From: Candidatus Latescibacterota bacterium
GTDB lineage: Bacteria > Latescibacterota > UBA2968 > GCA-2709665
Reading direction: 5' to 3'
DNA length: 64,000 bases
Assembly (NCBI GenBank): GCA_965208835.1
Contig: OZ242358.1
Span: 1,344,001-1,408,000, forward strand
Positions 1 through 64,000 of this stretch are shown in pieces. Position numbers and translations under genes: made by a program. Numbering within the stretch: position 1 is the stretch's first letter; every line of letters begins with the position of its first letter. The notes under the pieces are model-generated. The model was not told the origin of the DNA. It was given only the letters and a program-made list of their open reading frames with translations, and did no database searches.

Positions 1-738
1 GGAGAGCCCGCAGTCCGAAGCGGCGGCCAGTTCCCGTAGCGCCGTGGCAACGCCGCCCTCCGTGGGATCGTGCATCGCGTGCACCGGCGCGGTTTCGCAG
101 GCGATGCGCGCCTCCTCGAGAATACTGATCCCCGGAGTATGCAGGTATTCGCGTGCTGTTTTCAGGAGGGCGGCATCGAAGCCCCGGTCGCGCAGTTCGG
201 CTTCCTTTTCCCTCGCCAGAATGGCCGTGGCTTCGATCCCCAGCCCCCTGGTCAGCAGAATACGGTCGCCGGCCTGCAGGCCGCTGGACCGGACGAGGCG
301 CTCCCGGGAGACTTCGCCCAGCATCTGGCCCACGACGATCGGCCGATCCAGACCCGCGGTGATTTCGGTGTGGCCGCCGCACAGAGAGACACCGATTTTA
401 ACCGCGGCGCGTTGGAGCGAGTCGAAGATGGTTCGAACCAGCGTTTCGCTCGTCCGGCCTTCGGGCAGGAGGAGGGTGGCCAGGAACCAGCGGGGAACGG
501 CCCCCATCGTCGCGATATCGTTGGCGTTGACGTGGACCGCGTAGTGGCCGATTTCGTCCGTGGCAAAGGTGATCGGGTCGGTCTTCACGACCAGGCAGGT
601 GCCGCCAAAGTCAATAACGGCGGCGTCCTCGCCCACCTGCGGCCCGACCAGGATGCGCTCGTCTTCGGCGGTACATTCGCGCAGCAGGCCGGAGAGCATG
701 TCCAGCGGAAGTTTTCCGGGTGGCAGGAAGGCACACAT
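1..738 (-). CDS. AIR synthase-related (HypE/ThiL/PurM-like) protein, 3'-truncated by window edge
   Basis: Not in ORF track; manual translation from ATG at 738: MCAFLPPGKLP...GPQVGEDAAVID...KTDPITF...VNANDIATMGAVP...GGHTE...AMHDPTEGG; frame open to base 1. Confidence 0.85.
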   Translation of the reverse strand, partial: MCAFLPPGKLPLDMLSGLLRECTAEDERILVGPQVGEDAAVIDFGGTCLVVKTDPITFATDEIGHYAVHVNANDIATMGAVPRWFLATLLLPEGRTSETLVRTIFDSLQRAAVKIGVSLCGGHTEITAGLDRPIVVGQMLGEVSRERLVRSSGLQAGDRILLTRGLGIEATAILAREKEAELRDRGFDAALLKTAREYLHTPGISILEEARIACETAPVHAMHDPTEGGVATALRELAAASDCGLS

Positions 739-793
739 AGCCGTGACTTGAATGGGATGACAGGATACAGGGGCGCTCGATCCTTCGGAAATT

Positions 794-822
794 ACGATAG
801 GCCAATTGCGGGGGGATGTCAA
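794..822 (-). promoter_or_regulatory. sigma70-like promoter candidate
   Basis: Minus strand TTGACA-17 bp-TATCGT about 55 bp upstream of ATG at 738. Confidence 0.5.
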
Positions 823-931
823 CCACTTTGGGCGTTCATGTCGCGATCCGAAGTCGGTCGGATCACAGGCACATGAAACGGAAAAAACTATTCCGTGTGT
901 CCAGTAAACGTGGTCCAGCCCCGCATCGGGT

Positions 932-2008
932 TCAGGATTCAAACCAGGATCGAAGTTCGGACGTCCGGGGATCGTTGCAGAGGGGCGTCGAGAGGATTCG
1001 TCGCAGTTGCTCCAGGCGCGCCTCGGGGTTCCGCCACCTGTCCAGCAGCGGATGCCGGGGATCGGGCAGGGCATCGAGGAGAGACTGCGCAGCCAGGAGG
1101 TGAAAGACGAAATGGTGCCCGTCCAGCAGGACCGCAATCTGCTCGGGTGGCTCCTCGCGGTAATTCGAAGCAAGCGCGGCATATCGCCCGGTCAGAGCAG
1201 GCGTCAGCACGCTGACGGTCCCTCCGTCCGTCCGCCCGGCGCCGTGGGAGGTTGTGTATTGTGTGAGCCGGCGTTCGGGCCAGTCCCAGCCGATCTTGGA
1301 GAATTCGATGAAACGGAGCGATCGCGTGGCCGGGTTGATGACGATGTTGCGGGCGTGGTAGTCGGTTGGACCGGGTAGCGGCACTGCCTGGTCGAGGAAT
1401 AGGAGAAGCCCGGTGAGCCGATCTGTCATTGCAGGCAAACGCTTTCGACTCACGGATCGAGAAAGCCGGTCGGCGAGGCGCGGCAGGCCACCGACGAGAC
1501 CTCGGGTTGTTCGCCGCCACGTCCGGCGCAGATCCTGCGGGTAACACCCCGGAAAGGTACGCGGGGCGAAATCGTCGCCATGATCGTGAAACGTGGATTG
1601 AATTCGGGCAAAGCCATCGACGACCAGACGGCCGTAGGCTCCCGCAGCCCCCTCTTGGCAGACGTCGTCGAGCGTGCGGTCGCCGCACCACTCGAAAAAG
1701 ACCAGGTCGTGGTCACTGTCGGCAGCGTAAAGCCTCGGCACAGGCGCCCCGGAAAGGCGTGCGTGCGCGAGCTGTTCAACGGCCAGCAGGTCGTGAGGTT
1801 CTCCGCGTGCGAGGGGAGCGAAAGCGTGTTGTTTGGCAACGAGGAATGAACCGTCGACGAGGGCGACTATCCAGACGTTAGGGTGACCGGGGATGGGTCG
1901 GACATCTTCAACCGGGGACCCGCTGCCAGGGGTGGTGGGAGCGATCCGCCGGATGGCCTCGATCGTCGGTTCGGAGGAAGGTGCGCGCATGGATCGTGGA
2001 CGTGGCAC
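932..2008 (-). CDS. aminoglycoside phosphotransferase/kinase-like protein
   Basis: VAK lysine, VPRLY, FEW, catalytic-loop-like TDYHARNI and FIEFSKIGWDWP; start uncertain. Confidence 0.65.
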   Translation of the reverse strand: MPRPRSMRAPSSEPTIEAIRRIAPTTPGSGSPVEDVRPIPGHPNVWIVALVDGSFLVAKQHAFAPLARGEPHDLLAVEQLAHARLSGAPVPRLYAADSDHDLVFFEWCGDRTLDDVCQEGAAGAYGRLVVDGFARIQSTFHDHGDDFAPRTFPGCYPQDLRRTWRRTTRGLVGGLPRLADRLSRSVSRKRLPAMTDRLTGLLLFLDQAVPLPGPTDYHARNIVINPATRSLRFIEFSKIGWDWPERRLTQYTTSHGAGRTDGGTVSVLTPALTGRYAALASNYREEPPEQIAVLLDGHHFVFHLLAAQSLLDALPDPRHPLLDRWRNPEARLEQLRRILSTPLCNDPRTSELRSWFES

Positions 2009-3279
2009 TACTTCTCATGCATCTGCCGCTTTCGCAGCGTGAGGAATTCAGGGGCTTCTCGAATGCAGGAAACCAGGACGCCGAGGGAGCGCCTGAATGC
2101 GTTGAATCCGGTCCGGCGGATCTCGGCGGCGGCATCTCCCACGGTGTCGTAGCCGTCGTCCGTGGAGCCGAGACGCTCCCAGTTCCTGAAGAGCCGGCCC
2201 CACTCGCTTTCCAGAACATCCCGCATTCGTTTTCGGGCCAGAAACGGATACCAGAAGGTGTCGTGGTAGAGGACGCTGGCCAGGTAGGACCACGGCGCAA
2301 GGAAGGTCTTGAGAGACCACTCGACAGGCTTCTTGAGTGGTCCCCAATAGATCTTGTGCTGCATTCGGGATGCGAATGTCATTTTGCGGAAGGGACCCGC
2401 GAATTGCCAGTTTTCTTCGGCCGCGGAGGCATCACCCAAAATCCGGATCCCGCGCGGGTCGCCGCAACCCAGGCCCATGTCGTGGGCGAGCCGGATGTGT
2501 TTGATGGATAGCGGATCCATCCCCATCATCCTGGCGGCAACCGCATCGATGGCGACCTGGTCGGCGCTCGCAAGGATGACGTTTTTGGTATAGGGTATCA
2601 TGCATCGGGGACCGGGCCCGTCTCCGGCGAAAGTCCCGTCCATCACCGCGAATACGCCGGGATGGATTTCCTTCTGAATCATCAGCAGATCCACGAGGGT
2701 CTCGTGGATAACCGGATGTGTCCAGTGGCGTCGTTCGTTGAGCAGGCCGCCGAAGGCATTTTTCATTGCTCCGGTTGTGGTGGTAAAGACGTGCGTCTTT
2801 ACAGTGGGCAGGTGGACGATGTTTTCCCCGATCAGTCGGCGGGGAATATGGAAACCGTCGGGGTAGACCTGGTTCAGGCACAGGAACCGGTCCGCGAGAT
2901 TGCCCACCGCATCGCGTATGTGGATCCACTCCTCGCCTTCGTAGAGGTGGATGTTCCGCAGGCCGTGGGCGTTGACAACGTTGACCTGCTTGTTCTCCCG
3001 CTCACCCAGCCGGGCGTCGATGACGACCGTTCGGTTGTGGCAGGCGTGGATCAGGTCTTTGCGATAGCCGTCCCTTGCCATCGCGCGGATTACGCCTTCG
3101 AGTTGCCACGGGGTCGTGGAACTGCCCGGATAGAAAAAGTGCCATGAAATATTGACCTTGAGGGCGGTGTCGAGCTTCCTGTCCAGGACGTCCTGGTACC
3201 CCGCCAGGTTCAATAGCCTGTGATAGTCTCTCAAGACCGTTTCAGGTCTGGTTTTCAGAACGGCTACCTTGCTCTGCAT
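2008..3279 (-). CDS. DUF362 domain-containing protein
   Basis: LKVNISW, LPTVKTHVFTTTTGAMKNAFG, DGTFAGDGPGP, DQVAIDA motifs typical of DUF362. Confidence 0.8.
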   Translation of the reverse strand: MQSKVAVLKTRPETVLRDYHRLLNLAGYQDVLDRKLDTALKVNISWHFFYPGSSTTPWQLEGVIRAMARDGYRKDLIHACHNRTVVIDARLGERENKQVNVVNAHGLRNIHLYEGEEWIHIRDAVGNLADRFLCLNQVYPDGFHIPRRLIGENIVHLPTVKTHVFTTTTGAMKNAFGGLLNERRHWTHPVIHETLVDLLMIQKEIHPGVFAVMDGTFAGDGPGPRCMIPYTKNVILASADQVAIDAVAARMMGMDPLSIKHIRLAHDMGLGCGDPRGIRILGDASAAEENWQFAGPFRKMTFASRMQHKIYWGPLKKPVEWSLKTFLAPWSYLASVLYHDTFWYPFLARKRMRDVLESEWGRLFRNWERLGSTDDGYDTVGDAAAEIRRTGFNAFRRSLGVLVSCIREAPEFLTLRKRQMHEK

Positions 3280-3341
3280 AATGAGCGCTTTCGAGCGTTG
3301 CCGACCTGGGGATCGGCGCGGTAACGGTAGAAGGATACGGA

Positions 3342-4211
3342 TTACTTGAAATAGAGCAGGGTAAAGACGGCAAGAAACCAGAGGCCGCCGTTGATCATCA
3401 GCGACGGGTCGCCCAGAATGGTTGAGGATGGATTACCGCCCTGGTTCTTGGCATAGACCAGATAGAGATAGCGCAGAAGCCCGTAGATCACGAAGGGAAT
3501 GGTGAGATTGAGATGCGGCGTTCCGAGTTTCTGTGCGACGTCGGGTGACATGGTGTAGAGCGCGTACGAGACGAGAGCGCCGGCCGTGACGACGGCGATC
3601 ATCTGGTCCAGGAACCGCGGCGTGTACTCATCCAGAATGCGCCGGTGTTCAGCCGCGCCGGCTTCCAGGAGGATCAGTTCCTGCCGGCGTTTGACGAAAC
3701 CCATGAAGAGCGCCAGCAACACGGTGCAGAGGATGAGCCACGAGGAAATCTCCACGTTGATGACCAGTGCGCCCGCGATGGCTCGCAGCAGGTATCCGGA
3801 GGCGATGATCATCACGTCCAGGATGACAACGTGCTTCAAATGGAGCGAATAGGCGACGTTCATCAGCCCGTAGGCCAGCAGAACCCATCCGAGGGGGATG
3901 CTCAGCAGAAAAGCCAGCGGAAGCACGCAGAGGGCGATAACGATGGAGGCGGTCGTCGCTGCGCCAGGGCTCAACTGGCCCGAGGCTATCGGCCGGTTGC
4001 GCTTCTCGGGGTGACGGCGATCGGATTCGACGTCTCGAATGTCGTTCAGGAGGTAGACCGCGCTCGACATGAGGCAGAAGAGAGCGAACGCGCCGCCACT
4101 GCGCAAAAGGTAGCGCCCTTCGAGCAGGTGTGCTGAAAAGACCAGCGGGGCCAGAACGAACACGCTCTTTATCCACTGGTTGGGACGGAGGGATCGGAGA
4201 AGAGGACGCAT
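3342..4211 (-). CDS. decaprenyl-phosphate phosphoribosyltransferase (UbiA prenyltransferase family)
   Basis: LRPNQWIKS, YLLNDIRDVESDRRHPEKRNRPIASG, YSLHLKHVVILDV, KRRQE; multiple TM helices. Confidence 0.88.
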   Translation of the reverse strand: MRPLLRSLRPNQWIKSVFVLAPLVFSAHLLEGRYLLRSGGAFALFCLMSSAVYLLNDIRDVESDRRHPEKRNRPIASGQLSPGAATTASIVIALCVLPLAFLLSIPLGWVLLAYGLMNVAYSLHLKHVVILDVMIIASGYLLRAIAGALVINVEISSWLILCTVLLALFMGFVKRRQELILLEAGAAEHRRILDEYTPRFLDQMIAVVTAGALVSYALYTMSPDVAQKLGTPHLNLTIPFVIYGLLRYLYLVYAKNQGGNPSSTILGDPSLMINGGLWFLAVFTLLYFK

Positions 4212-4213
4212 AA

Positions 4214-4486
4214 AGAATACGAGACTGCGAAAAGACGAGAATACGAAAAGACGAGAATACGAAAAGACGAGAATACGAAAAGACGAAATGGCGAAACTAC
4301 GAAATGGCGAAACTACGAAAAGACGAAAGGCGAAAGACGAAAGACGAAACTGCGAATGACGCGAATGACGCGAATAAACGAAAGACGAGACTACGAGACT
4401 GCGAATAGACGAGACTACGAAAAGACGAAAGACGAAAGACGAAACTGCGAATGAACGAAACTGCGAATGAACGAGACTACGAAAAG
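4214..4486. repeat. degenerate tandem array of CGA-anchored 7-8 bp units
   Basis: Units CGAAAAGA, CGAGAATA, CGAAACTA/G, CGAAAGA, CGAGACTA, CGAATGAA repeated for about 270 bp; strongly purine-biased. Confidence 0.9.
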
Positions 4487-4580
4487 TCAGTGGCTGAAAT
4501 CAAATCCTTGGGAAGGGGCGCGAAAACGGGGATCGATCTGCTGCAGATTCGATCCCCGATCGGTACCAGGGCTACACGAT

Positions 4581-7500
4581 TCAGATTGTCAGGCCGAAGT
4601 AGATCCGGTTCTTGTCAATCTCGCGGCCCAGTATGGTATCGCGGGTGGGAAAGGCGATCTGGAAATAACCATAAAGGGGGATTCGGTAGTGTGTGAACAT
4701 CTGCATGCGGAGTTCGAAGCCCCAGTCGGTCAGAAAAGCGGAGCGCTTGAACCTGTCTTCAGAGTCGAGCCAGACGCGGAGGCTCTCGAAATTCCCGGCG
4801 GCGCCGGTTTCCACAAAGAGAGTCCCGTAGATTTTGTCGAAATGGAAGGGCGGCAGTTCCCTGGCAGCATGCCTGAATATTGGAAACGTGAGGCTGGCTC
4901 TCGCGAGCACGGCTTTTCCGCCGGATGTGGAGAAATACGGATACCCTCTGAGCGTGCCGAGTCCGCCCAGGTAATACCTCAGGGGATAGTAGAACACGCC
5001 CTCTGCGGAACTGGTGTTCTCCTGGACGTCCTTTATGGGCTTGTCCTTGTAGGCGAGGAATCCCTGCAGCGCCAGTGTGGCTCTTCCGGGCAAACCGATG
5101 AATTCATTCCAGGACACGATGTACTCGTTGATGCCCAGCTTGGTCGGGTCCGACATGTAGGTCGGGGCGGCAACGCCGTCCTGATTCAGCTGAGACCTGA
5201 AAAGCGAGTCGGTAACAGAGGCGTTGATACGCCGGTACCTCAGGGTGATCGCCCTGCCCCGGGACGGATTTACGAACATGTCCTTTGCGGGCAGGAAATT
5301 GAAATAACGCCAGCCGACCGTGAGATCGTTGCTCTTGAAGAAGCTGAGGTCACGATACAGAAAATCATCGAAGACGACCTCATCTTCGCCCAGGCCTGGA
5401 ATCTGGTCGGTTATGTCGGTGACGACGCCCTGTCTGTTCTGGACCAGTCTCGTGCTGTCCAGTATGACCTGTTTCGTGTGGGTGCTCTCCTTGTACCGCC
5501 TGTGGCCCCAGGTCATCGAAAGCACCTGACGCCTGCCGATGCTGGCTTCAACGCCCACCACAAAATCGCTGAAGATGTTCTTGTACTTGTCTTCCTGGGT
5601 GAGGGAGAGGTTGGTGAAACTGGTCACACCGGGCACCAGCCGGAGTGTGTCGTCGATCACGATCTGCAATGTGCCAGAGGTGGTGTCCCTTCGGGAATCC
5701 ACAATGCCTCGATCTATCTGGCTGTTGATGGTCTGTTGACTGGCGCCAATAAAGAACCTGGGCGCGTACGTCCGGTCTTCGGTATGAACCGCCGGCAGGC
5801 CCTTCGTGTAGAACGTGGAAAAGTTCGAGTTCAGATCCACGCCTTTTTTCAGATTCTTGCCAACGGTAAAGCCAGCGTAGATATTGTCGCTACCCAGGAG
5901 GTCTCCCCAGGCGGCTTCGGCGCCCGCGCTCAGCTGGTCCAGGCCGAAGCGATTGCCGATAAAGGTCGGTCCCAGTACCAGGATGGGCACGACGCCGATG
6001 GAGGCCAGTCGAGGAGCGTACCGGCCGGTATTGAACAGGTCCCCGACTTTCTTGCCGTTGTAGATGCTGCTGTAGTCCCGCACCAGGGAATCGGCCGCAG
6101 CGGCCGCAGCGGCGTCGGACTTCCGGATGCGGTAGATGTTGTAATTCGCGGCGTGGTAACCCGAATAGAGGATTTCGTCGCCATCGGGAGAAATCGAGGG
6201 CGAGAAGGCGCCTCCGATGACGTTCGTGAGTTGTTCCTGCCTCCCCGACGCCAGGTCAAGGGTGTAGATGTTGAAGATGCCGGTCCGGTCCGAGGCATAC
6301 ACAATGCCTTCGCCGCCGGGCAGCCAGACCGCATCGCGTTCATCGGCCCGTGTATTGATGATCACTTCGAAGCCCGCGTTGTTGGCGTAGGCCAGACTGT
6401 CGGGAAACGCGACCATGCTGTCCCTCTGTGCGGCCTCGGCCAGCGCGAGACTGTCTGCCTCAGCCTGGGCGCTGTCCACCTCGGTCTCGGATTTCTTCCT
6501 TTGGGCGATGCGTTCGGCCAGCTCCTCCTTCTCGGTCTTCTTCGTGTCGGTCTTCTTTGGCCTCGGCGTGGCATCCGTATTGATTAGGGCAATATCCCGG
6601 TCTTTCCCTCGAAAAATGCCGAACAGAAGTCTACTGCCGTCCTCCGTCCACCTGGGCGTGTAATATTGCGTTCCGTTGTTGTTGTTTGTCAGATAGCGGA
6701 TGTCCGTGCCGTCGATGTTCACGATGCCCAGGTTGGACGTCCCGTCCCGGTTGCCCACGAACGCGATTTCCCTGCCGTCCGGAGACACGGCAGGGTCTCT
6801 TCCTCGCAGCCCGACGGTGACCCTGCGTTCCTTGCGGGAGGTGAGATCGTATATGAAGATGTCCCAGTTGCCCCCGACGGATTTGCTGTATACCAGGCTG
6901 TTGCCATCGGGTGTCCAGGAGAAGGGCAGGTTGACGTATTTCCCGTACTTCCGGCTTCTCGCCACCTTTGTCAATCTTCGTGTGGCCAGGTCCATCACGA
7001 GCATTTCCATGATCGCGTAGTCGCTGCCCTCGTTGCTGATGAACGCCATTTTCGTGCCGTCGGGCGAGTAGGTGGGAAAGTGCTCCACGTCGCCCCGGTC
7101 GGAAAGCAGTTCGCCCTCACGCTCTCCGGCAGCGCGGATGGAGTCCGCAAGGGCGCCGTATTTGCGATCGAGATGCGCGGTCCATTCGTCATAAAGATCG
7201 GGCGCCGAGATACCCGTGCTCTTCTTGACGGCGGATTTGAAGTTGACGATCGGCCGGTGGCGGGACATGGCTCGCACGGAATCCGGACCGTAGGTGTCGG
7301 CCAGGTAGTTCAGAAATGCATAGCCCTGGTTGTAGACCTGTTCAGACTTGAAGCCGTCTTTGCCGAAGACGTTCATGTCGGTATATGAAAGCAGGTCGTC
7401 TTCGAGCGCGGCCATCCGCAGGATCATATCCCGGTGGGTGTCCCAGAGGTCACCTCCGTACTCCTCGGCTTCGAATTGTGCGATACCTTCGGCGTACCAG

Positions 7501-8147
7501 TTCGGCATCGCCGAGTGGTAGAGCGGCAGAAAGAAGCCGAAGTCCGGGTTCTGGTTGGAGCGGCTGCTGCCGAGAAGGCCGAATACGAAGGGCATGCTGT
7601 TGTGGGAGGCCTTGAGCGTGATGTGGTGGGTGAGTTCGTGGGTAAAAACGTCGCGCACCCAGTCGTGGGTGCCTCGCGAGTCCCAGTTGAGGGGCGTGGA
7701 ACCGAACGAGATGAGATTTCCAAGGTAGAAGGAGAAGGCATTTCCCAGAATGTCAATATCGGAAACGACCACGTGAATCGGGGCGTAGCGTTCTATGGAA
7801 CCCGGGTAATGGCGGGATATCTTCTCGAAAGTGTCGTCCGCAATCTCAGCGATACGACGGGCGGTATTCTCCGCTTCGGCATAGTAGATGGCGAAGTACT
7901 TCGTGCGGATTGCCCGTGCGCCCGGCACGTGCAGGCCTAGCAGGGAAGGGAAGAAATGACGCTCGTGCCGCTCCCATGTATAATCGGGCATGGTGCGGTT
8001 CAACGGCACATCGGCAATGTCCACTGTGGGGCCGTGTTTGAATTTTCTGGGAAACTGCTGGGCGTCGGAAGGGGACGGCGCGCCGGACGAAATGGCGATT
8101 AGTACAGCGCCGAAGAGGCTGATGGACAGGATCGTGGATCGGTTCAC
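4581..8147 (-). CDS. outer-membrane multi-domain protein: gluzincin metallopeptidase + PD40/TolB-like propeller + BamA/TamA-like barrel
   Basis: GTG at 8147 after AGGAG; signal peptide; HELTH and WYAEGIAQ; repeated P-x-[YWVI]-[ST]-PDG motifs; C-terminal YLGGLGTLRGY and terminal IYFGLTI. Confidence 0.8.
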   Translation of the reverse strand: MNRSTILSISLFGAVLIAISSGAPSPSDAQQFPRKFKHGPTVDIADVPLNRTMPDYTWERHERHFFPSLLGLHVPGARAIRTKYFAIYYAEAENTARRIAEIADDTFEKISRHYPGSIERYAPIHVVVSDIDILGNAFSFYLGNLISFGSTPLNWDSRGTHDWVRDVFTHELTHHITLKASHNSMPFVFGLLGSSRSNQNPDFGFFLPLYHSAMPNWYAEGIAQFEAEEYGGDLWDTHRDMILRMAALEDDLLSYTDMNVFGKDGFKSEQVYNQGYAFLNYLADTYGPDSVRAMSRHRPIVNFKSAVKKSTGISAPDLYDEWTAHLDRKYGALADSIRAAGEREGELLSDRGDVEHFPTYSPDGTKMAFISNEGSDYAIMEMLVMDLATRRLTKVARSRKYGKYVNLPFSWTPDGNSLVYSKSVGGNWDIFIYDLTSRKERRVTVGLRGRDPAVSPDGREIAFVGNRDGTSNLGIVNIDGTDIRYLTNNNNGTQYYTPRWTEDGSRLLFGIFRGKDRDIALINTDATPRPKKTDTKKTEKEELAERIAQRKKSETEVDSAQAEADSLALAEAAQRDSMVAFPDSLAYANNAGFEVIINTRADERDAVWLPGGEGIVYASDRTGIFNIYTLDLASGRQEQLTNVIGGAFSPSISPDGDEILYSGYHAANYNIYRIRKSDAAAAAAADSLVRDYSSIYNGKKVGDLFNTGRYAPRLASIGVVPILVLGPTFIGNRFGLDQLSAGAEAAWGDLLGSDNIYAGFTVGKNLKKGVDLNSNFSTFYTKGLPAVHTEDRTYAPRFFIGASQQTINSQIDRGIVDSRRDTTSGTLQIVIDDTLRLVPGVTSFTNLSLTQEDKYKNIFSDFVVGVEASIGRRQVLSMTWGHRRYKESTHTKQVILDSTRLVQNRQGVVTDITDQIPGLGEDEVVFDDFLYRDLSFFKSNDLTVGWRYFNFLPAKDMFVNPSRGRAITLRYRRINASVTDSLFRSQLNQDGVAAPTYMSDPTKLGINEYIVSWNEFIGLPGRATLALQGFLAYKDKPIKDVQENTSSAEGVFYYPLRYYLGGLGTLRGYPYFSTSGGKAVLARASLTFPIFRHAARELPPFHFDKIYGTLFVETGAAGNFESLRVWLDSEDRFKRSAFLTDWGFELRMQMFTHYRIPLYGYFQIAFPTRDTILGREIDKNRIYFGLTI

Positions 8148-8305
8148 GTGCTTCTCCTGGACTTCGGGTGTTGGATTGGGCGGCTGCCGGGCGCTTGTAC
8201 GACGCGCATGGGGACAGGTCGACAATCCCGTCTGGCCCGCACCGGCCGCGGTTCGGCTATAAAAGTATACAATTAGACTTGCGAAGACAACGAACAGTTC
8301 CAATT

Positions 8306-9295
8306 TCACGCCGATGGGAGGTGCTGCCGTGTCCGCAGTATACAGGCGACGCTGTGGTTTGCGTCGATTTCGAGCAGTTCAGGCACGATTTTCGTGCAAG
8401 CGTCTTCCCGTTCGGGGCAGCGCGGATGAAACGGGCAGCCTGGAGGGACGTTGGCCGGGCTTGGGACGTCGCCCGTGAGTACCGTGCGTTGCTTCCTGAC
8501 ACGCGGGTCCGGCTCGGGAACGGCCGATAGCAGGGCACGGGTATAAGGGTGCTGGGGATCGCTGCAGAGGGTGCGGCTTTCCGCGATTTCCACGATACGT
8601 CCGAGGTACATCACCGCGATGCGGTTGGAGATATGTTTGACAACGCTCAGGTCGTGCGCGACGAAGAGGAAGGTAAGGCCGAACCGGCTCTGAAGATCCT
8701 GAAGAAGATTGATGATCTGCGCCTGGATCGACACGTCCAATGCCGAAACGGGTTCGTCCGCAACGATGAATTCCGGATTCACGGCCAGCGCCCGCGAAAT
8801 GCCGATACGCTGGCGCTGCCCCCCGCTGAATTCGTGGGGATACCGGCGGGCATAGTCCGGCCGGAGACCCACGGTTTCCAGGAGTTCCGCCACGCGTTCC
8901 CGCGTGTCGCTGCCGTCCGTGAGCTTGTGGATTTTCAGTGCTTCGGCCAGCATGCCCCCCACTGTCATGCGGGGGTTCAGCGAACTGTAGGGGTCCTGGA
9001 AGATGATCTGCATGCGGCGTCGAACGGCCCGGAGTTCAGAGCGCTTCAGGTCGAAGACGTCGGTGCCGTTGAACAGAACGCGGCCCGCCGTAGCCTCGAT
9101 CAGCCTGAGGATGCTCCTCCCCGCGGTTGTCTTGCCGCACCCGGACTCCCCCACGAGACCCAGGGTTTCTCCCCGGTGCAGGGTGAAAGAGACTCCGTCC
9201 ACGGCTCTTACGTAGCCGACGGTCCGGGAGAATACCCCGCGGGTGATTGGGAAGTGTTTCTTCAGCCCATGGACTTCGAGCAGTGGTCTGGACAT
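8306..9295 (-). CDS. oppF: oligopeptide ABC transporter ATP-binding subunit
   Basis: [40 protein letters not shown]. Confidence 0.92.
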
Positions 9296-9296
9296 G

Positions 9297-10295
9297 TCAA
9301 TCCGATCGCGTCACGGGAGATGGGTAATCTTCGACCATCCAGCAGGCGACGAAGCGTCCGCCCGAGGTCGGTTCGAGGCGCGGCTCGTCCGCTTCACATA
9401 CATCCTCCGCCAATGAACACCGGGGCGCGAACCGGCATCCGGCGGGAAAACGGGTCGCATCGGGCACGGTCCCCGGAATTACGGACAGCCGGCCTTTCTC
9501 TTCATTGAGCGTGGGTATGGACTCCAGCAATCCTCTGGTGTAGGGGTGCTGCGGGTTGGCGAATATCTCATCCACCGTTCCGGTTTCCACGATCTTTCCG
9601 GCATACATGACCGCCACGCGGTCTGCGACCTCCGCAATAACGCCAAGATCGTGGGTAATCATCAGGACGGCCATTCCCAGTTCCCTCTGAAGCCGGTCCA
9701 GAAGTTCAAGTATCTGGGCTTGAATGGTCACATCCAGCGCCGTCGTCGGTTCGTCGGCGATGAGGAGTTCCGGATTGCAGCACAGGGCCATTGCGATCAT
9801 CACCCGCTGGCGCATGCCGCCGGAAAGCTGGTGAGGATACTCGTTTGCCCGCTGTTCAGGATCCGGAATGCCGACCAGATTGAGCATGTCAACCGTTATG
9901 GCCCGGGCGGCGTCCCTGCCGAGACCCTGGTGGAGCATAACGGCTTCGTCAATCTGGTCTCCGCAGGTGAATACGGGATTAAGGCTGGTCATCGGCTCCT
10001 GGAAAATCATCGCGATGTCGTTGCCCCGCACACCCTGAAGGGCCGCTTCGTCCAGGCTCAGCAGATTGCGTCCGTTGAACCGGATCTCTCCTGAGACGAT
10101 CTCCCCCGGCGGTTCGGGTACCAGTCGCATTACGGACAGAGACGTGACGCTCTTGCCGCAACCGGACTCTCCCACCAGACCCAGAGTTTCGCCCTTCTTG
10201 AGGGTGAAGGAGACCCCGTCCACGGCCCTGGCGACCCCGCCGTCCGTATGGAAGAACGTCTTCAGATCTCTGACAGTTAGCAGTGGTTCCGACAT
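9297..10295 (-). CDS. oppD: oligopeptide ABC transporter ATP-binding subunit
   Basis: [35 protein letters not shown]; start reassigned to MSEPLL. Confidence 0.92.
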
Positions 10296-10400
10296 AGATC
10301 CACCATCTGTTGAAAATGCAACCGTCACGGATACCGTGCGAACCTCAAGCTCCATGCTGGAGAACGGCGTCCCGATGATTTCCTGACCGCCACCTGCGGG

Positions 10401-11144
10401 TCAGAACAGCGGTGGATTCAAATTCAGCCAGTCTTCCAGCAGGAAATCCACGCGTCCGATGAGGAGGGAGATTCGCGCCATGACGGTATAACCGAATGAA
10501 GCGCCGAACGAAACCATCAGGAAATAGATGCCGACCCTGGAGATGCCGCCCACGACCCCCTTATGTTCGACGGAAAAATAAAAGTAAATGAGTACGCTCA
10601 CAACGCCGATCAGGATGATCGCCGGATCCAGAACGGCCCATCCGAAGCCCGCCGACGCCTGTGAAAACGGGAGGATCGTGGGTTCGATCTGCTCGATAAT
10701 GAAGGAGGCGACGCGCCGGGGGATGGCCAGCCCCGCGCCGAGTCCCACGAAGAAGGCAAATGAAATACGGCTGAGCCACACCGCTTTGCCGACAAAGCGG
10801 GTCATCAGAAAAAGACCGAGGCAGGCCGGAACGATCACCAACCACTTGACGCCCGTGTCCGGCGGCGGACGGAACAGAGGGTTGAAGACGTCCAGCAGGA
10901 TGCTCTGGTACCAGACCAGAGCGAGTTCGTACGCGGCGACAACGCCCACGTAGAGATGCTCGGCCAGCTTGAAGAGCGGATTGTCCCTGTAGAGAAAGCT
11001 GTACAGGGCGAGCGTGATCCCTGCGGCGAGGATGATGCCGAATCCCGACCAGCTTGCCTCCAGGCTGCCAGAGGCAAGGAGATAGACATTCACCGCCGCA
11101 AAAAGCAGAAGGAAGATCGGGAAGACGATGTGTTCTCTTTGCAT
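10401..11144 (-). CDS. conserved hypothetical integral membrane protein
   Basis: About 7 hydrophobic segments; YSFLYRDNPLFKLAEHLYVG, FGASFGYTVMARISLL. Confidence 0.75.
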   Translation of the reverse strand: MQREHIVFPIFLLLFAAVNVYLLASGSLEASWSGFGIILAAGITLALYSFLYRDNPLFKLAEHLYVGVVAAYELALVWYQSILLDVFNPLFRPPPDTGVKWLVIVPACLGLFLMTRFVGKAVWLSRISFAFFVGLGAGLAIPRRVASFIIEQIEPTILPFSQASAGFGWAVLDPAIILIGVVSVLIYFYFSVEHKGVVGGISRVGIYFLMVSFGASFGYTVMARISLLIGRVDFLLEDWLNLNPPLF

Positions 11145-11156
11145 ACCGGTATCCTC

Positions 11157-11984
11157 TTACGTCCGTGAGGCGCTGCGGTGCAGAAAGTAGACCGCGTTGC
11201 CCAGCAGGATAAACCCGATGATGACGATGTGTGCGACGGATTGCGGACGCATACCGCTGACCGCGAGGCCTCTCTTGCCCACCAGCGCTTCGTATTCCGC
11301 GGCGCCCGCAAGCCCGCCGATGAGGCCGTTGAGCTGCCGGGACTGAAGGAAGGGGAAGAAATCCGGCGCCATCACCGCGGTACAACCGGCGCCGAGTGGA
11401 AATCGGTATCGTTCCTGCCCATAAGCGATCCATTCGTCCACGCCGGGGTACCCGGCCGCCAGGTCGATCACGTAATCGAAATCCTTCAACGAGCGCAGAT
11501 TGCGGGTGAGAGGCATTTCAGCCGTGTCGACGCCCCGGATGTCTTCCGGAAACGCGGCGTGCAGATCCTGACCCATGTTCAGGATCAGGATCGGACCTCC
11601 CGCCTTGAATCCGAGAAACGCATAGTCCGTCCCGTTTGTCCGTCCGTATTCCCCTGCCGCCGTATCGAACGCCTGCATGGCAAGTCCCACTGCTTCGGTG
11701 ATGAGGGTCACGCCCACCACCCGGATGTTCCGGCTGAAGCAATGGCGCAGAATGGCCAGAGCCATGGGCTGGAGCTCCGGCTGCGAACTGGGACCGTAGT
11801 CGAAGGAGATGAGTACGACGGCATCAGGTTTTCCGGCCAGGCTCTCTACCGTGTCGTAAACCGCGCGTACGTTGGGCGTGGCCTTGATTGGCAGCTGGAA
11901 GCCGATGAGGAGAGGAATACATACGGCCAGAAAGACGGCAATGTACACGATGCGGCGGTCGATGTTCAGGAGGCGCTCGATCAT
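11157..11984 (-). CDS. conserved hypothetical membrane-anchored protein (TM - soluble alpha/beta domain - TM)
   Basis: ATG 11984 overlaps upstream TGA (ATGA) with GGAGG RBS; IDRRIVY, ISFDYGPSSQPELQPM, GLAGAAEYE. Confidence 0.75.
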   Translation of the reverse strand: MIERLLNIDRRIVYIAVFLAVCIPLLIGFQLPIKATPNVRAVYDTVESLAGKPDAVVLISFDYGPSSQPELQPMALAILRHCFSRNIRVVGVTLITEAVGLAMQAFDTAAGEYGRTNGTDYAFLGFKAGGPILILNMGQDLHAAFPEDIRGVDTAEMPLTRNLRSLKDFDYVIDLAAGYPGVDEWIAYGQERYRFPLGAGCTAVMAPDFFPFLQSRQLNGLIGGLAGAAEYEALVGKRGLAVSGMRPQSVAHIVIIGFILLGNAVYFLHRSASRT

Positions 11985-12637
11985 TGTCCTTCCTCCCCGA
12001 GATAGGAACGTTCGATGCCGAAGATGATCCGAAGTGCCGTGGCGATTGCGCCGAGGCTCACGCCCAGCAGGATGCCCCGGCGAGCGGCGAGGTTTGGCGT
12101 GGCCATCAGCCACTGGGAAATGGCGGGCAGGTGTTCGGAGATGAGTGCGCCGATGGGCACCCGGCCCAGCATGACGAGCAGAGCGGCAACAAGAAGAACG
12201 ACCGCCTCGACCGAACGGGCCCGAAACGTGCGGTAGGCGGCGGAAGCGATAAAGAAGGCGAGCAGAGAGAACATCGTGGCGCCGCCGGCCACATGAATGT
12301 GGGTATACATCCAGTTCAGATCCAGACCGTCTCCCTCAGCGAGCGGCTGAAGGGGCCCCCGGCCGTTGTTGTAGACGGCAAGCAGGATGGTAACGATGAA
12401 GCCGACGTACACGACGGCGCTGAAGGCCCATCCGGCCTGCTTGCGCCTGATCCGGTGCCAGTGCATCTGCAACAGGCTGTGGATGCCAAGGAAAAGGGCG
12501 AACGCGGCGATGATCCTGTACCAGGTGGAGGTTGTAATCTCGACCGGCTGCGCAACCGGAACATAGTAGGTGAATATGCCGATGACGCCCGCTGCGAAAG
12601 CCACGAGTAGCGGCAGGGTGCGTTGCAGGAAATACAT
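11981..12637 (-). CDS. conserved hypothetical integral membrane protein
   Basis: ATG 12637 after GGGAG; about 6 TM; TMFSLLAFFIASAAYRTFRARS, LRIIFGIERSYLG. Confidence 0.75.
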   Translation of the reverse strand: MYFLQRTLPLLVAFAAGVIGIFTYYVPVAQPVEITTSTWYRIIAAFALFLGIHSLLQMHWHRIRRKQAGWAFSAVVYVGFIVTILLAVYNNGRGPLQPLAEGDGLDLNWMYTHIHVAGGATMFSLLAFFIASAAYRTFRARSVEAVVLLVAALLVMLGRVPIGALISEHLPAISQWLMATPNLAARRGILLGVSLGAIATALRIIFGIERSYLGEEGQ

Positions 12638-12755
12638 TCGATTTTCTCCCAGTGTTCTGTCGCAGAAATTGGTTGCCTGAATTCGGCGGCCGAATGGTGA
12701 GAAATTTATGGGACAGGACACTACAGTCTTGAACTGTTATGCCATGTTCACGCTG

Positions 12756-13937
12756 TCAACTCAGAATCGGCCAGAAGCCGATGCCGGCCAGTAAAGAACC
12801 CAGCACCAGCATAAGGATGAGGATTCCCTTCCCCAGGTCCTGTCCCTTCAGGCTTCCCAGCAGTTTGGGATCTCTGGACAGATAGGCGCTGGCGGCGTAG
12901 AGTTCCTCTCCCATCAGGGTATAGTCGCAGGTTGTGATAAAGAACGGAAGCTGTGTGTAGGCGTCGGTCGCGGCGATCTGGATAGCGCCGGTTGTGGAGC
13001 CGGTCTCCGCCAGGAGCAGGGATTCGGCGTAAAAATACCCCATCAGAAGATTGGCTGCCGGTCTTTCCCGCACCATCAGTCCCTCGAGCGCGGCCGCGTA
13101 GCTGAACTGGTCCGCGGCCGCCAGAAAGACGTTGTCCGGGTTGAACGCATCGGGTCTTCCGGCTTCGATGCAGGATTCTTTGACCACTTCCTGGCTCACG
13201 GACATCACAATCGGATCCCGATTTCCAACCTTGAGCTGAGTGTCGTATTCGGCGGTTCTCTTCGCCACCTGGCCGAGTATATTCACGGCGGCAATGGTGG
13301 AAGGGCTGCCCATGTCCTGGAGACCGTGCACGAACAGCACCGGTTTGCCCATTTCGGTTGCCCGGCCCAGGGCTTCGTCCAGAGCGTCCAGGCCTGCCAG
13401 CCGCCGGATATAAAGATTCTTTCGCCGGGCAAGGCGGATATAGACGAGGATCAGAATGGAGAACAGCGCGGCCAGCAGAAAATTGTTGCTTTTGGTCCAG
13501 TTGAAGTAGTTGCCGCGGGCCCGGGCTTCCACAACCGTGTGGCCTGCGCCGTGGACGCCGAGGCGAACGAAATAGGGTCGGTCGTTCTCGAGCCGGATCC
13601 GGTTCCGTCCGTCGGGATCGAGGTAGGAATCGATGTGTACGAAGTGATGATTGCGGTTCTCCTCCCCACTGCCGAACGTGGCAGACTCGTCGGCCATCGT
13701 CGGAGCCGTACTGGGCTCCAGTTCGGCGACCTGATGAAATGGCCCGTCCGGACGTTCGGAAATGCCGATGCGATATCGCGCGCTGTCAGGCAGGTCATCC
13801 ATCCGGCGCCATGTCAGCGTGATGCTGTGCCCCTGGTCGTTGGGCGTGTCGAATGCCCGGACGTCGGTGGGCGCCGAACCGCCGGCGGCCGGCGCGGCAG
13901 CGATGGCAAGGGCGAAACTGAGGAATAGATGCGCCAT
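12756..13937 (-). CDS. DUF6754-type protein with N-terminal fibronectin-III-like domain
   Basis: ATG 13937 after AGGAG; signal peptide; APTDVRAFDTPNDQGHSITLTW; IRRLAGLDALDEALGRATEMGKP, AESLLLAETG, TCDYTLMGEELYAASAYLS. Confidence 0.75.
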   Translation of the reverse strand: MAHLFLSFALAIAAAPAAGGSAPTDVRAFDTPNDQGHSITLTWRRMDDLPDSARYRIGISERPDGPFHQVAELEPSTAPTMADESATFGSGEENRNHHFVHIDSYLDPDGRNRIRLENDRPYFVRLGVHGAGHTVVEARARGNYFNWTKSNNFLLAALFSILILVYIRLARRKNLYIRRLAGLDALDEALGRATEMGKPVLFVHGLQDMGSPSTIAAVNILGQVAKRTAEYDTQLKVGNRDPIVMSVSQEVVKESCIEAGRPDAFNPDNVFLAAADQFSYAAALEGLMVRERPAANLLMGYFYAESLLLAETGSTTGAIQIAATDAYTQLPFFITTCDYTLMGEELYAASAYLSRDPKLLGSLKGQDLGKGILILMLVLGSLLAGIGFWPILS

Positions 13938-13987
13938 TGCGTGTCTCCTGGCGGTTTTAATCAGGCGCGCCTGGACGCTCCAAATCA

Positions 13988-15109
13988 TCATGCCTCGATC
14001 CTTTCGGCGTTTGCGCGGGGTATCACGGCCTGTTGTCCGTTCTCGAATTGAACTTCAAGGACACGTACCTGGATTTCCGACTCGACGGCCGCCAGTTCGG
14101 ACGGCAGGGCGGTGACGACACCGGTCTTTCCGAAGAAGGGCGCCCGTATCGTTCGGATTGGATCTCCGATGGACAGGCCGTCCCGGGCGACGGTTTCCTC
14201 GGCGGCGGCTGAATTCTCCGTGTCCGGAACGATGATTTCGGGGCGAAGCACGCCGGCCCGGATCTGGGTTGCGCCAGAGATCGAGGCCTCGTCGCCGTTT
14301 CTCTCGTTCAGGATATCGAAAGTTTTGGTTGCCATGGCGATGTCGCCGAATCCTTCGGTAATCACGACGGTGAGGCCGATTTCCTCCGTGCCCGTAATGG
14401 CCACACCCAGGTCATACCCGAGAAGGCTACGCAGATCATGGTCGCGGATGCCCCCGCCAATGAGGCCGGCTGCGCCGATCTCACACGCTTTCCGGATGAG
14501 ATCCAGTGTGACCAGGCCGCCGGCGATGCAGATCCTGCCGGCACAGGAGGCGTCGATCCGGTCTGCCGGTAGCTGCTCATCGGGTGTGGCGGCAAGTGTC
14601 CGGATCGCACCCCAGCTTTCCCCGCCAATGCCGAAAATCCCCTGAAGAAACGCGCCGACGGTTTCAACTGTGACGCCTTCGCCGGGAATGGTTTCCACAA
14701 CGGTGCCGTCCACGTACGCCCTGACCTGGACAGGTCGGGGCGGCCCTCGCAGAATGACCTGGCCGGTAACGGGCGATACGCTCTCCACGGTGCCCGTGAC
14801 CGGCGATTCCACCGTGGTTTTGAACCAGCTGATGAACGGCCGGGTCTCTGCGACAGGTTCCCCCGACTCGACCGCCTCACCCTCATTCTTGAGCATGAAG
14901 GCCGGCAGTTCGTCCGGTGTGACACCAAGCCTGTTGACCAGGTTCAGGGTGGTCACGTCGCCGGGCAGTTCGGTCCGGGCCACCACCCGATCGCGCTGCA
15001 CGGATTCGCCTTCCGAAACCAATACCTCTCCGGTGAGCGGCAGTTGGCGTCGCTTCCGAACGGTCGCGCTGCGGGTGACTCGCAGGCCGGGTGTGTATGT
15101 ATGTGCCAT
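13988..15109 (-). CDS. conserved hypothetical protein with barrel-sandwich-hybrid-like N-terminus and KOW-like C-terminus
   Basis: VLVSEGESV, KNEGEAVESGEPVA, ESPVTGTVESV; C-terminal IGDPIRTIRAPFFGKTGVV. Confidence 0.7.
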   Translation of the reverse strand: MAHTYTPGLRVTRSATVRKRRQLPLTGEVLVSEGESVQRDRVVARTELPGDVTTLNLVNRLGVTPDELPAFMLKNEGEAVESGEPVAETRPFISWFKTTVESPVTGTVESVSPVTGQVILRGPPRPVQVRAYVDGTVVETIPGEGVTVETVGAFLQGIFGIGGESWGAIRTLAATPDEQLPADRIDASCAGRICIAGGLVTLDLIRKACEIGAAGLIGGGIRDHDLRSLLGYDLGVAITGTEEIGLTVVITEGFGDIAMATKTFDILNERNGDEASISGATQIRAGVLRPEIIVPDTENSAAAEETVARDGLSIGDPIRTIRAPFFGKTGVVTALPSELAAVESEIQVRVLEVQFENGQQAVIPRANAERIEA

Positions 15110-15175
15110 CAGTTCAGGTTTTCGAAGCCGGCGCGCCGCAAAGCCTGCCGTCGCGATCGTCGGCCGGTGATGGTC

Positions 15176-16246
15176 TCACACCTTCATTTTCGGATCCAGG
15201 GCGTCTCGCAGGCCGTCGCCCAGCAGGTTGTAAAGGGTCACGGTGATAAATATGGCGAAACCGGGTACGATAACCAGCCACCAGGCCGCCGTATTGTTCC
15301 GGGCGCCCGCGAGTATCGCGCCCCAGGTGATGGCCTCCGCGGGCACGCCGATGCCGAGAAAGCTCAATCCGGATTCGGCCAGAATGGCGCCCGCCACCCC
15401 GAAGGCCGCCGGGATGAGTACGGGCGCGATCGCGTTTGGCAGAATGTGGATGAACATGATACGGCCGCTGGAATATCCGAGACTCTTGGCCGCGGAAACG
15501 AAGTCGTAGCTCCTGACCTGCAGAAACTGCGATCTCGTGAGCCTGGCGATACCCACCCAGCCGGTAAAGCCGAGGATGATCATCACGAAGAAGAGGCTGG
15601 GTGGAAAGAATGCGGCCACCGTGATGATCAGAAAGAGGGTGGGTATGGCCGCCCAGAGTTCGAACAGACGCGAAAGAACCAGGTCGGTCCAGCCCCCGAA
15701 ATAACCCGCCAGCGCGCCGAGAGCGACGCCGATGATCATCGAGATCGCCACCGAGACCAGTCCGATGGTCAGTGCGTATCGCGAACCGTGGATCAGCCCG
15801 GAAAGAACGTCCCGGCCCAGCCGATCCGTTCCCAGAATATGTGCTGTGCCGGGCGGCTGGTACTTGTCCCCCAGGTTGACGTCGCTGGGACCGTAGGGAA
15901 CGGGCGGAAATATTGCGGATTCCGACCTCAGGCGTTTGAAGTTTTTCCTTCTTCTGAGCGGCTCCGGCCAGTCGGCCAGTCCGAGATGAACGGCGTACTG
16001 GCGGAAGGCGGGGAAATAGGTCTTGCCCCTGTACTTCATATAGTAGGGTTTGTTGCCCGCGAGAAAATCCGCGAACACCGCCGTGAACGCGAGAACGCCG
16101 ATCGCCGCCAGGCTTATGAGGGCCGGCCGGTTCTTTTTGAACTGCCGCCAGACCAGTTTGGAGTAGGTCTGACCCTCCTGGACAGGTTCGGATTCGGGCG
16201 TCGGGACGTCAGGTTCGTTGAGATCGCGCGTTGTCGCGTCGGACAT
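15176..16246 (-). CDS. oppC: oligopeptide ABC transporter permease
   Basis: HILGTDRLGRDVLS, EAA-like FVSAAKSLG, HILPNA, NLLGDGLRDALDP. Confidence 0.92.
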   Translation of the reverse strand: MSDATTRDLNEPDVPTPESEPVQEGQTYSKLVWRQFKKNRPALISLAAIGVLAFTAVFADFLAGNKPYYMKYRGKTYFPAFRQYAVHLGLADWPEPLRRRKNFKRLRSESAIFPPVPYGPSDVNLGDKYQPPGTAHILGTDRLGRDVLSGLIHGSRYALTIGLVSVAISMIIGVALGALAGYFGGWTDLVLSRLFELWAAIPTLFLIITVAAFFPPSLFFVMIILGFTGWVGIARLTRSQFLQVRSYDFVSAAKSLGYSSGRIMFIHILPNAIAPVLIPAAFGVAGAILAESGLSFLGIGVPAEAITWGAILAGARNNTAAWWLVIVPGFAIFITVTLYNLLGDGLRDALDPKMKV

Positions 16247-16250
16247 GGAT

Positions 16251-17552
16251 TTAACCCTGAAGACGGGAAAACTCGATGCGCGGGTCCACGACTTTCAGGA
16301 GGATGTCCGCGAGAAGAATTCCCAGCAACGAGAGGAACGAACCGATGGTCAGAATGGCCATTACCATGGGATAGTCGCGCACGAGTACGGATTGAACGCC
16401 AAGATATCCCAACCCCGGAATGGTGAAGATGGTCTCGATAAAGACCGAGCCGGCGATGATGGCCGGAAGCAGATTCGCCAGTATGGTCACAATGGGAATA
16501 AGTGAGTTGCGGAAGACGTGCTTCAGAATCACGACTTTTTCCGGAAGGCCCTTTGCGCGGGCCGTGCGGACGTAGTCCAGCCTGAGGTTCTCCAGCATGC
16601 TGGTTCGCATGAATCGGGAGAGACCCGCGAAGCTGGCGTAGCTCGAGGCCAGGACCGGCATGGCCATGTGATGGGCGTGGTCCGTCAACAGTCGCCAGAA
16701 TCCCCACTCGGAAGACGCGTCCAGAGACTGAATGCCGGAGGCCGGAAACCAGTAGAAGAACTCCTTGTTGCAGAAAAATACGATGAGCAGCATGCCCACC
16801 CAGAACGAAGGCATGGACCAGAGGATAAAGGTCCCCGTGGTCAGCGTGCGATCGGTCCGGGTATCCTGTTTCACGGCCAGCCAGATGCCGAGCGGCAGTC
16901 CGATGACGTAGGCGACGATCAGACTGATGATGTTGATTTCAATGGTGATGGGCACACGCGCGAGGATATGCGAGATGACCGGCTGCTGATCCTTGAAAGA
17001 ACGGCCGAAATTGAGCGTAACGAAGCGCCGGTCGAAGCAATGGAAGAGGAGCAGGCCGGCGCCGGTATACTCGTAGTTTTCCTCGAGTTTGACGGTCTTG
17101 CTCTCCCAGAAAGAGGAAAGGACGAGCGCCTGCGCCTCGTCCGGATGATATTTTTCGAAACTGCTAAGGAATCGGGCTTTTCGCGCCTCGTTTTCCAGCG
17201 CGGCCAATTCGCTTCTTTCCATGGGTTCCAGGGTCGAGAGAAAGTCGTCAACGCGCCGGCCCATGCGTTCGTAGCTGTTGAGCGGCTCAACGTGAAGAAC
17301 CAGGCTCGATAACCAGTTGAGGTATTGGAGGTGTAGCGGCCTGTCCAGGCCGAGCTGACGGCGAAGGTCCTGGCGCGTTTTTTCGAAATCGGACTGCCGT
17401 TCCGTCGAGATGCCCTCCTCGCCTGCCATGCCGCCGAGAAAGAAGTCGACGGGGTCGCCCGGAGCGAGATGCATGACCAGGAAGGAAATCAGCGTGATGC
17501 CGATCATCGTCGGGATCATCAGCAGGCTGCGCTGCAGGATGTACTGGATCAT
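16251..17552 (-). CDS. oppB: oligopeptide ABC transporter permease
   Basis: YILQRSLL, LAPGDP, LGLDRP, DYVRTARAKGL, VDPRI; enlarged periplasmic loop. Confidence 0.9.
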   Translation of the reverse strand: MIQYILQRSLLMIPTMIGITLISFLVMHLAPGDPVDFFLGGMAGEEGISTERQSDFEKTRQDLRRQLGLDRPLHLQYLNWLSSLVLHVEPLNSYERMGRRVDDFLSTLEPMERSELAALENEARKARFLSSFEKYHPDEAQALVLSSFWESKTVKLEENYEYTGAGLLLFHCFDRRFVTLNFGRSFKDQQPVISHILARVPITIEINIISLIVAYVIGLPLGIWLAVKQDTRTDRTLTTGTFILWSMPSFWVGMLLIVFFCNKEFFYWFPASGIQSLDASSEWGFWRLLTDHAHHMAMPVLASSYASFAGLSRFMRTSMLENLRLDYVRTARAKGLPEKVVILKHVFRNSLIPIVTILANLLPAIIAGSVFIETIFTIPGLGYLGVQSVLVRDYPMVMAILTIGSFLSLLGILLADILLKVVDPRIEFSRLQG

Positions 17553-17623
17553 CTGCGTTCAGGCCTTTCTGTGCCGTCGTCTGTTCATCGGGGGTCGCAA
17601 CAGGGTCCGGTCGTCTCCCCGGC

Positions 17624-19465
17624 CTATTGGTACAACCGGTTGGAGGCGCCTACCCACCACTCCTGCGTGTCCGCGCCAACGGCATACCAGTTGTCACCCG
17701 CAAAACGCCTGCTGTAGGAAATGGCGTTGCGGGATTTCCAGAGAAACGTATAGGGTTGCTCATTATACAGGATTTCCTGGAAACGCCGGTAGAGCTGTAT
17801 TCTCTTGTCCATATCGAACTCCCTCCGGTAGGTTTCCAGGATGCGGTCGACTTCGTCGTTCTTGAAGCCGATGTAATTCGACCCCTGTCCCTCTGCCTGC
17901 GAGGAGTGCCAGATCTGATAGGAATCCGGCGGTGTGCGCAGGCTGCCGGTCCAACCCAGGGTACAGGCTGCGAAGTCCTTTTTTCGTACGACCCGATCCA
18001 GAAAAATGGTCCAGTCCAGTTCGCGCACGTCGCAGACGACACCGATGTCCTGCAGTTCATATTGCAACGCCAGGGCGATGTCCTTGCGGAGCTGGTTCCC
18101 GGAGTTGACAAGGAATTCGAATTTGAACGGGAGTTTCTCGCCGTCGACGACCTTGTCCAGGATGCCGTCGTTGTCGCTGTCGGACCAGCCGGCCTCCTCC
18201 AGAAGGGTAAGCGCTCGGTCGGGGTCGTAGGAATGGGGTTCGAGGCTGTGGTTGTATTCGGGCCGGAATTTGTGGATGGGGCTCTCAACGGTTTCCGCGA
18301 GGCCGAACATGAGGTTAAGGACCATGCTCTCACGGTCGGTGAGGTACGTCATGGCCTTTCGCACGCGCCGGTCGCGAAAGATGGGGTGCGCGTTGTTCCA
18401 GCCGATGTACACGTAGCCCGATGAATAGATCACGCTCTTCTTGAATCGCTCGACAAAATCCGGAGACCAGCTTTTGTCCTTGAACTGCAGCGGTCTGAGG
18501 CCGAAGTAGTCGATGTTTCCGTTTGTGAGCTCGATAAACGCGGCCTCCTGGTCATTCACGATTTTGAAGACGATCTTCTCCACGTATCCCTTGGGCATGA
18601 GATCGGTCCGTTCCCCTCCCCAGTAGTTGGGATTGCGGGTAAGGATCACTTTCTGGCCCGTGACCACGTCTTCGTCCCAGTCTTTCACGAGATAGGGGCC
18701 GGAGCCCAGCATTTTCCGATGGTATCCGGTGTTGAATTTCTCCGCGAATTGCTGCACGCGCTCCGCGTGCGGGCCGCTCTCCCAGGATCCGTCGATGAGG
18801 CTGCGGATGTCGACCGGTTCCAGCAGCCCGTCGGGGTCGTAGAAGTGTTTGGGAAGGATCTCCATAGCACCCAGGGAGATGTTGTTCCTGAAATAGGGTT
18901 CCCGACAGACGAAACTGATTCTGTGTTTGCCCTCCTGCTTGACGTCGCTGATGGCTGCGTAGTAGTTCCGCAGCGAGGCAGCCAGGACTTTCGGGTTCTT
19001 GATGACCTTGATGCTGAAGAGTACGTCGTCCGCCGAGAGCGGCCTGCCGTCGGCGAAACGGACGTCGTCGCGCAGGTCGAAGGTGTAGGTGAGCTTGTCT
19101 TCGGACACCGAGGGAGGTCCCTTCGCTACCAACCCTCTGAGACTGTAGGGTGATTCGTTCTCGATGTCGAGCAGCGACTCGAAGATATACTGGTGTACCG
19201 TGGAAGCGCCCGAGTCGTTGGATACGTACGGATTGAAGTTCTCCGGGTCGGACAGGAAGTGGTAAACCATCCAGTCTCCGTATTCCGGCTGGGTATCGCC
19301 GGTATACATGGCGGGTACCCGTTCCGTTCCGTCCAGCACGATCGCGGGAGCTTCCCTCGTATCCATAAGCGTGCGTTGAACCTTCTGCCAGGGTGTGTCG
19401 TCATCGCATGCCGCTGAAAAAAGGCAAAACAGCCCCAGGATTACCAATCCGCGCGCGTTTGCCAT
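17624..19465 (-). CDS. oppA: peptide ABC transporter substrate-binding lipoprotein (family 5)
   Basis: Lipobox-like FSAAC; YTFDLRDDVRFADGRPLSADDV, GSGPY, RNPNYWG, DRRVRKAM. Confidence 0.88.
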   Translation of the reverse strand: MANARGLVILGLFCLFSAACDDDTPWQKVQRTLMDTREAPAIVLDGTERVPAMYTGDTQPEYGDWMVYHFLSDPENFNPYVSNDSGASTVHQYIFESLLDIENESPYSLRGLVAKGPPSVSEDKLTYTFDLRDDVRFADGRPLSADDVLFSIKVIKNPKVLAASLRNYYAAISDVKQEGKHRISFVCREPYFRNNISLGAMEILPKHFYDPDGLLEPVDIRSLIDGSWESGPHAERVQQFAEKFNTGYHRKMLGSGPYLVKDWDEDVVTGQKVILTRNPNYWGGERTDLMPKGYVEKIVFKIVNDQEAAFIELTNGNIDYFGLRPLQFKDKSWSPDFVERFKKSVIYSSGYVYIGWNNAHPIFRDRRVRKAMTYLTDRESMVLNLMFGLAETVESPIHKFRPEYNHSLEPHSYDPDRALTLLEEAGWSDSDNDGILDKVVDGEKLPFKFEFLVNSGNQLRKDIALALQYELQDIGVVCDVRELDWTIFLDRVVRKKDFAACTLGWTGSLRTPPDSYQIWHSSQAEGQGSNYIGFKNDEVDRILETYRREFDMDKRIQLYRRFQEILYNEQPYTFLWKSRNAISYSRRFAGDNWYAVGADTQEWWVGASNRLYQ

Positions 19466-19485
19466 CTGATGCCTCCCTGTTGCAC

Positions 19486-21270
19486 TTAGTGTCGAGGATA
19501 AAGGTCCAATGCCTGGTTCCAGTCGGCAACCTGCTCGACCGCGTCCCCATCGGAAAACGGAAGCGGCCGTCCGCGCCCGTCGAGAATCAAACCGGCCGCG
19601 CCGCCTCTCACGGTACGGCGAATCGACTGGCCCGCCCCCGCCCCTGCGTCCCAGCCCGATTCGGGATGCAGGCTGACGTCGACCTCCTGGTCGGGGCCCG
19701 CGTGGAACAGATGGATGGATCCGACTTTCAGTTCGCCGGACTCTGTGCCGTCCGGAAGCGCAATTTCGTACGTGGCGCAGACTTCGCCCGGTTTTCCCTG
19801 CCCGGAAGGCGCAATGCAGGTGCCCAGATCGACCAGGCAGTCCCGTTCGAAGACTTCGGCGGCGGCCTGTTCATTGACGCTTGTCAGGACGCCCAGGTGG
19901 GGCATCATGAATATGCTGTCAACGGCCAGCCTCGTGAAACCCTGTGGCTGGAAGGCGTCGATGAGCATGGCGGCCGACTGCGCGCGCCGGGGCGCGTGGG
20001 AAAGTACGCCTCCGCTGCCCACGAGCAGGTCCAGGTCCGGCATGTGAATCAGGCTTTCGCCCGCGGCGGTCTGATCGAAAGCGTCGGAAAGGGTGCGTTC
20101 CGTCTGCACGCCTTTAAGGCCTACGGCCAGGGCCCGGTGCTGCTCGAACGCCAGGCGCAATGCCTCGCGGGCGATGGCCTGCTCGAGCTGCAGCTCCTCA
20201 AGCGTCTGGGGCACGGTGGTCGGACGGATCATCTTGTTCTTGACGCGGTCTCTGAGGTCGGCCTCTTCGATTTCAAATGGGACCCAGCGCATCACGTTCG
20301 GCAGGCCTGCTTCCGCCAGAACGTTCGAGATGCTGTACGACATACCCAGATTGGCGCTCACGGTACGATTGAATCGATCCCCGAACACGCTGAAGACATC
20401 GGTGGTCGCCCCGCCGATGTCCACACCCACGACGTTGATGTCGCGACGCCGGGCCACGGTCTGAATGAGCAGGCCGACCGCGCCGGGCGTTGGCATAATG
20501 GGGGCACCCGTCCATTCCATCAGCTTACGGTATCCGGGCGCCTGCGCCATCACATGTTCAAGGAAGAGGTCGTGGATCACCTGCCGCGCCGGTCCCAGGT
20601 TCTCGCGTTCGAGTTGAGGGCGGATATTGTCGGTGGTTTTCAGCGCGGTTTTTTCGCCCAGGACCTGTTGAACGTCCTCACGTGCGTCGGTGTTTCCGGC
20701 GTAGATCACCGGAAGCCGGAATCCGGCGCCGAACCTCGGTCTGGGGTCCGCCGCGGCGATGAATTCCGCCAGTTCCACCACGTGGCTCACGGTACCGCCG
20801 TCCGTTCCACCTGACAGGAGCACCATGTCGGGACGCAAGTGGCGGATGCGCTCGATCTTCTGGTGGGGCAGGCGACCGTCGTTGGAAGCGAGGACGTCCA
20901 TGACAATGGCGCCGGCGCCCAGGGCAGTACGCTGGGCGCTTTCGCCGGTCATCGCCTGGACAACGCCGCCTACCATCATCTGAAGGCCGCCTCCGGCGCT
21001 GCTTGTGGACACATAAATGTCAACGCCCCGGCCGTCTGCCGCGGGCGTAATAATGCGTTCGCCATCAAGGATGACGCGCCCGGAGAGTTCCTCGACTTCC
21101 TGGATGGCGTTGAGCACGCCCCGGGTAACGTCTTCAAACGGAGCTTCGACCGTGGTTGGCGCCTCGCCGCGACAGGTCTGCCGGTAGCATTCCTCTTCTT
21201 TCTCGATAAGAATGGCCTTGGTGGTCGTGCTGCCGCAGTCCGTTGCGATGATGACGTCCGGTCTATCCAT
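19486..21270 (-). CDS. glutamate mutase L (GlmL/MutL)-like ASKHA ATPase
   Basis: ATDCGSTTTK, TSSAGGGL, GGTDGG, IMPTPGAV, VDIGGATTDVFS, GSGGVLSH. Confidence 0.85.
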   Translation of the reverse strand: MDRPDVIIATDCGSTTTKAILIEKEEECYRQTCRGEAPTTVEAPFEDVTRGVLNAIQEVEELSGRVILDGERIITPAADGRGVDIYVSTSSAGGGLQMMVGGVVQAMTGESAQRTALGAGAIVMDVLASNDGRLPHQKIERIRHLRPDMVLLSGGTDGGTVSHVVELAEFIAAADPRPRFGAGFRLPVIYAGNTDAREDVQQVLGEKTALKTTDNIRPQLERENLGPARQVIHDLFLEHVMAQAPGYRKLMEWTGAPIMPTPGAVGLLIQTVARRRDINVVGVDIGGATTDVFSVFGDRFNRTVSANLGMSYSISNVLAEAGLPNVMRWVPFEIEEADLRDRVKNKMIRPTTVPQTLEELQLEQAIAREALRLAFEQHRALAVGLKGVQTERTLSDAFDQTAAGESLIHMPDLDLLVGSGGVLSHAPRRAQSAAMLIDAFQPQGFTRLAVDSIFMMPHLGVLTSVNEQAAAEVFERDCLVDLGTCIAPSGQGKPGEVCATYEIALPDGTESGELKVGSIHLFHAGPDQEVDVSLHPESGWDAGAGAGQSIRRTVRGGAAGLILDGRGRPLPFSDGDAVEQVADWNQALDLYPRH

Positions 21271-21610
21271 TCAGTCGGTTTTCCGTCTCCACAAGTGTAT
21301 CGATCAGTGCCTGGACACTCTGCCGTTTCTCCAGAAAACGCACGAATCGACCGTATTCCGCGCCTGAGAAGATAAGGGTGACGAAGGGAGAAAGAAAAGT
21401 CAAAAACTGACTGCCTATAAAGTTGAACGGCCGGCCTGCTTCCAGCACCATCAACGCCGGTGTGGTCATTTGCCGGCGAACCACGAATTCCGCCAACTTG
21501 GCAGCCAGAGCACGTTCTTCCTCCGTGATTCGGCTCTCCGGAGGGTTGACGGCGAAAGCGTGTTCGCACCAGGTCCTAAGACGCTGCATCCGCGAGGCGG
21601 GTCTGGACAT
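21263..21610 (-). CDS. conserved hypothetical protein
   Basis: ATG 21610; LAEFVVRRQMTTPALMVLEAGRPFNFIGSQFL; stop overlaps start of GlmL-like gene. Confidence 0.65.
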   Translation of the reverse strand: MSRPASRMQRLRTWCEHAFAVNPPESRITEEERALAAKLAEFVVRRQMTTPALMVLEAGRPFNFIGSQFLTFLSPFVTLIFSGAEYGRFVRFLEKRQSVQALIDTLVETENRLNG

Positions 21611-22016
21611 ACTCGATGATTTCCTCCCGATTGTCTCGAAGGCGCAGGAAACAGCCTCGAAACGGATCGAGCCGGTGAGGATGGGCGAACGGGCTGAGAA
21701 AAACGCCATCCGTGACAACGGCATGCCGGCGAATCCGGTTCCACGGAATTGTCCGCCGCGCGCCAAGGTGCGCTATCACGACATGCTTCTCCAGGAGTGC
21801 GTATCGTGTGGGGAGAAAGTAACGGGACATGGATGCCGTGAGGAGCGCTGCCGAAAGAAAACCGTACGCCGGCATGCTGAATTCAATGGCGATCAGTACC
21901 GATAGCCCCAGAATGACCACGATGAGCAGGCCCGTCTTGGCCGGCGGTTCTTCCAGGAGGGGATGGACCGACCAGCGGAGTTCAGATGCCGATTCGTGCG
22001 TCGTCGGTTTGTCCAT
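21576..22016 (-). CDS. hypothetical membrane protein (two TM + PH-like soluble part)
   Basis: WSVHP, two hydrophobic helices, YFLPTRY, GVFLSPF; operonic overlap. Confidence 0.65.
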   Translation of the reverse strand: MDKPTTHESASELRWSVHPLLEEPPAKTGLLIVVILGLSVLIAIEFSMPAYGFLSAALLTASMSRYFLPTRYALLEKHVVIAHLGARRTIPWNRIRRHAVVTDGVFLSPFAHPHRLDPFRGCFLRLRDNREEIIEYVQTRLADAAS

Positions 22017-22068
22017 GCTTTCCGTGAGTCGGCAAGGAGACGGCCAGGCTGATTCTTCTAAATTGAAG

Positions 22069-22944
22069 TTATATAATGCGGCGGACGACGCGGGGTTGGC
22101 GCTTGCCGCCTCCGAGGTTCCAGGATTCCGTGCCGTACTTGGTTTCAGCGAGATGTTCGGCGCAGGCGGTTTCCTCGCGAGACAACGTCGATTCGGTCAG
22201 GGTGATGTCGAGGGTCTCTTCAAAACCGTCACGCAGGGCGTGCGCCACGGTGTGGAAGTCTGCCGGGCGGCCCGCTTCCGAAAGGGAGACGGTGTGCCGA
22301 TCCAGTTCACGACGAAAGCGTTCCTTCAGGAGCTGACGGCGGTCCGGCATGAGATCGATGAGATGCTTGTGTTCCGGGCCCAGAAGAAGCGAGCCGTGTT
22401 GAAGCAGCACGCCGCCCAGGCGTCGCTGGGCGCTGCCTATGATTTTCCTGTCTGCGATCGTTACCTCGTATTGCGTAGTACTTGAAAAACAGGGTGAAGT
22501 GAGACCCTCTCCACGGGGAGACGAAGCGGGATTGCGTCGCGGCTCGAATCGGGCGGCCACGCCGAGGAGTTGCAGGCTTGCAACCAGGCAGGCGCTGATC
22601 TTTCGGTAGGACTCCTGAATGGAGCCGCCCAGCAGCGGGTCGTCGGTGCGGCAGGTGACGCTGTATGTGAGTTCGTTCCAGTGGAGGACGGCGCGCCCGC
22701 CGCTGGGCCGGCGGACAAGCTGAATGCCACGCTCCCGGCATCGATCCGCGTCGACTTCGCGAGCGATCCGCTGGGCATAGCCGAAAGAGACGGCGGGGGG
22801 CGTCCAGCTGAACGTCCGGACCGTGGGCGGCGCGGTATCCTCCTCAACGCCCCGCACGATGGCTTCGTCCACGGCCATATTGAAAAAGGCGTTTCCCGAC
22901 CCGGTGTTCAGGAAACGCCACGGACGCGATCCGGTCTTCCGCAT
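22069..22944 (-). CDS. lipoate-protein ligase family (LipM-like octanoyltransferase)
   Basis: NMAVDEA, VRRPSGGRAVLH, ELTYS, RKIIGSAQ, LQHGS. Confidence 0.88.
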   Translation of the reverse strand: MRKTGSRPWRFLNTGSGNAFFNMAVDEAIVRGVEEDTAPPTVRTFSWTPPAVSFGYAQRIAREVDADRCRERGIQLVRRPSGGRAVLHWNELTYSVTCRTDDPLLGGSIQESYRKISACLVASLQLLGVAARFEPRRNPASSPRGEGLTSPCFSSTTQYEVTIADRKIIGSAQRRLGGVLLQHGSLLLGPEHKHLIDLMPDRRQLLKERFRRELDRHTVSLSEAGRPADFHTVAHALRDGFEETLDITLTESTLSREETACAEHLAETKYGTESWNLGGGKRQPRVVRRII

Positions 22945-22947
22945 GAA

Positions 22948-23706
22948 TCACGAGACTCCAAGCTTTTGCAACGCCTCTTTCGCCGCCATCTGTTGCGCTT
23001 CTTTCTTGCTGCGTCCCTTTCCGAAGCCCATTCGTTCGCCGCCGATCAACACTTCGACGCTGAACGTCTTGTGGTGGTCCGGCCCCTCTTCCGAACTGAC
23101 CAGGTAACGGGGGTGTCCCCGGCCTACGCCCTGCGTATGCTCGAGGAGGACGCTCTTGAAATTGAGGTAGCTGTTGTTGGCGACAATAGCCTCGATGTTG
23201 CTCATGAGGTGGCGCTGTACGAATGCGTCCGCGGCCTTGAGACCGCCGTCGAGATAAACCGCGCCGAGAATAGCCTCGAAGGCATCTCCGATGATCGATG
23301 TCCGGTCTCTTCCTCCCGCCAGATCCTCTTCTCTGCTGAGCAGGATGTGGTGACCGAGTCCGATCTCGTGGCCTCGCTGCGCGAGAATGACTTTGCTGAC
23401 GAGTACTGACTTGATTTGAGTGAGGTCGCCCTCACGTTTGTTCCGGAATTTCCGATAAAGGTTCTCCGTGACCAGCAGGTCCAGTACGGCGTCACCGAGA
23501 AACTCGAGCCGCTCGTTCGATGCAATGCTCCCTTCGTCAGCGGCGTAGGCGTAGGAGCGGTGTTTGATCGCCTGGACCAGGAGGTCGGGATCCGAAAAAC
23601 AGTAGCCGAGTTTTTCCTGGAGGCTTTCCGGGGTATACGCTTCCCGGTCGCGCCCGAGCCATCGTGCAACCGCACGTCGAATTCTGACAAGTCCGATAAG
23701 CTTCAC
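22948..23706 (-). CDS. rnc: ribonuclease III
   Basis: NERLEFLGDAVL, DAFEAILGAVYLDGG, dsRBD GRSKKEAQQMAA; start (GTG 23706) approximate. Confidence 0.95.
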   Translation of the reverse strand: MKLIGLVRIRRAVARWLGRDREAYTPESLQEKLGYCFSDPDLLVQAIKHRSYAYAADEGSIASNERLEFLGDAVLDLLVTENLYRKFRNKREGDLTQIKSVLVSKVILAQRGHEIGLGHHILLSREEDLAGGRDRTSIIGDAFEAILGAVYLDGGLKAADAFVQRHLMSNIEAIVANNSYLNFKSVLLEHTQGVGRGHPRYLVSSEEGPDHHKTFSVEVLIGGERMGFGKGRSKKEAQQMAAKEALQKLGVS

Positions 23707-23891
23707 CCTGCGGGAATGGAGGTTGTACTCGGCCGTGAAACAAACTGACAAGCCGTCTGCATTCCGCCGTGACGGTGGCGTCCGACGTCCGCCCGGCGAG
23801 TCTGCAGGCTTGTGCGCCATTCGGACCGGCTCTGCGTCCGACAGCACGCCAACAAACTTACGATGTCGTCACAGCCGGGGAAGTCGGGAAC

Positions 23892-24044
23892 TAACAGCCC
23901 GTTGAAAAAGACCATCCGGGCTGCGGCCGGCCCTTGCGGTCGAAATACTGCGTTGCGCGCCTTGTCTTCGGCCGCGATGGCAATCTATTTCCGGGTCGGG
24001 ACACCATACCTCGCCTGCTGAGCGACTTTATCAACGGACTGCTA
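23892..24044. mobile_element. MITE-like element (family C) with about 19 bp terminal inverted repeats
   Basis: Left TAACAGCCCGTTGAAAAAG; right end reverse complement TAGCAGTCCGTTGATAAAG; no convincing ORF inside. Confidence 0.7.
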
Positions 24045-25295
24045 TCGGCCGTTGTACTCACGCATTGCGAGTACCGCGTTGTGTCCGCCGAATCCGAAGG
24101 AGTTGTTCAAGGCCACGCTGACGGGCATTTCCCGTGCCGTGTTGGGCACGTAGTCCAGGTCGCACTCCGGGTCCGGATGTTCGTAGTTGATGGTGGGTGG
24201 TACCCGGCCGTGATGGATGGCCAGGAGGCAGGCGATGCTTTCGATTGCGCCGGAGGCGCCCAGCAGATGGCCCGTCATGGACTTCGTGGAACTGACCGCG
24301 ACCTCTCTCGCATGATTCCCCAGGACGGACTTAATGGCGGCGGTTTCGGTCCGGTCGCCGATCGGTGTGGAGGTTCCGTGGGCATTGATGTAGTTTACGT
24401 CCTCCGGGTTCAGCCCTGCCTGGTTCAGGGCGATCCTCATCGCCCGGGCGCCGCCCTCGCCGCCCGGGGCCATGTCGGTGACGTGGTACGCGTCGGCGGT
24501 AAAACCCGCACCGGCAATCTCGGCGTATATCCGAGCGCCCCGCCGCCGTGCGTGCTGCAGTTCTTCGAGTATGAGCGCCCCGCAGCCCTCGCCAAGTACG
24601 AATCCGTCGCGCTCAAGGTCGAAGGGGCGGCTGGCACCCTGCGGATCCTCGTTGCGCGTGGAAAGCGCCTTCATCGAAGCGAAACCCCCAAGCGACATCG
24701 CGCTGACGGCCGCTTCGGCGCCACCGGTGACCATGACGTCGGCTTCGTTGTGCCTGATCTCTCTGAAGGCGCATCCTATCGCATGCGCGGCGGAGGAACA
24801 GGCGGAAACGGTGGTATAGTTCGGCCCTCTGGCGCCGAGCAGGATGGAAACCTGCCCCGACGTCATGTCGGGAATCATCATGGGGATGAAGAATGGGCTG
24901 ATCCTCCGTGCGCCCTTCTCAAGGAGGACGGTGTGTTGATCTTCGAAGGTCCAGATACCGCCGATGCCCGAGCCGAAAATCACGCCCATCCGGTCGGGGT
25001 TCCCCGCATCCACGTCCAGATCTGCGTCAGTGACAGCCATCTGCGCGCAACAGATGGCATATTGGGTGCACAGATCGTTGCGCCTCGCCATCCTGCGGTC
25101 GAGACCGAACCGCTCTGCGTCGAAATCCTTCAATTCGGCTCCGAACGTAACCCGGAATCCCGTCGTATCGAATCGGCGGATGTGATCGACGCCGCTTTCC
25201 CCGTTGAGCAGCGCCTCCCAACAGGTATCGGTGTTCAATCCGTTCGGCGCGAGGACGCCGAGGCCCGTCACTACGACCCTTCGGTTTCCATTCAA
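24042..25295 (-). CDS. fabF: 3-oxoacyl-ACP synthase II
   Basis: RRVVVTGLG, SACSS, INAHGTST, KSMTGHLLGA, NSFGFGGHN; start (TTG 25295) approximate. Confidence 0.95.
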   Translation of the reverse strand: MNGNRRVVVTGLGVLAPNGLNTDTCWEALLNGESGVDHIRRFDTTGFRVTFGAELKDFDAERFGLDRRMARRNDLCTQYAICCAQMAVTDADLDVDAGNPDRMGVIFGSGIGGIWTFEDQHTVLLEKGARRISPFFIPMMIPDMTSGQVSILLGARGPNYTTVSACSSAAHAIGCAFREIRHNEADVMVTGGAEAAVSAMSLGGFASMKALSTRNEDPQGASRPFDLERDGFVLGEGCGALILEELQHARRRGARIYAEIAGAGFTADAYHVTDMAPGGEGGARAMRIALNQAGLNPEDVNYINAHGTSTPIGDRTETAAIKSVLGNHAREVAVSSTKSMTGHLLGASGAIESIACLLAIHHGRVPPTINYEHPDPECDLDYVPNTAREMPVSVALNNSFGFGGHNAVLAMREYNGR

Positions 25296-25418
25296 GGGCA
25301 CCTTCTCCCGCGTATCGGTGTTTGCATCGGCGCAGTGTTGCGACGGTATCGAATTCTCCGCGCCAGGTTCACGATCCGGACGCCGACGCGCTGACCGTGA
25401 CGCCAACTGCCCGGCAGG

Positions 25419-25661
25419 CTATTCACTCAGGCGCTGCTTGAGATAATCCGTGACGTCGCTTACGGTCTCCAGCTTCTCGGCGTCTTCATCGGGAACTTCC
25501 ATGTCGAATTCCTCTTCGAAGGCCATCACCAGTTCGACCGTGTCGAGAGAATCCGCACCAAGATCATCTATGAAATGGGCTTGCGGGGTTACGCTGTCGG
25601 CATCCACGCCCAACTGGTCAACGATGAGATCGACGACTTTTTGCTGAATATCTTCAGCCAT
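25419..25661 (-). CDS. acpP: acyl carrier protein
   Basis: [20 protein letters not shown]. Confidence 0.97.
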
Positions 25662-25759
25662 GGCTACTATCTCCCTTTCTTATTGCGAACCGCGAGTCAC
25701 GGAGTACAGCCCGGCGCAACGCTCCTTTCACGCCTGTCGCCAGACGGTTCACGATTGAC

Positions 25760-26506
25760 TTACATAACCATCCCTCCGTCCACAACCAGGACCTGCCCGG
25801 TGATATAGGCAGCGTCGCCGGAGGCCAGAAACGCGACCGCCGCCGCTATATCATCGGGACTTCCCGGCGTGCCCAGGGGAACCTGTTCAAGAATCTTCTC
25901 TTTGAGTCCTTCCGGGAGTTTTTCCGTCATTTCGGTGGGGATATATCCGGGCGCGACCACATTGGCGGTGATCTTCCTGCTCGCCAGCTCTTTGGCGGCG
26001 GTCTTTGTGAGGCCGATAAGCCCGGATTTCGCCGCCGTGTACCCTGCCTGTCCGGGGTTTCCCATCAACCCCGTAACGGATGAGATATTGATGATCCGTC
26101 CGGACCGCGCCCGCATCATCGGTCTTACGGCGGCCTGCATACACAGAAATGCGCCCTTGAGATTGACGTCGAGGACGGCGTCCCAGTCTCCCGGTTTCAG
26201 TCGCATCAGCAAACCGTCGCGGGCAATTCCTGCATTGTTGACCAGAATATCCAGCCCGCCCCAGCGGTCCAGGACGGTCTTGAAAAGCTCGCTGACGTCG
26301 GTGGCGTTTGAAACGTCCGCCTGAAGCGCAAGCGCGCTCCCGCCGCGGCTCTCGATGGCCTCAGCCACCGCCTGTGCACGGTCGAGGCTCCGGCTGGCGC
26401 ACACCGCCACCCTGGCGCCTTCTTCGGCCAGCCGGTTGGCGATGGCCGCGCCGATGCCGCGGGATCCGCCCGTGACAATCGCGGTCTTGTTTTTAAGGCG
26501 ATTCAT
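25760..26506 (-). CDS. fabG: 3-oxoacyl-ACP reductase
   Basis: TGGSRGIG, NNAGIARD, YTAAK, GQVLVVDGGM; fab context. Confidence 0.95.
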   Translation of the reverse strand: MNRLKNKTAIVTGGSRGIGAAIANRLAEEGARVAVCASRSLDRAQAVAEAIESRGGSALALQADVSNATDVSELFKTVLDRWGGLDILVNNAGIARDGLLMRLKPGDWDAVLDVNLKGAFLCMQAAVRPMMRARSGRIINISSVTGLMGNPGQAGYTAAKSGLIGLTKTAAKELASRKITANVVAPGYIPTEMTEKLPEGLKEKILEQVPLGTPGSPDDIAAAVAFLASGDAAYITGQVLVVDGGMVM

Positions 26507-27423
26507 ACCGTAAGACTATCCAGGTCCTTTAGAGTTCCTGCAGACGACACGGCGACGCTCCTGTCGATGCGTCGCATCAGGGCGTTCAACGTGTTTCCCG
26601 GTCCGGCTTCGATCGCACGGTCGACGCCTTCCGAAACGAGCCGCGCCATTGAATCCGTCCATCGGACCGGAGAGACAATCTGTCTGATCAGAAGGTCCTT
26701 GAGCAGGTCCGGATCGGTCGTGGGTTCCGCCGTCGTGTTCGGCACCACCGGGATGCGCGCCGGCGAGAACGGAACATTTGCAAGGGCGCCTTCAAGGGTG
26801 CCGAGGGCGGACTGCATCAGGCCCGAGTGAAAGGCGCCGCTGACCTGGAGTTCCACAACCCTCCTGGCGCCCTCGTCGGATGCGCTGCCCATGGCCCGCT
26901 TCACTGCGGTCGGTTCGCCCGAAATGACGACCTGACCGGGGCAGTTGAAGTTTGCGGGCACGACCACGACGCCGGGCCCCAGCGATTCGCAAATATCCAC
27001 GACCGCATTGTCGTTCAGGCCTATAATGGCAGCCATTGTACCGGGGTGCATTTTCCCCGCGGCGTGCATGGCCCGTCCCCGGATGCCCACGATCCGGACA
27101 CCGTCTTCCAGGGACATCACACCGGCGGCGACCAGCGCCGCCAGTTCGCCCACGCTGTGTCCGGCGACGTAATCCGGATGGATGCCCCTGTCTTTCAGGA
27201 TTTTAAATACCGAGATGCTGTGCGCGAAGATGGCCGGCTGCGTGATGGCCGTCTGCTTCAGGGATTCTTCCGGGCCGTCGAAACAGAAGGTCTTCAACCC
27301 GGTCTCGGAGATGCGGTCGGTCAGATTGAATACGTACTGTGCGATCGGTGAGGCGCTGTAAAGATCGCTGGCCATCCCCACGTATTGCGCGCCTTGGCCG
27401 GGGAACAAGAAGGCTAAGGACAT
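26503..27423 (-). CDS. fabD: malonyl-CoA:ACP transacylase
   Basis: FLFPGQGAQ, GHSVGE, ANFNCPGQ, VSGAFHS; ATG 27423. Confidence 0.95.
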   Translation of the reverse strand: MSLAFLFPGQGAQYVGMASDLYSASPIAQYVFNLTDRISETGLKTFCFDGPEESLKQTAITQPAIFAHSISVFKILKDRGIHPDYVAGHSVGELAALVAAGVMSLEDGVRIVGIRGRAMHAAGKMHPGTMAAIIGLNDNAVVDICESLGPGVVVVPANFNCPGQVVISGEPTAVKRAMGSASDEGARRVVELQVSGAFHSGLMQSALGTLEGALANVPFSPARIPVVPNTTAEPTTDPDLLKDLLIRQIVSPVRWTDSMARLVSEGVDRAIEAGPGNTLNALMRRIDRSVAVSSAGTLKDLDSLTV

Positions 27424-27473
27424 AAGGGTCCAGGAACGTATTCGAAGATGATATCCGGCCATCCACTCCGGAA

Positions 27474-27641
27474 TAAGAAGCTGTCTTGAAATTCCCAGCG
27501 GTCTTCGCACGGCTGCAAAAGCGCCGGTCGGCGTTGGTCAAACCGACCCGTATAGACAAATATGGGCCGATTCTCCCGCCTTGACCGCCACTTTTTCGCT
27601 CGTGCTCGGGAACTCACCGGTAATTTCAAAACAGCTTCCAA
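27474..27641. mobile_element. MITE family A, copy 1
   Basis: TIRs TAAGAAGCTGTCTTGAAATT ... AATTTCAAAACAGCTTCCAA; near-identical to 28909-29076. Confidence 0.85.
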
Positions 27642-27646
27642 GGGCA

Positions 27647-28642
27647 TCAGTACGCCCATTTCAGCAGGGCGCTTCCCCAGGTATAGCCGGCCCCGGCGCT
27701 TGACACGACAATGTAGTCGCCCCGCTTAACACGTTCCTGTTCGACTGCTTCGGAAAGTGCGATTGGGATTGTGCCGCAGGTCGTGTTCGCGTATTTGTCG
27801 ATGTTGACCAGTACGCGTTCCGGCGCCAGCTTCATTCGGCGGGCGGTCGCGTCGATGATGCGTTTATTCGCCTGGTGCGGTACCAGCAGGGCGATATCGT
27901 CGCCGCTGAGTCCGTTTCGTTCCAGGAGTTCCGCGGATACCGCGGCCATGCTGCTGCTGGCGAATTTGAGCACGCGAGGCCCGTCCTGGTGAACGTAGTG
28001 CATTTTCTTGTCAACGGTTTCGTGGCTTGCGGGATGCAGACTGCCGCCGGCCGGTTGGCACAGATACTGGCCGCCGGATCCGTCCACGTTCAGGATGAAG
28101 TCCTGGATGCCGGCGCCGGTCTCGTCGGGTTCCAGGAGGACAGCCCCCGCACCGTCCCCGAACAAAACACAGGTCTCCCGGTTGGTGTAGTCGACTACGG
28201 AACTCATTTTATCGGAGCCGATGACCACCACTCTCCTGTGCGCTCCGCTTTCGACAAACTGTCCGCCTACGACCAGGGCGTACAGGAACCCGCAGCATGC
28301 CGCGGAGAGGTCGAACCCCCACGCGTTCCCGGCCCCCACCTCGTGCTGCACCAGGCACGCGGTGGCGGGATACACCATATCCGGCGTTACGGTTGCAACG
28401 ATAATCAGGTCGATTTCACTGGCGTCAAGGCCCTTTTGTTCCAGCAGGGACTCCATTGCCCCGGTGGCCATGTGCGAGGCGCCGAGGCCGTCATCGAGGA
28501 TGCGGCGTTCTGCAATACCCGTTCGTGTTCGAATCCAATCATCCGAGGTATCCACCATCTGTTCCAGGTCGGCATTCGTCAGCCGGCGTTCGGGGAGAAA
28601 GCGGGAGACACCGGTGACGGAAGCTTTGACTCTCTTATTCAT
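27647..28642 (-). CDS. fabH: 3-oxoacyl-ACP synthase III
   Basis: DTSDDWIRTRTGI, AACCGF, FGDGAGA, PHQANKRI, YANT. Confidence 0.95.
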   Translation of the reverse strand: MNKRVKASVTGVSRFLPERRLTNADLEQMVDTSDDWIRTRTGIAERRILDDGLGASHMATGAMESLLEQKGLDASEIDLIIVATVTPDMVYPATACLVQHEVGAGNAWGFDLSAACCGFLYALVVGGQFVESGAHRRVVVIGSDKMSSVVDYTNRETCVLFGDGAGAVLLEPDETGAGIQDFILNVDGSGGQYLCQPAGGSLHPASHETVDKKMHYVHQDGPRVLKFASSSMAAVSAELLERNGLSGDDIALLVPHQANKRIIDATARRMKLAPERVLVNIDKYANTTCGTIPIALSEAVEQERVKRGDYIVVSSAGAGYTWGSALLKWAY

Positions 28643-28698
28643 AGGCAAGGACTGAGATTCAGGGAAAGACGAATGGGCAACGCCGCCGGGTCCGGCAA

Positions 28699-28881
28699 TC
28701 AGACGCTATCACCTTCGGTTACTTCGCGGCCGTTGTATTGTCCGCAGGTGGCGCAGACCCGGTGAGGCCTGTGCGGCTGGCCGCAGACGAGACAATTGGA
28801 GAAAGCCGGTCTCAAGAGCTTCCAGTGGGTCCGTCGCTTGCCGGTTCTGGAATTGGAACTCCTGCGTTTGGGGTGTGCCAT
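28699..28881 (-). CDS. rpmF: 50S ribosomal protein L32
   Basis: MAHPKRRSS, CxxC..HRVCxxCGxY. Confidence 0.95.
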   Translation of the reverse strand: MAHPKRRSSNSRTGKRRTHWKLLRPAFSNCLVCGQPHRPHRVCATCGQYNGREVTEGDSV

Positions 28882-28908
28882 TTTGAAATGCTCCTTCAGG
28901 ATTGGTCT

Positions 28909-29076
28909 ACAGAAGCCGCCTTAAAATTCCCAGCGGTCTTCGCGCGGCTGCAAAAGCGCCGGTCGGCGTTGGTCAAACCCACCCGTATAGATAAATATGG
29001 GTGGGTTTTCCCGCCTTGACCGCCACTTTTTCGCTCGCGCTCGGGAACTCACCGGTAATTTTAAGACTGCTTCTTA
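28909..29076. mobile_element. MITE family A, copy 2
   Basis: AGAAGCCGCCTTAAAATT ... AATTTTAAGACTGCTTCTTA; internal hairpin AAACCCACCC..GGGTGGGTTT. Confidence 0.85.
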
Positions 29077-29573
29077 AGCGCCCGCAGGGCTTCCCAGCGG
29101 GGGTCGATCTGAGTTGACGAACAGTTGCACTGCGTCAGGTTGAGGTTCTCACCGCAAATTGAGCAAAGCCCCTCGCAGGACGTCTTGCACAGGGGATTCA
29201 ACGGCATTTCCAGCAGTATGTAGTCCTTGATTTCTTCGCCGAGGTCGACTTTGTCTCCGGATTCGTCCAGCCAGATCATCGTTTCGTCTTCATCATCTTC
29301 CATGGATTCCGGACGGTTTTTCTGGAAGACGAATTTGAAATCGGAGGAGAGGGAGAACGAAACGGGTTCCAGGCATCGCACGCACTCGAACCGAAGGTCG
29401 GCATTCGTCCGGCCGCTTGCAGATATGGATTCGCCTATCTTGACGAACTTGATACGCGTCTTGATGGGACCCACGAATTGCAGATCTTCATCCTGGATGT
29501 GCAACTCTTCGGGAGTTTCCTCCCAGTCCAGACTGGCCGTGCCCTCTTCGAGTTCATTGAGCGCGACGATCAT
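29061..29573 (-). CDS. yceD: DUF177/YceD family protein
   Basis: CVRCLE, PLCKTSCEGLCSICGENLN, DPRWEAL; upstream of rpmF. Confidence 0.92.
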   Translation of the reverse strand: MIVALNELEEGTASLDWEETPEELHIQDEDLQFVGPIKTRIKFVKIGESISASGRTNADLRFECVRCLEPVSFSLSSDFKFVFQKNRPESMEDDEDETMIWLDESGDKVDLGEEIKDYILLEMPLNPLCKTSCEGLCSICGENLNLTQCNCSSTQIDPRWEALRALKKQS

Positions 29574-29588
29574 TGAATTGTGTCCGTT

Positions 29589-29999
29589 CTAAGTGCTATC
29601 TCCGAAAAAGAAGGCGATTTCATCTTCCGCGGTTTCGGGCGAGTCCGACGCGTGTACGGCGTTGCGCTGTACGGTTGTGCCGAATTCTCTGCGAATGGTG
29701 CCTTCAGCGGCTTTCGCCGAATCGGTTACACCTATGATTTTCCGCAGGATCGACACCGCGTCATCCCGCTCGAGCGCCGCCGGTACGACGGGACCCGAGG
29801 ACATGAAGTCGATCAGGCCAGGAAAAAAAGGTTGTCCCTCATGTACTGCGTAGAACCGGGTGGCCTCCTCACGCGTGAACCGCGTCATTCTCATCTGTTG
29901 GATCTTGAACCCCTTGTCTTCCACACGTTTCAGGATGTCGCCGACGGCATTCCGGGAAACCGCGTCCGGTTTGATAATCAACAATGTGCGTTCCGGCAT
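29589..29999 (-). CDS. ndk: nucleoside diphosphate kinase
   Basis: ERTLLIIKPDAV, FMSSGP, GTIR, NAVHASDS. Confidence 0.96.
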   Translation of the reverse strand: MPERTLLIIKPDAVSRNAVGDILKRVEDKGFKIQQMRMTRFTREEATRFYAVHEGQPFFPGLIDFMSSGPVVPAALERDDAVSILRKIIGVTDSAKAAEGTIRREFGTTVQRNAVHASDSPETAEDEIAFFFGDST

Positions 30000-30062
30000 C
30001 GACACCCGCGCTTTCCGTCCGGATAATAAAGGGCAAGATGGCGTATCACGCTGAAGATGAAG

Positions 30063-30091
30063 AAGATAGATTTTCTCCGGGGATTTGTCAA
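30063..30091 (-). promoter_or_regulatory. sigma70-like promoter candidate for ndk-yceD-rpmF-fab
   Basis: Minus strand TTGACA-17 bp-TATCTT. Confidence 0.6.
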
Positions 30092-30107
30092 TATCAAACT
30101 TCGTTTT

Positions 30108-30138
30108 TCAGCTATCAGCCATCAGCGGTCAGCGGTCA
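30108..30138. repeat. heptamer tandem repeat TCAGC[TCG][AG]
   Basis: tcagcta tcagcca tcagcgg tcagcgg tca; similar units near 33582 and 33907. Confidence 0.75.
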
Positions 30139-30150
30139 CTAAAAACCGGT

Positions 30151-30273
30151 GAGAGGGGAGACGTTAGACGGTAGAGATGACCTGCCTTGTATGGTTTATT
30201 CTCGTGTCGGAGGCAAGAAGGAAACACTTACCGGGCGTTGATTTCTTCTTCCGTCTAACCTCTAACGTCTCCC
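30151..30273 (+). repeat. dispersed repeat family B, copy 1
   Basis: AGACG-heptamer left arm, core CCTGCCTTGT..TCGTGTCGGAGGCAAG, CCGTCT-heptamer right arm. Confidence 0.8.
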
Positions 30274-30279
30274 TGCCTT

Positions 30280-30624
30280 TTAGGTTTTCTTCAGCAGCGT
30301 TCTCAGATGGTATCCCGCCGCCGCGGCGAGTGCCGCGACAACGCCACCGATCAGCGCCGTGAGCACGACCAGCATGGTTGGATTGGAGAGTCCGGCGATA
30401 CCGGCGATCTTCGCGGTGAGCACGCCGCCGGATTTCAGATGGATATAACCGGCTGAAGCCAGCCATAGAATGCCCGCGCCGCTGAAGCCCGCGCCCAGTG
30501 CTTTCCACGCGCTGGGCGCCTTCCAGAAACCCGCCGCGAATCCCGCGACGCCGATTCCCCACCACGGCAGCGTCAGGCCGGCAATCAGGCCGAATACAAG
30601 GACGTATAGAGCGGTTGAGATCAT
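30280..30624 (-). CDS. hypothetical small membrane protein
   Basis: 114 aa, hydrophobic, LPWWG; co-oriented downstream of acylase. Confidence 0.7.
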   Translation of the reverse strand: MISTALYVLVFGLIAGLTLPWWGIGVAGFAAGFWKAPSAWKALGAGFSGAGILWLASAGYIHLKSGGVLTAKIAGIAGLSNPTMLVVLTALIGGVVAALAAAAGYHLRTLLKKT

Positions 30625-30650
30625 ATAGAGAAAGCTATCATCAAAAAACC

Positions 30651-30849
30651 GGGGAGACGTTAGACGGGAGAGGGGAGGAGAAAAAGCCTAAAAACGGGTA
30701 GACGGGAGACGTAAGACGTGAGAGATTGCCTGCCCTGTCAGGTTTCTTTTCGTTCCGGAGGCAAGGAGGGAAGACATACCGGGCGAGGATATCTTCTACC
30801 GTCTAACCTCTACCTTCTCCCCGCATTTCTTCTACCCTCTACCGTCTTA
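30651..30849 (+). repeat. dispersed repeat family B, copy 2
   Basis: Core GAGAGATTGCCTGCCCTGT..CCGGAGGCAAGGAGGGAAGACATACCGGGCGAGGATATCTTCTACCGTCT. Confidence 0.85.
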
Positions 30850-33264
30850 CGGTTTTGTGACCAGCGTCAACCGTTCCTCGATACGCCCCTGGCCGTCTTT
30901 CGGCGTTTTCATAAACAGCAGCTCGTCGAGTTCGCCTCTTACCCATCTGTCGACGAAGTCGTCGTAGTGACGGCTGCCCGGGTTGCCGGATTGTCCGCCC
31001 GGATAGATTCCCCACGCCCGCACGTCAGGTCCCATCGCAACGACCATACGCCAGCAAGGGCCGTGGCCCCCGCGAGTCGCATTGACGATGTCGCGGCCGC
31101 CGCCGACGAACAGATCCATTCGCGAGAATTCAGGGATCCTCAACAAATGCCTGATTTCCGCGCCCCTGCGACCCCATTTCCATGTCTCGCCGATTGGACC
31201 CAGCCTGATGTTCAAATCTCTGCACGTTGACGCAAACGTACTGCGGGTTAGGTCGGCCAGCGTCTCCACAGGTTCCGTCCGAGTGTCGTCGAACCATCTT
31301 GCTTCGGGCTCATCGAGAATCATCCTAACCGTTCGATCCGCGGAAGGGCGTTGCAATCCTGGGCCTGATCCGCTGAATTCATCGTCCCATACTGCCCGGT
31401 AGAGTTTTCCCCACCAGGTTTGAAAAATGGTGGGGGCAATCTCGCCTGCATTCGCGAAATAGTCCCAGTCCCGGAGCGTACGGTAGACGGCCGCCTGATC
31501 GGGACTGAGTGACTGTCGATCGATACACGCCAGCAGGACGGGCAGGACGGCTTCGGCGCGGAGGTGCTTCGTATCGAGCTGCAGGTTCCTGAAGTCCTCG
31601 GGCGTAATGTCCTTCATTTCGGCCAGGCGTTCGTTGATTCGGCGTGCTCGCGTCGGCGAGGAGTAGACGTCTGCCAGCCAATAGGGATAGGTTGGGTCCG
31701 CCGGCCGCTGATTGGCGGAACTGACGAAGCCGCGAGCCGGATTCCTGACGTGGGGCTTGTGGGCGTGCGGTATCCAGTCCTGCCAGTCGTGGAGAGGGTC
31801 CGAGCCGTCAGCGGTGAAGGCGCCCTGGCCCTCCCACCTTGCCGGGAACCGGCCGTTGTGCCAGACTGCGATATTCCCTTCAACGTCGGCGTAGGCGAAG
31901 TTCTGCCCGGGAGCGGTGAGATACGGGAGCGCCTCGACGAAATCGTCGTAGCCGCGCGCGGCATTGAGCCGGTGGCAGGCCAGCCACTCGTTCCCGCCGT
32001 CATGAGCCGTCCACCGGAATGCATGACGTACCGGAACCCGCGAGTCGGACGGCCTGTAGCTGGAATCCCATACGATCGGTCCGTGATGGGTGTAGCGCAC
32101 GGTGTCGAGAAATGTCGCGGCGCCTCGCACCCTGATCTCTTCGACCAGCGTTTCCACGGCGCGCCACCTGTCGCCGTGCCGGTATTCCCGGAGCGTGTCG
32201 TCCTTGAAGGTGATCTCGTACCAGTCCGTCACGTCCGTTCCAGCGTTCGTGAACCCCCACGCGATATGCCGATTGAATCCGATAACCACGCCCGGTCCGC
32301 CCGGCAACGACACGCCGTAGACGTTGACGGACGGATTCACGAGTTGAATCTCGTACCAAAGTGAAGGCAGGGAAAGGCCCAGGTGAGGGTCATTCGCCAA
32401 TATGGGATGCCCGCTGGCGGTCCTGGTTCCGGAGACCGCCCAGTTGTTGCTTCCGATTCCTTCGCCGCTTCCCGTGCCGATCGACCCCCGGATAAGCGGC
32501 GTATCCGGCCGTATGACTTTCCTGGGCTCGAATTCCCATGGGGTTCCCACCGGAATCACCGTATCGTTTCCGGCGGATGGGTGCGAGAACAGATCCCGTA
32601 CAACCTCCTCGCCGAACCGGTCGAGCGTGTTGTTCATCCTGAGTTCCGCGTTCCCGCCGCGCAGTATCCACGCCATCGACTTGATCAGAATGGCGCATTT
32701 CAATGGCGTCCAGGGCTCGGGGGCGTAACCCAGCAGTTTGTACTCAATGGGGTAGTCCCTCGCGCGAAGGCTGCCGATGTATGCATTGACGCCTTCTGTG
32801 TACGCGGAGACGGAAAGCCGGGTTTCCGGCTCGGCCATTATGTCCTTGAGCGTATTCCGTGCGCCGTATACCAGGCCGACCCGCCGCTGGTACCGGTCGC
32901 GTTCCAGAACGCCGGGCCCCAGAATTTCGGCAAGCCGCCCTGAAGCGGCCGTGGTTTGAAACTCCATCTGCCAGAGGCGGTCCCTTGCGGTAATGTACCC
33001 TTGGGCCAAGTACAGGTCCCGGTCGTTCTGCGCGAAGATGTGAGGCACCCTGCGTTCGTCATAGAGTACCGTTACGGGTTCGAGAAGTCCCGCGAGGCGC
33101 AATTCGCCTTCAGCTGGCGGGTCCTGCGTCTCGGCGTTCTGCCAGAAACCGTGGAATGGACTCAGGAATCTCCCCGCGGCCGGAAATCCACCCATTCGGG
33201 TATCGAGAGCCAGGACGACGACTACGGTCACGGCTGCGGAAGCGATGAATTTGATAAAAGGCAT
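30847..33264 (-). CDS. penicillin acylase family Ntn-hydrolase
   Basis: VPHIFA, ARDRLWQME, G|SNNWAV, ANDPHL, PGGQSGNPGS; ATG 33264. Confidence 0.92.
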   Translation of the reverse strand: MPFIKFIASAAVTVVVVLALDTRMGGFPAAGRFLSPFHGFWQNAETQDPPAEGELRLAGLLEPVTVLYDERRVPHIFAQNDRDLYLAQGYITARDRLWQMEFQTTAASGRLAEILGPGVLERDRYQRRVGLVYGARNTLKDIMAEPETRLSVSAYTEGVNAYIGSLRARDYPIEYKLLGYAPEPWTPLKCAILIKSMAWILRGGNAELRMNNTLDRFGEEVVRDLFSHPSAGNDTVIPVGTPWEFEPRKVIRPDTPLIRGSIGTGSGEGIGSNNWAVSGTRTASGHPILANDPHLGLSLPSLWYEIQLVNPSVNVYGVSLPGGPGVVIGFNRHIAWGFTNAGTDVTDWYEITFKDDTLREYRHGDRWRAVETLVEEIRVRGAATFLDTVRYTHHGPIVWDSSYRPSDSRVPVRHAFRWTAHDGGNEWLACHRLNAARGYDDFVEALPYLTAPGQNFAYADVEGNIAVWHNGRFPARWEGQGAFTADGSDPLHDWQDWIPHAHKPHVRNPARGFVSSANQRPADPTYPYWLADVYSSPTRARRINERLAEMKDITPEDFRNLQLDTKHLRAEAVLPVLLACIDRQSLSPDQAAVYRTLRDWDYFANAGEIAPTIFQTWWGKLYRAVWDDEFSGSGPGLQRPSADRTVRMILDEPEARWFDDTRTEPVETLADLTRSTFASTCRDLNIRLGPIGETWKWGRRGAEIRHLLRIPEFSRMDLFVGGGRDIVNATRGGHGPCWRMVVAMGPDVRAWGIYPGGQSGNPGSRHYDDFVDRWVRGELDELLFMKTPKDGQGRIEERLTLVTKP

Positions 33265-33277
33265 AAGGCTGAAAATC

Positions 33278-33500
33278 GGTAAGACGTGAGACGTGAGCCG
33301 GGAGAGGACCACACCCCAACCCACCAGACGTAAGCCGGGAGAGGGGAGAGATTGCCTGCCTTTTGAGGTTACTTCCCGTGCCGGAGGCAAGGAGAGAATA
33401 CAAACGGGGCGAGGATATCTTCTACCGTCTCACCTCTACCGTCTCACCTCTACCGTCTACCCGCATTTCTTCTACCGCCTACCTTCTTCCCTCTCACCGC
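33278..33500 (+). repeat. dispersed repeat family B, copy 3
   Basis: Same core with expanded TCTACCG/TCTCACC heptamers. Confidence 0.85.
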
Positions 33501-33505
33501 CTCTT

Positions 33506-33523
33506 GGCGACCGGCCGGTCGCC
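33506..33523. repeat. REP-like perfect palindrome GGCGACCGGCCGGTCGCC
   Basis: Also at 36662-36679 (perfect) and 34000-34017 (one mismatch). Confidence 0.75.
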
Positions 33524-34053
33524 CGCAATCCATGACGCAAAAATCGGCTCACACAAAGGCACGAAGACACAAAGGGAAAGGCAGCTCTCAGCTGTCAGCG
33601 AAGATCAAAAACGAAATCCAAATTCAAAATCCCCTTTTCCCCAAATTCCCTGCCTACGGCGTGTTCCTTTTGAAGCGACCAAAAGGAACCAAAAGTCGCC
33701 GCTGGGCGCGGGGCCTGCCTTATGCATGGCGCGAATTACCCTACAGGATGCACTTGATCCTCTGGCCTGCCAACCCCGGAGGATAACGTAAATCGGTGCG
33801 GGACGGAATAACGCGCCCTGCTCTGGAAGTACTCGCGAGAGAATTCACGCTCGATAACCGAATATCTGTTTGAGTGCGAGACCTCTCCCCCTGGCACCCT
33901 CGCGGGAGCTATCAGCCGTCAGCGATCAGCTTGAACCGGTCAGCGATACGGATCGGCGATATCAATCGGCGATTACCACGCCTGTGTTGGAATTGTAAGG
34001 GCGACCGGCCGGTCGTCCGCCGGTCGGAAATTTACTTCGCGCATGTTGATCGC

Positions 34054-34509
34054 TCACCCTGATCGTCCGTCCTGAACCGGGATCCCCTTCGCCTCAGCGA
34101 ATGCCGTAACTGCCTCGATGATCTGTGGTTTGACGGTCTGATTGTCGTTATAGCTCATTGCGCTGAAGTCGATCTTTATGTTTCTGCCCTTGGCGAGTCG
34201 GAATTCAAGTTTCATCATCTGAACATCAATTTCTGAGATCGATTCCCAGGGAACTCTCCGACCTCTGTATAAACTCCTATCAATTGCCAGATTTGCATCG
34301 GAAACGGTGATTATGTATTTGTTTATGCGGTGCAAGAGACCCATAAAGGGCAGGGTGATTAGTCCCAACACGAGTTGAAGAGCGCCCAGAAACGGATTAT
34401 CCCCTATGTTCGCGATTCCGAGGAAGATCAATATCACGGCATACGTAACCCACATTATCCGAAACAAACGTGTCACCGGTACAGTAAGGTCAAACGTCCG
34501 CTCTTCCAT
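34054..34509 (-). CDS. hypothetical membrane protein (2 TM + PH-like domain), 151 aa
   Basis: ATG 34509 after GGAGG; paralog of 36810-37265. Confidence 0.75.
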   Translation of the reverse strand: MEERTFDLTVPVTRLFRIMWVTYAVILIFLGIANIGDNPFLGALQLVLGLITLPFMGLLHRINKYIITVSDANLAIDRSLYRGRRVPWESISEIDVQMMKLEFRLAKGRNIKIDFSAMSYNDNQTVKPQIIEAVTAFAEAKGIPVQDGRSG

Positions 34510-34810
34510 GGATTCGTCCTCCTTCTTTGTACGAACAGTGGCGCATTGATCACGTACGTCCAGACGTAACACGATGCCGGCCCGCTGGATGACCAGAGCT
34601 CAGGCTGGCTCAGCCCGGTCACATCGGCTGCAATCTACAGTCTAATATAAGCCCGCAGGTTACAAAGGGAGAACCAAAGATTCAGCGGCTGCCGGGCTCA
34701 AATGGCCCGTGTTTGACGAGTTGTCTTTCTCTGGCATCTCTTCGTGCCTATATTGTGGGACCGTAAGGCGATGCCCAGGAACAGACCACGAACTTTATGA
34801 AAAGACACCC

Positions 34811-35716
34811 ATGAAATTTCGGTTCTACATTCTGGATGTCTTCACCCGGACGGCATTCGGGGGAAACCAGCTGGCAGTTGTGCCCGATGCGAGGGGTCTC
34901 AGCGCGGATGGCATGCAGAAGGTCGCCCGCGAGTTCAATTTTTCCGAAACCACGTTTGTATTTCCGCCTGCTGACGATTCTGCGACTGCCCGCGTGCGAA
35001 TCTTCACGCCTGCGGCCGAGGTGGACTTTGCGGGTCATCCCACGGTCGGAACGGCATGCGCCATTCGCTATAGCGGACATACGGATTCGGATTGCGTAAT
35101 TCTCGAAGAGAATGTCGGCCGGATTCCCGTGAGGATCTCAGATCAGGACGGCGTATTGTATGGCACCCTGACCAGCGATGCGCCGCTGGATTACGTGGCG
35201 GAAGGACCCTCGACTGCATCCCTTGCGGAAGTCCTTTCCCTGGACAGGGACGACGTCCTTGACGGGTTCTTCGCGAGCGTGGGACTGAACTTCTGTTTCG
35301 CGCATCTGGTGTCTAGAGAGGCCGTGGACCGAGCATCCGTGGACAAGCAGGCGTGGGTCAGAACGCTTTCCGATGCACGGTCGTCGGATATATTCTTCTT
35401 CGCCGGCGAACTGGAATCCGGAGCGGAGATTTACGCGAGGATGTCGGCGCCCTCATATGGCATTGACGAAGACCCGGCCACGGGTAGCGCCGTCGCCGCG
35501 CTTGTCGGCGTCGCGGGACTCAGAAGCGGCGTCCGATCCGGTGTATTGGAACTGTCGGTGACGCAGGGCGTGAAGATCGGCCGCGCAAGCAGGCTGGACG
35601 CGGCTGCGCGTATGCGGAACGGAGACGTGGTGTCGGTCGACGTGGGGGGACCCGCCGTCTTGACCGCCACAGGTGAGATCGAGGTCGGCGACGACTGGCT
35701 TCAGGACGAGGGGTGA
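34811..35716 (+). CDS. PhzF family isomerase/epimerase
   Basis: DVFT..FGGNQLAV, EFNFSETTF, EVDFAGHPTVG, EDPATGSA. Confidence 0.92.
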   Translation: MKFRFYILDVFTRTAFGGNQLAVVPDARGLSADGMQKVAREFNFSETTFVFPPADDSATARVRIFTPAAEVDFAGHPTVGTACAIRYSGHTDSDCVILEENVGRIPVRISDQDGVLYGTLTSDAPLDYVAEGPSTASLAEVLSLDRDDVLDGFFASVGLNFCFAHLVSREAVDRASVDKQAWVRTLSDARSSDIFFFAGELESGAEIYARMSAPSYGIDEDPATGSAVAALVGVAGLRSGVRSGVLELSVTQGVKIGRASRLDAAARMRNGDVVSVDVGGPAVLTATGEIEVGDDWLQDEG

Positions 35717-35723
35717 CAGAGAA

Positions 35724-36482
35724 ATGCGTCTGCTAATCATCGACGGCTGGACCCTGGAAGGTAACCGGACTCATGCGCATGCCGGGGTGGAGGAGCAAGC
35801 GCATGTCTTCGAGTCGCTCGTTCGGGAAAGCCAGCCCGATGCGGAAGTTCGGATTGTCCACACGTATGGCGACGTCGGACCGTTAGACCTGGACTTCGGC
35901 AGGTACGATGGCGCGGTCTGGACCGGCGGGGGCGGCAACATCTACGAAGACAATCCATTCAACAGGCGTCAGCTGGCGTTGGGCGAGCGGGTACTCGCGG
36001 ATGTACCCCACGTCTGGGGAAGCTGCTGGGGGTTTCAGGTCATTACGACCCTTTGCGGCGGGGAGGTGGCGCCGGCGCGCCGTCCGGAAATCGGTATCGC
36101 AAAAGACATCACGGTACGATCGCTGGACTCTTCCAAGACCCTGTATCGCGGCAAGCCGCACACATTCGATGCGCCGGCCCATCACTTCGACGAGACCGCC
36201 CGGCTGCCTCGGGAATTCGAGATTGTCGCAGAAAATGCGACAACGCTGCAGGCCGTCGTATCAAAAAACCGGCGCATCACCTGCACGCAATACCATCCCG
36301 AACTGCCCTACGACTACATCGGAAAGCTGATGCGGCACTGGGCGCCGAATTACGCGTCGATGTTCGCGGAGGATGACTTCCGGAATCTGCTGGCGAGGTT
36401 GAAGAAGAAAGAGAGCGAAGAAAAGAGCTTCAGGAAGATCGAGTTCAGAAACTGGTTGGAAGTCGTGAGGCGAGGCGGGTAG
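35724..36482 (+). CDS. type 1 glutamine amidotransferase-like protein
   Basis: WTGG, GSCWGFQ nucleophile elbow, QYHPE. Confidence 0.85.
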   Translation: MRLLIIDGWTLEGNRTHAHAGVEEQAHVFESLVRESQPDAEVRIVHTYGDVGPLDLDFGRYDGAVWTGGGGNIYEDNPFNRRQLALGERVLADVPHVWGSCWGFQVITTLCGGEVAPARRPEIGIAKDITVRSLDSSKTLYRGKPHTFDAPAHHFDETARLPREFEIVAENATTLQAVVSKNRRITCTQYHPELPYDYIGKLMRHWAPNYASMFAEDDFRNLLARLKKKESEEKSFRKIEFRNWLEVVRRGG

Positions 36483-36534
36483 GACATTTGAAGTGGAAAC
36501 CTGAAAGTGACCTCTCACGCGGCCCTTCAAAAGC

Positions 36535-36656
36535 GGGTAGACGTAAGCCGCTAGACGGGAGAGATTGTCTGCCTCGTGAGGTTTCTTCTCGTGCCGGAGG
36601 CGAGATGGAATAGCATACCGGGCAAGGATTTCATCTACCCTCTTCCCTCTCACCGC
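36535..36656 (+). repeat. dispersed repeat family B, copy 4
   Basis: GAGAGATTGTCTGCCTCGTGAGGTTTCTTCTCGTGCCGGAGGCGAG; followed by REP-like palindrome as in copy 3. Confidence 0.8.
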
Positions 36657-36809
36657 CTTTTGGCGACCGGCCGGTCGCCCGCCTGTCACGCAGACCTCTC
36701 CCCCCAGCCCCCTATCCTTCGAGGAGAGGGGGAAGTAAGCCAGGAGTCACCTTGCCTATACCGTGACCCATCACCGTTTCCCCTTCAGTCTGGAATGGGG
36801 TCGGTCCGG

Positions 36810-37265
36810 TCACCCTGAACGGCCGTCCCGTATAGGAATCCCATTCGCCTCCGCGAACTCGTTCAGCGCCGCGATGATCTGGGGCTTTACAATCTGGTTG
36901 TCAGTATAGCTCAAATTAAAGTTCCAGTTCACATTTTTCCCCTCCTTGAGCGCTATATCCAATTTCAACAGTTGTATTTCTATATCAGAAATAGACGCCC
37001 AGGGAATTCTTCGTGGCTTGACTAAAGCTCTTTGCAGCGTCAGGTGCGAATCGTCAAACGCAATCACATATCGGTTCATGCGCGGCATAAGAACAACGGA
37101 GAGCATGAAAAACACACCAAAGGCTATCTGTAAGACGCCCAGTACATCGTCACCCCTCTCAAAGCTGAAGACACCACTGGCAACCTGAATCGCGCCAAAA
37201 CCGCTCTAACCCGCTAATAATAAGCGGGATACGGGAGCGGAGAGATCGAAGGTTTGTTCTTTCAT
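36810..37265 (-). pseudogene. paralog of 34054-34509 interrupted by in-frame TAG at codon 20
   Basis: MKEQTFDLSAPVSRLLLAG*SG... vs MEERTFDLTVPVTRLFRIMW; both spans 456 bp; shared WxSISxI, SYxDNQxVKPQII, GIPxxDGRSG. Confidence 0.8.
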
Positions 37266-37479
37266 GGACGTGATTTCCCCTATGTGTCGGTTTGTCGGTC
37301 GACGTTATTCTCTTCAAGGTTACTTTGGAAATAAGGGCGGTGAGGTGCATGAAGTCAACGACGAATTTAAGTAACCTACGTTGAGAGATCTGGACGAGTG
37401 TCGAGTGCTCCATTCAAATGGACACAATGAAAACACGGTATAACGCGGTTTTCAAAATAGGGCCAAAAAGGAGAGGACA

Positions 37480-37680
37480 ATGAAAGACTCAATCAGGTTT
37501 CCGAAGGGTTGGGACGAGGACCGTGTCCGACGCCTTCTGGACCATTACGAATCACAGACAGAAGACGAAGGAGTGGCGGAAGATGAAGCCGTATTGAAAG
37601 ACGAGAGCCAAACGCTGATGGCAATACCCAAGGCTCTGGTTCCTTCGGTACGAGCGCTTCTCTCCGAACACGCAGAGTGA
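37480..37680 (+). CDS. small antitoxin-like conserved hypothetical protein
   Basis: AGGAGAGG RBS; FPKGWDEDRVRRLLDHYESQTEDEGVAEDEA, xPKALVPSVRALL. Confidence 0.7.
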   Translation: MKDSIRFPKGWDEDRVRRLLDHYESQTEDEGVAEDEAVLKDESQTLMAIPKALVPSVRALLSEHAE

Positions 37681-38254
37681 ATTCGCTGCCTTTCGTTTTC
37701 ACTTGATCTACATACACGCGAAGACGTGGGACAATATTCGCCTGATCTTGTTCAATTCCACGAGAGAGTTAGGCGTCCAGCGGCGTCATGCGATTCAGTT
37801 TTTCCAAGGCAATCTGAAATTCACGCCCTCCTCTTTAAACTCCTGCCGACCAATCCCATCCTCCGGTACGATACCAGATCCGCCCTTTCCGCACCACGCT
37901 TTCGGATTTCAGATTATTGATACCAGGCCCACGTGTGCTGGTGTCTTACAAACGACCGTTGGAGTGGCCACGGCTGCCCGTCCCGTGCCCAACCTCGAGT
38001 GTTGGGGACCAGTGTCGTTTGCAGATTTCCCTTGACTCCAAGCGGATCTTGGCTTTCCTTCCTTATCTGGTAAACGAACACCGGTGGTATGGTTTACAGT
38101 TGCCATTGGTTATTGCGATTCAGCGATTTTATGACGTCCCGTTCACTCGACCTCGCTGCGCGATGACGGAAGAACAATGACCGAGATTCTTCCGGAATCC
38201 TGCGCCTGACTTATGAGGTAGGGGAAACGGGTTTTTTGTCCACGTCGGGATGAT

Positions 38255-39901
38255 ATGCAGTCCATTGCAGAGTATCTCAGCGGCAAGACGCTGTTTGTAA
38301 CCGGCGCGACGGGGTTTCTGGCGAAGGGATTCGTGGAGAAGATCCTGTTTTCCGCGCCCGAGGTGGCGCGGATCTATCTCCTGATTCGGCCGCGGTCGCG
38401 TTCCAACGGCCAGCTTGTCTCCGACGCGGAACGTCTGGAGACCGAAATCCTTCAGTCCCGCGCGTTCGAAAGGCTGCGTGAGAGGTGGGGTGGGGCGTTT
38501 TCCGCCGTGATGGCGGATAAGCTCGTCGCGGTCGCCGGCGATCTGACCGAAGACGGGCTGGGGATTGCCGCCGATCAGCGCGAGCGTCTTGTCGAGGAAG
38601 TCGATTTTGTCGTCAATTTCGCCGGGACGGTTGTATTCGACGAGCCCATCGACAGCGCCCTCGAGCAGAATGCAATGGGGGCCGCCCGCGTCGTCACCTT
38701 CGCGAAGGCCTGCCGGAAAGCCGCGCTCGTTCATGTATCAACCGCGTACGTGAGCGGAAAGCGCACCGGCCGGATACCCGAAGCGCCGTTTCCCCAGGAC
38801 CGGAGCGTTTCGGACCTCATCAACGGAAGCGCCGCCGGCTTCGACCTGCAGGGCGAGATCGACGCCATCCGGGCTTTCACCCTGGAAGTCGAGGAGGCAT
38901 CCAGAAAGCCCGACCTCGAAGCGGCGTTCCTGAAGCAACTCCGGCGGCAGGACCGTGGAAAACGCGTTACCGACTACCGGAAGGCCCACCAGGTTGAAGC
39001 CCTTCGCCAGTGCTGGATCCGGAAGCAGCTGGTGGACGAAGGGATGCGGCGTGCGAGGCGCCACGGCTGGAACGACAGCTACACGCTCACCAAGGCGATG
39101 GGTGAGCAGCTGATCGCAAAGTCTCGGGGAAACCTTCCAACGGCCATCGTCCGGCCGTCAATCGTGGAGAGCAGCCTCGAGGACCCGGTACCCGGCTGGG
39201 TGGAGGATTTGAAAGTCGCCGACCCGCTGATCGTCCACTACGGCAAGGGCCGTCTGTCGAATTTTCCGATCGATCCCGGAATTGTACTGGATATCATACC
39301 CGTCGACGTCCTGAACAACGCCGTTGCGGCGGTTCTTCCGCAAGTACACGGGTCGGAGGAGATGAAGGTCTACCATGTGGCCTCGGGCTCGCAGAATCCG
39401 GTTCTGGCGAGTGAAATGGTCGATCTTGTTTACGGGTATTTCAAATCTTCGCCCATGCAGGACCGAAGCGGGCGACCCATCGACGTCAGGCCCTGGCAGT
39501 TCATCAGCCAGCGTCGGTTCAATTGTCTGGTCGCACTGAAATACAAGCTTCCGCTTGGCCTGTTGAAAGCGGCCGTGGACTATCTGCCCGCACAATGGGT
39601 TTCCCGTTACAGGCGCCGGGTAACCGGCATGGAGGCCGTTCTGGTGCGGCTTGAGTCCCTGGTCGATACCTATTGTGGGTACACCCACCTCGATTGCGAG
39701 TTCGAAACGGAGAATACGCGCCGGCTGTACCTGGCGCTGAATCCCGAAGATCAGAAGGTGTTCAACTTCGACGTGACGCGCATCAACTGGCCGGAGTACA
39801 TCCAGGAGATCCACATCCCGGGATTGAAACACCATGTATTGAAAGAGGGGGACGGGGCGGTTTCCGTGGTGGCCGCCGAAGCTGACGGGCCGCACAATTG
39901 A
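38255..39901 (+). CDS. fatty acyl-CoA reductase (alcohol-forming, FAR/male-sterility family)
   Basis: TGATGFLAK, HVSTAYV, YTLTK, IVRPSIV, DIIPVD, C-terminal Sterile domain FNFDVTRINWPEYIQEIHIPGL. Confidence 0.92.
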   Translation: MQSIAEYLSGKTLFVTGATGFLAKGFVEKILFSAPEVARIYLLIRPRSRSNGQLVSDAERLETEILQSRAFERLRERWGGAFSAVMADKLVAVAGDLTEDGLGIAADQRERLVEEVDFVVNFAGTVVFDEPIDSALEQNAMGAARVVTFAKACRKAALVHVSTAYVSGKRTGRIPEAPFPQDRSVSDLINGSAAGFDLQGEIDAIRAFTLEVEEASRKPDLEAAFLKQLRRQDRGKRVTDYRKAHQVEALRQCWIRKQLVDEGMRRARRHGWNDSYTLTKAMGEQLIAKSRGNLPTAIVRPSIVESSLEDPVPGWVEDLKVADPLIVHYGKGRLSNFPIDPGIVLDIIPVDVLNNAVAAVLPQVHGSEEMKVYHVASGSQNPVLASEMVDLVYGYFKSSPMQDRSGRPIDVRPWQFISQRRFNCLVALKYKLPLGLLKAAVDYLPAQWVSRYRRRVTGMEAVLVRLESLVDTYCGYTHLDCEFETENTRRLYLALNPEDQKVFNFDVTRINWPEYIQEIHIPGLKHHVLKEGDGAVSVVAAEADGPHN

Positions 39902-40014
39902 GGTTTGGGGTTCAGGACCGCCATCACTCGTGAGTTTACCCGACGGGGATGCGAACGGGGCGAACCCGAACCAGGCATAGGCGGTCTTTCAGCCTCTTTC
40001 ACGACAGGCGATTT

Positions 40015-41952
40015 ATGGATCGAAACAAGAAAATCCCCATGCACCAGCTGCTGTTGCGGGATCCGGACGGACTGCATGCAGCATATGATCAGGCTGCCTC
40101 GGAGTTGATCGAAGCGGTCCGGCCCGAAGGCTATTTCGAGGGCTGGACGGCGGGAGAGCTGACGTGGCCGTCCGGCGGCGCGGATCAGATCGGCCTGGGA
40201 GGCCTGCTTAAGCGTTCGCGAATCGTGGAGGCGATCTATAATGGCGTTCCCGCACTGCGGGAGCGGCGTCTGAAGGAGGCGCACGACCACTTCGTCGAAT
40301 TGACGCCGGCCTACCACGAGGGGAACCGGATCTATTTGCGGTTGCGGGATGAGTTCGTCGGCAGCGGCGCCGGAACGGGCCTGGATTTCCTGAAGCTATA
40401 CCAGTCGCTGTACGTTGAGGCGCTTGCAAAAGGAGATGATTTCTCGCCCGACCTGGCCGAAACAACATTGGCACAGGCCGGGATTTCACGGGTACCGCTG
40501 TCCCACGCCAGAGCCGTTGCGGAAGCGCTGCCGAGTGTGGCGACGGACGATTCGCGCTGGCAGGTCGAATACGCCTGCGCGGTGAACGGCGAAACATGGA
40601 ATGGATCCCTCCGGGAACTTCTGCAAGACGTGGCGCAGCGGACGTTGCACCTGATTGCCGCCGGAGAGCTTCTGGCCACGCGCTACAACACGTACAATAA
40701 CCTGGGCTGGTTCGGCAGTTCGGTGTGGAAGGTGGTCGCGGATGCCGATGTGCGGCTGTACCAGATGGAGGTTTCGGATCCGTCGCGCCTGGCGGCCCTG
40801 AAGACGGACGTTGATCTGGGCAGGAGCATGCTCGTGGAGTTTCTCGCGGCACACCGGGAGAATCCCGCCAGGCTGAGGCCGGAGAACTACTGGTACGGGC
40901 AGCCGTACAGCTATCTCACGCGGGACATGATCGACCTGAGCGTCCGGATCGTGGACGGTGTGAATTCTGCGGTACGAGAACGGGAGGGGCATTCGGAATT
41001 GGCGCTCCCTCCGCTGCTGGCCGGTGCCCATACGGGTCGATTCCTGGAATATGCTCACGTCGGCGTAACGGAGGAACTGACGTCCTTCCAGCGCAAAATC
41101 CGGATGTTGCGGTGGGCGAGGCGCTGCTGGCGGGTCGGGCGGCGCCGGAAACGCATCGCGGAGGAGGACCTCACGCCGTCAATGCGGCATGAGCGCGCGT
41201 GGGAGGTCTGGCTGGACTGGTCCCGCGACACGATGAATGCCTTCGGCATCCGGCTGGAAGTGACCATAGCACCCATGTTCCGGACGCTTGTCAGAGAGAT
41301 GGACCTTTCCGCCGGTGGCCAGAGGATCCTGTTTCTGCCTTCCCACCAGAGCATGCTGGAACACTTCGTTGTGTTTTCGGTTTTCAATGACCCGTTGTTT
41401 CTGGACGCGATGGGGTGGGAACGTTCCCGTCCGGTAGTTCAACTTGCCCGGACGGGACTTGCGAAGTCGACGTCGGTGAAGATCGGATCGCGCGAGATCA
41501 GCATCTTCGGCATGTCACCGGACAAATTCGACAGGATGTTCGAGACCGTGGACGGCTTTATCACCAGGGACAGCGTCGATATCTCATCCCATACGATTCC
41601 ACGCATCCTGCAGGAGATGGAACGCCGTCCCGGTGTGATCTATCCGATGGGAACAACGGCTTCGTTCGACGTACAGCTGTTCCCGCTCCAGCACGCGCTG
41701 TTCGCGAAGCTCCCCCAGGACGTGGTGATGATTCCCATCGTCTTTCGGGGCAGCCACGCGCTATGGCCGAAGTGCCCGGCGCGCAATCTGAATATCAATC
41801 CGGGTGTGATCGAGGCGGTGATCCTGCCCCCTATGCCGGGCGAGACCACGTTGCTGCCCCGACGCCGGTCGCTGCGAATCCAGCTGGAAGCCGCCAATCT
41901 GCTTCAGGCGGTGCATGTTTCCAATTTGCTGAATCCGGAGCCGTCCCGGTGA
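40015..41952 (+). CDS. atypical glycerolipid acyltransferase (PlsC/GNPAT-like C-terminal domain, unknown N-terminal domain)
   Basis: ILFLPSHQSMLE (HxxxxD-like), GFITR, VIYPMGT (FPEGT-like), MIPIVFRG; start uncertain (39949/40015/40039). Confidence 0.65.
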   Translation: MDRNKKIPMHQLLLRDPDGLHAAYDQAASELIEAVRPEGYFEGWTAGELTWPSGGADQIGLGGLLKRSRIVEAIYNGVPALRERRLKEAHDHFVELTPAYHEGNRIYLRLRDEFVGSGAGTGLDFLKLYQSLYVEALAKGDDFSPDLAETTLAQAGISRVPLSHARAVAEALPSVATDDSRWQVEYACAVNGETWNGSLRELLQDVAQRTLHLIAAGELLATRYNTYNNLGWFGSSVWKVVADADVRLYQMEVSDPSRLAALKTDVDLGRSMLVEFLAAHRENPARLRPENYWYGQPYSYLTRDMIDLSVRIVDGVNSAVREREGHSELALPPLLAGAHTGRFLEYAHVGVTEELTSFQRKIRMLRWARRCWRVGRRRKRIAEEDLTPSMRHERAWEVWLDWSRDTMNAFGIRLEVTIAPMFRTLVREMDLSAGGQRILFLPSHQSMLEHFVVFSVFNDPLFLDAMGWERSRPVVQLARTGLAKSTSVKIGSREISIFGMSPDKFDRMFETVDGFITRDSVDISSHTIPRILQEMERRPGVIYPMGTTASFDVQLFPLQHALFAKLPQDVVMIPIVFRGSHALWPKCPARNLNINPGVIEAVILPPMPGETTLLPRRRSLRIQLEAANLLQAVHVSNLLNPEPSR

Positions 41953-42038
41953 TGCGTCGGGACGTCCCCAACAGCCGTCATTGAATTTCGCTGTCGAATA
42001 CATGTGGTCCGGCCGCTTGCGGTCGTCTGGAGTCCGTT

Positions 42039-43886
42039 ATGCCTGACTGGGGAGCAGCAACGGTTGCCGTAGCGGTTGTCCTGGTGTTTGCGCACCTGTC
42101 GAACCGGAGGCGATCCGGAAACGAACCGGATGATTTCTTCGATCATTCGGAAGGAGAACGGTTCCCCCACAAGTGGGGGTACACGGATACGCGCTTCGAG
42201 TTTGTAGACGATCGGACGGTGAAGGTAACCGGGAGCAGGTACCCGATTTCGGGGTATCGGATGCCGTTTCTGCTGGACTTTGTGGAGGACGTGTTGGGGA
42301 TTACAATCCGACGGGAAGACTCGTACGCGGAACGCGAGGACGTCGATGCGCCCGAGCCGAATCTCGACGCCGCGTTCGGCAACGCGCTGAAAGAACGGTT
42401 TGGAGACGGGCAGGTTTCATTCGATTCCAAAACCAGGCTCGTGCACAGCCACGGGCAGCTGAGCGTTGAAGAAGTGTACCGGGTGATGTACGGGGATTCA
42501 CTGTCCAGGCTGGTCGATCTGGTGTTCTATCCGGAGGAAGAGGCCGATGTAAAGGCCATGATCGACCTGGCTAACGAGCACGACGTCTGCCTGGTGCCCT
42601 ACGGCGGAGGGACGAATGTGAGCGGGGCGCTGGCGTGTCCGCCCGACGAGCGGCGCACGATTGTGTCCGTGGATATGCGGCGGATGGACCGGGTTCTCTG
42701 GATCGACGAGGGGAATCTGCAGGCGTGCGTCGAAGCGGGCATTTCCGGAAAGTCGCTGGAGCGGGTATTGGGGGAGCGGGGGTATACGTCGGGGCACGAT
42801 CCCGACAGCGTGGAACTCTCCACGATGGGCGGGTGGATCTCAACCAACGCGAGCGGGATGAAGAAGAACCGTTACGGTAATATAGAGGATATTGTACTCG
42901 AGGCGACGCTGGTAACGCCCACCGGGGAGATTGCGACCCGCGTGGTGACGCCGAGGAATTCCACGGGCGTTCAGCCCAGGGGCCTGCTGTTCGGCAGCGA
43001 AGGCAATTTCGGTATTATCACTACGGCGGTGATCAAGATTCATCCGATCCCGGAGGCGCGCAGGTACGGAGCACTTGTGTTTCCGGCATTCGAGAAGGGC
43101 GTCGCGTACCTGAAGGCGCTACGGCAGACCGGGATGCTGCCCGCGAGCATCCGCCTGGTCAACAATAATGAGTTCCGGTTCGGCCAGGCCCTGAAACCGG
43201 CGCCGAAATTCCTGAAGGGCGTCAAGGAACGGCTTCAGAAGTTCGTCCTGTTGAAGGTGCTGGGTTTCGATCCGATGAAGATGGCGGCATGCACCATCGT
43301 GATGGAGGGCACGAACGACGAGGTCGGCCAGCAGGAACGCACGATCTTCAGCCTGGCGAAGGAGTACGGCGCCAAGAGCGCGGGCGCGAGCAACGGCAAG
43401 CGAGGATACTCGCTTACGTTCGGCATCGCCTATATACGAGACTTTCTGAACCAGTACGGCATTCTGGGCGAAACCTTTGAGACGTCGGTGCCGTGGGACC
43501 GGATTCACCAGGTGTGCGATGCGGTTTCCGGCGAACTGGTCGCCCAGGCCGGCAGACACGACGTCCCGGGCAAGCCCTATCTGTCGTACAGGGTAACGCA
43601 GACCTATCATACCGGCGTCTGTATCTATTTCACCATGGGCATCTACGGCAAGGGCCTGGAACAGCCCGGCCGGACGTTTCACGCGATCGAACACCAGCTG
43701 CGGCAGGTTATCCTGGACAACGGGGGGTCGCTGTCGCACCACCACGGCGTTGGCAAGGTGAGAAGGGATTTCCTCCCGCAGATCCAGACCGATAACAGCA
43801 TGCAGGTTATGCGCCAGGCGAAAAACGCGATGGATCCGAACAACATCTTCGGGATCCGGAATGGCGTGTTTGGCAATTCGGGCTAA
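42039..43886 (+). CDS. agpS: alkyl-dihydroxyacetonephosphate synthase (AGPS/ADPS), FAD-dependent
   Basis: KWGYTD, PYGGGTNVSGAL, GHDPDSVELSTMGGWISTNASGMKKNRYGNIED, GSEGNFGII, GETFETSVPW, RVTQTY, SLSHHHGVGK. Confidence 0.92.
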   Translation: MPDWGAATVAVAVVLVFAHLSNRRRSGNEPDDFFDHSEGERFPHKWGYTDTRFEFVDDRTVKVTGSRYPISGYRMPFLLDFVEDVLGITIRREDSYAEREDVDAPEPNLDAAFGNALKERFGDGQVSFDSKTRLVHSHGQLSVEEVYRVMYGDSLSRLVDLVFYPEEEADVKAMIDLANEHDVCLVPYGGGTNVSGALACPPDERRTIVSVDMRRMDRVLWIDEGNLQACVEAGISGKSLERVLGERGYTSGHDPDSVELSTMGGWISTNASGMKKNRYGNIEDIVLEATLVTPTGEIATRVVTPRNSTGVQPRGLLFGSEGNFGIITTAVIKIHPIPEARRYGALVFPAFEKGVAYLKALRQTGMLPASIRLVNNNEFRFGQALKPAPKFLKGVKERLQKFVLLKVLGFDPMKMAACTIVMEGTNDEVGQQERTIFSLAKEYGAKSAGASNGKRGYSLTFGIAYIRDFLNQYGILGETFETSVPWDRIHQVCDAVSGELVAQAGRHDVPGKPYLSYRVTQTYHTGVCIYFTMGIYGKGLEQPGRTFHAIEHQLRQVILDNGGSLSHHHGVGKVRRDFLPQIQTDNSMQVMRQAKNAMDPNNIFGIRNGVFGNSG

Positions 43887-43900
43887 TCTGTTGTTCTCGC

Positions 43901-43934
43901 GACGTACGGGCGACGCATGCGTCGCCCGTACGTC
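43901..43934. repeat. perfect 34 bp palindrome (REP-like)
   Basis: GACGTACGGGCGACGCA|TGCGTCGCCCGTACGTC between AGPS and SDR. Confidence 0.85.
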
Positions 43935-43952
43935 TGTAGATCGGGTTTCCTA

Positions 43953-44762
43953 ATGTTCAACGGAAAGATCGTCGCGATAACCGGCGCTTCATCGGGCCTT
44001 GGGGCAACACTGGCGCTGGCGTTCGCGGATGCGGGCGCGGACGTTGCGCTGTTCGCCCTGGACGAGGGGGTACAGGATACCGCGGAAGCGTGTCGAGAGC
44101 GGGGCAGCCGCGCCATTACGGCCACGGGCGACGTGGGAAAACCCGATGACTGCGAGGCATGGATCGACGCGGCGGTTTCCGAGTTCGGGGCCGTGGACTA
44201 CCTGGTAGCCTGCGCAGGGATCAGCATGTGGGCGCGGTTTGACGAGGTGGAGGACGTGGCGATTTTCCGCAAGTTGATGGAAACGAACTACCTGGGCATT
44301 GTACACTGCGTGTATTATGCGCTCCCCCATCTGAAGGCGCGTGACGGGATGGTGGTGGCGATTTCTTCCATCCAGGGAAAGATCGGCGTACCCCTGCATA
44401 CAGGGTACGTGGCGTCCAAGCACGCGGTGCAGGGATTCTTCGAGTCTCTGCGGACGGAGTTGCTGGACACCGGCGTGGACGTGCTGACGGTACTGCCCCA
44501 CTGGCTGCGGGGCACGAATCTGCGCAAAGCGGCCTTCGGCAGGGACGGCGGTTCTCTTGGCGGGTCCAGCCGCAAGCACAGCAAAGAGTCCATTTCTCTG
44601 GACGACGCGAGCGAGGCCATCATCGAAGCGATGAAGAAACGAAAACGCGAGTTGATCATTCCGTTCAAGCTCCGATTCCTGCCCTGGCTGCATCTGATCA
44701 ATCCTAAAATTGTCGAATACCTGGTCACGCGCGGGGTGTCGAAGCAGGAGAAGGGGGAGTAG
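43953..44762 (+). CDS. SDR oxidoreductase, DHRS7/DHRS7B-like (candidate acyl/alkyl-DHAP reductase)
   Basis: TGASSGLG, METNYLG, VAISSIQGKIGVPLHTGYVASKHAVQGFFESLRTEL. Confidence 0.85.
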   Translation: MFNGKIVAITGASSGLGATLALAFADAGADVALFALDEGVQDTAEACRERGSRAITATGDVGKPDDCEAWIDAAVSEFGAVDYLVACAGISMWARFDEVEDVAIFRKLMETNYLGIVHCVYYALPHLKARDGMVVAISSIQGKIGVPLHTGYVASKHAVQGFFESLRTELLDTGVDVLTVLPHWLRGTNLRKAAFGRDGGSLGGSSRKHSKESISLDDASEAIIEAMKKRKRELIIPFKLRFLPWLHLINPKIVEYLVTRGVSKQEKGE

Positions 44763-44805
44763 CGGGTATGGCCGGCGGACCGGAGGCAGAAGCGCGGGGA
44801 AGGAT

Positions 44806-45495
44806 TCAGAAGAAGACGCCGTCCAGGTCCACGTGTTGTTCAATGAGGCCGGGCAGGCATCCGGTGTCTCCGGCGTCCACGTCCACGCCGGGATCGTAGG
44901 GCACGGTGCCCAGGGAGCGGACGCCGGACAGTCGGGAAATCACTTCCGGGCTGGTGCGGGCGGCACGCGGATCTCCGGTGCCGGTGGTGTTGTAGACGAC
45001 GCCGATGACCTCCTGATTGCGTCTGTCCGCCGCTTCGAGCGTCAGCATCGTGTGGTTGATCGTGCCCAGCGCGGCGCGGGCGACCACCAGCAGCGGCAGG
45101 TCCAGGCGGCGGGCAAGGTCCGCGACCAGGAAGTCGTCCCGGATGGGTACCAGCAGGCCGCCCACACCCTCCACCAGGACGATATCGTGAAGGCGTGTCA
45201 AGCGGCTGTAGGCATCGTCGATGGGTTCCAGCGGAATCTGGCGGCCTTCCAGTTCGGCCGCTACGTTGGGCGACAACGGCGCTTCGAGGCGGACGGGATT
45301 GACGAGTTCGAGAGCATCGGTGACGCCGGCTGCCTCTGACAGAAGCCGCGCGTCGGCCGTTCCGCCCGAGGAGACGGGCTTGAAGACGCCCACGTCGACG
45401 CCGCGTCCCCGCAATAATGCCGCGATCCCGGCGGTAACGGTTGTTTTGCCCGCGCCGGTGTCCGTGGCGGTAACGAAGACTCCCCTGAATCTCAT
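44806..45495 (-). CDS. bioD: dethiobiotin synthase
   Basis: TATDTGAGKT, FKPVSSG, VEGVGG, LGTINH. Confidence 0.95.
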   Translation of the reverse strand: MRFRGVFVTATDTGAGKTTVTAGIAALLRGRGVDVGVFKPVSSGGTADARLLSEAAGVTDALELVNPVRLEAPLSPNVAAELEGRQIPLEPIDDAYSRLTRLHDIVLVEGVGGLLVPIRDDFLVADLARRLDLPLLVVARAALGTINHTMLTLEAADRRNQEVIGVVYNTTGTGDPRAARTSPEVISRLSGVRSLGTVPYDPGVDVDAGDTGCLPGLIEQHVDLDGVFF

Positions 45496-45609
45496 AGTGG
45501 TTAGTTTTCCGTCAAGTCGGACGAGTCCGGCCGGGAATGTCGTGATTACGCATCAGGCCGCCGTCAGGCGACCTTTCAACAATGGCGCGCGGGCGGGACC
45601 CGGCTGCGG

Positions 45610-46977
45610 TTACGCCTGATTCGTCACGACGCTGATGGACTCGTAGACGATGTCCAGCAGCTTTTCGAGTTCGCGGTCGGAAATGGACAGCGGCGGCATG
45701 AGGACAATGGTGTCGCCCAGAGGCCGAATGAGAAGACCCCGTTTTCGGGCTTCGCCGCAGACGCGGGCGCCGGTCCTGTCTTCGGGGGGATACGGTCGGC
45801 CGCCGGATCTGTCGGCAATCAGTTCGACTCCGGAGATGAAGCCGCACTGGCGAACGTCTTTTACGTGGGCCAGGGTCCTGAAGCGTCCGAGTCCTTGCGT
45901 GAGAAGATTGATTTTCGGGCGCAGTGACGCCAGAACGTTATGGGTTTCGAAGTGCCGGATGGCGGCCAGCGCCGCCGCGCATCCGAGCGGATTGCCGGTG
46001 TACGTGTGGCCGTGAAAAAACGTCCGGCCTTCGTTGTCTTCGCCCAGAAAGGCATCGAAGATTTCACCGGTGGTGAGTGTGGCGGCTACGGGCAGGTAAC
46101 CTCCCGTGATGCCCTTGCCCAGGCAGAGAATATCCGGCGCGACGTCTTCTTTCTCACATGCGAACATGGTGCCGGTGCGGCCGAAGCCGGTGGCGATTTC
46201 ATCGGCGATGAGCAGGACGTCGTGGTCCCTGCAGAGGTCGGCGATGCCCTTAAGATAGCCTTCCGGATGAACCAGAATCCCGCCCGCGCCCTGGATGAGC
46301 GGCTCGACGATGAAGGCGGCGATGCGGTGGGCCTCCCGTTTGAGGATATCCTCGACCGCGCGCAGACTGCCTCGGTCGCGTTCATTTCGGCGGGCACCGT
46401 GCGTGCGGCGAAATTCATGGGGCGACGGGGCGGTCAGCGACGGAAAGAGGAGCGGGCCGTACGCCTCGTGGAAGAGGCTGATGTTTCCCACGCTCATCGC
46501 GCCGATGGTGTCGCCGTGATAGCTCTTCTCAAGGCTGAGAAAACTCGTCTTCTCCTGTTTCGGATCCGGCTTCTGACGCCAGTACTGGAAGGCGATTTTG
46601 AGGGCGATTTCCACGGCGCACGCGCCGGTGTCCGAGTAGAACACGTGGTCGAGTCCCCGGGGTGTGATTTCCACGAGTTTTTCGGCCAGCCGGATCGCGG
46701 GTATGTTTGAAAGACCCAACAGGGTGCTGTGCGCGACCTGATCCAGTTGTCCGCGAACGGCGTCGTCGATTTCCTTGACGCGGTGACCGTGTACGTTGCA
46801 CCACATCGAGGAGTAGCCGTCGAGGTACCGGTTGCCGTCGATATCCTCCAGATAGACGCCGTCGGCGCGCGCGATGATAATGGGATCCTCGCCCGCGTAG
46901 GTGAGCATCTGCGTGAACGGGTGCCACACCAGACGGCGGTCCAGGTCTTTGAGGCGGGCCTTGTCTTCCGGGGACAT
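45610..46977 (-). CDS. bioA: adenosylmethionine-8-amino-7-oxononanoate aminotransferase
   Basis: VWHPFTQM, YHGDT, DEIATGFGRTG, LGKGITGGYLP, FFHGHTYTGNP. Confidence 0.95.
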   Translation of the reverse strand: MSPEDKARLKDLDRRLVWHPFTQMLTYAGEDPIIIARADGVYLEDIDGNRYLDGYSSMWCNVHGHRVKEIDDAVRGQLDQVAHSTLLGLSNIPAIRLAEKLVEITPRGLDHVFYSDTGACAVEIALKIAFQYWRQKPDPKQEKTSFLSLEKSYHGDTIGAMSVGNISLFHEAYGPLLFPSLTAPSPHEFRRTHGARRNERDRGSLRAVEDILKREAHRIAAFIVEPLIQGAGGILVHPEGYLKGIADLCRDHDVLLIADEIATGFGRTGTMFACEKEDVAPDILCLGKGITGGYLPVAATLTTGEIFDAFLGEDNEGRTFFHGHTYTGNPLGCAAALAAIRHFETHNVLASLRPKINLLTQGLGRFRTLAHVKDVRQCGFISGVELIADRSGGRPYPPEDRTGARVCGEARKRGLLIRPLGDTIVLMPPLSISDRELEKLLDIVYESISVVTNQA

Positions 46978-47166
46978 AATAGCGCGAATGGAAAGGTGGG
47001 AAGGTATGCAGCGGGTGAATCTGTATTCCGGACGTTTGCCAGTGGCTCCGGGCGTCGGATTGCCGCCGTAACTATCTCAATGGCAACATGCGCCGGGGAC
47101 CTGCACGGTCGGCTCCCGTGGCAGTGCGCCGGGGTTCTCCTCCGATCCGAATTCCCCTGTGTGCGG

Positions 47167-48102
47167 TTATTGCCTGCTTGCGCCGATGCTTTCGAGGATG
47201 TCGACGGGCATTTTGCAAACCATGGTGTACGCGGGGTCGTAGACGTTGCCCACGTCGTATTCCACCGCCTGGCCCATGAGGATGTGAATCGATCGGGTAT
47301 CCAGGCCGTAGTCTTCCTGGAGCAAACGGATCAGCTCGGTGGTGGCGTGCTGCGTTGCCTGGTCCAGAGGGCGGGCGTTGCCCACCGCCATCACGTGGGT
47401 CTCGTTGATCGCACGCGGCCAGTTGATGGTTTTTCCCTTCAACAGGCGCAGCGTGAAGGTGACGTCGAAGGAGATTTCGATGCCGGTGCCCGCGATTTCA
47501 CCGTCGCCCTGCACGGCGTGGCCGTCGCCGATATGGAACAGTCCGCCTTCGACGAAAACGGGGAAATACACGGTTACGCCCTGGACGAATTCCCTGTAGT
47601 CCATGTTGCCGCCGTGTGTATCGGATGTGGCGGTGGAGATCGCCTGGCCGCGGGGCGGCGCCACCCCGAAGCAGCCGACCATGGGTTTCAGGGGAATCCG
47701 GAGCCTGCCGATGGGGAGGTGATCGAAGCCGACGGGCGTGGCCGTGTTGTTTTCGAAGTCGATTTCCCAATCCAGGAGGCGGTCGAGGTTGTCGTCGAAT
47801 TCCGGCGTGTACCCGAAATCCAGCACGTTGGCGGCCACAACGCCCGACGTGTACCCGATCTTGCGGTTGGGCGCCAGTTTGTCGAAGGTTACGGCCAGCG
47901 TATCGCCCGGTTCGGCCCCCTCCAGGTAGAAAGGTCCGGTCTGGGGATTGCCGGCAGGTGTAATAGGCTTGCCCGTGGCGTCGCTTCCGCCGGCATCCAC
48001 GGTGGTGGTTGTGATGGTGTCGCCGCTGGCGACGCTAAGCACCGGGTCATGCGCGCCAATGGCCGTGTGGTAGGTTTTGGGGTCGAAGTGATGGTGAGCC
48101 AT
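47167..48102 (-). CDS. acetamidase/formamidase family protein
   Basis: NPQTGPFY, GAEPGD, HGGNMD, GDGHAVQGDGE, GIE; ATG 48102. Confidence 0.88.
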   Translation of the reverse strand: MAHHHFDPKTYHTAIGAHDPVLSVASGDTITTTTVDAGGSDATGKPITPAGNPQTGPFYLEGAEPGDTLAVTFDKLAPNRKIGYTSGVVAANVLDFGYTPEFDDNLDRLLDWEIDFENNTATPVGFDHLPIGRLRIPLKPMVGCFGVAPPRGQAISTATSDTHGGNMDYREFVQGVTVYFPVFVEGGLFHIGDGHAVQGDGEIAGTGIEISFDVTFTLRLLKGKTINWPRAINETHVMAVGNARPLDQATQHATTELIRLLQEDYGLDTRSIHILMGQAVEYDVGNVYDPAYTMVCKMPVDILESIGASRQ

Positions 48103-48194
48103 GGATACTCCTCTTATAGAAAGTGCGGGAGCGACTGCCGGGCGGTCGGATGAAGGGAGGCCTCCCCGAATGACGCCCTGCGCCGGCGGACTGG

Positions 48195-49118
48195 TTACTG
48201 TTGCACCGCAATCATACGGATGTTTGAAGGCGCCCGCCACGTGGATACCCACGTGAGGCCCCGGTCCTGGCTGCGGTAAAGACAGTCGTCTGCGACCGAC
48301 CAGGCGCGGCCGTCGGGCGTAAAGCCGATGTGAAAGGTGTCGATGTTGCCCGTTGTGGTTCCAGGGAAGCCGTCTGAGACGTGTGACCAGGAAAGGCCGG
48401 CGTCATCGGTCCGGTAGAGCTGTCCCTTCGCATCGCCGTGGGGCCCGGTGCTGACCGACGCGAGCAGGCAGTCCGGTTCATCCGGGTGAACGGCGATGGC
48501 CCGGCCGTAATAGTATGGAAAACCGTCTGAGCGGTGTTGCCAGGACTCGCCCCTGTCGTTGCTGAGATACACGGCGCGTGCCGTGTTCGCGTAGACCCGG
48601 TCATCTTCCCGGGGCGAGGTGGCCACCTGGTGGACGTCCATGTGCAGCTCCGGGGTAACGGGTTCCCAGTTGCGGCCGTGGTCGGGCGACCGCATGATGC
48701 TGCCCACGTGGATGTCGGCGTACACCCAGCCGTCCCGTGTGCGCGCCATGCTCCGGACGGCCGCGGGTCCACCCCAGGGGGTGTACCAATCCGCGCGGCA
48801 TTCCAGCGCGTCGAAAGACTCCAGGCACTCGGTCTCGCCGTCCGTCACGGCATAGACGTGGGGGGCCTCCACGCCGACGAGGAAGCGCAGCGGATCTTCA
48901 TCCAGGATGAGAAGGCACTCAATGGGTTCCTCGATTCCCGTGCCGAGGGTTCTGGCGCCATTACGCGAAAGGACCGCGACTGCCCCGCCCTGCAGTGCGG
49001 CGAGGCGGATGGATCCCCCTTCCGCAATCGCCTGGACTTCACCGTCTTCGAGGACGTTTCGCGGTGAGGTCGGGTCGCCATTCAGGGCGTATACCGTGTC
49101 TCGGGTCGCAATAAGCAT
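48195..49118 (-). CDS. BNR/Asp-box repeat beta-propeller protein
   Basis: Repeats SPDHGRNW, SNDRGESW, TDDAGLSW, SQDRGLTW; no signal peptide. Confidence 0.8.
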   Translation of the reverse strand: MLIATRDTVYALNGDPTSPRNVLEDGEVQAIAEGGSIRLAALQGGAVAVLSRNGARTLGTGIEEPIECLLILDEDPLRFLVGVEAPHVYAVTDGETECLESFDALECRADWYTPWGGPAAVRSMARTRDGWVYADIHVGSIMRSPDHGRNWEPVTPELHMDVHQVATSPREDDRVYANTARAVYLSNDRGESWQHRSDGFPYYYGRAIAVHPDEPDCLLASVSTGPHGDAKGQLYRTDDAGLSWSHVSDGFPGTTTGNIDTFHIGFTPDGRAWSVADDCLYRSQDRGLTWVSTWRAPSNIRMIAVQQ

Positions 49119-49170
49119 ATCGACTCCTCTCAAAGACAACAGTCAAATTGGCCACAAAGAGCCTGAATGC

Positions 49171-49370
49171 GGGTAGAGGCGAGAAAATCCGGTAGACGCA
49201 AGACGTAAGACGGTAGATGAAATCCTTGCCAGATGAGATATTCCTCATTGCCTTTGGCACGAGAAGAATCGTCACAAGGCAGGTAATTTCTCCCGTCTAC
49301 CGTCTCCCCTCTCACCCGGTGGTGCGGTGTGGTGTGGTCCTCTACCCTCTCCCGTCTTACGTCTCACCCG
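49171..49370 (-). repeat. dispersed repeat family B, copy 5 (inverted)
   Basis: TTGCCTTTGGCACGAGAAGAA..ACAAGGCAGGTAAT is reverse complement of core. Confidence 0.8.
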
Positions 49371-49396
49371 GTGGTAGGGCGGCCGAGGGGACAGGG

Positions 49397-50461
49397 TTAG
49401 AAGTAGCGAATATTCAGGCCGCCGTCCGCCAACGGGAGATCGACCGCACGGTGTTCGGCGGCGGCGCGGTTCCATGCCAGGCAGAGTTCCAGCACGTTTC
49501 GCGCGTGTTGCGGCGTGACGTCAAGCGGATGGCCCTCACGGACGCTGCGGACAAAACGTCCCACCGCGGCGTCGATCGTGTCGTTCTGCGCGCGGTAGAA
49601 AACGCGCGGAGCGCCCCCGTCGTCCTTGTGCCAGACGATGCCTTCCATGACATCCAGATGCGCCCGGGCGATACCCTCGGTGCCCACGACTTCCATTTCC
49701 CAGGCCGGGGCGCCGCAATTGACGTTGAAGATGATGTCCATGGACCCCATACGGCCGTCTTCGAACCGGACGGTGCCCTTGCCGGAATCCATCCAGATGC
49801 TGTGCGGCGTGGCCAGGTTGTCGTACTCCGCAAAGGCGCGGACCGCGGGTGAATCGATGAGCCAGAGCAGCAGGTCCGCGGCGTAGACGCCCAGCGAAAG
49901 CCCAATGCCGCCCTGGCCGGGGCCGAATTCACCGCTTCCGTCAAAAACCGTTCCCGGGCCGAAACAGCCGTGCTGAATCCACGCCCTGGACGTGATGACG
50001 CGTCCGACCGCCCCGTTTTGCACCCGGGTTCCCATCGCGCGGATGGCGCCGTCTTCCCGTCCGGGCAGCAGGGCGGACAGCAGTACGTCGTTGCGGCGGG
50101 ATGCGTCGATCATCAGGTCGGCGCCCGCCAGGCTCATACACATGGGCTTGCTGATAAATGCGTGAGCGCCCGCGTCCATCGCGCCGGCCGCCTGCTGCGG
50201 TTTCTGGTCATCCGGACATGTGATGAAGACGAGGTCGAGGGACTCGGCGTGGACCATCTCCGGCACCGCGGCGTATGCCCGGATGCCGTGTTGGACGCCG
50301 AATGCCTCCCTGGACTGCATGCCGAGTCTGCCGAGGGTTTCGTCGCTCTGATCCAGATGTGCGTACGCCGCCAGTTCGATGTCCGGGTTACGTGTCGCGG
50401 ACCGGGCAAACGCATTGGAATAGTACGATCCGATGCCGCACACGCCCGCTTTCAGCGCCAT
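49397..50461 (-). CDS. Gfo/Idh/MocA family oxidoreductase
   Basis: GVCGIGS, HAFISKPM (EKP-like), GRVIT, VYAADLL. Confidence 0.85.
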   Translation of the reverse strand: MALKAGVCGIGSYYSNAFARSATRNPDIELAAYAHLDQSDETLGRLGMQSREAFGVQHGIRAYAAVPEMVHAESLDLVFITCPDDQKPQQAAGAMDAGAHAFISKPMCMSLAGADLMIDASRRNDVLLSALLPGREDGAIRAMGTRVQNGAVGRVITSRAWIQHGCFGPGTVFDGSGEFGPGQGGIGLSLGVYAADLLLWLIDSPAVRAFAEYDNLATPHSIWMDSGKGTVRFEDGRMGSMDIIFNVNCGAPAWEMEVVGTEGIARAHLDVMEGIVWHKDDGGAPRVFYRAQNDTIDAAVGRFVRSVREGHPLDVTPQHARNVLELCLAWNRAAAEHRAVDLPLADGGLNIRYF

Positions 50462-50693
50462 GGTTTCAGTTCCCACGTGACTGGTGACGAACGAAATGGG
50501 CCCGCGGGATCGTCGCTCCGAAAATCCGGTATCCGGCGCGCCCCGGCATGCTGTTCACGGGTGGATATTTATGGCAATATCAGTGTCATTGTCAAGCGCA
50601 ATCGTTCGCGGAGCCGGTTTGGACGGGGTGCCGGTTGGGGCTGGAGTGTCGCGTCGATTGACGCGCAGATTGACGGACATACGTCCAAAGCGA

Positions 50694-50885
50694 ATGGAAG
50701 TTGTTTTAAAATTCCTGGTGAGTTCCCGAGCGCGGGCGAAAAAGTGGCGGTCAAGGCGGGAAAATCCGCCTATGAGAGGCGAGCAAGCGCAGCCTCGATC
50801 TCGTAGGACGGGTGGGTTTGACCAACGCCGACCGGCGCTTTTGCAGCCGCGCGAAGACCGCCGGGGATTTTAAGACAGCTTCTTA
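50694..50885. mobile_element. MITE family A, copy 3 (inverted, with internal insertion)
   Basis: GAAGTTGTTTTAAAATT ... GATTTTAAGACAGCTTCTTA; body is reverse complement of copies 1/2. Confidence 0.85.
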
Positions 50886-50899
50886 GATCGGGAGGCTGA

Positions 50900-52333
50900 A
50901 TGAACGACGGTGAAACCGGGATTCGGCTGGAGGTGGCGGGTGAGGCGTCGTCGCCGACGGGTCAATCGTCAGACATCCGGGATATCGACAATAGCCTCGC
51001 CGCAATCCACGAACTGTTCGCGGATGAAGCGTCGCTGCAGGCGGACACCCTTGCGCGGTACGGGCGGGCCTGGACGCGCAGCCATCTGCAGGATGGCGAT
51101 CTCCGACGGACGCTGGACCTCGCGAATCGCGCACGCGCCGAGTTTGCTGCGCTCGTAACGGTCGGCATCGGGGGGTCCGATCTGAGCGCGAGGGTCTTTC
51201 ACGACGTGCTCAATCCCGCTTACCACAACCTCCTGCCGGCGGACGGGCGGGGCGGAGCGCCGGAAGTCTATTTCACGGGGGATACGTTCGACCCGCGCCG
51301 GCTGGGCGAACTGCTGGACATGCTGACCCGGCGCGGGATGCTGGGCCGGACTCTGTTCAACGTAATCAGCAAATCCGGGCGCACGGGCGAGACCATCGGT
51401 GCGTTGATGGTGGTGCGGGACCGGCTTTCACGTCAGGCTGTGAAGGACTGGAATAGCCACATTGTAGCTACAACCGGTCCGTACGGCGGGAACCCGCTGT
51501 TTGAAATGCACCGGAAGCGTCCGTTCTTCGGTGAGTCGCTGCTGCCGGTGCCGGAGGGCGTGGGAGGCAGGTTTTCGGCATTTTCACCCGTGGGGACGTT
51601 CTTTCTGGCGATGACAGCCGGAACGGGGATGTCCCCCGGTTCACGTGTACGGGGGATGCTCGAGGGGGTGCGGTGGGCGGAGGCGCGCTGGCGCCTGCCC
51701 TGGCCGGACGAGCGAAACATCGCCTGCCGCCTCGCCAGGTGGCTGCATCTCCATGAACGGTACGGCCGGAAACAGGCGCTGGTTTTCTACAATTACGCGG
51801 ACAACCGGCGTCCGGGAGACTGGTTCCAGCAGCTATACGACGAGTCGCTGCAGGAGAGGGGAGGCGGCCTCCACGTCGTTCCTGCCGTTGGACCGGCGGG
51901 AAACCATTCCGTCCTGAACGGAATCGTCGCCGGACGTGCGGACAGGGTGGTTCTTTTCGTACACTGGGAGGACCTGGGCCGGGACCTGCGGATTCCGGAC
52001 GGTACGGAGATCGGGGGCGAGATGGCGGCGTTCGGCGGGCTGCGTATGAGCGGGGCGCAGTCGGCTTCGTACCTTGGCACCGCCCGGGACTTTTCCGCGC
52101 GCGGGATTCCGAACGCGACGCTGCATGTGGCCAGGCGGGACGAGAGGCACCTTGGCGCATTGATGCGGGTACTGATGGATACCGTTGCGGTGAAGGGAAG
52201 ACTGCAAGGCCAGCACGTGAACGACGCGGGGGAGGCGGACCCGGCCGCCGATCTCACCTACTCACAGGACGGGGTAGAGGGCTACAAAGAGCGAACGCGC
52301 GATCTGGCGGCTCAGATAAAATCGGAACGCTGA
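50900..52333 (+). CDS. pgi: glucose-6-phosphate isomerase (divergent)
   Basis: GIGGS, SKSGRTGET, VGGRFS, QQLYDESL, GNHS, QDGVEGYK. Confidence 0.75.
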   Translation: MNDGETGIRLEVAGEASSPTGQSSDIRDIDNSLAAIHELFADEASLQADTLARYGRAWTRSHLQDGDLRRTLDLANRARAEFAALVTVGIGGSDLSARVFHDVLNPAYHNLLPADGRGGAPEVYFTGDTFDPRRLGELLDMLTRRGMLGRTLFNVISKSGRTGETIGALMVVRDRLSRQAVKDWNSHIVATTGPYGGNPLFEMHRKRPFFGESLLPVPEGVGGRFSAFSPVGTFFLAMTAGTGMSPGSRVRGMLEGVRWAEARWRLPWPDERNIACRLARWLHLHERYGRKQALVFYNYADNRRPGDWFQQLYDESLQERGGGLHVVPAVGPAGNHSVLNGIVAGRADRVVLFVHWEDLGRDLRIPDGTEIGGEMAAFGGLRMSGAQSASYLGTARDFSARGIPNATLHVARRDERHLGALMRVLMDTVAVKGRLQGQHVNDAGEADPAADLTYSQDGVEGYKERTRDLAAQIKSER

Positions 52334-52479
52334 CCAGGCGACGTGGCGCGTAGCTGGATGAATCGGCGACCCGATGGCGAGGTATTTTCGGGAAAGAACA
52401 CTTCCTGTTGTGCCGCCCTTTTGTTGTGATTATCTTGACCGCCGCCGCGGTTTTTCCATAGGTGAAAAGGAGCATAACG

Positions 52480-54672
52480 ATGGCTGTTGAAATTGGCGGT
52501 TTAAGGGTAAGCGAGGTCCTGTACAATTTGGTCAGAGACGAGATCGCACCGGGTACGGATGTCCACCCGGATGCATTCTGGACTGCGCTCGGAGAGATCG
52601 TCCAGGACCTGGGCGCCCGGAACCGGGAGTTGCTGGAAGATCGGGACCGCATTCAGAAGAAGATGGACCGGTGGTACCTGGAGAGGAAGGGACGGCCGAT
52701 AGACCGGGCGGAGTACCGGAACTTTCTGGCCGAAATCGGCTACCTGGCGCCGGAGGGAGACCACTTTGAGCTGACCACCGCCCGCGTGGACCCCGAAATC
52801 GCAACGGTGGCCGGCCCCCAGCTGGTGGTCCCCGTGGACAATGCCAGGTATGCGCTCAATGCGGCCAACGCGCGCTGGGGCAGTCTTTACGACGCCCTTT
52901 ACGGAACGAACGTCATTCCGGAGGAACCCGGCGCCGAAAGGGAAGAGGCCTACAATCCGGTCCGCGGCGCGAAGGTGATCGACGCGGCCGAGGCGTTTCT
53001 GGACGACGTTGCGGGTCTGGCATCCGGCCGATACTCGGAGGTCACGCGCTTTGCGGTTGAGGAAGAGGACGGCGTCGGCCGACTCATTGCGACGCTTCGG
53101 GTCGGCGGCGAGGTCGGCCTGGCGGACCCCGATCAGTTCCGCGGATATCGGAGAGATGAGGGCGAACTCTCCGCGGTATTGCTGGTGAACAACGGTCTTC
53201 ACATCGAAATCCGAATCGACCGCGGTCATCCGGTGGGCGCCGCGCATCCGGCGGGGGTCAAGGACGTTCTTCTGGAGGCGGCGGTGACGACCATCCAGGA
53301 TTGCGAGGATTCGGTGTCTGCCGTTGACGCCGAAGACAAGGCACGGGTATACGGGAACTGGAACGGCATTATGCGCGGCACGCTGGAGACGACCTTCGAA
53401 AAGGGCGGCCGGCCGATGACGCGGCGGCTGAGTCCGGACCGGGAGTTTACGGCGCCGGATGGAGGGAAACTCAACCTGCCGGGACGCAGCCTCCTGCTGG
53501 TACGGAACGTCGGCATCCATATGTACACCGATAGCGTTACAACCAGCGACGGTGCGGAAATCCCGGAGGGTTTCCTGGATGCAATGGTGACCGCGCTTGC
53601 GGCCAAACACGATCTGATTCGACACGGGGAATTCGTCAACAGCGCATCGGGCAGCATCTACGTCGTGAAACCCAAGCTGCACGGCCCCGCGGAGGTCGCT
53701 GCCACGATCGACCTGTTCGAACGGGTGGAAGCGGCGCTGGGTCTGGAGCGGAATACGATCAAGGTCGGCATTATGGACGAAGAGCGACGGACCACGGTGA
53801 ATCTGAAGGCGGCGATCCGGGAGGCCAGGGATCGGGTTGTGTTCATCAATACGGGTTTTCTGGACCGTACCGGAGACGAGATTCATACGAGCATGGAGGC
53901 CGGTCCGATGCATCCGAAGGCGGACATCAGGGCGCAACCCTGGCTCGCGGCGTACGAGGACTGGAACGTGGACGTGGGGGTGGAGACCGGTTTCAGCGGT
54001 CGGGGTCAGATCGGGAAAGGGATGTGGACCATGCCGGACGAGATGCGGGATATGGTGGAGACCAAAATCGGACATCCGGAAGCCGGCGCGAGTACGGCAT
54101 GGGTACCGTCCCCCACGGCGGCGGTTCTGCACGCCATGCACTATCACCGGGTGGACGTGGCGGCAAGGCAGGCGGAGCTTGCCAGGCGGGAACGGGCGAG
54201 CCTGGACGAAATCCTGACGCCGCCGATGTTGGACCGGGACCTGACGGAGGACGAGATCCAGCGGGAGCTGGACAACAATGCCCAGGGTATTCTGGGATAC
54301 GTCGTGCGGTGGGTGGACCAGGGCGTGGGTTGCTCGAAGGTGCCCGATATCAACAACGTGGGACTGATGGAAGACCGGGCAACGCTGCGGATTTCCAGCC
54401 AGCACATCGCCAACTGGCTGCATCACGGAATCGTGAGCCAGGCACAGGTGCGTTCCACATTCGAAAAGATGGCGGTATTGGTGGACGAGCAGAACAGCGG
54501 AGACCCGGATTATCGGAATATGGCGCCGCACTTCGCGAATAGCGTCGCGTTCCAGGCCGCGCTGGAGCTGGTTTTCGAGGGCGTGGCGGAACCGAACGGC
54601 TACACCGAACGGGTGCTGCACCAGCGGCGGCGGGAAGTGAAAAAACGGGTAGACGCAAGACGTGAGACGTGA
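52480..54672 (+). CDS. glcB: malate synthase G
   Basis: [63 protein letters not shown]. Confidence 0.97.
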
Positions 54673-54855
54673 GAGTACGACACCCCACCCCACCACCTGG
54701 TGAGAAGGAAGACGGGAGAGGGGAGAGATTGCCTGCCTTGTCAGGATTCTTTTCATGCATAAGGCAAGGAGGGAAGACATATCAGGTAAAGGCTTCTTCT
54801 TCCGTCTCACCTCTACCGTCTCCCCGCATTTCTTCTACCGTCTAACGTCTCACCG
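54647..54855 (+). repeat. dispersed repeat family B, copy 6
   Basis: Same core; left arm overlaps last codons and stop of glcB. Confidence 0.85.
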
Positions 54856-54869
54856 CTTCATGTTGTTCA

Positions 54870-54897
54870 TTGACTTTTACCCAGCGAGTATTAACTT
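54870..54897 (+). promoter_or_regulatory. sigma70-like promoter candidate
   Basis: TTGACT-16 bp-TAACTT upstream of Mo-hydroxylase operon. Confidence 0.35.
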
Positions 54898-54957
54898 TTG
54901 ATATTGGATTCCTGATACCTTGTCAAATTGCGACATTCGAGAAGGAGGAGGCAGGAG

Positions 54958-57150
54958 ATGCAGGCCCCAAGCGAGTTGAAATCCGTAGGGCAGCGGGTGG
55001 CCAGGCTGAACGGGCCGGATATCGTGACGGGCCGGATTCAGTACGCCGACGATATCCAGCTACCCGGTATGCTGTACGGCCGCATTCTGCGCAGCCCGCA
55101 CGGCCACGCGCGCATTCGGAAAATCGATACCTCCAGAGCCAAAAAGCTGCCCGGGGTGGTGGACGTGGTGTGCGGCCTGGACGTGCCCGACCTGTCAATT
55201 TTCGAGTGCAAAGAGGTCTGCTACCAGGGTCAGAAGGTGGCGGCGGTGGCTGCCGTGGATCCGGATATCGCAGAGGACGCGCTCGCATTGATCGAGGTGG
55301 ATTATGATGTACTGCCCGCGGTCGTGGATCCCGTGCACGCCATGGAACCCGACGCTCCCGAGGCCGTGCTGGGGGCGCCGACGGAGGACGTAAAGGCTCC
55401 GGATGGACGCAGATTGCGGAACGTGACGGCCTACAACGTCCTGGAGGAGGGGGACGTTGAGCGGGGCTTCGCGGACGCAGACGCAGTCGTCGAGGCGGAA
55501 TATCAGGTTCCGTTCTTCAACCAGACTTACATGGAGCCGAACGCCGCCACGGCGCGCCTGGAGGCGGACGGAAGGCTTACGGTTTGGGCAGCGGGGCAGG
55601 GCACGTTCACCAAACGCGAAGGTCTCGCGGAAGCATTGAACATCCCCGAGGGGCGCATACGCGTGATCATGACTGAAACCGGAGGCAGCTTCGGGGGAAA
55701 GAATCGCATAAATATCGAAGCGCACACCGCACTGCTGGCCATGCGAACGGGCCGCCCCGTGAGGCTGACGATAAACCGCGGGGAGGATTTTCGCGACAGC
55801 CGCCCGGGCCCGGGTTGCTGGGTGCGGTTGAAAACAGGCGCGCGCAAGGACGGGACCGTAACGGCCGTAGAGGGGCGAATTGTGTGGGACGGCGGCGTGA
55901 TGGGCAGCGGAGGCGCCGCGAACCGTCTGCTGGGACCCTACAGGATTCCGAATTTCAGGCTGGAAGGCATGGCCGTGCGAACGAACAAACCGGGCCCGGG
56001 CGCGTATCGGGCGCCCGGTGGACCGCAGACGGCGCTTGCCAGGGAGTCCAACCTGGACATGGTGGCCCACAAGCTGGGGATCGACCCGCTGGAGTTCCGC
56101 TTGAAGAACGGGCTCGGCAAGGGCGATCAGCCGCTCATACAGCACGACTGGCTGAAAGACACCATACGAAAAACCGCGGAGACCGCGGGATGGGGCCGTC
56201 GCGAACTGAAACCCAACCAGGGCATGGGAATCGCGGTGGGGGATTGGCACAACGCATCCGGGCCGACCAACGCGTTCGTTACGATGTCTGCGGATGGATC
56301 GGTGGCCCTCGTGACCGGACAGGTCGACATTACAGGTCTGCATACGGTGATGGCACAGGTTGTGGCCGAGGAAATGGGGGTACCCGTCGAGATGGTGACG
56401 GTCCGGCTGGGAGATACGGACACGGTCCCCTACGCGTCATTGAGCGCCGGAAGCAAAGCGGCCTATTCCGCCGGCACCGCCGCGCGGGAGGCTGGACGCG
56501 AGGCGAGAGAGCAGTTGTTGCGCCTGGCAGCCGAAAGGCTCGAGGCCGCCGTGGACGACCTGGTCATCACGAACCAGAGGGTGCATATCGTGGGTTCGCC
56601 TGACCACGCCATCGGCCTTGGCGAACTGGCCGCCGAAGCGATCGAGTCCAGCGGCGCCGTCAACGGCCGGTGCGTGCTGAGCAGCGTTCCCACCTACCCC
56701 TCCTATTCGGTTAACGTCGCCACCGTCGAGGTGGACTCCGGTACGGGGCAGGTGCGGCTCCTCGATCTCGTGGCCGGGCAGGACGTGGGCCGAGCGCTCA
56801 ATCCCCTGCTCGTGGAGGGTCAGATGCAGGGCGGCGCCATACAATCCATCGGTTTCGGACTCATGGAGGGATACCGGTACGACGAGAAGGGTCGGATGCT
56901 GAATCCCAATCTGCTGGACTACGCGATCCCGACCGCGCTGGACGTGCCGAACATCCAGACGGTTATGGTCGAGGACCCCTGCGAACACGGACCCTATGGA
57001 GGCAAGGGCGTGGGTGAACCGCCCATCATTCCCGGTGGCGCCGCGGTTGCAAACGCGATCTACGACGCGGTTGGCGCCAGGGTCCGTGAGCTGCCCATGA
57101 CACCGGAGCGCGTGGTGGCGGCGTTGCAGGAAGCCGGCAAAGGAGGTTGA
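54958..57150 (+). CDS. xanthine dehydrogenase family molybdopterin-binding subunit
   Basis: LRSPHGHARI, YMEPN, GGSFGGK, AYRAPG, GQMQGG, KGVGEPP. Confidence 0.92.
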   Translation: MQAPSELKSVGQRVARLNGPDIVTGRIQYADDIQLPGMLYGRILRSPHGHARIRKIDTSRAKKLPGVVDVVCGLDVPDLSIFECKEVCYQGQKVAAVAAVDPDIAEDALALIEVDYDVLPAVVDPVHAMEPDAPEAVLGAPTEDVKAPDGRRLRNVTAYNVLEEGDVERGFADADAVVEAEYQVPFFNQTYMEPNAATARLEADGRLTVWAAGQGTFTKREGLAEALNIPEGRIRVIMTETGGSFGGKNRINIEAHTALLAMRTGRPVRLTINRGEDFRDSRPGPGCWVRLKTGARKDGTVTAVEGRIVWDGGVMGSGGAANRLLGPYRIPNFRLEGMAVRTNKPGPGAYRAPGGPQTALARESNLDMVAHKLGIDPLEFRLKNGLGKGDQPLIQHDWLKDTIRKTAETAGWGRRELKPNQGMGIAVGDWHNASGPTNAFVTMSADGSVALVTGQVDITGLHTVMAQVVAEEMGVPVEMVTVRLGDTDTVPYASLSAGSKAAYSAGTAAREAGREAREQLLRLAAERLEAAVDDLVITNQRVHIVGSPDHAIGLGELAAEAIESSGAVNGRCVLSSVPTYPSYSVNVATVEVDSGTGQVRLLDLVAGQDVGRALNPLLVEGQMQGGAIQSIGFGLMEGYRYDEKGRMLNPNLLDYAIPTALDVPNIQTVMVEDPCEHGPYGGKGVGEPPIIPGGAAVANAIYDAVGARVRELPMTPERVVAALQEAGKGG

Positions 57151-57154
57151 AGTT

Positions 57155-58051
57155 GTGAATCGCTTCGAATATTTCGCGCCTGAAACGGTTCGGGAGGCTG
57201 CGGAGGTGCTGCAGGCCCATCCCGGTGCGAGGGTGCTGGCCGGGGGGACCGACCTGCTCGTGCAGATGAAGGAACGGGCGCGGACCCCCGATACGCTGGT
57301 GGACGTCAGGAGGATTCCGGGCGTGGACGAGCTCCGTTTCGACCGGAAGACCGGGCTGACGATCGGGGCGGCCGTGACCATGCGTCAGGTGGAACTCATG
57401 CCGGCCGCGCAGTTGCACTACACCGGACTCGCCGAGGGCGCCCGCGTGGTGGGTTCCTTTCAGATCAGGAATCTCGCCACGATCGTGGGAAATATCTGCA
57501 ATGCGGCGCCTTCCGCGGATGCGGCGCCGGGGTTGATCGTGCATGGCGCGAAGGTGAAAATCGCCGGACCGAAAGGACGTCGGACGATGCTCGTGGAAAA
57601 ATTCATGGCCGGCCCCGGCCGGACCACACTTGGCACGGGCGAGTTCGTGGTTGGCATTCACGTTCCTGTTCCGCCTCCTCGAACCGGATCCGCCTATGTT
57701 CGACATACGCCCCGTGGCGCCATGGATATCGCGATGGTGGGTGTGGGCACGGCCGTGACGCTGGCGCCTCGTACTCGCGACTGCCAGGAGGCGCGCATTG
57801 TGCTGGGCGCGGTGGCGCCCACGCCGCTTCGGGCGAAGGCCGCCGAGCGAATGCTGAAGGGACAGCGCCTGACCGGGGAGCTGATCGAGAGGGCGGCAGA
57901 GACAGCGGCCGAGGAAGCCCGGCCGATCAGCGACGTTCGGGGCTCCGCGGACTTCAGGCGCGAGATGGTGCGCGTGCTGACGGGGCGGATGGTGAACTCG
58001 GCGTTCGGGAACGCGCAGGAACGGTCGGGCGACAAAAGGAGGGCGGCGTGA
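57155..58051 (+). CDS. xanthine dehydrogenase family FAD-binding subunit
   Basis: LAGGTDL, QIRNLATIVGN, PISDVRGS. Confidence 0.92.
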   Translation: MNRFEYFAPETVREAAEVLQAHPGARVLAGGTDLLVQMKERARTPDTLVDVRRIPGVDELRFDRKTGLTIGAAVTMRQVELMPAAQLHYTGLAEGARVVGSFQIRNLATIVGNICNAAPSADAAPGLIVHGAKVKIAGPKGRRTMLVEKFMAGPGRTTLGTGEFVVGIHVPVPPPRTGSAYVRHTPRGAMDIAMVGVGTAVTLAPRTRDCQEARIVLGAVAPTPLRAKAAERMLKGQRLTGELIERAAETAAEEARPISDVRGSADFRREMVRVLTGRMVNSAFGNAQERSGDKRRAA

Positions 58052-58545
58052 ACCACCAGATCGAATTGAACGTCAACAATACCATTTATGACCTTTCCCT
58101 GGAGCCGCGCAAGACCCTGCTGGCGGTCCTGAGGGATCGCCTCGGACTGACCGGCACCAAAGAGGGGTGCTCGACCGGCGACTGCGGCGCATGTACGGTG
58201 CTGCTCGACGGCGAGCCCGTCACGTCCTGCCTGGTGCTTGCCGTTGCCGCCGAGGGGCGCGAAGTGACGACGGTGGAGGGCGTCGCGGACGTTGACGCCC
58301 TGCATCCCGTCCAGGAGGCGATGGTAAATATGGGTGGGCTGCAGTGCGGTTTCTGCACGCCCGGGTTCATCGTCTCGTCCTACGGGCTTCTACAGAAGAA
58401 TGCCGCGCCTTCGGAGGAGGATATCCGGCGCGCGCTGGCCGGCAATCTTTGTCGCTGCACGGGGTACACCAAGATCGTGGAGGCCGTGCAGGAGGCCGCG
58501 AAGCGAATGGCCGGCAGGAAGGGCGGGAAACGGGCAGCTGCGTAA
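58048..58545 (+). CDS. xanthine dehydrogenase family [2Fe-2S] subunit
   Basis: GCSTGDCGACTV, QCGFCTPG, GNLCRCTGY. Confidence 0.95.
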   Translation: MNHQIELNVNNTIYDLSLEPRKTLLAVLRDRLGLTGTKEGCSTGDCGACTVLLDGEPVTSCLVLAVAAEGREVTTVEGVADVDALHPVQEAMVNMGGLQCGFCTPGFIVSSYGLLQKNAAPSEEDIRRALAGNLCRCTGYTKIVEAVQEAAKRMAGRKGGKRAAA

Positions 58546-58731
58546 ACGGACGGATCATCCACGACGATTCAGTTTCCGCCGAGCACGCCGTGTCGAATGA
58601 CGCGGCGTTGTTCGATTTTGGGCGGAGAACGGAGTGCGCGACATCTCCGAAAGATATCCAGTTCCCCGAAGGAAAAAAGCGTTCGAATCGGCTATCTCAG
58701 GCTGAATCGCAACAGGAGGGTTGGAGGGTCT

Positions 58732-59742
58732 ATGGCGAGGTTCAAGGCGGGAATCATCGGATGCGGGGGCAGGGGCCGCGGGCATGCGCAGGGGTATGCC
58801 GCATCACCCGAAGTCGAAATCGTGGCGTGCGCGGATCCGATGGAGGAGGCAAGGACGAACCTGGCGGAGCAGTTCGACGTTTCGCGGACGTACGGGGACT
58901 ACCGGGAGATGCTGGCAAGGGAAAGCCTCGATTTCGTCAGCGTGTGTACCTGGATCGGGATGCATCGGGAGATGGTCGTGGCGGCGGCCGAGAGCGGCGC
59001 ACGGGCGATTCACGCGGAGAAGCCGATGGCCCCCACGTGGGGCGATGCAAAAGCAATGTACCGGGCGTGCGTCGACCGCGACGTTACCGTAACATTCTGT
59101 CACCAGAGGCGATTCGAGGAATCTTTCAGGAAGGCAAGATCCCTCGTTCGTGAGGGAGCGATCGGCCGGCTGGTGCGGGTGGAAGGCGCGTGCCCCAATC
59201 TGCTCGACTGGGGCACGCACTGGTTCGATATGTTTTTCTTCTACAATGAAGACGCGCCCGCCGAGTGGGTACTCGGGCAGATTGACGCGTCGGAGAAGCG
59301 GGAGATCTTCGGTGTTGAGGTGGAGGCGGGCGGTATTTCGTGGGTTCGCTGGCGGAACGGGCTGGAAGGATTGCTCGCAACCGGCGACGCGGCCCTGAAG
59401 GGCGCAGCGAACCGGCTGATCGGCACGGACGGAATCATCGAGGTGATTGGCGGCCGCGACGGACCGCCGATCCGGATCATGCGCTCCGGCTCGGACTGGG
59501 AAGTCCCGGAGCTGCCGGGACCCCAGGTGAATCCAACCGTACTCTCGGTGCTGGATCTCATCGATTGCGTCAAGACGGGGCGCGAACCGGTGTTGAGCGG
59601 CCGGAAAGCGTTGCAGGCCACGGAACTGATCTTTGCGACCTATGAGTCCAGCCGTCGCCGAGGGAAGGTGGACCTGCCCCTGGATGTCGACGACTCGGCG
59701 CTGTTGACAATGCTGAAAGACGGGACGATCGGACCTGATTGA
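58732..59742 (+). CDS. Gfo/Idh/MocA family oxidoreductase
   Basis: GIIGCGGRG, AEKPM, HQRRF, DWGTHWFD; ATG 58732 after GGAGG. Confidence 0.9.
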   Translation: MARFKAGIIGCGGRGRGHAQGYAASPEVEIVACADPMEEARTNLAEQFDVSRTYGDYREMLARESLDFVSVCTWIGMHREMVVAAAESGARAIHAEKPMAPTWGDAKAMYRACVDRDVTVTFCHQRRFEESFRKARSLVREGAIGRLVRVEGACPNLLDWGTHWFDMFFFYNEDAPAEWVLGQIDASEKREIFGVEVEAGGISWVRWRNGLEGLLATGDAALKGAANRLIGTDGIIEVIGGRDGPPIRIMRSGSDWEVPELPGPQVNPTVLSVLDLIDCVKTGREPVLSGRKALQATELIFATYESSRRRGKVDLPLDVDDSALLTMLKDGTIGPD

Positions 59743-60019
59743 AGCTTCTATCCCATTGGGAGTCGGTTCGGCTATCGGGGTCTGATTCAGCCTGGTCGCC
59801 GCGATCAATCCGCCTATGTTCATCTCGCTCGCCGTCCAAAGGTTAGCATGGCGGAACGCGGCCGGTACACGGTTCGTTTCATGCCCGGTATCTGCAAGGA
59901 TTCCATGCGAATTGAACACCATCGTCTGGCGGAGACGGCTTATCTCCGCGAGACTTCCAATGCTTAACCTCAATTCGACAAAAGACAAAAGTCAAATTGG
60001 CCACAAAAAGCCTGAATGC

Positions 60020-60183
60020 GGGTAGAGGGTAGAGGGAAGACGGTAGATGAAATGCGGGGAGACGGTAGAGGTGAGACGGGAGAAGAAACCACGCCAGGTA
60101 TGTTCATCCTCCTTGCCTTCGGCACGAGAAGAACCCTTACAAGGCAGGTAATCTCTACCCTCTCCCGTCTTACGTCTCACCCG
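60020..60183 (-). repeat. dispersed repeat family B, copy 7 (inverted)
   Basis: CCTTGCCTTCGGCACGAGAAGAA..ACAAGGCAGGTAATCT; shares flanks with copy 5. Confidence 0.8.
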
Positions 60184-60351
60184 GTGGTCGGGCGGCCGGG
60201 GGGAGGGGTTCCGAACACGTCCAGAGACCCGGTGTATCCTGGTAATCCGCCTTCTAATCGCCCTTATTAAATGGCACATATTCGAATTAACGTCCACGAA
60301 GACTTACGAATCAAGGTTAACTCGTGCAGCCCGTCATCGAACGGAGGTCAT

Positions 60352-60714
60352 GTGCAAAGCGTTCAGGGATTCGGCGGTTTCTTCTTTCGGGCAAAGGACC
60401 CGGAAGGACTTGCGAAGTGGTATCACGAACACCTGGGCATCAATCCCGCTCCGACGAACATGGAGATGGCGCCCTGGGTGACCGGTTCCGGGGTCACGGT
60501 TTTCTCACCCTTCGATGCCGATACGGACTATTTTGCAGCGGACAAGACCTTCATGCTGAATTTCCGCGTGGCCGATCTGGACGCGATGATCACGCAGCTG
60601 AAGTCAGCGGATATCGAGGTCAGTCACGAAAGCGAAATGGAGGACATCGGCCGTTTCGCCCGCATCCACGACCCCGAAGGAAACGCGATCGAACTCTGGG
60701 AACCCGCGTCGTAG
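60352..60714 (+). CDS. VOC/glyoxalase family protein
   Basis: GFGGFFFRAKDP, FMLNFRVADLD, DPEGNAIELWEP; GTG after GGAGG. Confidence 0.9.
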   Translation: MQSVQGFGGFFFRAKDPEGLAKWYHEHLGINPAPTNMEMAPWVTGSGVTVFSPFDADTDYFAADKTFMLNFRVADLDAMITQLKSADIEVSHESEMEDIGRFARIHDPEGNAIELWEPAS

Positions 60715-60894
60715 GATTCGTACTTGTGCTAGCGAACGAGACGGGATAACGCGGGTCGATATCAGGCTGATAATCGACATTACACGTTCATTTATCGAGC
60801 GCAGGTAGCGCAACAACGTCGACGTGCAGCAAAAAGCCCTGGACATTGCCCGGGCTTCGCCGTTCCGATCAACTTCATTTCGCAGTAGCGTCAT

Positions 60895-61863
60895 TCAGGG
60901 ACGATCCGAAACCGGGTAAAGGGTCAGTCTTCCCCTTCTCCCCGCGCCTTCATCGGCAACGATCAGCGTGCCGTCCGCGGCGAAGGCAATGCCTTCGACC
61001 TGACGATGCCACTTTGCAGGAAACTTCCTGACGGCAATCACCTTCCCGCCAGGCGTCACTTCCGCGATAGCCGCCTGGCGGGCTGCTACGACGAAATAAT
61101 TCCCGGACACCGGATGTCGCTCGATTCCTGACGGCTGGAATTTCTTTCCTTTGATGTGTCGCGAGAAATCTTTAACCGTAATCACGGTCTGTCCATCTCT
61201 AACGAGCTGTCTATCGTCGATCGACCATCGACATAGCGCCAACTGCCCTTCCATGTCCAGACTGCGGGCCTCCTTGCAGATCAGTATGAGGTGCCGCTGC
61301 GTATGGTCGTACGCCAGTCCCTCGATTTCACAATCTCTGCCCACCCCCGTCGTATAGACATTGAAGAGAACGGACTCACCGGCATTTCCCTCCCGGCACT
61401 GGAACAGCCGCCCGTTGCTAGTGACAAGAAAAACCCCGTCGTCGGTTGCTGCAATGCCCTCGAAATCACCGGCGGCCGGGTAATTCGTGTCCGAAAGCTG
61501 AAATGCCTTTACGATTGATCCGTTCCGATAGTCAATCTCGAAGATGATCGCTCTTTCGTCGTTGTGTGCAAGAAGACGGTTGTCTCCCGTCATCGCCAGG
61601 CCGGAGATCTCATCGAGTGCCGTGGGCAGCTTCCAGTGCGTTGCGGTTTTTGGCTTAAGCACATATCTCTCGAGAGACATCCTCCTCTTTGATTCCGCCG
61701 CCTTGTCCGCCAGAGGGCTGACGCCTGAAATACCCGGGCTTGAATTGAGCGATTCTCCAATGCCTTCCGCGGATGCAAATTCGCCGAATCCCGTCAACAG
61801 CATGCAGAGGAGAATACCGGGGCCAAGATAGTTAAGCTGAAATTTGGCTTTGATGTTTTTCAT
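60895..61863 (-). CDS. SdiA-regulated-domain-like secreted beta-propeller protein
   Basis: Signal peptide; repeats EISGL, DFEGIA, EIEGLAY, QPSGIE, QVEGIAF, ADEG. Confidence 0.75.
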   Translation of the reverse strand: MKNIKAKFQLNYLGPGILLCMLLTGFGEFASAEGIGESLNSSPGISGVSPLADKAAESKRRMSLERYVLKPKTATHWKLPTALDEISGLAMTGDNRLLAHNDERAIIFEIDYRNGSIVKAFQLSDTNYPAAGDFEGIAATDDGVFLVTSNGRLFQCREGNAGESVLFNVYTTGVGRDCEIEGLAYDHTQRHLILICKEARSLDMEGQLALCRWSIDDRQLVRDGQTVITVKDFSRHIKGKKFQPSGIERHPVSGNYFVVAARQAAIAEVTPGGKVIAVRKFPAKWHRQVEGIAFAADGTLIVADEGAGRRGRLTLYPVSDRP

Positions 61864-61935
61864 ATACGATTGCGACGTTTCGCAGGGGCCGCGATTTGGC
61901 AATTCGCGCTACCTGATCGCGATCTGATTCAGTGG

Positions 61936-62895
61936 TTACAGGCTCTGGTTTGCCTCATCTTCCATTAATTCCACGTCCTTTATCTGTTTTTTCCCTCTCT
62001 TGCCCAAGTCCCTGATAAGTGCGGAAAGGTCGACGGATTGACTTGAAGTAACCTCGTACACAACGACGACGGTCCCATCTTCATTCTCGACTACCTCGGA
62101 CAAATTCCACTTGATCGCGCTGTAATCAAGGATAGGGGCTGCTACCTTTTGCGCCGCATTGACGTTCGTAGCGTGTACGGCAATTCGGGATTCACGGGTT
62201 TCTCCACCGGCCGTGTCCCCGGTCGCGGAGGAACCCGCCGGCTTTGTGGGTGAGACGATTCTCCAGCCGGAAAGGACTGGAGGACGTGCTGCATAGTTGG
62301 TCTTCCACACGCTCAGTGTAATGGTTACGAAAGCCAACGATGCGATGTAAGCGACTGTTGTGAGCTGGGTGCCGGCGGCCAGCCCGATTCCTATAACCAT
62401 AAACATGTAAACGGCATCCATCGTTTCCTTGAGCGATATCCGGAAACTGACGGCGGCCACGATGCCGGCCAGGCTGAACGCGAGCGCGAGGCTGCCCTTG
62501 ACCAGGAAGACAACCAGTGAGATGGCGACGGGCATCACGAGCAGCGTGTGCGCAAAGGATTGGCTGTATTTCTTGAGTGGCCGCGTCCAGGCATAAACCC
62601 ATGTGATCGGGAGCGTCACCGCGAAGGCAAGTACCAGAGCGACCACCACAGGAATTGTGTGCGCGGGATCGAGCAGGCGGTTGACGCCTTCCTTGATGTT
62701 TCCCAGTGGAATCGCTGAATCGGCGCCGGAACCGAGCGATTTCCCCACGAATATGCGTTCACGCTCCTGGGCGACGTAATAGAGGATTTCAGGGAAAATG
62801 TGAAAAACCGTATTCAGAATCACTATCCAGACAATATAGTAAATGACCAGCCGTACGATGATGTTGTTAGGCACAGCATACTCCTTCACTGGCAA
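61936..62895 (-). CDS. DUF4956-like membrane protein
   Basis: VKGSLALAFSLAGIVAAVSFR, YMFMVIGIGLAAG. Confidence 0.75.
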   Translation of the reverse strand: MPVKEYAVPNNIIVRLVIYYIVWIVILNTVFHIFPEILYYVAQERERIFVGKSLGSGADSAIPLGNIKEGVNRLLDPAHTIPVVVALVLAFAVTLPITWVYAWTRPLKKYSQSFAHTLLVMPVAISLVVFLVKGSLALAFSLAGIVAAVSFRISLKETMDAVYMFMVIGIGLAAGTQLTTVAYIASLAFVTITLSVWKTNYAARPPVLSGWRIVSPTKPAGSSATGDTAGGETRESRIAVHATNVNAAQKVAAPILDYSAIKWNLSEVVENEDGTVVVVYEVTSSQSVDLSALIRDLGKRGKKQIKDVELMEDEANQSL

Positions 62896-63036
62896 GTCGG
62901 ATATGCGACACAGAGATCAACACATACAATCAAAATACAGAAAGAACAGCAAGGAGACAATATACGCTGTTCTCACTGGATGTTTACCGATAAAATCGAA
63001 TGGCATCTGGGTTAAATTACGGTTCGGTGCGGGTTG

Positions 63037-64000
63037 CTAGAACATGAAACCGCTACGCAGATAGACTCCCGTCAAATCATCGCCTTTTACGAAGGCCGCG
63101 CTCAACGTGTGCCTGCGCTGGAGGAACGAGAGCCAGATTCCACCCCCGATACCGGTGTGCCATTTGTCCGCGCTTGCAGGATCTTCCTCAAAAAACACCC
63201 GCCCGGCATCGGCGATGCCGAAAAGCCCCAGCTCTCCCGCCACGAACAGTTCAATTTGCGTGAGAACCAGCCGAAGCTCGGAGTTTCCATACAGCGCGGT
63301 ATCTCCGGCGAACCGGTTTTTCTGGAATCCTCGCAGATTGCCTCCGGAAATTCCTGAGCCGACAACGCCGGTCCCGCCGAGAAAGGCGCTTTCAAAAAAC
63401 GGATAGGATCCCCAGACCTTCCTGGCGCCGCCTCTCAGTGCGAGTGTAGGATGGGTCGCAACAGGTGCAGTCAGGTAAGTGCTGGCCTCTCCTCTAATAC
63501 TGCCAAATGAGGAGTCGACGCTCCAGAATTCGGGGTAGATCGCGCCACCAACCCTGATCCTGACCCCGCGAATGGGATACCCCGGGTTGTCTCGCGTGTC
63601 GAACGTGACTTCGCCCTGCGCGCCGATCTGGCCGAAGGCGCCCATACCGTACAGCTCGTCATCGAGCGAGCCAATCAGCGTTCCCTTATTGGAACCGGAT
63701 GGTGTGTTGGAATACTTGATGACCGGTCCGAACTGGATGTTCAGCCTCGACCGGAGCGAAGCCAGTGTGAAACCGGACATTTCTCCCCTGTAGTCCGCGC
63801 CTCGATACTCAAGCGCCGGTGCGAAATCGAGCGAATATCGCGTCGCCTTATAAAATGAAGAGGGTCGTCGAATTTCAGTCTTGTTGCCGAGGCCGTGGAA
63901 CCGCAGCGACCGGATTCCTGAGAAATCGAACTGGACGTTGGCATCAAAGTCGCGCAAGGGTTTGCGAAAGTGGCCGGTATAGGAAAAGAAGGGTCTGAGA
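63037..64000 (-). CDS. BamA/TamA family outer-membrane beta-barrel protein, 5'-truncated by window edge
   Basis: FDTRDN, LRGFQKNRFAG, DAGRVF, WHTGIGGGIW, terminal GFMF; frame open to window end. Confidence 0.82.
   Translation of the reverse strand, partial: LRPFFSYTGHFRKPLRDFDANVQFDFSGIRSLRFHGLGNKTEIRRPSSFYKATRYSLDFAPALEYRGADYRGEMSGFTLASLRSRLNIQFGPVIKYSNTPSGSNKGTLIGSLDDELYGMGAFGQIGAQGEVTFDTRDNPGYPIRGVRIRVGGAIYPEFWSVDSSFGSIRGEASTYLTAPVATHPTLALRGGARKVWGSYPFFESAFLGGTGVVGSGISGGNLRGFQKNRFAGDTALYGNSELRLVLTQIELFVAGELGLFGIADAGRVFFEEDPASADKWHTGIGGGIWLSFLQRRHTLSAAFVKGDDLTGVYLRSGFMF

Follow-up and report, generated by a model that had tools for sequence, protein, structure and literature searches.

The window analysed here, a 64-kb stretch of DNA (64,000 nucleotides) from a Candidatus Latescibacterota bacterium, contains 14 closely packed minus strand genes (g1, g2, g3, oppABC, g7, g8, g9–g11, oppDF and g14; Table 1) which, with a probability that we put at about 0.6, include a membrane system, conserved and autonomous but not described before, with g2, g3 and g7 (in some cases preceded by g1) and the cassette g8-g9-g10-g11 as its core, the Opp genes and g14 being local. 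Comparison of related loci showed that the cassette is inherited and duplicated as a unit, and that a soluble pair of proteins, the ATPase g3 and its companion g7, both very strongly conserved, accompanies it across more than 10 phyla. The anatomy of the machine leads us to propose, tentatively, that it may use ATP to move a solute or an envelope component across the inner membrane.

Gene organisation

Table 1. Coordinates (counted from the first nucleotide of the window), strand and assignment of the 14 genes.
Gene	Coordinates	Strand	Product and features
g1	21576..22016	-	ORF, 146 aa, small membrane protein; optional first gene of the system
g2	21263..21610	-	~115 aa from ATG 21610; small conserved protein
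g3	19486..21270	-	ASKHA (actin-fold) ATPase, PF13941 MutL, E 7.4e-129
oppA	17624..19465	-	Family-5 solute-binding protein, SBP_bac_5, E 2.8e-76
oppB	16251..17552	-	ABC permease; BPD_transp_1 + BPD_transp_1_N
oppC	15176..16246	-	ABC permease; BPD_transp_1 + OppC_N
g7	13988..15109	-	Soluble three-domain protein; constant companion of g3
g8	12756..13991	-	DUF6754 protein, PF20539, E 7.7e-114
g9	11981..12637	-	218 aa from ATG 12637; 6 predicted TM helices
g10	11157..11984	-	275 aa from ATG 11984; two TM helices flanking a domain
g11	10401..11144	-	247 aa; ~6 predicted TM helices
oppD	9297..10355	-	ABC ATPase; ABC_tran + oligo_HPY C-terminal domain
oppF	8306..9295	-	ABC ATPase; ABC_tran + oligo_HPY C-terminal domain
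g14	4581..8309	-	1242 aa; Peptidase_MA-like region + PD40/TolB-type beta-propeller repeats

All of the genes listed in a preliminary description of this DNA, made from the sequence alone, were found on the minus strand and in the order given there, and its remark that several overlap or abut was borne out by overlaps of 8 nt between g2 and g3 and of 4 nt each between g7 and g8, g9 and g10, and oppF and g14, with a single nucleotide separating oppD from oppF. The interval that it had assigned to the whole string, 10401..22016, does hold g1 to g11, but oppD and oppF lie outside it, and the string itself was incomplete since g14, which overlaps oppF, belongs to it as a fourteenth gene. Three genes have longest ORFs extending beyond their likely starts, namely g2 (21263–21766, with the likely start at 21610 preceded by GGGAGG), g9 (11981–12721, likely start 12637) and g10 (11157–12113, likely start 11984).

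Conservation of the cassette and the soluble pair

Related loci were drawn from the best 80 of 619 confirmed matches, of which 79 were kept, with phyla taken from the record titles. These 79 loci span more than 10 phyla, and because gene order is conserved across them the unknown genes are real rather than chance ORFs; median intergenic gaps are 3–10 nt and overlaps are frequent. The hosts include lineages titled as nitrifiers, anammox bacteria and Methylomirabilis, and no archaea occur among the 79 kept loci; the range suggested in the preliminary description (peptide-fermenting candidate phyla and some archaea) was too narrow or unverified. Comparison of the gene neighbourhoods in these loci, a check of the kind suggested there, found the cassette to be invariable, with g9, g10 and g11 following g8 in 62/62 loci with room for them, whilst 12 of the 79 loci carry tandem cassettes of two to three copies. 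Of the 62 loci with 5 kb or more of upstream sequence, 42 carry both g3 and g7 upstream of their first DUF6754 gene; the other 20 have a cassette without a same-strand upstream g3/g7, although in one of them (L072) both genes are found upstream but on the opposite strand. Across phyla, mean column identity is 70% for g3, in which the nucleotide-binding (ASKHA phosphate) motifs are invariant, and 59% for g7. A g2 gene is found upstream of g3 in 41/62 loci (median g2/g3 overlap 4 nt in 43 loci), and 19/62 have a g1 homologue upstream; neither g1, which has one hydrophobic stretch, nor g2 matched a Pfam or NCBIfam family.

The membrane proteins

The g8 protein comprises, in order, a signal or anchor helix, an external beta-sandwich, a TM helix, a cytoplasmic alpha/beta domain (residues ~187–389) and a further TM helix (AlphaFold model pLDDT 91). 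The FN3 domain ascribed to it earlier has no Pfam match, but a beta-sandwich is indeed present at residues 45–158 of the model. Positive-inside counts place the DUF6754 domain in the cytoplasm and the g10 domain outside, and give g9 six TM helices. At 50% identity the homologues of g8 fall into 2242 clusters, their N-terminal part being variable, and amongst 60 long homologues the ectodomain consisted of BamB-like beta-propellers in nine, fn3 in one and HEAT repeats in one, the other 49 having no Pfam match there. Residues R196, R210, E213 and G215 of the DUF6754 domain are invariant. The matches that Foldseek gave for the g8 model were only generic Rossmann-like ones, most of them with a TM-score under 0.35 and the best with 0.55.

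None of the remaining cassette proteins has a PDB relative, and Pfam families were absent from 43 homologues of g10 and 41 of g11, and not consistent among 44 of g9. The g10 protein has a conserved domain of ~223 aa between its two TM helices, predicted to face the periplasm, and all of its 617 homologues are unnamed or ‘hypothetical’; g9 and g11 bear no resemblance to known transporter families, including no BPD_transp_1 similarity. Our literature search found no paper naming the families. We infer that g8–g11 would form one inner-membrane complex, in which the variable g8 ectodomain and the conserved g10 domain would be the periplasm-facing parts and g9 and g11 would make the path through the membrane.

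Predicted docking of g3 on g8

Co-folding of g3 with residues 187–389 of g8 gave an ipSAE of 0.70 in three runs, the best of three controls scoring 0.00. This mark was reached by 116/157 solved complexes and 2/215 mismatched pairs, counts which hold roughly here as our own alignments were used, the score being one of model confidence. Contacts agreed at 88% or more and partner pLDDT was at least 77. Since the PDB contains no sequence relative of either chain, the result is unlikely to reflect a solved complex. The predicted contact passes through the near-invariant GRATEMG motif of the DUF6754 domain, which forms the end of the helix that follows the second membrane helix of g8 after a short linker. 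Residues conserved at 90% or more make up 67% of the g8 interface vs 25% of the rest of the domain (p 0.0018), whereas the g3 interface is barely more conserved than the remaining protein (54% vs 48%, p 0.047). The modelling thus supports docking of g3 on the cytoplasmic DUF6754 domain of g8. Together with the synteny of g3 and the cassette, it is in keeping with the earlier suggestion that the ATPase is tied to a multi-subunit set of membrane genes. In the mechanism that we propose, the GRATEMG helix would relay the binding and hydrolysis of ATP by g3 to the membrane helices, and a single conserved soluble engine made up of g3 and g7 could work with one cassette or several.

The Opp genes and g14

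The window has a full Opp/Dpp-type importer set (family-5 binding protein, two permeases of the BPD_transp_1 type and two oligo_HPY ATPases), but five unrelated genes separate its ABC from its DF part, and its NCBIfam Opp equivalog scores are all under the cut-offs, including those of oppB against Opp/Nik-type permease models. The preliminary description took this splitting to imply one functional unit. Such a unit might take up peptides or amino acids as a hybrid machine, the DUF6754 complex acting together with OppA and OppDF and perhaps using OppDF as a second ATPase or replacing the permeases. The interleaving itself proved to be local and thus lineage-specific: apart from the window, only one of 45 loci (L001, the closest relative among the kept loci) has oppABC between g3 and g7. 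In 41 of these 45 loci g3 and g7 are adjacent (median gap 78 nt; more than 300 nt in four), and L001 is also the only one of the 79 kept loci with an oppB or an oppC homologue. Within 10 kb, most loci lack any Opp gene; this applies to every locus titled Nitrospira, Nitrospirota or Nitrospirae, to those of Scalindua and to that of Methylomirabilis, so that the argument from splitting did not hold up.

Opp-type parts do, however, recur beside the cassette, and to that extent the suggested link stands. OppD/F homologues follow g11 in seven loci (L001, L002, L005, L008, L014, L020 and L039), in the last six of these directly and with no OppB/C within 10 kb, and an SBP_bac_5 protein is encoded near the cassette in eight loci; these loci together span three phyla. 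Where such parts occur in related loci, A alone, DF alone or A and DF stand beside the cassette, without permeases, with OppA directly upstream of g1 in six (L006, L007, L009–L012) and an SBP_bac_5 gene beside OppDF in L039. Unbiased clustering of 2286 flanking ORFs returned only Opp parts and LplA as neighbours common to different phyla, and L077 has an OPT oligopeptide transporter upstream. Against a hybrid unit, the window encodes normal OppB/C permeases, so that the usual partners of OppDF are already in place here, g9 and g11 are unlike such permeases, and several host titles are those of chemolithoautotrophs, which would have no need for peptide uptake. We therefore regard a hybrid machine as unlikely.

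The reading that we prefer, an autonomous membrane system, would make the Opp genes and g14 a Latescibacterota add-on, with oppDF and g14 joined at the end of the cluster and oppABC inserted later, in the lineage of the window itself, between g3 and g7. The g14 protein matched PD40 (E 3.5e-23), with Peptidase_MA_2 and TolB models under their cut-offs, and follows oppDF in five loci (L001, L002, L005, L008 and L014). The add-on probably ties the machine to peptide acquisition in this organism. The recurrence of Opp neighbours could also mean a closer Opp link than the term add-on conveys.

Relationship of g3 and g7 to B12 mutase accessory proteins and actin-fold proteins

GlmL/MutL is an accessory protein of glutamate mutase, thought to resemble the B12-enzyme reactivases, and Or-4 is a related protein of ornithine degradation. 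The g3 protein belongs to the same Pfam family (PF13941, 430.9 bits over residues 7–478, with secondary matches to Hydantoinase_A and Hydant_A_N) and has the ASKHA motifs, but differs in a C-terminal extension of ~115 aa without a family match and scores below all three curated NCBIfam cut-offs (NF040745, NF040744 and TIGR01319), those of GlmL (229.7 vs 475), Or-4 (212.8 vs 600) and TIGR01319 (168 vs 204). Orthologues in public records are labelled ‘glutamate mutase L’ or ‘methylaspartate mutase’, the former being the usual mislabel of g3-type ATPases. As claimed earlier, no mutase subunit is present: no B12 mutase was found in the 64-kb window or among 115 flanking ORFs of 17 diverse loci, nor any match to a B12-binding Pfam domain in the window. 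Rather than tracking a B12 mutase, g3 travels with g7 and the membrane cassette, and its predicted partner is a membrane-tethered domain.

The g7 protein (AlphaFold model pLDDT 85) has three domains: a barrel-sandwich-like one at the N-terminus, an RraA-like swivelling beta/beta/alpha one in the centre and a KOW/SH3-like barrel at the C-terminus. Its N-terminal peptide is invariant but flexible. Foldseek matched the model to RraA (probability 0.99–1.0) and its C-terminus to Spt5/NusG KOW (probability 1.0), whole-protein TM-scores normalised on the query being 0.23 or less, and PDB profile matches to RraA (E 0.016) and NusG (E 0.043) were weak. There was no Pfam match to the RraA/HMG-CHA aldolase-like or NusG/Spt5 KOW families, and the KOW domain named in the preliminary description is supported by the AlphaFold model but not by Pfam; its barrel-sandwich likewise corresponds to HlyD_3, RnfC_N and Biotin_lipoyl matches that all fall under the Pfam cut-offs, and the lipoyl-like position lacks a conserved lysine. 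Among solved structures, no relative that combines the three domains in this way was found.

These features would also suit a reactivase or chaperone-like role, in which g3, with g7, spends ATP on opening the Rossmann-like DUF6754 domain so that a tightly bound cofactor or ligand can be loaded or released; the membrane complex would then be an enzyme or cofactor-handling device and not a pump. An ASKHA fold and a swivel domain also occur together in the diol-dehydratase reactivase, and the B12-binding subunit of glutamate mutase is of the Rossmann-like alpha/beta general fold class; g3 is a MutL/GlmL family member, g7 has a swivelling domain and g3 is predicted to target an alpha/beta domain that is Rossmann-like. 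We nevertheless consider this role improbable, given that B12-binding Pfam matches are absent, that no histidine is conserved among the invariant DUF6754 residues and that the generic Foldseek matches of g8 include no cobalamin-binding domain among the 50 listed; moreover, it leaves the variable ectodomains and tandem cassettes unexplained.

A scaffold or signalling role, in which g3 would be anchored by the cytoplasmic domain of g8 in the manner of the membrane-tethered actin-fold proteins PilM, FtsA and MreB and would organise or sense an envelope structure via the external g8 and g10 domains, appears very unlikely. It would account for an ASKHA fold predicted to dock on a bitopic-like membrane protein, for external non-catalytic binding modules (beta-sandwich and BamB-like propellers) and for the N-terminal peptide of g7, as PilM, FtsA and MreB bind peptides of this kind; g3, however, falls in the hydantoinase/GlmL branch and not the actin branch, and two polytopic subunits (g9 and g11) and cassette multiplication better suit a conduit. 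That g3 is an ordinary GlmL reactivase of a B12 mutase encoded elsewhere, beside membrane genes by coincidence, fits the public labels and the PF13941 match but is scarcely credible in view of the sub-threshold scores, the lack of a mutase in the window and the 17 sets of flanks, the synteny with g7–g11 in 42/62 loci across phyla and the predicted docking on DUF6754.

Implications

A soluble ATPase predicted to dock on the cytoplasmic part of a membrane protein would be analogous to PilM-PilN, FtsA, MreB-RodZ and ArsA-ArsB, in the last of which the ATPase converts or energises a membrane carrier; searches with the membrane proteins g8–g11 gave no sequence or fold relationship. We know of no ASKHA ATPase that powers a transporter. 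If the reading of an autonomous membrane system is true, this seven-gene system, widespread yet undescribed, would be a new ATP-driven inner-membrane machine, perhaps a transporter.

Results

A string of fourteen genes on the minus strand

Between positions 4581 and 22016 the minus strand of the window carries fourteen consecutive ORFs, all read in one direction, in the order g1, g2, g3 (a GlmL/MutL-type ATPase), oppABC, g7 (a soluble three-domain protein), g8 (the DUF6754 protein), the membrane proteins g9-g11, oppDF and g14. Judged by the ORF map, Pfam, NCBIfam, the gene overlaps and the lack of a mutase, the preliminary description of these genes was accurate apart from small corrections. 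Purine-rich boxes upstream point to probable starts for g2, g9 and g10 that shorten all three genes, and with these starts the overlaps are 8 nt for g2/g3 and 4 nt for g7/g8, g9/g10 and oppF/g14, the last being between the oppF stop and the g14 start. Neither Pfam nor NCBIfam assigned g1, g2, g9, g10 or g11 to any family, weak Pfam scans of g1, g2, the C-terminal extension of g3, the C-terminus of g7 and the C-terminal half of g14 gave nothing usable, and the C-terminal 509 residues of g14 had no family match. Promoter and terminator counts over 4000-23900 were not above those of shuffles (7 vs 5.5±2.3; 24 vs 17.9±4.4), and the scan speaks neither for nor against internal transcription units. 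Further upstream, beyond lplA and also on the minus strand, comes a housekeeping string (fabH, fabD, fabG, fabF, rnc), and the order fabF-rnc-lplA is also present in a related locus (L002).

Features of the window, with positions in nucleotides
Feature	Position	Strand	Match or description
g2	start 21610 (probable)	-	
g3	19486-21270	-	PF13941 MutL/GlmL
oppA	17624-19465	-	SBP_bac_5
oppB	16251-17552	-	BPD_transp_1
oppC	15176-16246	-	BPD_transp_1
g7	13988-15109	-	Sub-threshold barrel-sandwich matches only (Pfam, NCBIfam)
g8	12756-13991	-	DUF6754 (PF20539)
g9	start 12637 (probable)	-	
g10	start 11984 (probable)	-	
oppD	9297-10355	-	ABC_tran + oligo_HPY
oppF	8306-9295	-	ABC_tran + oligo_HPY
g14	4581-8309	-	PD40/TolB-like propeller repeats and sub-threshold Peptidase_MA; 1242 aa
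lplA	22069-22944	-	LplA/B lipoate-protein ligase
fabH, fabD, fabG, fabF, rnc	22948-28648	-	Housekeeping string
Penicillin-amidase family protein	30847-33390	-	E 4.9e-217; no link to the finding
Fatty acyl-CoA reductase-like protein	38255-39901	+	NAD_binding_4 + Sterile; no link to the finding
Three-subunit molybdenum hydroxylase set	54928-58545	+	MoCoBD, FAD_binding_5, Fer2_2; no link to the finding

A membrane cassette conserved across phyla and repeated in tandem

Among 90% clusters there are at least 7991 relatives of g8 and at least 8000 candidates for g3, and the DUF6754 protein family comprises at least 2242 clusters at 50% identity. Common to the DUF6754 relatives is a C-terminal domain of about 250 residues (42-65% identity); their N-terminal parts are highly variable, with full lengths from 229 to 1341 aa. 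An alignment of 45 DUF6754 representatives was searched against species-representative genomes and matched 630 stretches, 619 of which were confirmed, and the best 80 of the 619 were taken, giving 79 loci whose content was read by tblastn of the window proteins. The hosts named among the 79 loci are Latescibacterota, Gemmatimonadota, Nitrospira/Nitrospirota, Scalindua, Brocadiaceae, Anammoxibacter, Phycisphaerae, Methylomirabilis, WOR-3, Poribacteria, Zixibacteria, Ignavibacteria, BRC1/Sumerlaeota and Edwards-, Stahl- and Eisenbacteria, with no archaea in this set of the best 80 of 619 confirmed matches.

The cassette (g8-g9-g10-g11) is conserved and duplicated as a unit, with a conserved soluble pair alongside and no mutase in the window or in the flanks of 17 loci. 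g9, g10 and g11 followed g8 in this order in all 62 loci that extend 4 kb or more downstream, the median intergenic gaps being 3 nt (g9/g10 and g10/g11) and 10 nt (g8/g9). Two or three complete tandem cassettes were present in 12 of the 79 loci (L022, L024, L026, L027, L030, L048, L058, L059, L067, L070, L072 and L075), with paralogues only about 40-55% identical to the window proteins and never more than one g3-g7 pair per locus. Where at least 5 kb upstream was available, g3 and g7 preceded the first g8 in 42/62 loci and the cassette stood without upstream g3/g7 in 20/62; g2 was found in 41/62 and g1 in 19/62, the median g2/g3 junction being a 4-nt overlap.

A conserved ORF of about 100 aa, unrelated to g1 and g2 and with a Cys-rich motif at its end, lies directly upstream of g8 in five loci (L021, at 9687-10001, L032, L034, L044 and L068), three of them titled WOR-3; by eye, it may resemble MazG-type pyrophosphohydrolases.

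Opp genes and other neighbours

The Opp/Dpp set of the window is complete by Pfam, with one SBP_bac_5 protein, two BPD_transp_1 permeases and two ABC_tran ATPases with oligo_HPY; in comparison with Opp transporters all parts are there but split. At equivalog level it is assigned to no named substrate class, since every score against the NCBIfam equivalogs for Opp, Dpp, Nik and Gsi is under its cut-off, and the nearest approach to an NCBIfam cut-off was that of OppF to the subfamily model NF008453 (406.3 against 408). The preliminary description had read the interleaving of Opp with the membrane genes as the mark of one functional unit. The interleaving is real in the window but lineage-specific, oppABC otherwise lying between g3 and g7 only in the closest relative, L001, where the gap is 4368 nt. 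Over 45 loci the median distance from g3 to g7 is 78 nt, and it is greater than 300 nt in four only, the others being L002 (1281 nt), L005 (820 nt) and L008 (538 nt). Since OppB/C homologues also occur only in L001 among the 79 loci, the division of the Opp operon is a derived trait of the lineage to which the window belongs. The L002 gap contains a DUF445 membrane protein gene (7388-8644) and, together with the L005 gap, further indicates that insertions are tolerated between g3 and g7.

The link of Opp with the cassette is still not pure chance. When 2286 flanking ORFs were clustered without prior labels, only three neighbours recurred across phyla, namely a binding protein (8 loci), OppD/F (7 loci) and LplA (7 loci), the remaining neighbours being within-lineage synteny. 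OppD and OppF follow g11 in L001, L002, L005, L008 and L014, in all five of which a g14 homologue comes next, and in L020 and L039; six other loci have an OppA homologue immediately before g1, and in L039 an SBP_bac_5 gene also stands beside oppDF, with the permease absent from the locus. A true hybrid with Opp, in which transporter and cassette would work as one, is, at a low probability, the strongest of four rival explanations: the recurrence of binding protein and OppD/F across phyla favours it, and the lack of any Opp gene within 10 kb in most loci tells against it.

The oligo_HPY ATPases lie directly after g11, with no OppB/C within the locus, in L020 (13740-16299), L039 (13882-17671), L002, L005, L008 and L014. 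A Memo-like gene (PF01875) follows g11 in 12 Nitrospirota loci (L031, L041, L042, L049, L050, L056, L057, L060, L062, L064, L071 and L074) as lineage-specific synteny.

g3 belongs to the GlmL family but stands apart from mutases

g3 matched PF13941 over residues 7-478 with 430.9 bits (cut-off 27) and fell under all three NCBIfam cut-offs, scoring 229.7 against 475 for NF040745 (GlmL), 212.8 against 600 for NF040744 (Or-4) and 168 against 204.05 for TIGR01319. No B12-dependent mutase (glmS/glmE, oraS/oraE) or B12-binding domain was found among the window ORFs, in agreement with the earlier observation that the window holds no mutase subunit, nor among 115 ORFs in the flanks of 17 diverse loci, where Pfam revealed no other common theme. 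Residues 9-22 and 282-291, invariant in 21 sequences, correspond to the phosphate-1 and phosphate-2 nucleotide-binding motifs of ASKHA ATPases, and a C-terminal extension of about 115 residues belongs to no family. In public records g3 orthologues are labelled 'glutamate mutase L' or 'methylaspartate mutase' (P0270, P0283, P0316, P0335, P0357, P0370, P0380 and others), names which are probably misleading, given that no mutase lies nearby and that the NCBIfam scores stay under their cut-offs. A second rival, in which g3 would handle a cofactor in the manner of a reactivase, has the PF13941 membership in its favour and the lack of B12-binding domains in the window against it.

Domains of g7

Mean column identity across phyla is 70% for g3 and 59% for g7, both soluble parts being conserved at core-machinery level. 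The g7 model (pLDDT 85) has three domains, of which the central one resembles the RraA-type swivelling fold and the C-terminal one may be of KOW type (Foldseek and PDB profile searches), these two folds counting among the nearest named relatives of the system; the N-terminal barrel-sandwich has a weak likeness to lipoyl, RnfC-N and NqrA domains. For the C-terminus, Foldseek gave a probability of 1.0 and target-normalised TM-scores of 0.83-0.85 against Spt5 KOW5, with no Pfam KOW match, and the profile match to NusG was weak (E 0.043). Solved-structure relatives of g7 were limited to weak matches, and the ESM Atlas returned unnamed clusters or 'KOW/RnfC-N' labels only. Within the first nine codons M1, H3, P7, G8 and L9 are invariant across phyla and Y5 and T6 nearly so, and residues 1-6 have a pLDDT below 50; such conservation combined with low model confidence would be compatible with an N-terminal docking peptide.

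Two identities for g7 were rejected. As a peripheral subunit of the NqrA/RnfC kind it had only a sub-threshold RnfC_N match and Foldseek probabilities of 0.15-0.57 to NqrA at TM-scores of at most 0.14, and no Rnf/Nqr membrane subunit family was found in g9-g11. Lipoylation, suggested by lplA in 7 loci, was dropped because the candidate lysine varies (K, Q, T, R or S in 21 sequences) and because lplA of L030 sits with a glycine-cleavage operon; Biotin_lipoyl scored 16.4-20.8 bits under a Pfam cut-off of 22.1, and a direct link between lplA and g7 looks unlikely. Five loci whose titles read Latescibacterota/Latescibacteria or Gemmatimonas have the lplA gene upstream of the system, whereas in L030 (about 17158) and L058 (about 17385) it comes directly behind the last cassette. 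The L030 operon (gcvT, H, P1, P2) precedes g1.

The membrane subunits and a predicted docking of g3 on g8

g8 matched PF20539 over residues 159-405 with 379.6 bits (gathering score 27), and its model (pLDDT 91) consists of an N-terminal helix, a beta-sandwich (45-158), a membrane helix, a Rossmann-like alpha/beta domain and a last membrane helix, with positive-inside counts over alignments assigning a cytoplasmic position to the alpha/beta domain and an external one to the sandwich. g9 is predicted to have six membrane helices, g10 two that flank a 223-residue external domain, and g11 about six in an ambiguous orientation. PDB searches with single sequences or profiles gave no solved-structure relatives of g3, g8, g9, g10 or g11. 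Homologues of g9, g10 and g11 (E up to 0.1) shared no Pfam family in more than 4/44, 1/43 and 3/41 cases, respectively, and the three match no known membrane system. The cassette is not a pseudo-dimer and its subunits are not homologous, as hhalign gave a probability below 1% both for g8 against g10 and for g9 against g11. Foldseek of the g8 model returned generic Rossmann-like or Ig-containing matches, mostly at TM-scores below 0.35 and with no functional lead, and the ESM Atlas gave no usable match to the DUF6754 domain outside its own family. The ectodomains of 60 long DUF6754 proteins contained, by Pfam, BamB-like propellers (9), fn3 (1), HEAT repeats (1) or no known domain (49).

Co-folding of g3 with residues 187-389 of g8 scored 0.70 in all three runs, against 0.00 for the best of three controls, with at least 88% of contacts in common between runs and a partner pLDDT of at least 77. 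The mark used was reached by 116/157 solved complexes and 2/215 mismatched pairs, counts which hold only roughly because the co-folds used our own alignments. Sequence searches of the PDB gave no relative of either chain, which makes it unlikely that the model echoes a solved complex. On g8 the predicted interface comprises 248-250, 332-337, 352-358 and a helix (203-216) that follows the membrane helix via a short linker and ends in GRATEMG, a near-invariant motif of the cytoplasmic domain; the g3 side takes in, among other residues, the invariant stretch 154-163. Residues at least 90% conserved make up 67% of the g8 interface vs 25% of the rest of the domain (p 0.0018), with a marginal difference for g3 (54% vs 48%, p 0.047). 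The co-fold and the interface conservation support, rather than show, binding of g3 to g8. A third rival, that the cassette is a scaffold or sensor, would suit the ASKHA fold of g3, its predicted docking on g8 and the external modules of the DUF6754 proteins, and is less readily squared with two polytopic subunits (g9, g11) and multiplied cassettes; we consider it very unlikely.

Discussion

We propose that g8-g11 form one inner-membrane complex, and that g3, with the help of g7, would pass the effect of its nucleotide cycle into the membrane through the GRATEMG helix; we put this architecture and docking at a probability of about 0.6. The output may be transport of a solute or an envelope component, a tentative assignment that we hold with distinctly less confidence than the architecture. 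g8 and g10 would confer specificity through their external domains, with one engine common to several cassettes. That g3 is an ordinary GlmL, the last of the rivals, accounts for the shared family but is very unlikely, given equivalog scores below their cut-offs and the absence of a mutase from the window and the flanks of 17 loci.

Full-text searches, whose coverage leaves out about 1.7 million PubMed Central articles and most subscription journals, found no relevant paper on DUF6754/PF20539, PF13941/TIGR01319 or GlmL with ASKHA. In its boldest form, which we consider rather unlikely, the proposal is that the cassette and its GlmL-type partner make up a primary-active inner-membrane machine of a new class, in which an ASKHA ATPase of actin fold would stand where ABC systems have P-loop ATPases, gripping the GRATEMG 'coupling' helix of a membrane subunit and serving several interchangeable cassettes that differ in their external domains. 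Nitrospirota, anammox Planctomycetota, Latescibacterota and numerous candidate phyla have the machine widely. Docking of the ATPase on GRATEMG is a testable prediction.

The hosts include environmentally important groups (Nitrospira, Scalindua, Brocadiaceae, Methylomirabilis, Latescibacterota and Poribacteria), and the labels 'glutamate mutase L' and 'methylaspartate mutase' can lead metabolic reconstructions to infer glutamate fermentation. If the proposal is true, thousands of 'glutamate mutase L' genes are misnamed, and the ancestral job of the GlmL family may be the remodelling of Rossmann-like domains generally rather than B12 chemistry.

Follow-up and report, generated by a model that had tools for sequence, protein, structure and literature searches.

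Non-isoprenoid alkyl glycerol ethers occur widely in sediments, sponges and soils, and to our knowledge few of their bacterial producers and routes have been pinned down. An operon containing alkyl-dihydroxyacetonephosphate synthase (AGPS) has been described in Myxococcus xanthus, where MXAN_1676-1675-1674 encode, according to the sections cited here, AGPS, a fusion of fatty acyl reductase (FAR) and GNPAT named FARAT, and an NAD-dependent epimerase/dehydratase-type protein; this AGPS shares about 42% identity with its human counterpart, and its deletion blocks that ether-lipid route (bioRxiv 10.1101/2025.10.10.681575; PNAS PMC13012113). The cited part of the former source also reports AGPS to be phylogenetically uninformative and gives no AGPS candidate for the ElbD route (bioRxiv 10.1101/2025.10.10.681575). 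PlsA/PlsR and Ger are described, in the passages cited, as routes in which an ester lipid that is already present is converted reductively (bioRxiv 10.64898/2026.06.23.733905), and Latescibacterota MAGs have been reported to carry homologues of AGPS (PMC11868695; bioRxiv 10.64898/2026.06.23.733905). The initial annotation of the locus studied here named no earlier compact FAR-acyltransferase-AGPS-SDR operon from such a lineage and suggested that the locus could be an unrecognised source of alkyl-glycerol ethers; as far as the cited sections go, a bacterial operon with these functions was already on record for M. xanthus, and AGPS homologues for Latescibacterota. AGPS chemistry for ether lipids is already known in bacteria and, judging from their sequences, the four genes described below very likely use the same chemistry as animals. 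What appears to be new here is the split FAR/acyltransferase layout together with the second gene, g2.

The locus lies in a window of 64,000 nucleotides (the whole stretch of DNA analysed) from a Candidatus Latescibacterota genome, which is one contig and 97.8% complete. Four consecutive plus-strand open reading frames were recovered at exactly the coordinates first assigned to them, and both strings quoted from them ([43 protein letters not shown] and VAISSIQGK) were present in the translations. The features are as follows.

38255..39901, plus strand: g1, alcohol-forming fatty acyl reductase (FAR), 548 aa, from Pfam and a solved plant FAR
39949..41952 (likely start 40015), plus strand: g2, 667 aa, unnamed family, proposed dihydroxyacetone phosphate (DHAP) acyltransferase, from predicted fold and motif
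41344..41361, plus strand: g2 motif I, H466-Q-S-M-L-E471, from an alignment of 16 relatives
41641..41658, plus strand: g2 motif III-like stretch, Y565-P-M-G-T-T570, from an alignment of 16 relatives
42039..43886, plus strand: g3, alkyl-dihydroxyacetonephosphate synthase (AGPS), 615 aa, from the match to guinea-pig AGPS 4bby
43626..43628, plus strand: AGPS Y530 (CIYF), aligned with mutant entry 4bca
43737..43745, plus strand: AGPS H567-H568-H569 loop ([10 protein letters not shown]), from the HMMER alignment
43901..43934, no strand: perfect 34-nt palindrome between the AGPS and SDR genes, from its complementary arms
43917..44762 (likely start 43953), plus strand: g4, classical short-chain dehydrogenase/reductase (SDR), 281 aa, proposed 1-alkyl-DHAP reductase, from adh_short and its position behind AGPS

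The spacers g1-g2, g2-g3 and g3-g4 measure 47, 86 and 30 nt. A bioD-like gene in convergent orientation begins 44 nt past the last stop of the operon. Judging from where their relatives begin, the likely starts are M23 in g2 (40015) and M13 in g4 (43953); for g4, moreover, the upstream ATG (43917) lies inside the perfect palindrome. The palindrome has two 17-nt arms that are 100% complementary, a calculated RNA fold of -35.6 kcal/mol (z -5.2) and a single copy in the genome, and it was not found in 10 related loci. Scans for promoters (2 sites vs 2.4) and terminators (7 sites vs 8.4) were no richer than those of shuffled sequences.

The gene set and order fit the self-contained alkyl-glycerol ether lipid module that had been proposed, and we consider it probable that the four genes form one operon that uses the AGPS route to build 1-O-alkyl-sn-glycerol-3-phosphate, from which alkyl (plasmanyl) ether lipids are made. 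As its family membership suggests, g1 would turn an activated fatty acid into a fatty alcohol; g2, a divergent AGPAT-fold acyltransferase, would convert DHAP into 1-acyl-DHAP; g3 would form the ether bond by putting the fatty alcohol in place of the acyl group; and g4 would reduce the sn-2 keto group of 1-alkyl-DHAP, after which the sn-2 acyl chain would be added by the single PlsC of the genome. Alkyl rather than alkenyl (plasmalogen) products would be expected, because PEDS1/CarF (PF10520) was found neither in this genome (0/1) nor in the phylum (0/168), in a search whose control genomes were likewise empty and which had no positive control.

The ether-forming step is the best supported. Pfam assigned FAD_binding_4 (3.1e-38) and FAD-oxidase_C (6.2e-36) to g3, and the protein matched guinea-pig AGPS 4bby at 6.1e-151 and 507 bits (residues 45-608 on 95-656, about 43% identity) and Dictyostelium AGPS 2uuu at 3.5e-84 and 287 bits. 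The alignment with 4bby opens at query residue 45 and chain residue 95, well ahead of the FAD domain, and therefore includes the AGPS-specific N-terminal extension. The next flavoprotein match was a putative oxidoreductase (2.2e-25), and all other flavoproteins reached at most 92 bits, so that guinea-pig AGPS scored about 415 bits over the next FAD oxidase; the NCBIfam GlcD score of 159 bits was far under the cut-off of 568. These results indicate that g3 is a true AGPS, as first annotated, and not a generic glycolate/D-lactate oxidase. In the HMMER alignment the HHH loop is identical to that of guinea-pig AGPS, and Y530 falls on the Tyr replaced by Phe in mutant entry 4bca. Both are invariant in 16 relatives, and we take their catalytic roles to be those given in the AGPS structure papers. 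Close relatives carry the JGI name alkyldihydroxyacetonephosphate synthase; among the 120 matches listed, the named rows were bacterial MAG records or function-only JGI names, and most rows were unnamed. Homology, with the catalytic Tyr and HHH loop kept, strongly supports acyl-to-alkyl exchange on acyl-DHAP as the probable reaction of g3.

The assignments of g1 as a FAR and g4 as an SDR were likewise borne out. In g1, Pfam NAD_binding_4 (4.7e-64, residues 15-356) is followed by Sterile (2.2e-15, residues 453-531), and g1 was the sole strong match among 12 NAD_binding_4 matches in its genome. It matched the solved plant FAR 7eoz at 1.4e-91 and 311 bits in two stretches (residues 4-185 and 257-533), and the FAR module of an ElbD-like protein from another Latescibacterota genome at 1e-126 and 392 bits (39% identity over 534 aa); by these scores, g1 is closer to the bacterial module than to the plant enzyme. 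In g4, adh_short (1.4e-44, Pfam) and NCBIfam PRK06181 (285 bits, cut-off 215) were accompanied by the cofactor motif T22-G-x3-G-x-G29 and by the tetrad N124, S151, Y164 and K168, which was invariant in 17 sequences, as in a classical SDR. As to the putative likeness of g4 to DHRS7B suggested at first, the nearest solved SDRs were 3-hydroxybutyrate dehydrogenase and 11-beta-HSD1 (about 1e-22), and an Atlas search returned bacterial SDR clusters only, with no DHRS7B lead. Reduction of 1-alkyl-DHAP by g4 is inferred from its near-constant place behind AGPS.

Of 511 stretches that encode AGPS, the 80 best were surveyed for this linkage. An SDR lay directly downstream of AGPS in 71/80 loci, with 3 further loci cut, and FAR and g2 lay upstream, giving the full four-gene order, in 26/80, with 18 further loci cut; conserved synteny, named at the outset as a check, was therefore found. 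In those 26 loci, as in the window, FAR and g2 are separate open reading frames, and the record titles of loci with the AGPS-SDR pair name several phyla. Among 168 genomes of the phylum, g2 occurred in 132 and AGPS in 124, both in 123 and neither in 35, so that 123 of the 124 AGPS carriers also have g2, and both genes are kept even in genomes with megabases between them. The module was present in 123 of 131 genomes of the four families that make up the window's class.

The second gene is the weakest step of the pathway. Its product matched no Pfam family even at E 10, no NCBIfam family, and no PDB chain by phmmer or by a 16-sequence profile. The family profile recovered only 60 proteins among 1.84 billion representatives, all of at most 665 aa; seven near-full-length matches scored 1e-135 or better, the remainder were fragments, and none of the 60 was an acyltransferase-length or fused protein. 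At the sequence level, g2 is a narrow family with no detectable kinship to GNPAT, and a look-up of 4 of its representatives yielded no names. Open frames of 927-1042 aa surround g2 in some genomes; their extra part carries no Pfam domain, and they were taken as chance open frames of GC-rich DNA.

Structure prediction separated g2 into a helical domain at the N terminus (about residues 30-375) and a domain of PlsC/GPAT fold at the C terminus (378-667) in an AF2 model with pLDDT 79 and pTM 0.83. With VIA-align, the C-terminal model matched PlsC 5kym_A at Z 14.6 (rmsd 3.7, 230 of 241 residues aligned), with residues 378-667 superposed on PlsC 2-247, the N-terminal two-helix element of PlsC included; plastid GPATs followed at Z 8.3-8.9 and PatA at about 6.5. 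By entry titles, 10 of the top 11 rows were glycerolipid acyltransferases (PlsC, GPAT, PatA), and the eleventh, 7zkq_T, is presumably tafazzin. Foldseek also ranked PlsC first (E 1.7e-3), and Atlas gave, as leads only, an own unnamed cluster (0.88) and PF01553 clusters (0.84). Across 16 relatives H466 is invariant and position 471 always acidic, Asp in 9/16 and Glu in 7/16 (6 relatives and the window itself), so that in the clade of the window Glu replaces the Asp of the family motif H-x4-D. The motif III-like stretch is invariant or near-invariant in the 16 relatives, and a motif IV-like stretch is near-invariant. BLASTP aligned the motif I stretch weakly with NHASHLD of an ElbD-like acyltransferase domain (E 1.1) and the motif III-like stretch with FPEGTR of such a domain (E 0.02), and an hhalign comparison with three aligned sequences (the PlsC of the genome itself and two ElbD-like acyltransferase domains) gave a probability of only 12% (E 0.0024, 67 columns); none of this amounts to significant sequence or profile similarity to a known acyltransferase. 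The predicted model thus has an AGPAT-superfamily fold, while PF01553, GNPAT or GPAT membership was not found by sequence. Of the initial description of g2, "acyltransferase-like" stands on the predicted fold and the H-x4-E motif, with no match in the sequence libraries, and a GNPAT-type enzyme was not supported by any sequence test.

In its own genome, g2 is the sole candidate for DHAP acylation, because no ElbD-like protein or FAR-acyltransferase fusion was found there and the only Pfam Acyltransferase match was a 252-aa frame (a 241-aa PlsC-like ORF). From fold, motif, linkage and the absence of another candidate, we propose g2 as a candidate DHAP acyltransferase, although its sequence does not distinguish DHAP from glycerol-3-phosphate as acceptor, nor acyl-CoA from acyl-ACP as donor. 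It is unlikely, in our judgement, that ether lipids are made via AGPS while g2 acylates another acceptor (e.g. the sn-2 position of 1-alkyl-glycerol-3-phosphate) or remodels lipids, with acyl-DHAP coming from an unrecognised enzyme. Such a role would suit the best structural match, PlsC being an sn-2 lysophosphatidate acyltransferase, and a motif III-like stretch that reads PMGTT, not PEGTR. Nine genomes of the phylum, some of them 96% and 99% complete, also retain g2 with no AGPS match at E 1e-100, and g2 was found in 0/6 searched AGPS-SDR genomes labelled Acidobacteriota, Planctomycetota, Poribacteria, Neomarinimicrobiota and Gammaproteobacteria, so AGPS in general does not need g2. The genome, however, already has a PlsC and showed no other Pfam Acyltransferase protein, ElbD or FAR-acyltransferase fusion to supply acyl-DHAP, and the place of g2 between FAR and AGPS and its presence in nearly all AGPS carriers of the phylum also speak against this role.

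A catalytically dead g2 that would scaffold AGPS and FAR at the membrane, or channel substrate with them, is very improbable. The Glu of the window's clade, the missing Pfam match and the extreme divergence from all acyltransferases would agree with it, as would the large additional helical domain, of generic bundle type. Modelled alone (pLDDT 82) and compared with 48,161 chains, this domain matched best a designed coiled-coil barrel at Z 9.8, and no fold was assigned to it because this value is below a meaningful level for helical bundles. Against a scaffold, the invariant His466, the acidic residue kept in 16/16 and the near-invariant motif III- and IV-like stretches form a working active-site pattern, and E. 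coli PlsB retains activity after a D-to-E change.

We hold it similarly improbable that, instead of membrane phospholipids, the operon yields neutral lipids or signalling lipids built from fatty alcohol, such as free alkylglycerols, wax-like esters or metabolites derived from alkyl-DHAP. Wax ester synthesis shares the gene logic of FAR plus acyltransferase, and among the reading frames of the operon and its surroundings no head-group or CDP-alcohol gene fell within the operon. But wax ester synthesis has no role for AGPS or a keto-reductase, the predicted fold of g2 is of the AGPAT and not the WS/DGAT type, the usual route through PlsC and CDP-diacylglycerol is open to the expected product, alkyl-glycerol-3-phosphate, and the presence of the module in most genomes of the window's class suits a core membrane trait. 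Recent transfer of the cluster from a eukaryote such as an animal host is extremely improbable: the best-known AGPS and FAR are eukaryotic and the Sterile domain had matches in 0/14 control genomes, but AGPS is so far from the guinea-pig enzyme in identity, has thousands of bacterial relatives (4124 at E 1e-50 or better among 8000 scored) and stands beside a g2 with no eukaryotic or other relatives beyond its narrow family and a g1 nearest to a bacterial module, in an operon whose GC content (0.60-0.61) matches its surroundings (0.57-0.64) and whose arrangement is common to whole families of the phylum.

Nor did the genes prove specially eukaryote-like, as had been supposed, since AGPS from Acidobacteriota- and Planctomycetota-labelled loci outscored g3 on guinea-pig AGPS (561 and 556 vs 507 bits) and g1 is nearer to the bacterial FAR module. 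Because g3 lies no nearer to the animal enzymes than AGPS of other bacteria do, and AGPS is phylogenetically uninformative in the cited part of the published analysis (bioRxiv 10.1101/2025.10.10.681575), the operon by itself has no bearing on the origin of the eukaryotic pathway, for which it had been put forward. It represents a compact cassette of four genes that would cover the part of the AGPS route needing no oxygen, and it points to a candidate DHAP acyltransferase family that Pfam and NCBIfam do not model and, in genomes of several phylum labels, to the classical SDR behind AGPS as a candidate alkyl-DHAP reductase. Published screens with GNPAT (PTHR12563), or with only ElbD and Agps, as queries would under-count such genomes. 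Tentatively, we propose all of the following together: that g2 founds a hitherto unrecognised DHAP acyltransferase family, a non-orthologous replacement of GNPAT composed of a helical bundle and a very divergent PlsC-like domain; that the AGPS-SDR pair identifies the long-missing bacterial alkyl-DHAP reductase; and that Latescibacterota are regular makers of 1-O-alkylglycerols. If g2 has this activity, surveys that score a "complete" aerobic pathway by GNPAT homology miss a whole bacterial class.

Compared with known systems, the operon shares with the anaerobic PlsA/PlsR and Ger routes only bacterial sn-1 ether lipids as the expected products; the enzymes are unrelated, and Pfam found none of their domains in this operon. 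With PlsC and plastid GPAT, g2 has in common the predicted C-terminal fold and the H-x4-acidic motif, but it differs in lacking a PF01553 match, in the helical domain of about 350 residues in front, in the PMGTT of motif III and in DHAP as the proposed acceptor. In the ElbB-E cluster, ElbD is a multidomain protein (FAR, AMP-binding, carrier protein, acyltransferase). ElbD-like proteins, whose FAR module resembles g1, occur in sister Latescibacterota and in an Acidobacteriota-labelled genome, and these genomes also have the AGPS-SDR pair; the window's genome, in contrast, has no ElbD-like protein, and g2 resembles the acyltransferase domain of ElbD in its motifs at most. The M. xanthus operon, as described in the sections cited above, is likewise bacterial and AGPS-centred, with a FAR, an acyltransferase and a nucleotide-dependent reductase-type protein. 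There, FAR and acyltransferase are fused and here they are separate genes; by sequence, g2 falls outside the GNPAT/PF01553 homologues, a classical SDR stands here in place of an extended one, CarF/PEDS1 was not found here in genome or phylum (in the search lacking a positive control), and the host phylum differs. The animal peroxisomal pathway (FAR1, GNPAT, AGPS and PexRAP/DHRS7B, with Ayr1 in yeast) is set apart by the modest AGPS identity, by a GNPAT that g2 does not resemble in sequence, and by its organelle, and the genes here are clustered in one operon; yet the same four chemical steps are proposed for both, the FAR has the same two Pfam domains, and g3 is homologous to AGPS over its full length, with the HHH loop and the catalytic Tyr.

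Open reading frames for four consecutive plus-strand genes were found at exactly the coordinates that the initial annotation had claimed (38255-44762), with spacers of 47, 86 and 30 nt between g1 and g2, g2 and g3, and g3 and g4, respectively.

Features of the operon region
38255-39901, plus strand: g1, fatty acyl reductase (FAR) family, 548 aa
39949-41952, plus strand: g2, candidate acyltransferase, 667 aa
42039-43886, plus strand: g3, alkyl-DHAP synthase (AGPS)-like flavoprotein, 615 aa
43901-43934, no strand: perfect palindrome of 34 nt with two 17-nt arms and no loop, in the spacer from the AGPS stop to the likely start of the SDR
43917-44762, plus strand: g4, SDR family, 281 aa
44806-45495, minus strand: bioD-like gene, convergent, ending the unit, with bioA behind it

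The GC content of the operon (0.60-0.61) was similar to that of the remainder of the window. On the 5' side lay about 1.1 kb with no convincing gene (roughly 37116-38254), and farther out came small ORFs of unknown kind and genes resembling glutamine amidotransferase and PhzF; GC content was at its minimum for the window (0.534 vs ~0.60) in the stretch 36001-38000, just 5' of the operon. Two small minus-strand ORFs (34054-34572 and 36810-37115) flank the PhzF- and amidotransferase-like genes, closely resemble each other over ~95 C-terminal residues as read from their translations (...WxSISxIxxQxxKLxxxLxxGxNxxxxFxxxSYxDNQxVKPQIIxAxxxFAEAxGIPxxDGRSG), and matched no Pfam family. A promoter and terminator scan gave nothing above chance. 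The true starts are likely M23 (40015) for g2 and M13 (43953) for g4, because relatives begin there and, for g4, because the ATG at 43917 sits in the middle of the 34-nt palindrome. This palindrome folded as RNA at -35.6 kcal/mol (z -5.2) with no U-tract after it, was single-copy in the 5.18-Mb genome, and was not found in the same spacer of 10 related loci. In three close relatives (L001, L008 and L009) the AGPS-SDR spacer was enlarged to 378-650 nt, measured from the AGPS end to the tblastn match, and held the same 19-nt-arm hairpin (TTTTACGCCCTTTTTCTTT / AAAGAAAAAGGGCCAAAAA; L001 9917-9960, L008 9857-9900, L009 9929-9972), pointing to the insertion of a small repeat element here.

Three of the four proteins could be assigned by homology, and g3 is, as judged from its sequence, a genuine AGPS. 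It matched the guinea-pig enzyme over residues 45-608 (507 bits, 6e-151; ~43% identity, 242/566 columns in a hand count of the HMMER match line) and the Dictyostelium enzyme with 287 bits. All remaining flavoproteins scored at most 92 bits, so that a grouping with glycolate or D-lactate oxidases, named at the outset as the outcome that would speak against AGPS, is ruled out. The 10-residue stretch around the HHH loop (H567-H568-H569) is that of the animal enzyme, and Y530, the Tyr replaced by Phe in mutant entry 4bca, is kept; both are invariant in 16 relatives. In the window's genus, AGPS residues 1-24 (42039-42110) include a possible membrane anchor, the N-terminal hydrophobic stretch AATVAVAVVLVFA with RRR behind it; the match to more distant relatives begins only at about residue 24-31. 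P0075, a 1060-aa metagenomic protein in which an AGPS 69% identical to g3 is joined to aminotransferase domains (PF00155, PF01212 and PF01053), may be a true fusion or an artefact of gene calling.

The FAR-family assignment of g1 held as well: both 'male sterility' domains were detected (Pfam NAD_binding_4, 4.7e-64; Sterile, 2.2e-15), a solved plant fatty acyl-CoA reductase matched at 1.4e-91, and g1 was the sole strong one among 12 NAD_binding_4 matches in its own genome, so it is classified as a fatty acyl reductase. The FAR module of a bacterial protein resembling ElbD (a multidomain FAR / AMP-binding / carrier protein / acyltransferase enzyme), from genome G001, was 39% identical to g1 over 534 residues and nearer to it than the solved plant FAR. 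g4 is assigned as a classical SDR (adh_short 1.4e-44; NCBIfam PRK06181 above cut-off) with the glycine motif and the N-S-Y-K tetrad kept, and its nearest solved relatives were 3-hydroxybutyrate dehydrogenase and 11-beta-HSD1 (both ~1e-22).

The second gene was the exception. g2 had no Pfam family even at E 10 and no NCBIfam family, and neither its single sequence nor a 16-sequence profile matched any solved chain. The profile recovered 60 proteins at E ≤0.001 from 1.84 billion representative proteins. Since these were at most 665 aa long, seven being near full length and the others fragments, the search revealed no fused form of g2 and no detectable sequence link to PlsB, PlsC, GPAT, GNPAT or FAR-AT fusions. 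The four representatives checked for a name had none. By sequence, g2 is not a member of the GNPAT family. Its identity was indicated instead by an alignment-based AlphaFold model (pLDDT 79, pTM 0.83), in which a long helical N-terminal part precedes a C-terminal alpha/beta domain. Foldseek placed PlsC at the top (E 1.7e-3) and a plant GPAT next, and VIA-align superposed model residues 378-667 on PlsC with Z 14.6 and rmsd 3.7 (230/241 residues). Three plastid GPATs (Z 8.3-8.9), chain 7zkq_T (8.2; presumably tafazzin) and PatA (~6.5) followed, and all of these outranked unrelated helical proteins. The N-terminal domain modelled alone was a generic helical bundle (pLDDT 82), for which structure comparison gave no informative match. 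In the alignment His466 is invariant, with an acidic residue five positions on (Glu in the window and 6 relatives, Asp in 9/16), and the YPMGTT and VVIIPIAFRG-like stretches are near-invariant. BLASTP weakly aligned the motifs with NHASHLD (E 1.1) and FPEGTR (E 0.02) of an ElbD-like acyltransferase domain, and hhalign supported the second region with a probability of only 12%. The predicted structure, with the motifs in agreement, makes g2 a candidate AGPAT-fold acyltransferase.

Linkage was analysed in the best 80 of 511 stretches with an AGPS relative, found among 600 candidates listed in a scan of species-representative genomes. By record titles, the closest of these 80 (89-94% identity) were MAGs of Candidatus Latescibacterota or Gemmatimonadota, and others belonged to Poribacteria, Acidobacteriota, Planctomycetota, Neomarinimicrobiota, Gammaproteobacteria and one Trueperaceae. 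A g4-like SDR followed AGPS on the same strand in 71 of the 80 (3 were cut; 6 had room and no SDR). FAR and g2 lay upstream in 26/80, 18 being cut within 4 kb and 36 having room and neither gene. On a quick FastTree of 81 AGPS, midpoint-rooted for drawing only, the four-gene state was clustered, required at least 5 changes, and was missing in a nine-row clade labelled Planctomycetota, Neomarinimicrobiota and Acidobacteriota. The Trueperaceae-labelled genome carried g2 and the whole operon; g2 was missing from the AGPS-SDR genomes labelled Acidobacteriota, Planctomycetota, Poribacteria (2), Neomarinimicrobiota and Gammaproteobacteria.

Across 168 genomes of the phylum, g2 was found in 132 and AGPS (E ≤1e-100) in 124, both together in 123 and neither in 35; as these genomes are kin, the counts show co-distribution and carry no statistical test. 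AGPS occurred without g2 in one genome (G153, 78% complete). Nine genomes, 82-99% complete and including ones of 99% and 96%, held full-length g2 without AGPS at E 1e-100 (G013, G042, G044, G066, G079, G154, G155, G157 and G158). Divergent AGPS (47% identity) was seen in G043, where it adjoins g2, and in G156. Single in-frame stops in the AGPS matches G086:C1:1122398-1124209 (TGA), G096:C1:766024-767841 (TGA) and G119:C104:12794-14608 (TAA) may stem from recoding, errors in sequencing or pseudogenes. Within the window's order (families f1 and f2) g2 and AGPS sit side by side; family f4 keeps both as well, though megabases separate them. In f4 genomes G001, G002 and G005 and in the Acidobacteriota-labelled G003, the sole Sterile match lay in an open frame of 1408-1458 aa. 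Its Pfam domains were FAR, AMP-binding and Acyltransferase in G001, plus a carrier-protein domain in G003, which is read from these domains as the ElbD architecture. In G001, a sister Latescibacterota genome, the ElbD-like gene (L095 699-7149) has genes for a prolipoprotein diacylglyceryl transferase (Lgt) and an Old-Yellow-Enzyme-type flavin oxidoreductase behind it on the same strand. No ElbD-like protein was found in the window's genome (one contig, 97.8% complete), whose single Pfam Acyltransferase match was a PlsC-sized protein.

In the proposed pathway, g1 would make the fatty alcohol and g3 would catalyse the acyl/alkyl exchange, both supported by homology. g2 may make 1-acyl-DHAP: its fold and motif, its place between the FAR and AGPS genes, its co-distribution with AGPS and the lack of another candidate point that way. 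g4 may reduce 1-alkyl-DHAP, because it stands behind AGPS in 71 of the 80 loci and the route has no other redox step beyond AGPS; plasmanic acid would then be completed by PlsC. PF10520 (the plasmalogen desaturase PEDS1/CarF) was detected in 0/168 genomes and also in none of the control genomes, which makes it a provisional prediction that the lipids are of the alkyl and not the alkenyl type. We consider the whole scheme, with the four genes as an ether-lipid module, quite probable, and 1-acyl-DHAP formation by g2, taken alone, has a little better than an even chance. The initial annotation's interpretation as an ether-lipid module is well supported, but its 'complete eukaryote-type' set was overstated, g2 not being GNPAT by sequence.

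The novelty first attached to this kind of operon was also too broad: bacteria were already known to use the AGPS route, and members of this phylum to carry AGPS. Black Sea Latescibacterota MAGs held Agps homologues in 67/92 and ElbD homologues in 50/92 (PMC11868695), and sponge MAGs of Latescibacterota, Poribacteria and Acidobacteriota gave elbD and agps matches, Latescibacterota being termed a group with no earlier link to ether lipids (10.64898/2026.06.23.733905). FAR, GNPAT, AGPS and PEDS1 were reported together in 73 bacterial genomes, 61 of them Myxococcota, with GNPAT searched through the PTHR12563 signature, which g2 would fail (10.1101/2025.10.10.681575). In the text of these publications we found no mention of the four-gene order, of FAR as a gene of its own, of an SDR partner or of any protein like g2, and literature searches turned up no further paper on the subject; neither the operon layout nor the g2 family seems to have been described so far. 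Transfer from Myxococcota to early eukaryotes has been proposed, with AGPS phylogenetically uninformative (10.1101/2025.10.10.681575). The suggested bearing of this operon on the origin of the eukaryotic pathway found no backing: against the guinea-pig enzyme, AGPS of an Acidobacteriota-labelled locus (561 bits) and a Planctomycetota-labelled locus (556) scored higher than the window's (507). With g1 nearer the ElbD-like FAR and g2 having no eukaryotic relatives in the profile search of 1.84 billion representatives, the sequences bear no apparent mark of this lineage as eukaryote donor or recipient. The interest lies mainly in the AGPS-SDR pair and in g2, which may represent a new family of DHAP acyltransferases.

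The operon of M. xanthus combines AGPS (~42% identical to human), a FAR-GNPAT fusion and an NAD-dependent epimerase-type protein (10.1101/2025.10.10.681575; PMC13012113); FAR and GNPAT are thus fused there, whereas FAR and g2 are separate genes in the window. The picture is one of a conserved AGPS-SDR core whose fatty alcohol and acyl-DHAP come from exchangeable sources: Myxococcus and most eukaryotes have a FAR-AT fusion for this, other lineages have ElbD-like proteins, and the window has FAR and g2 as separate proteins.
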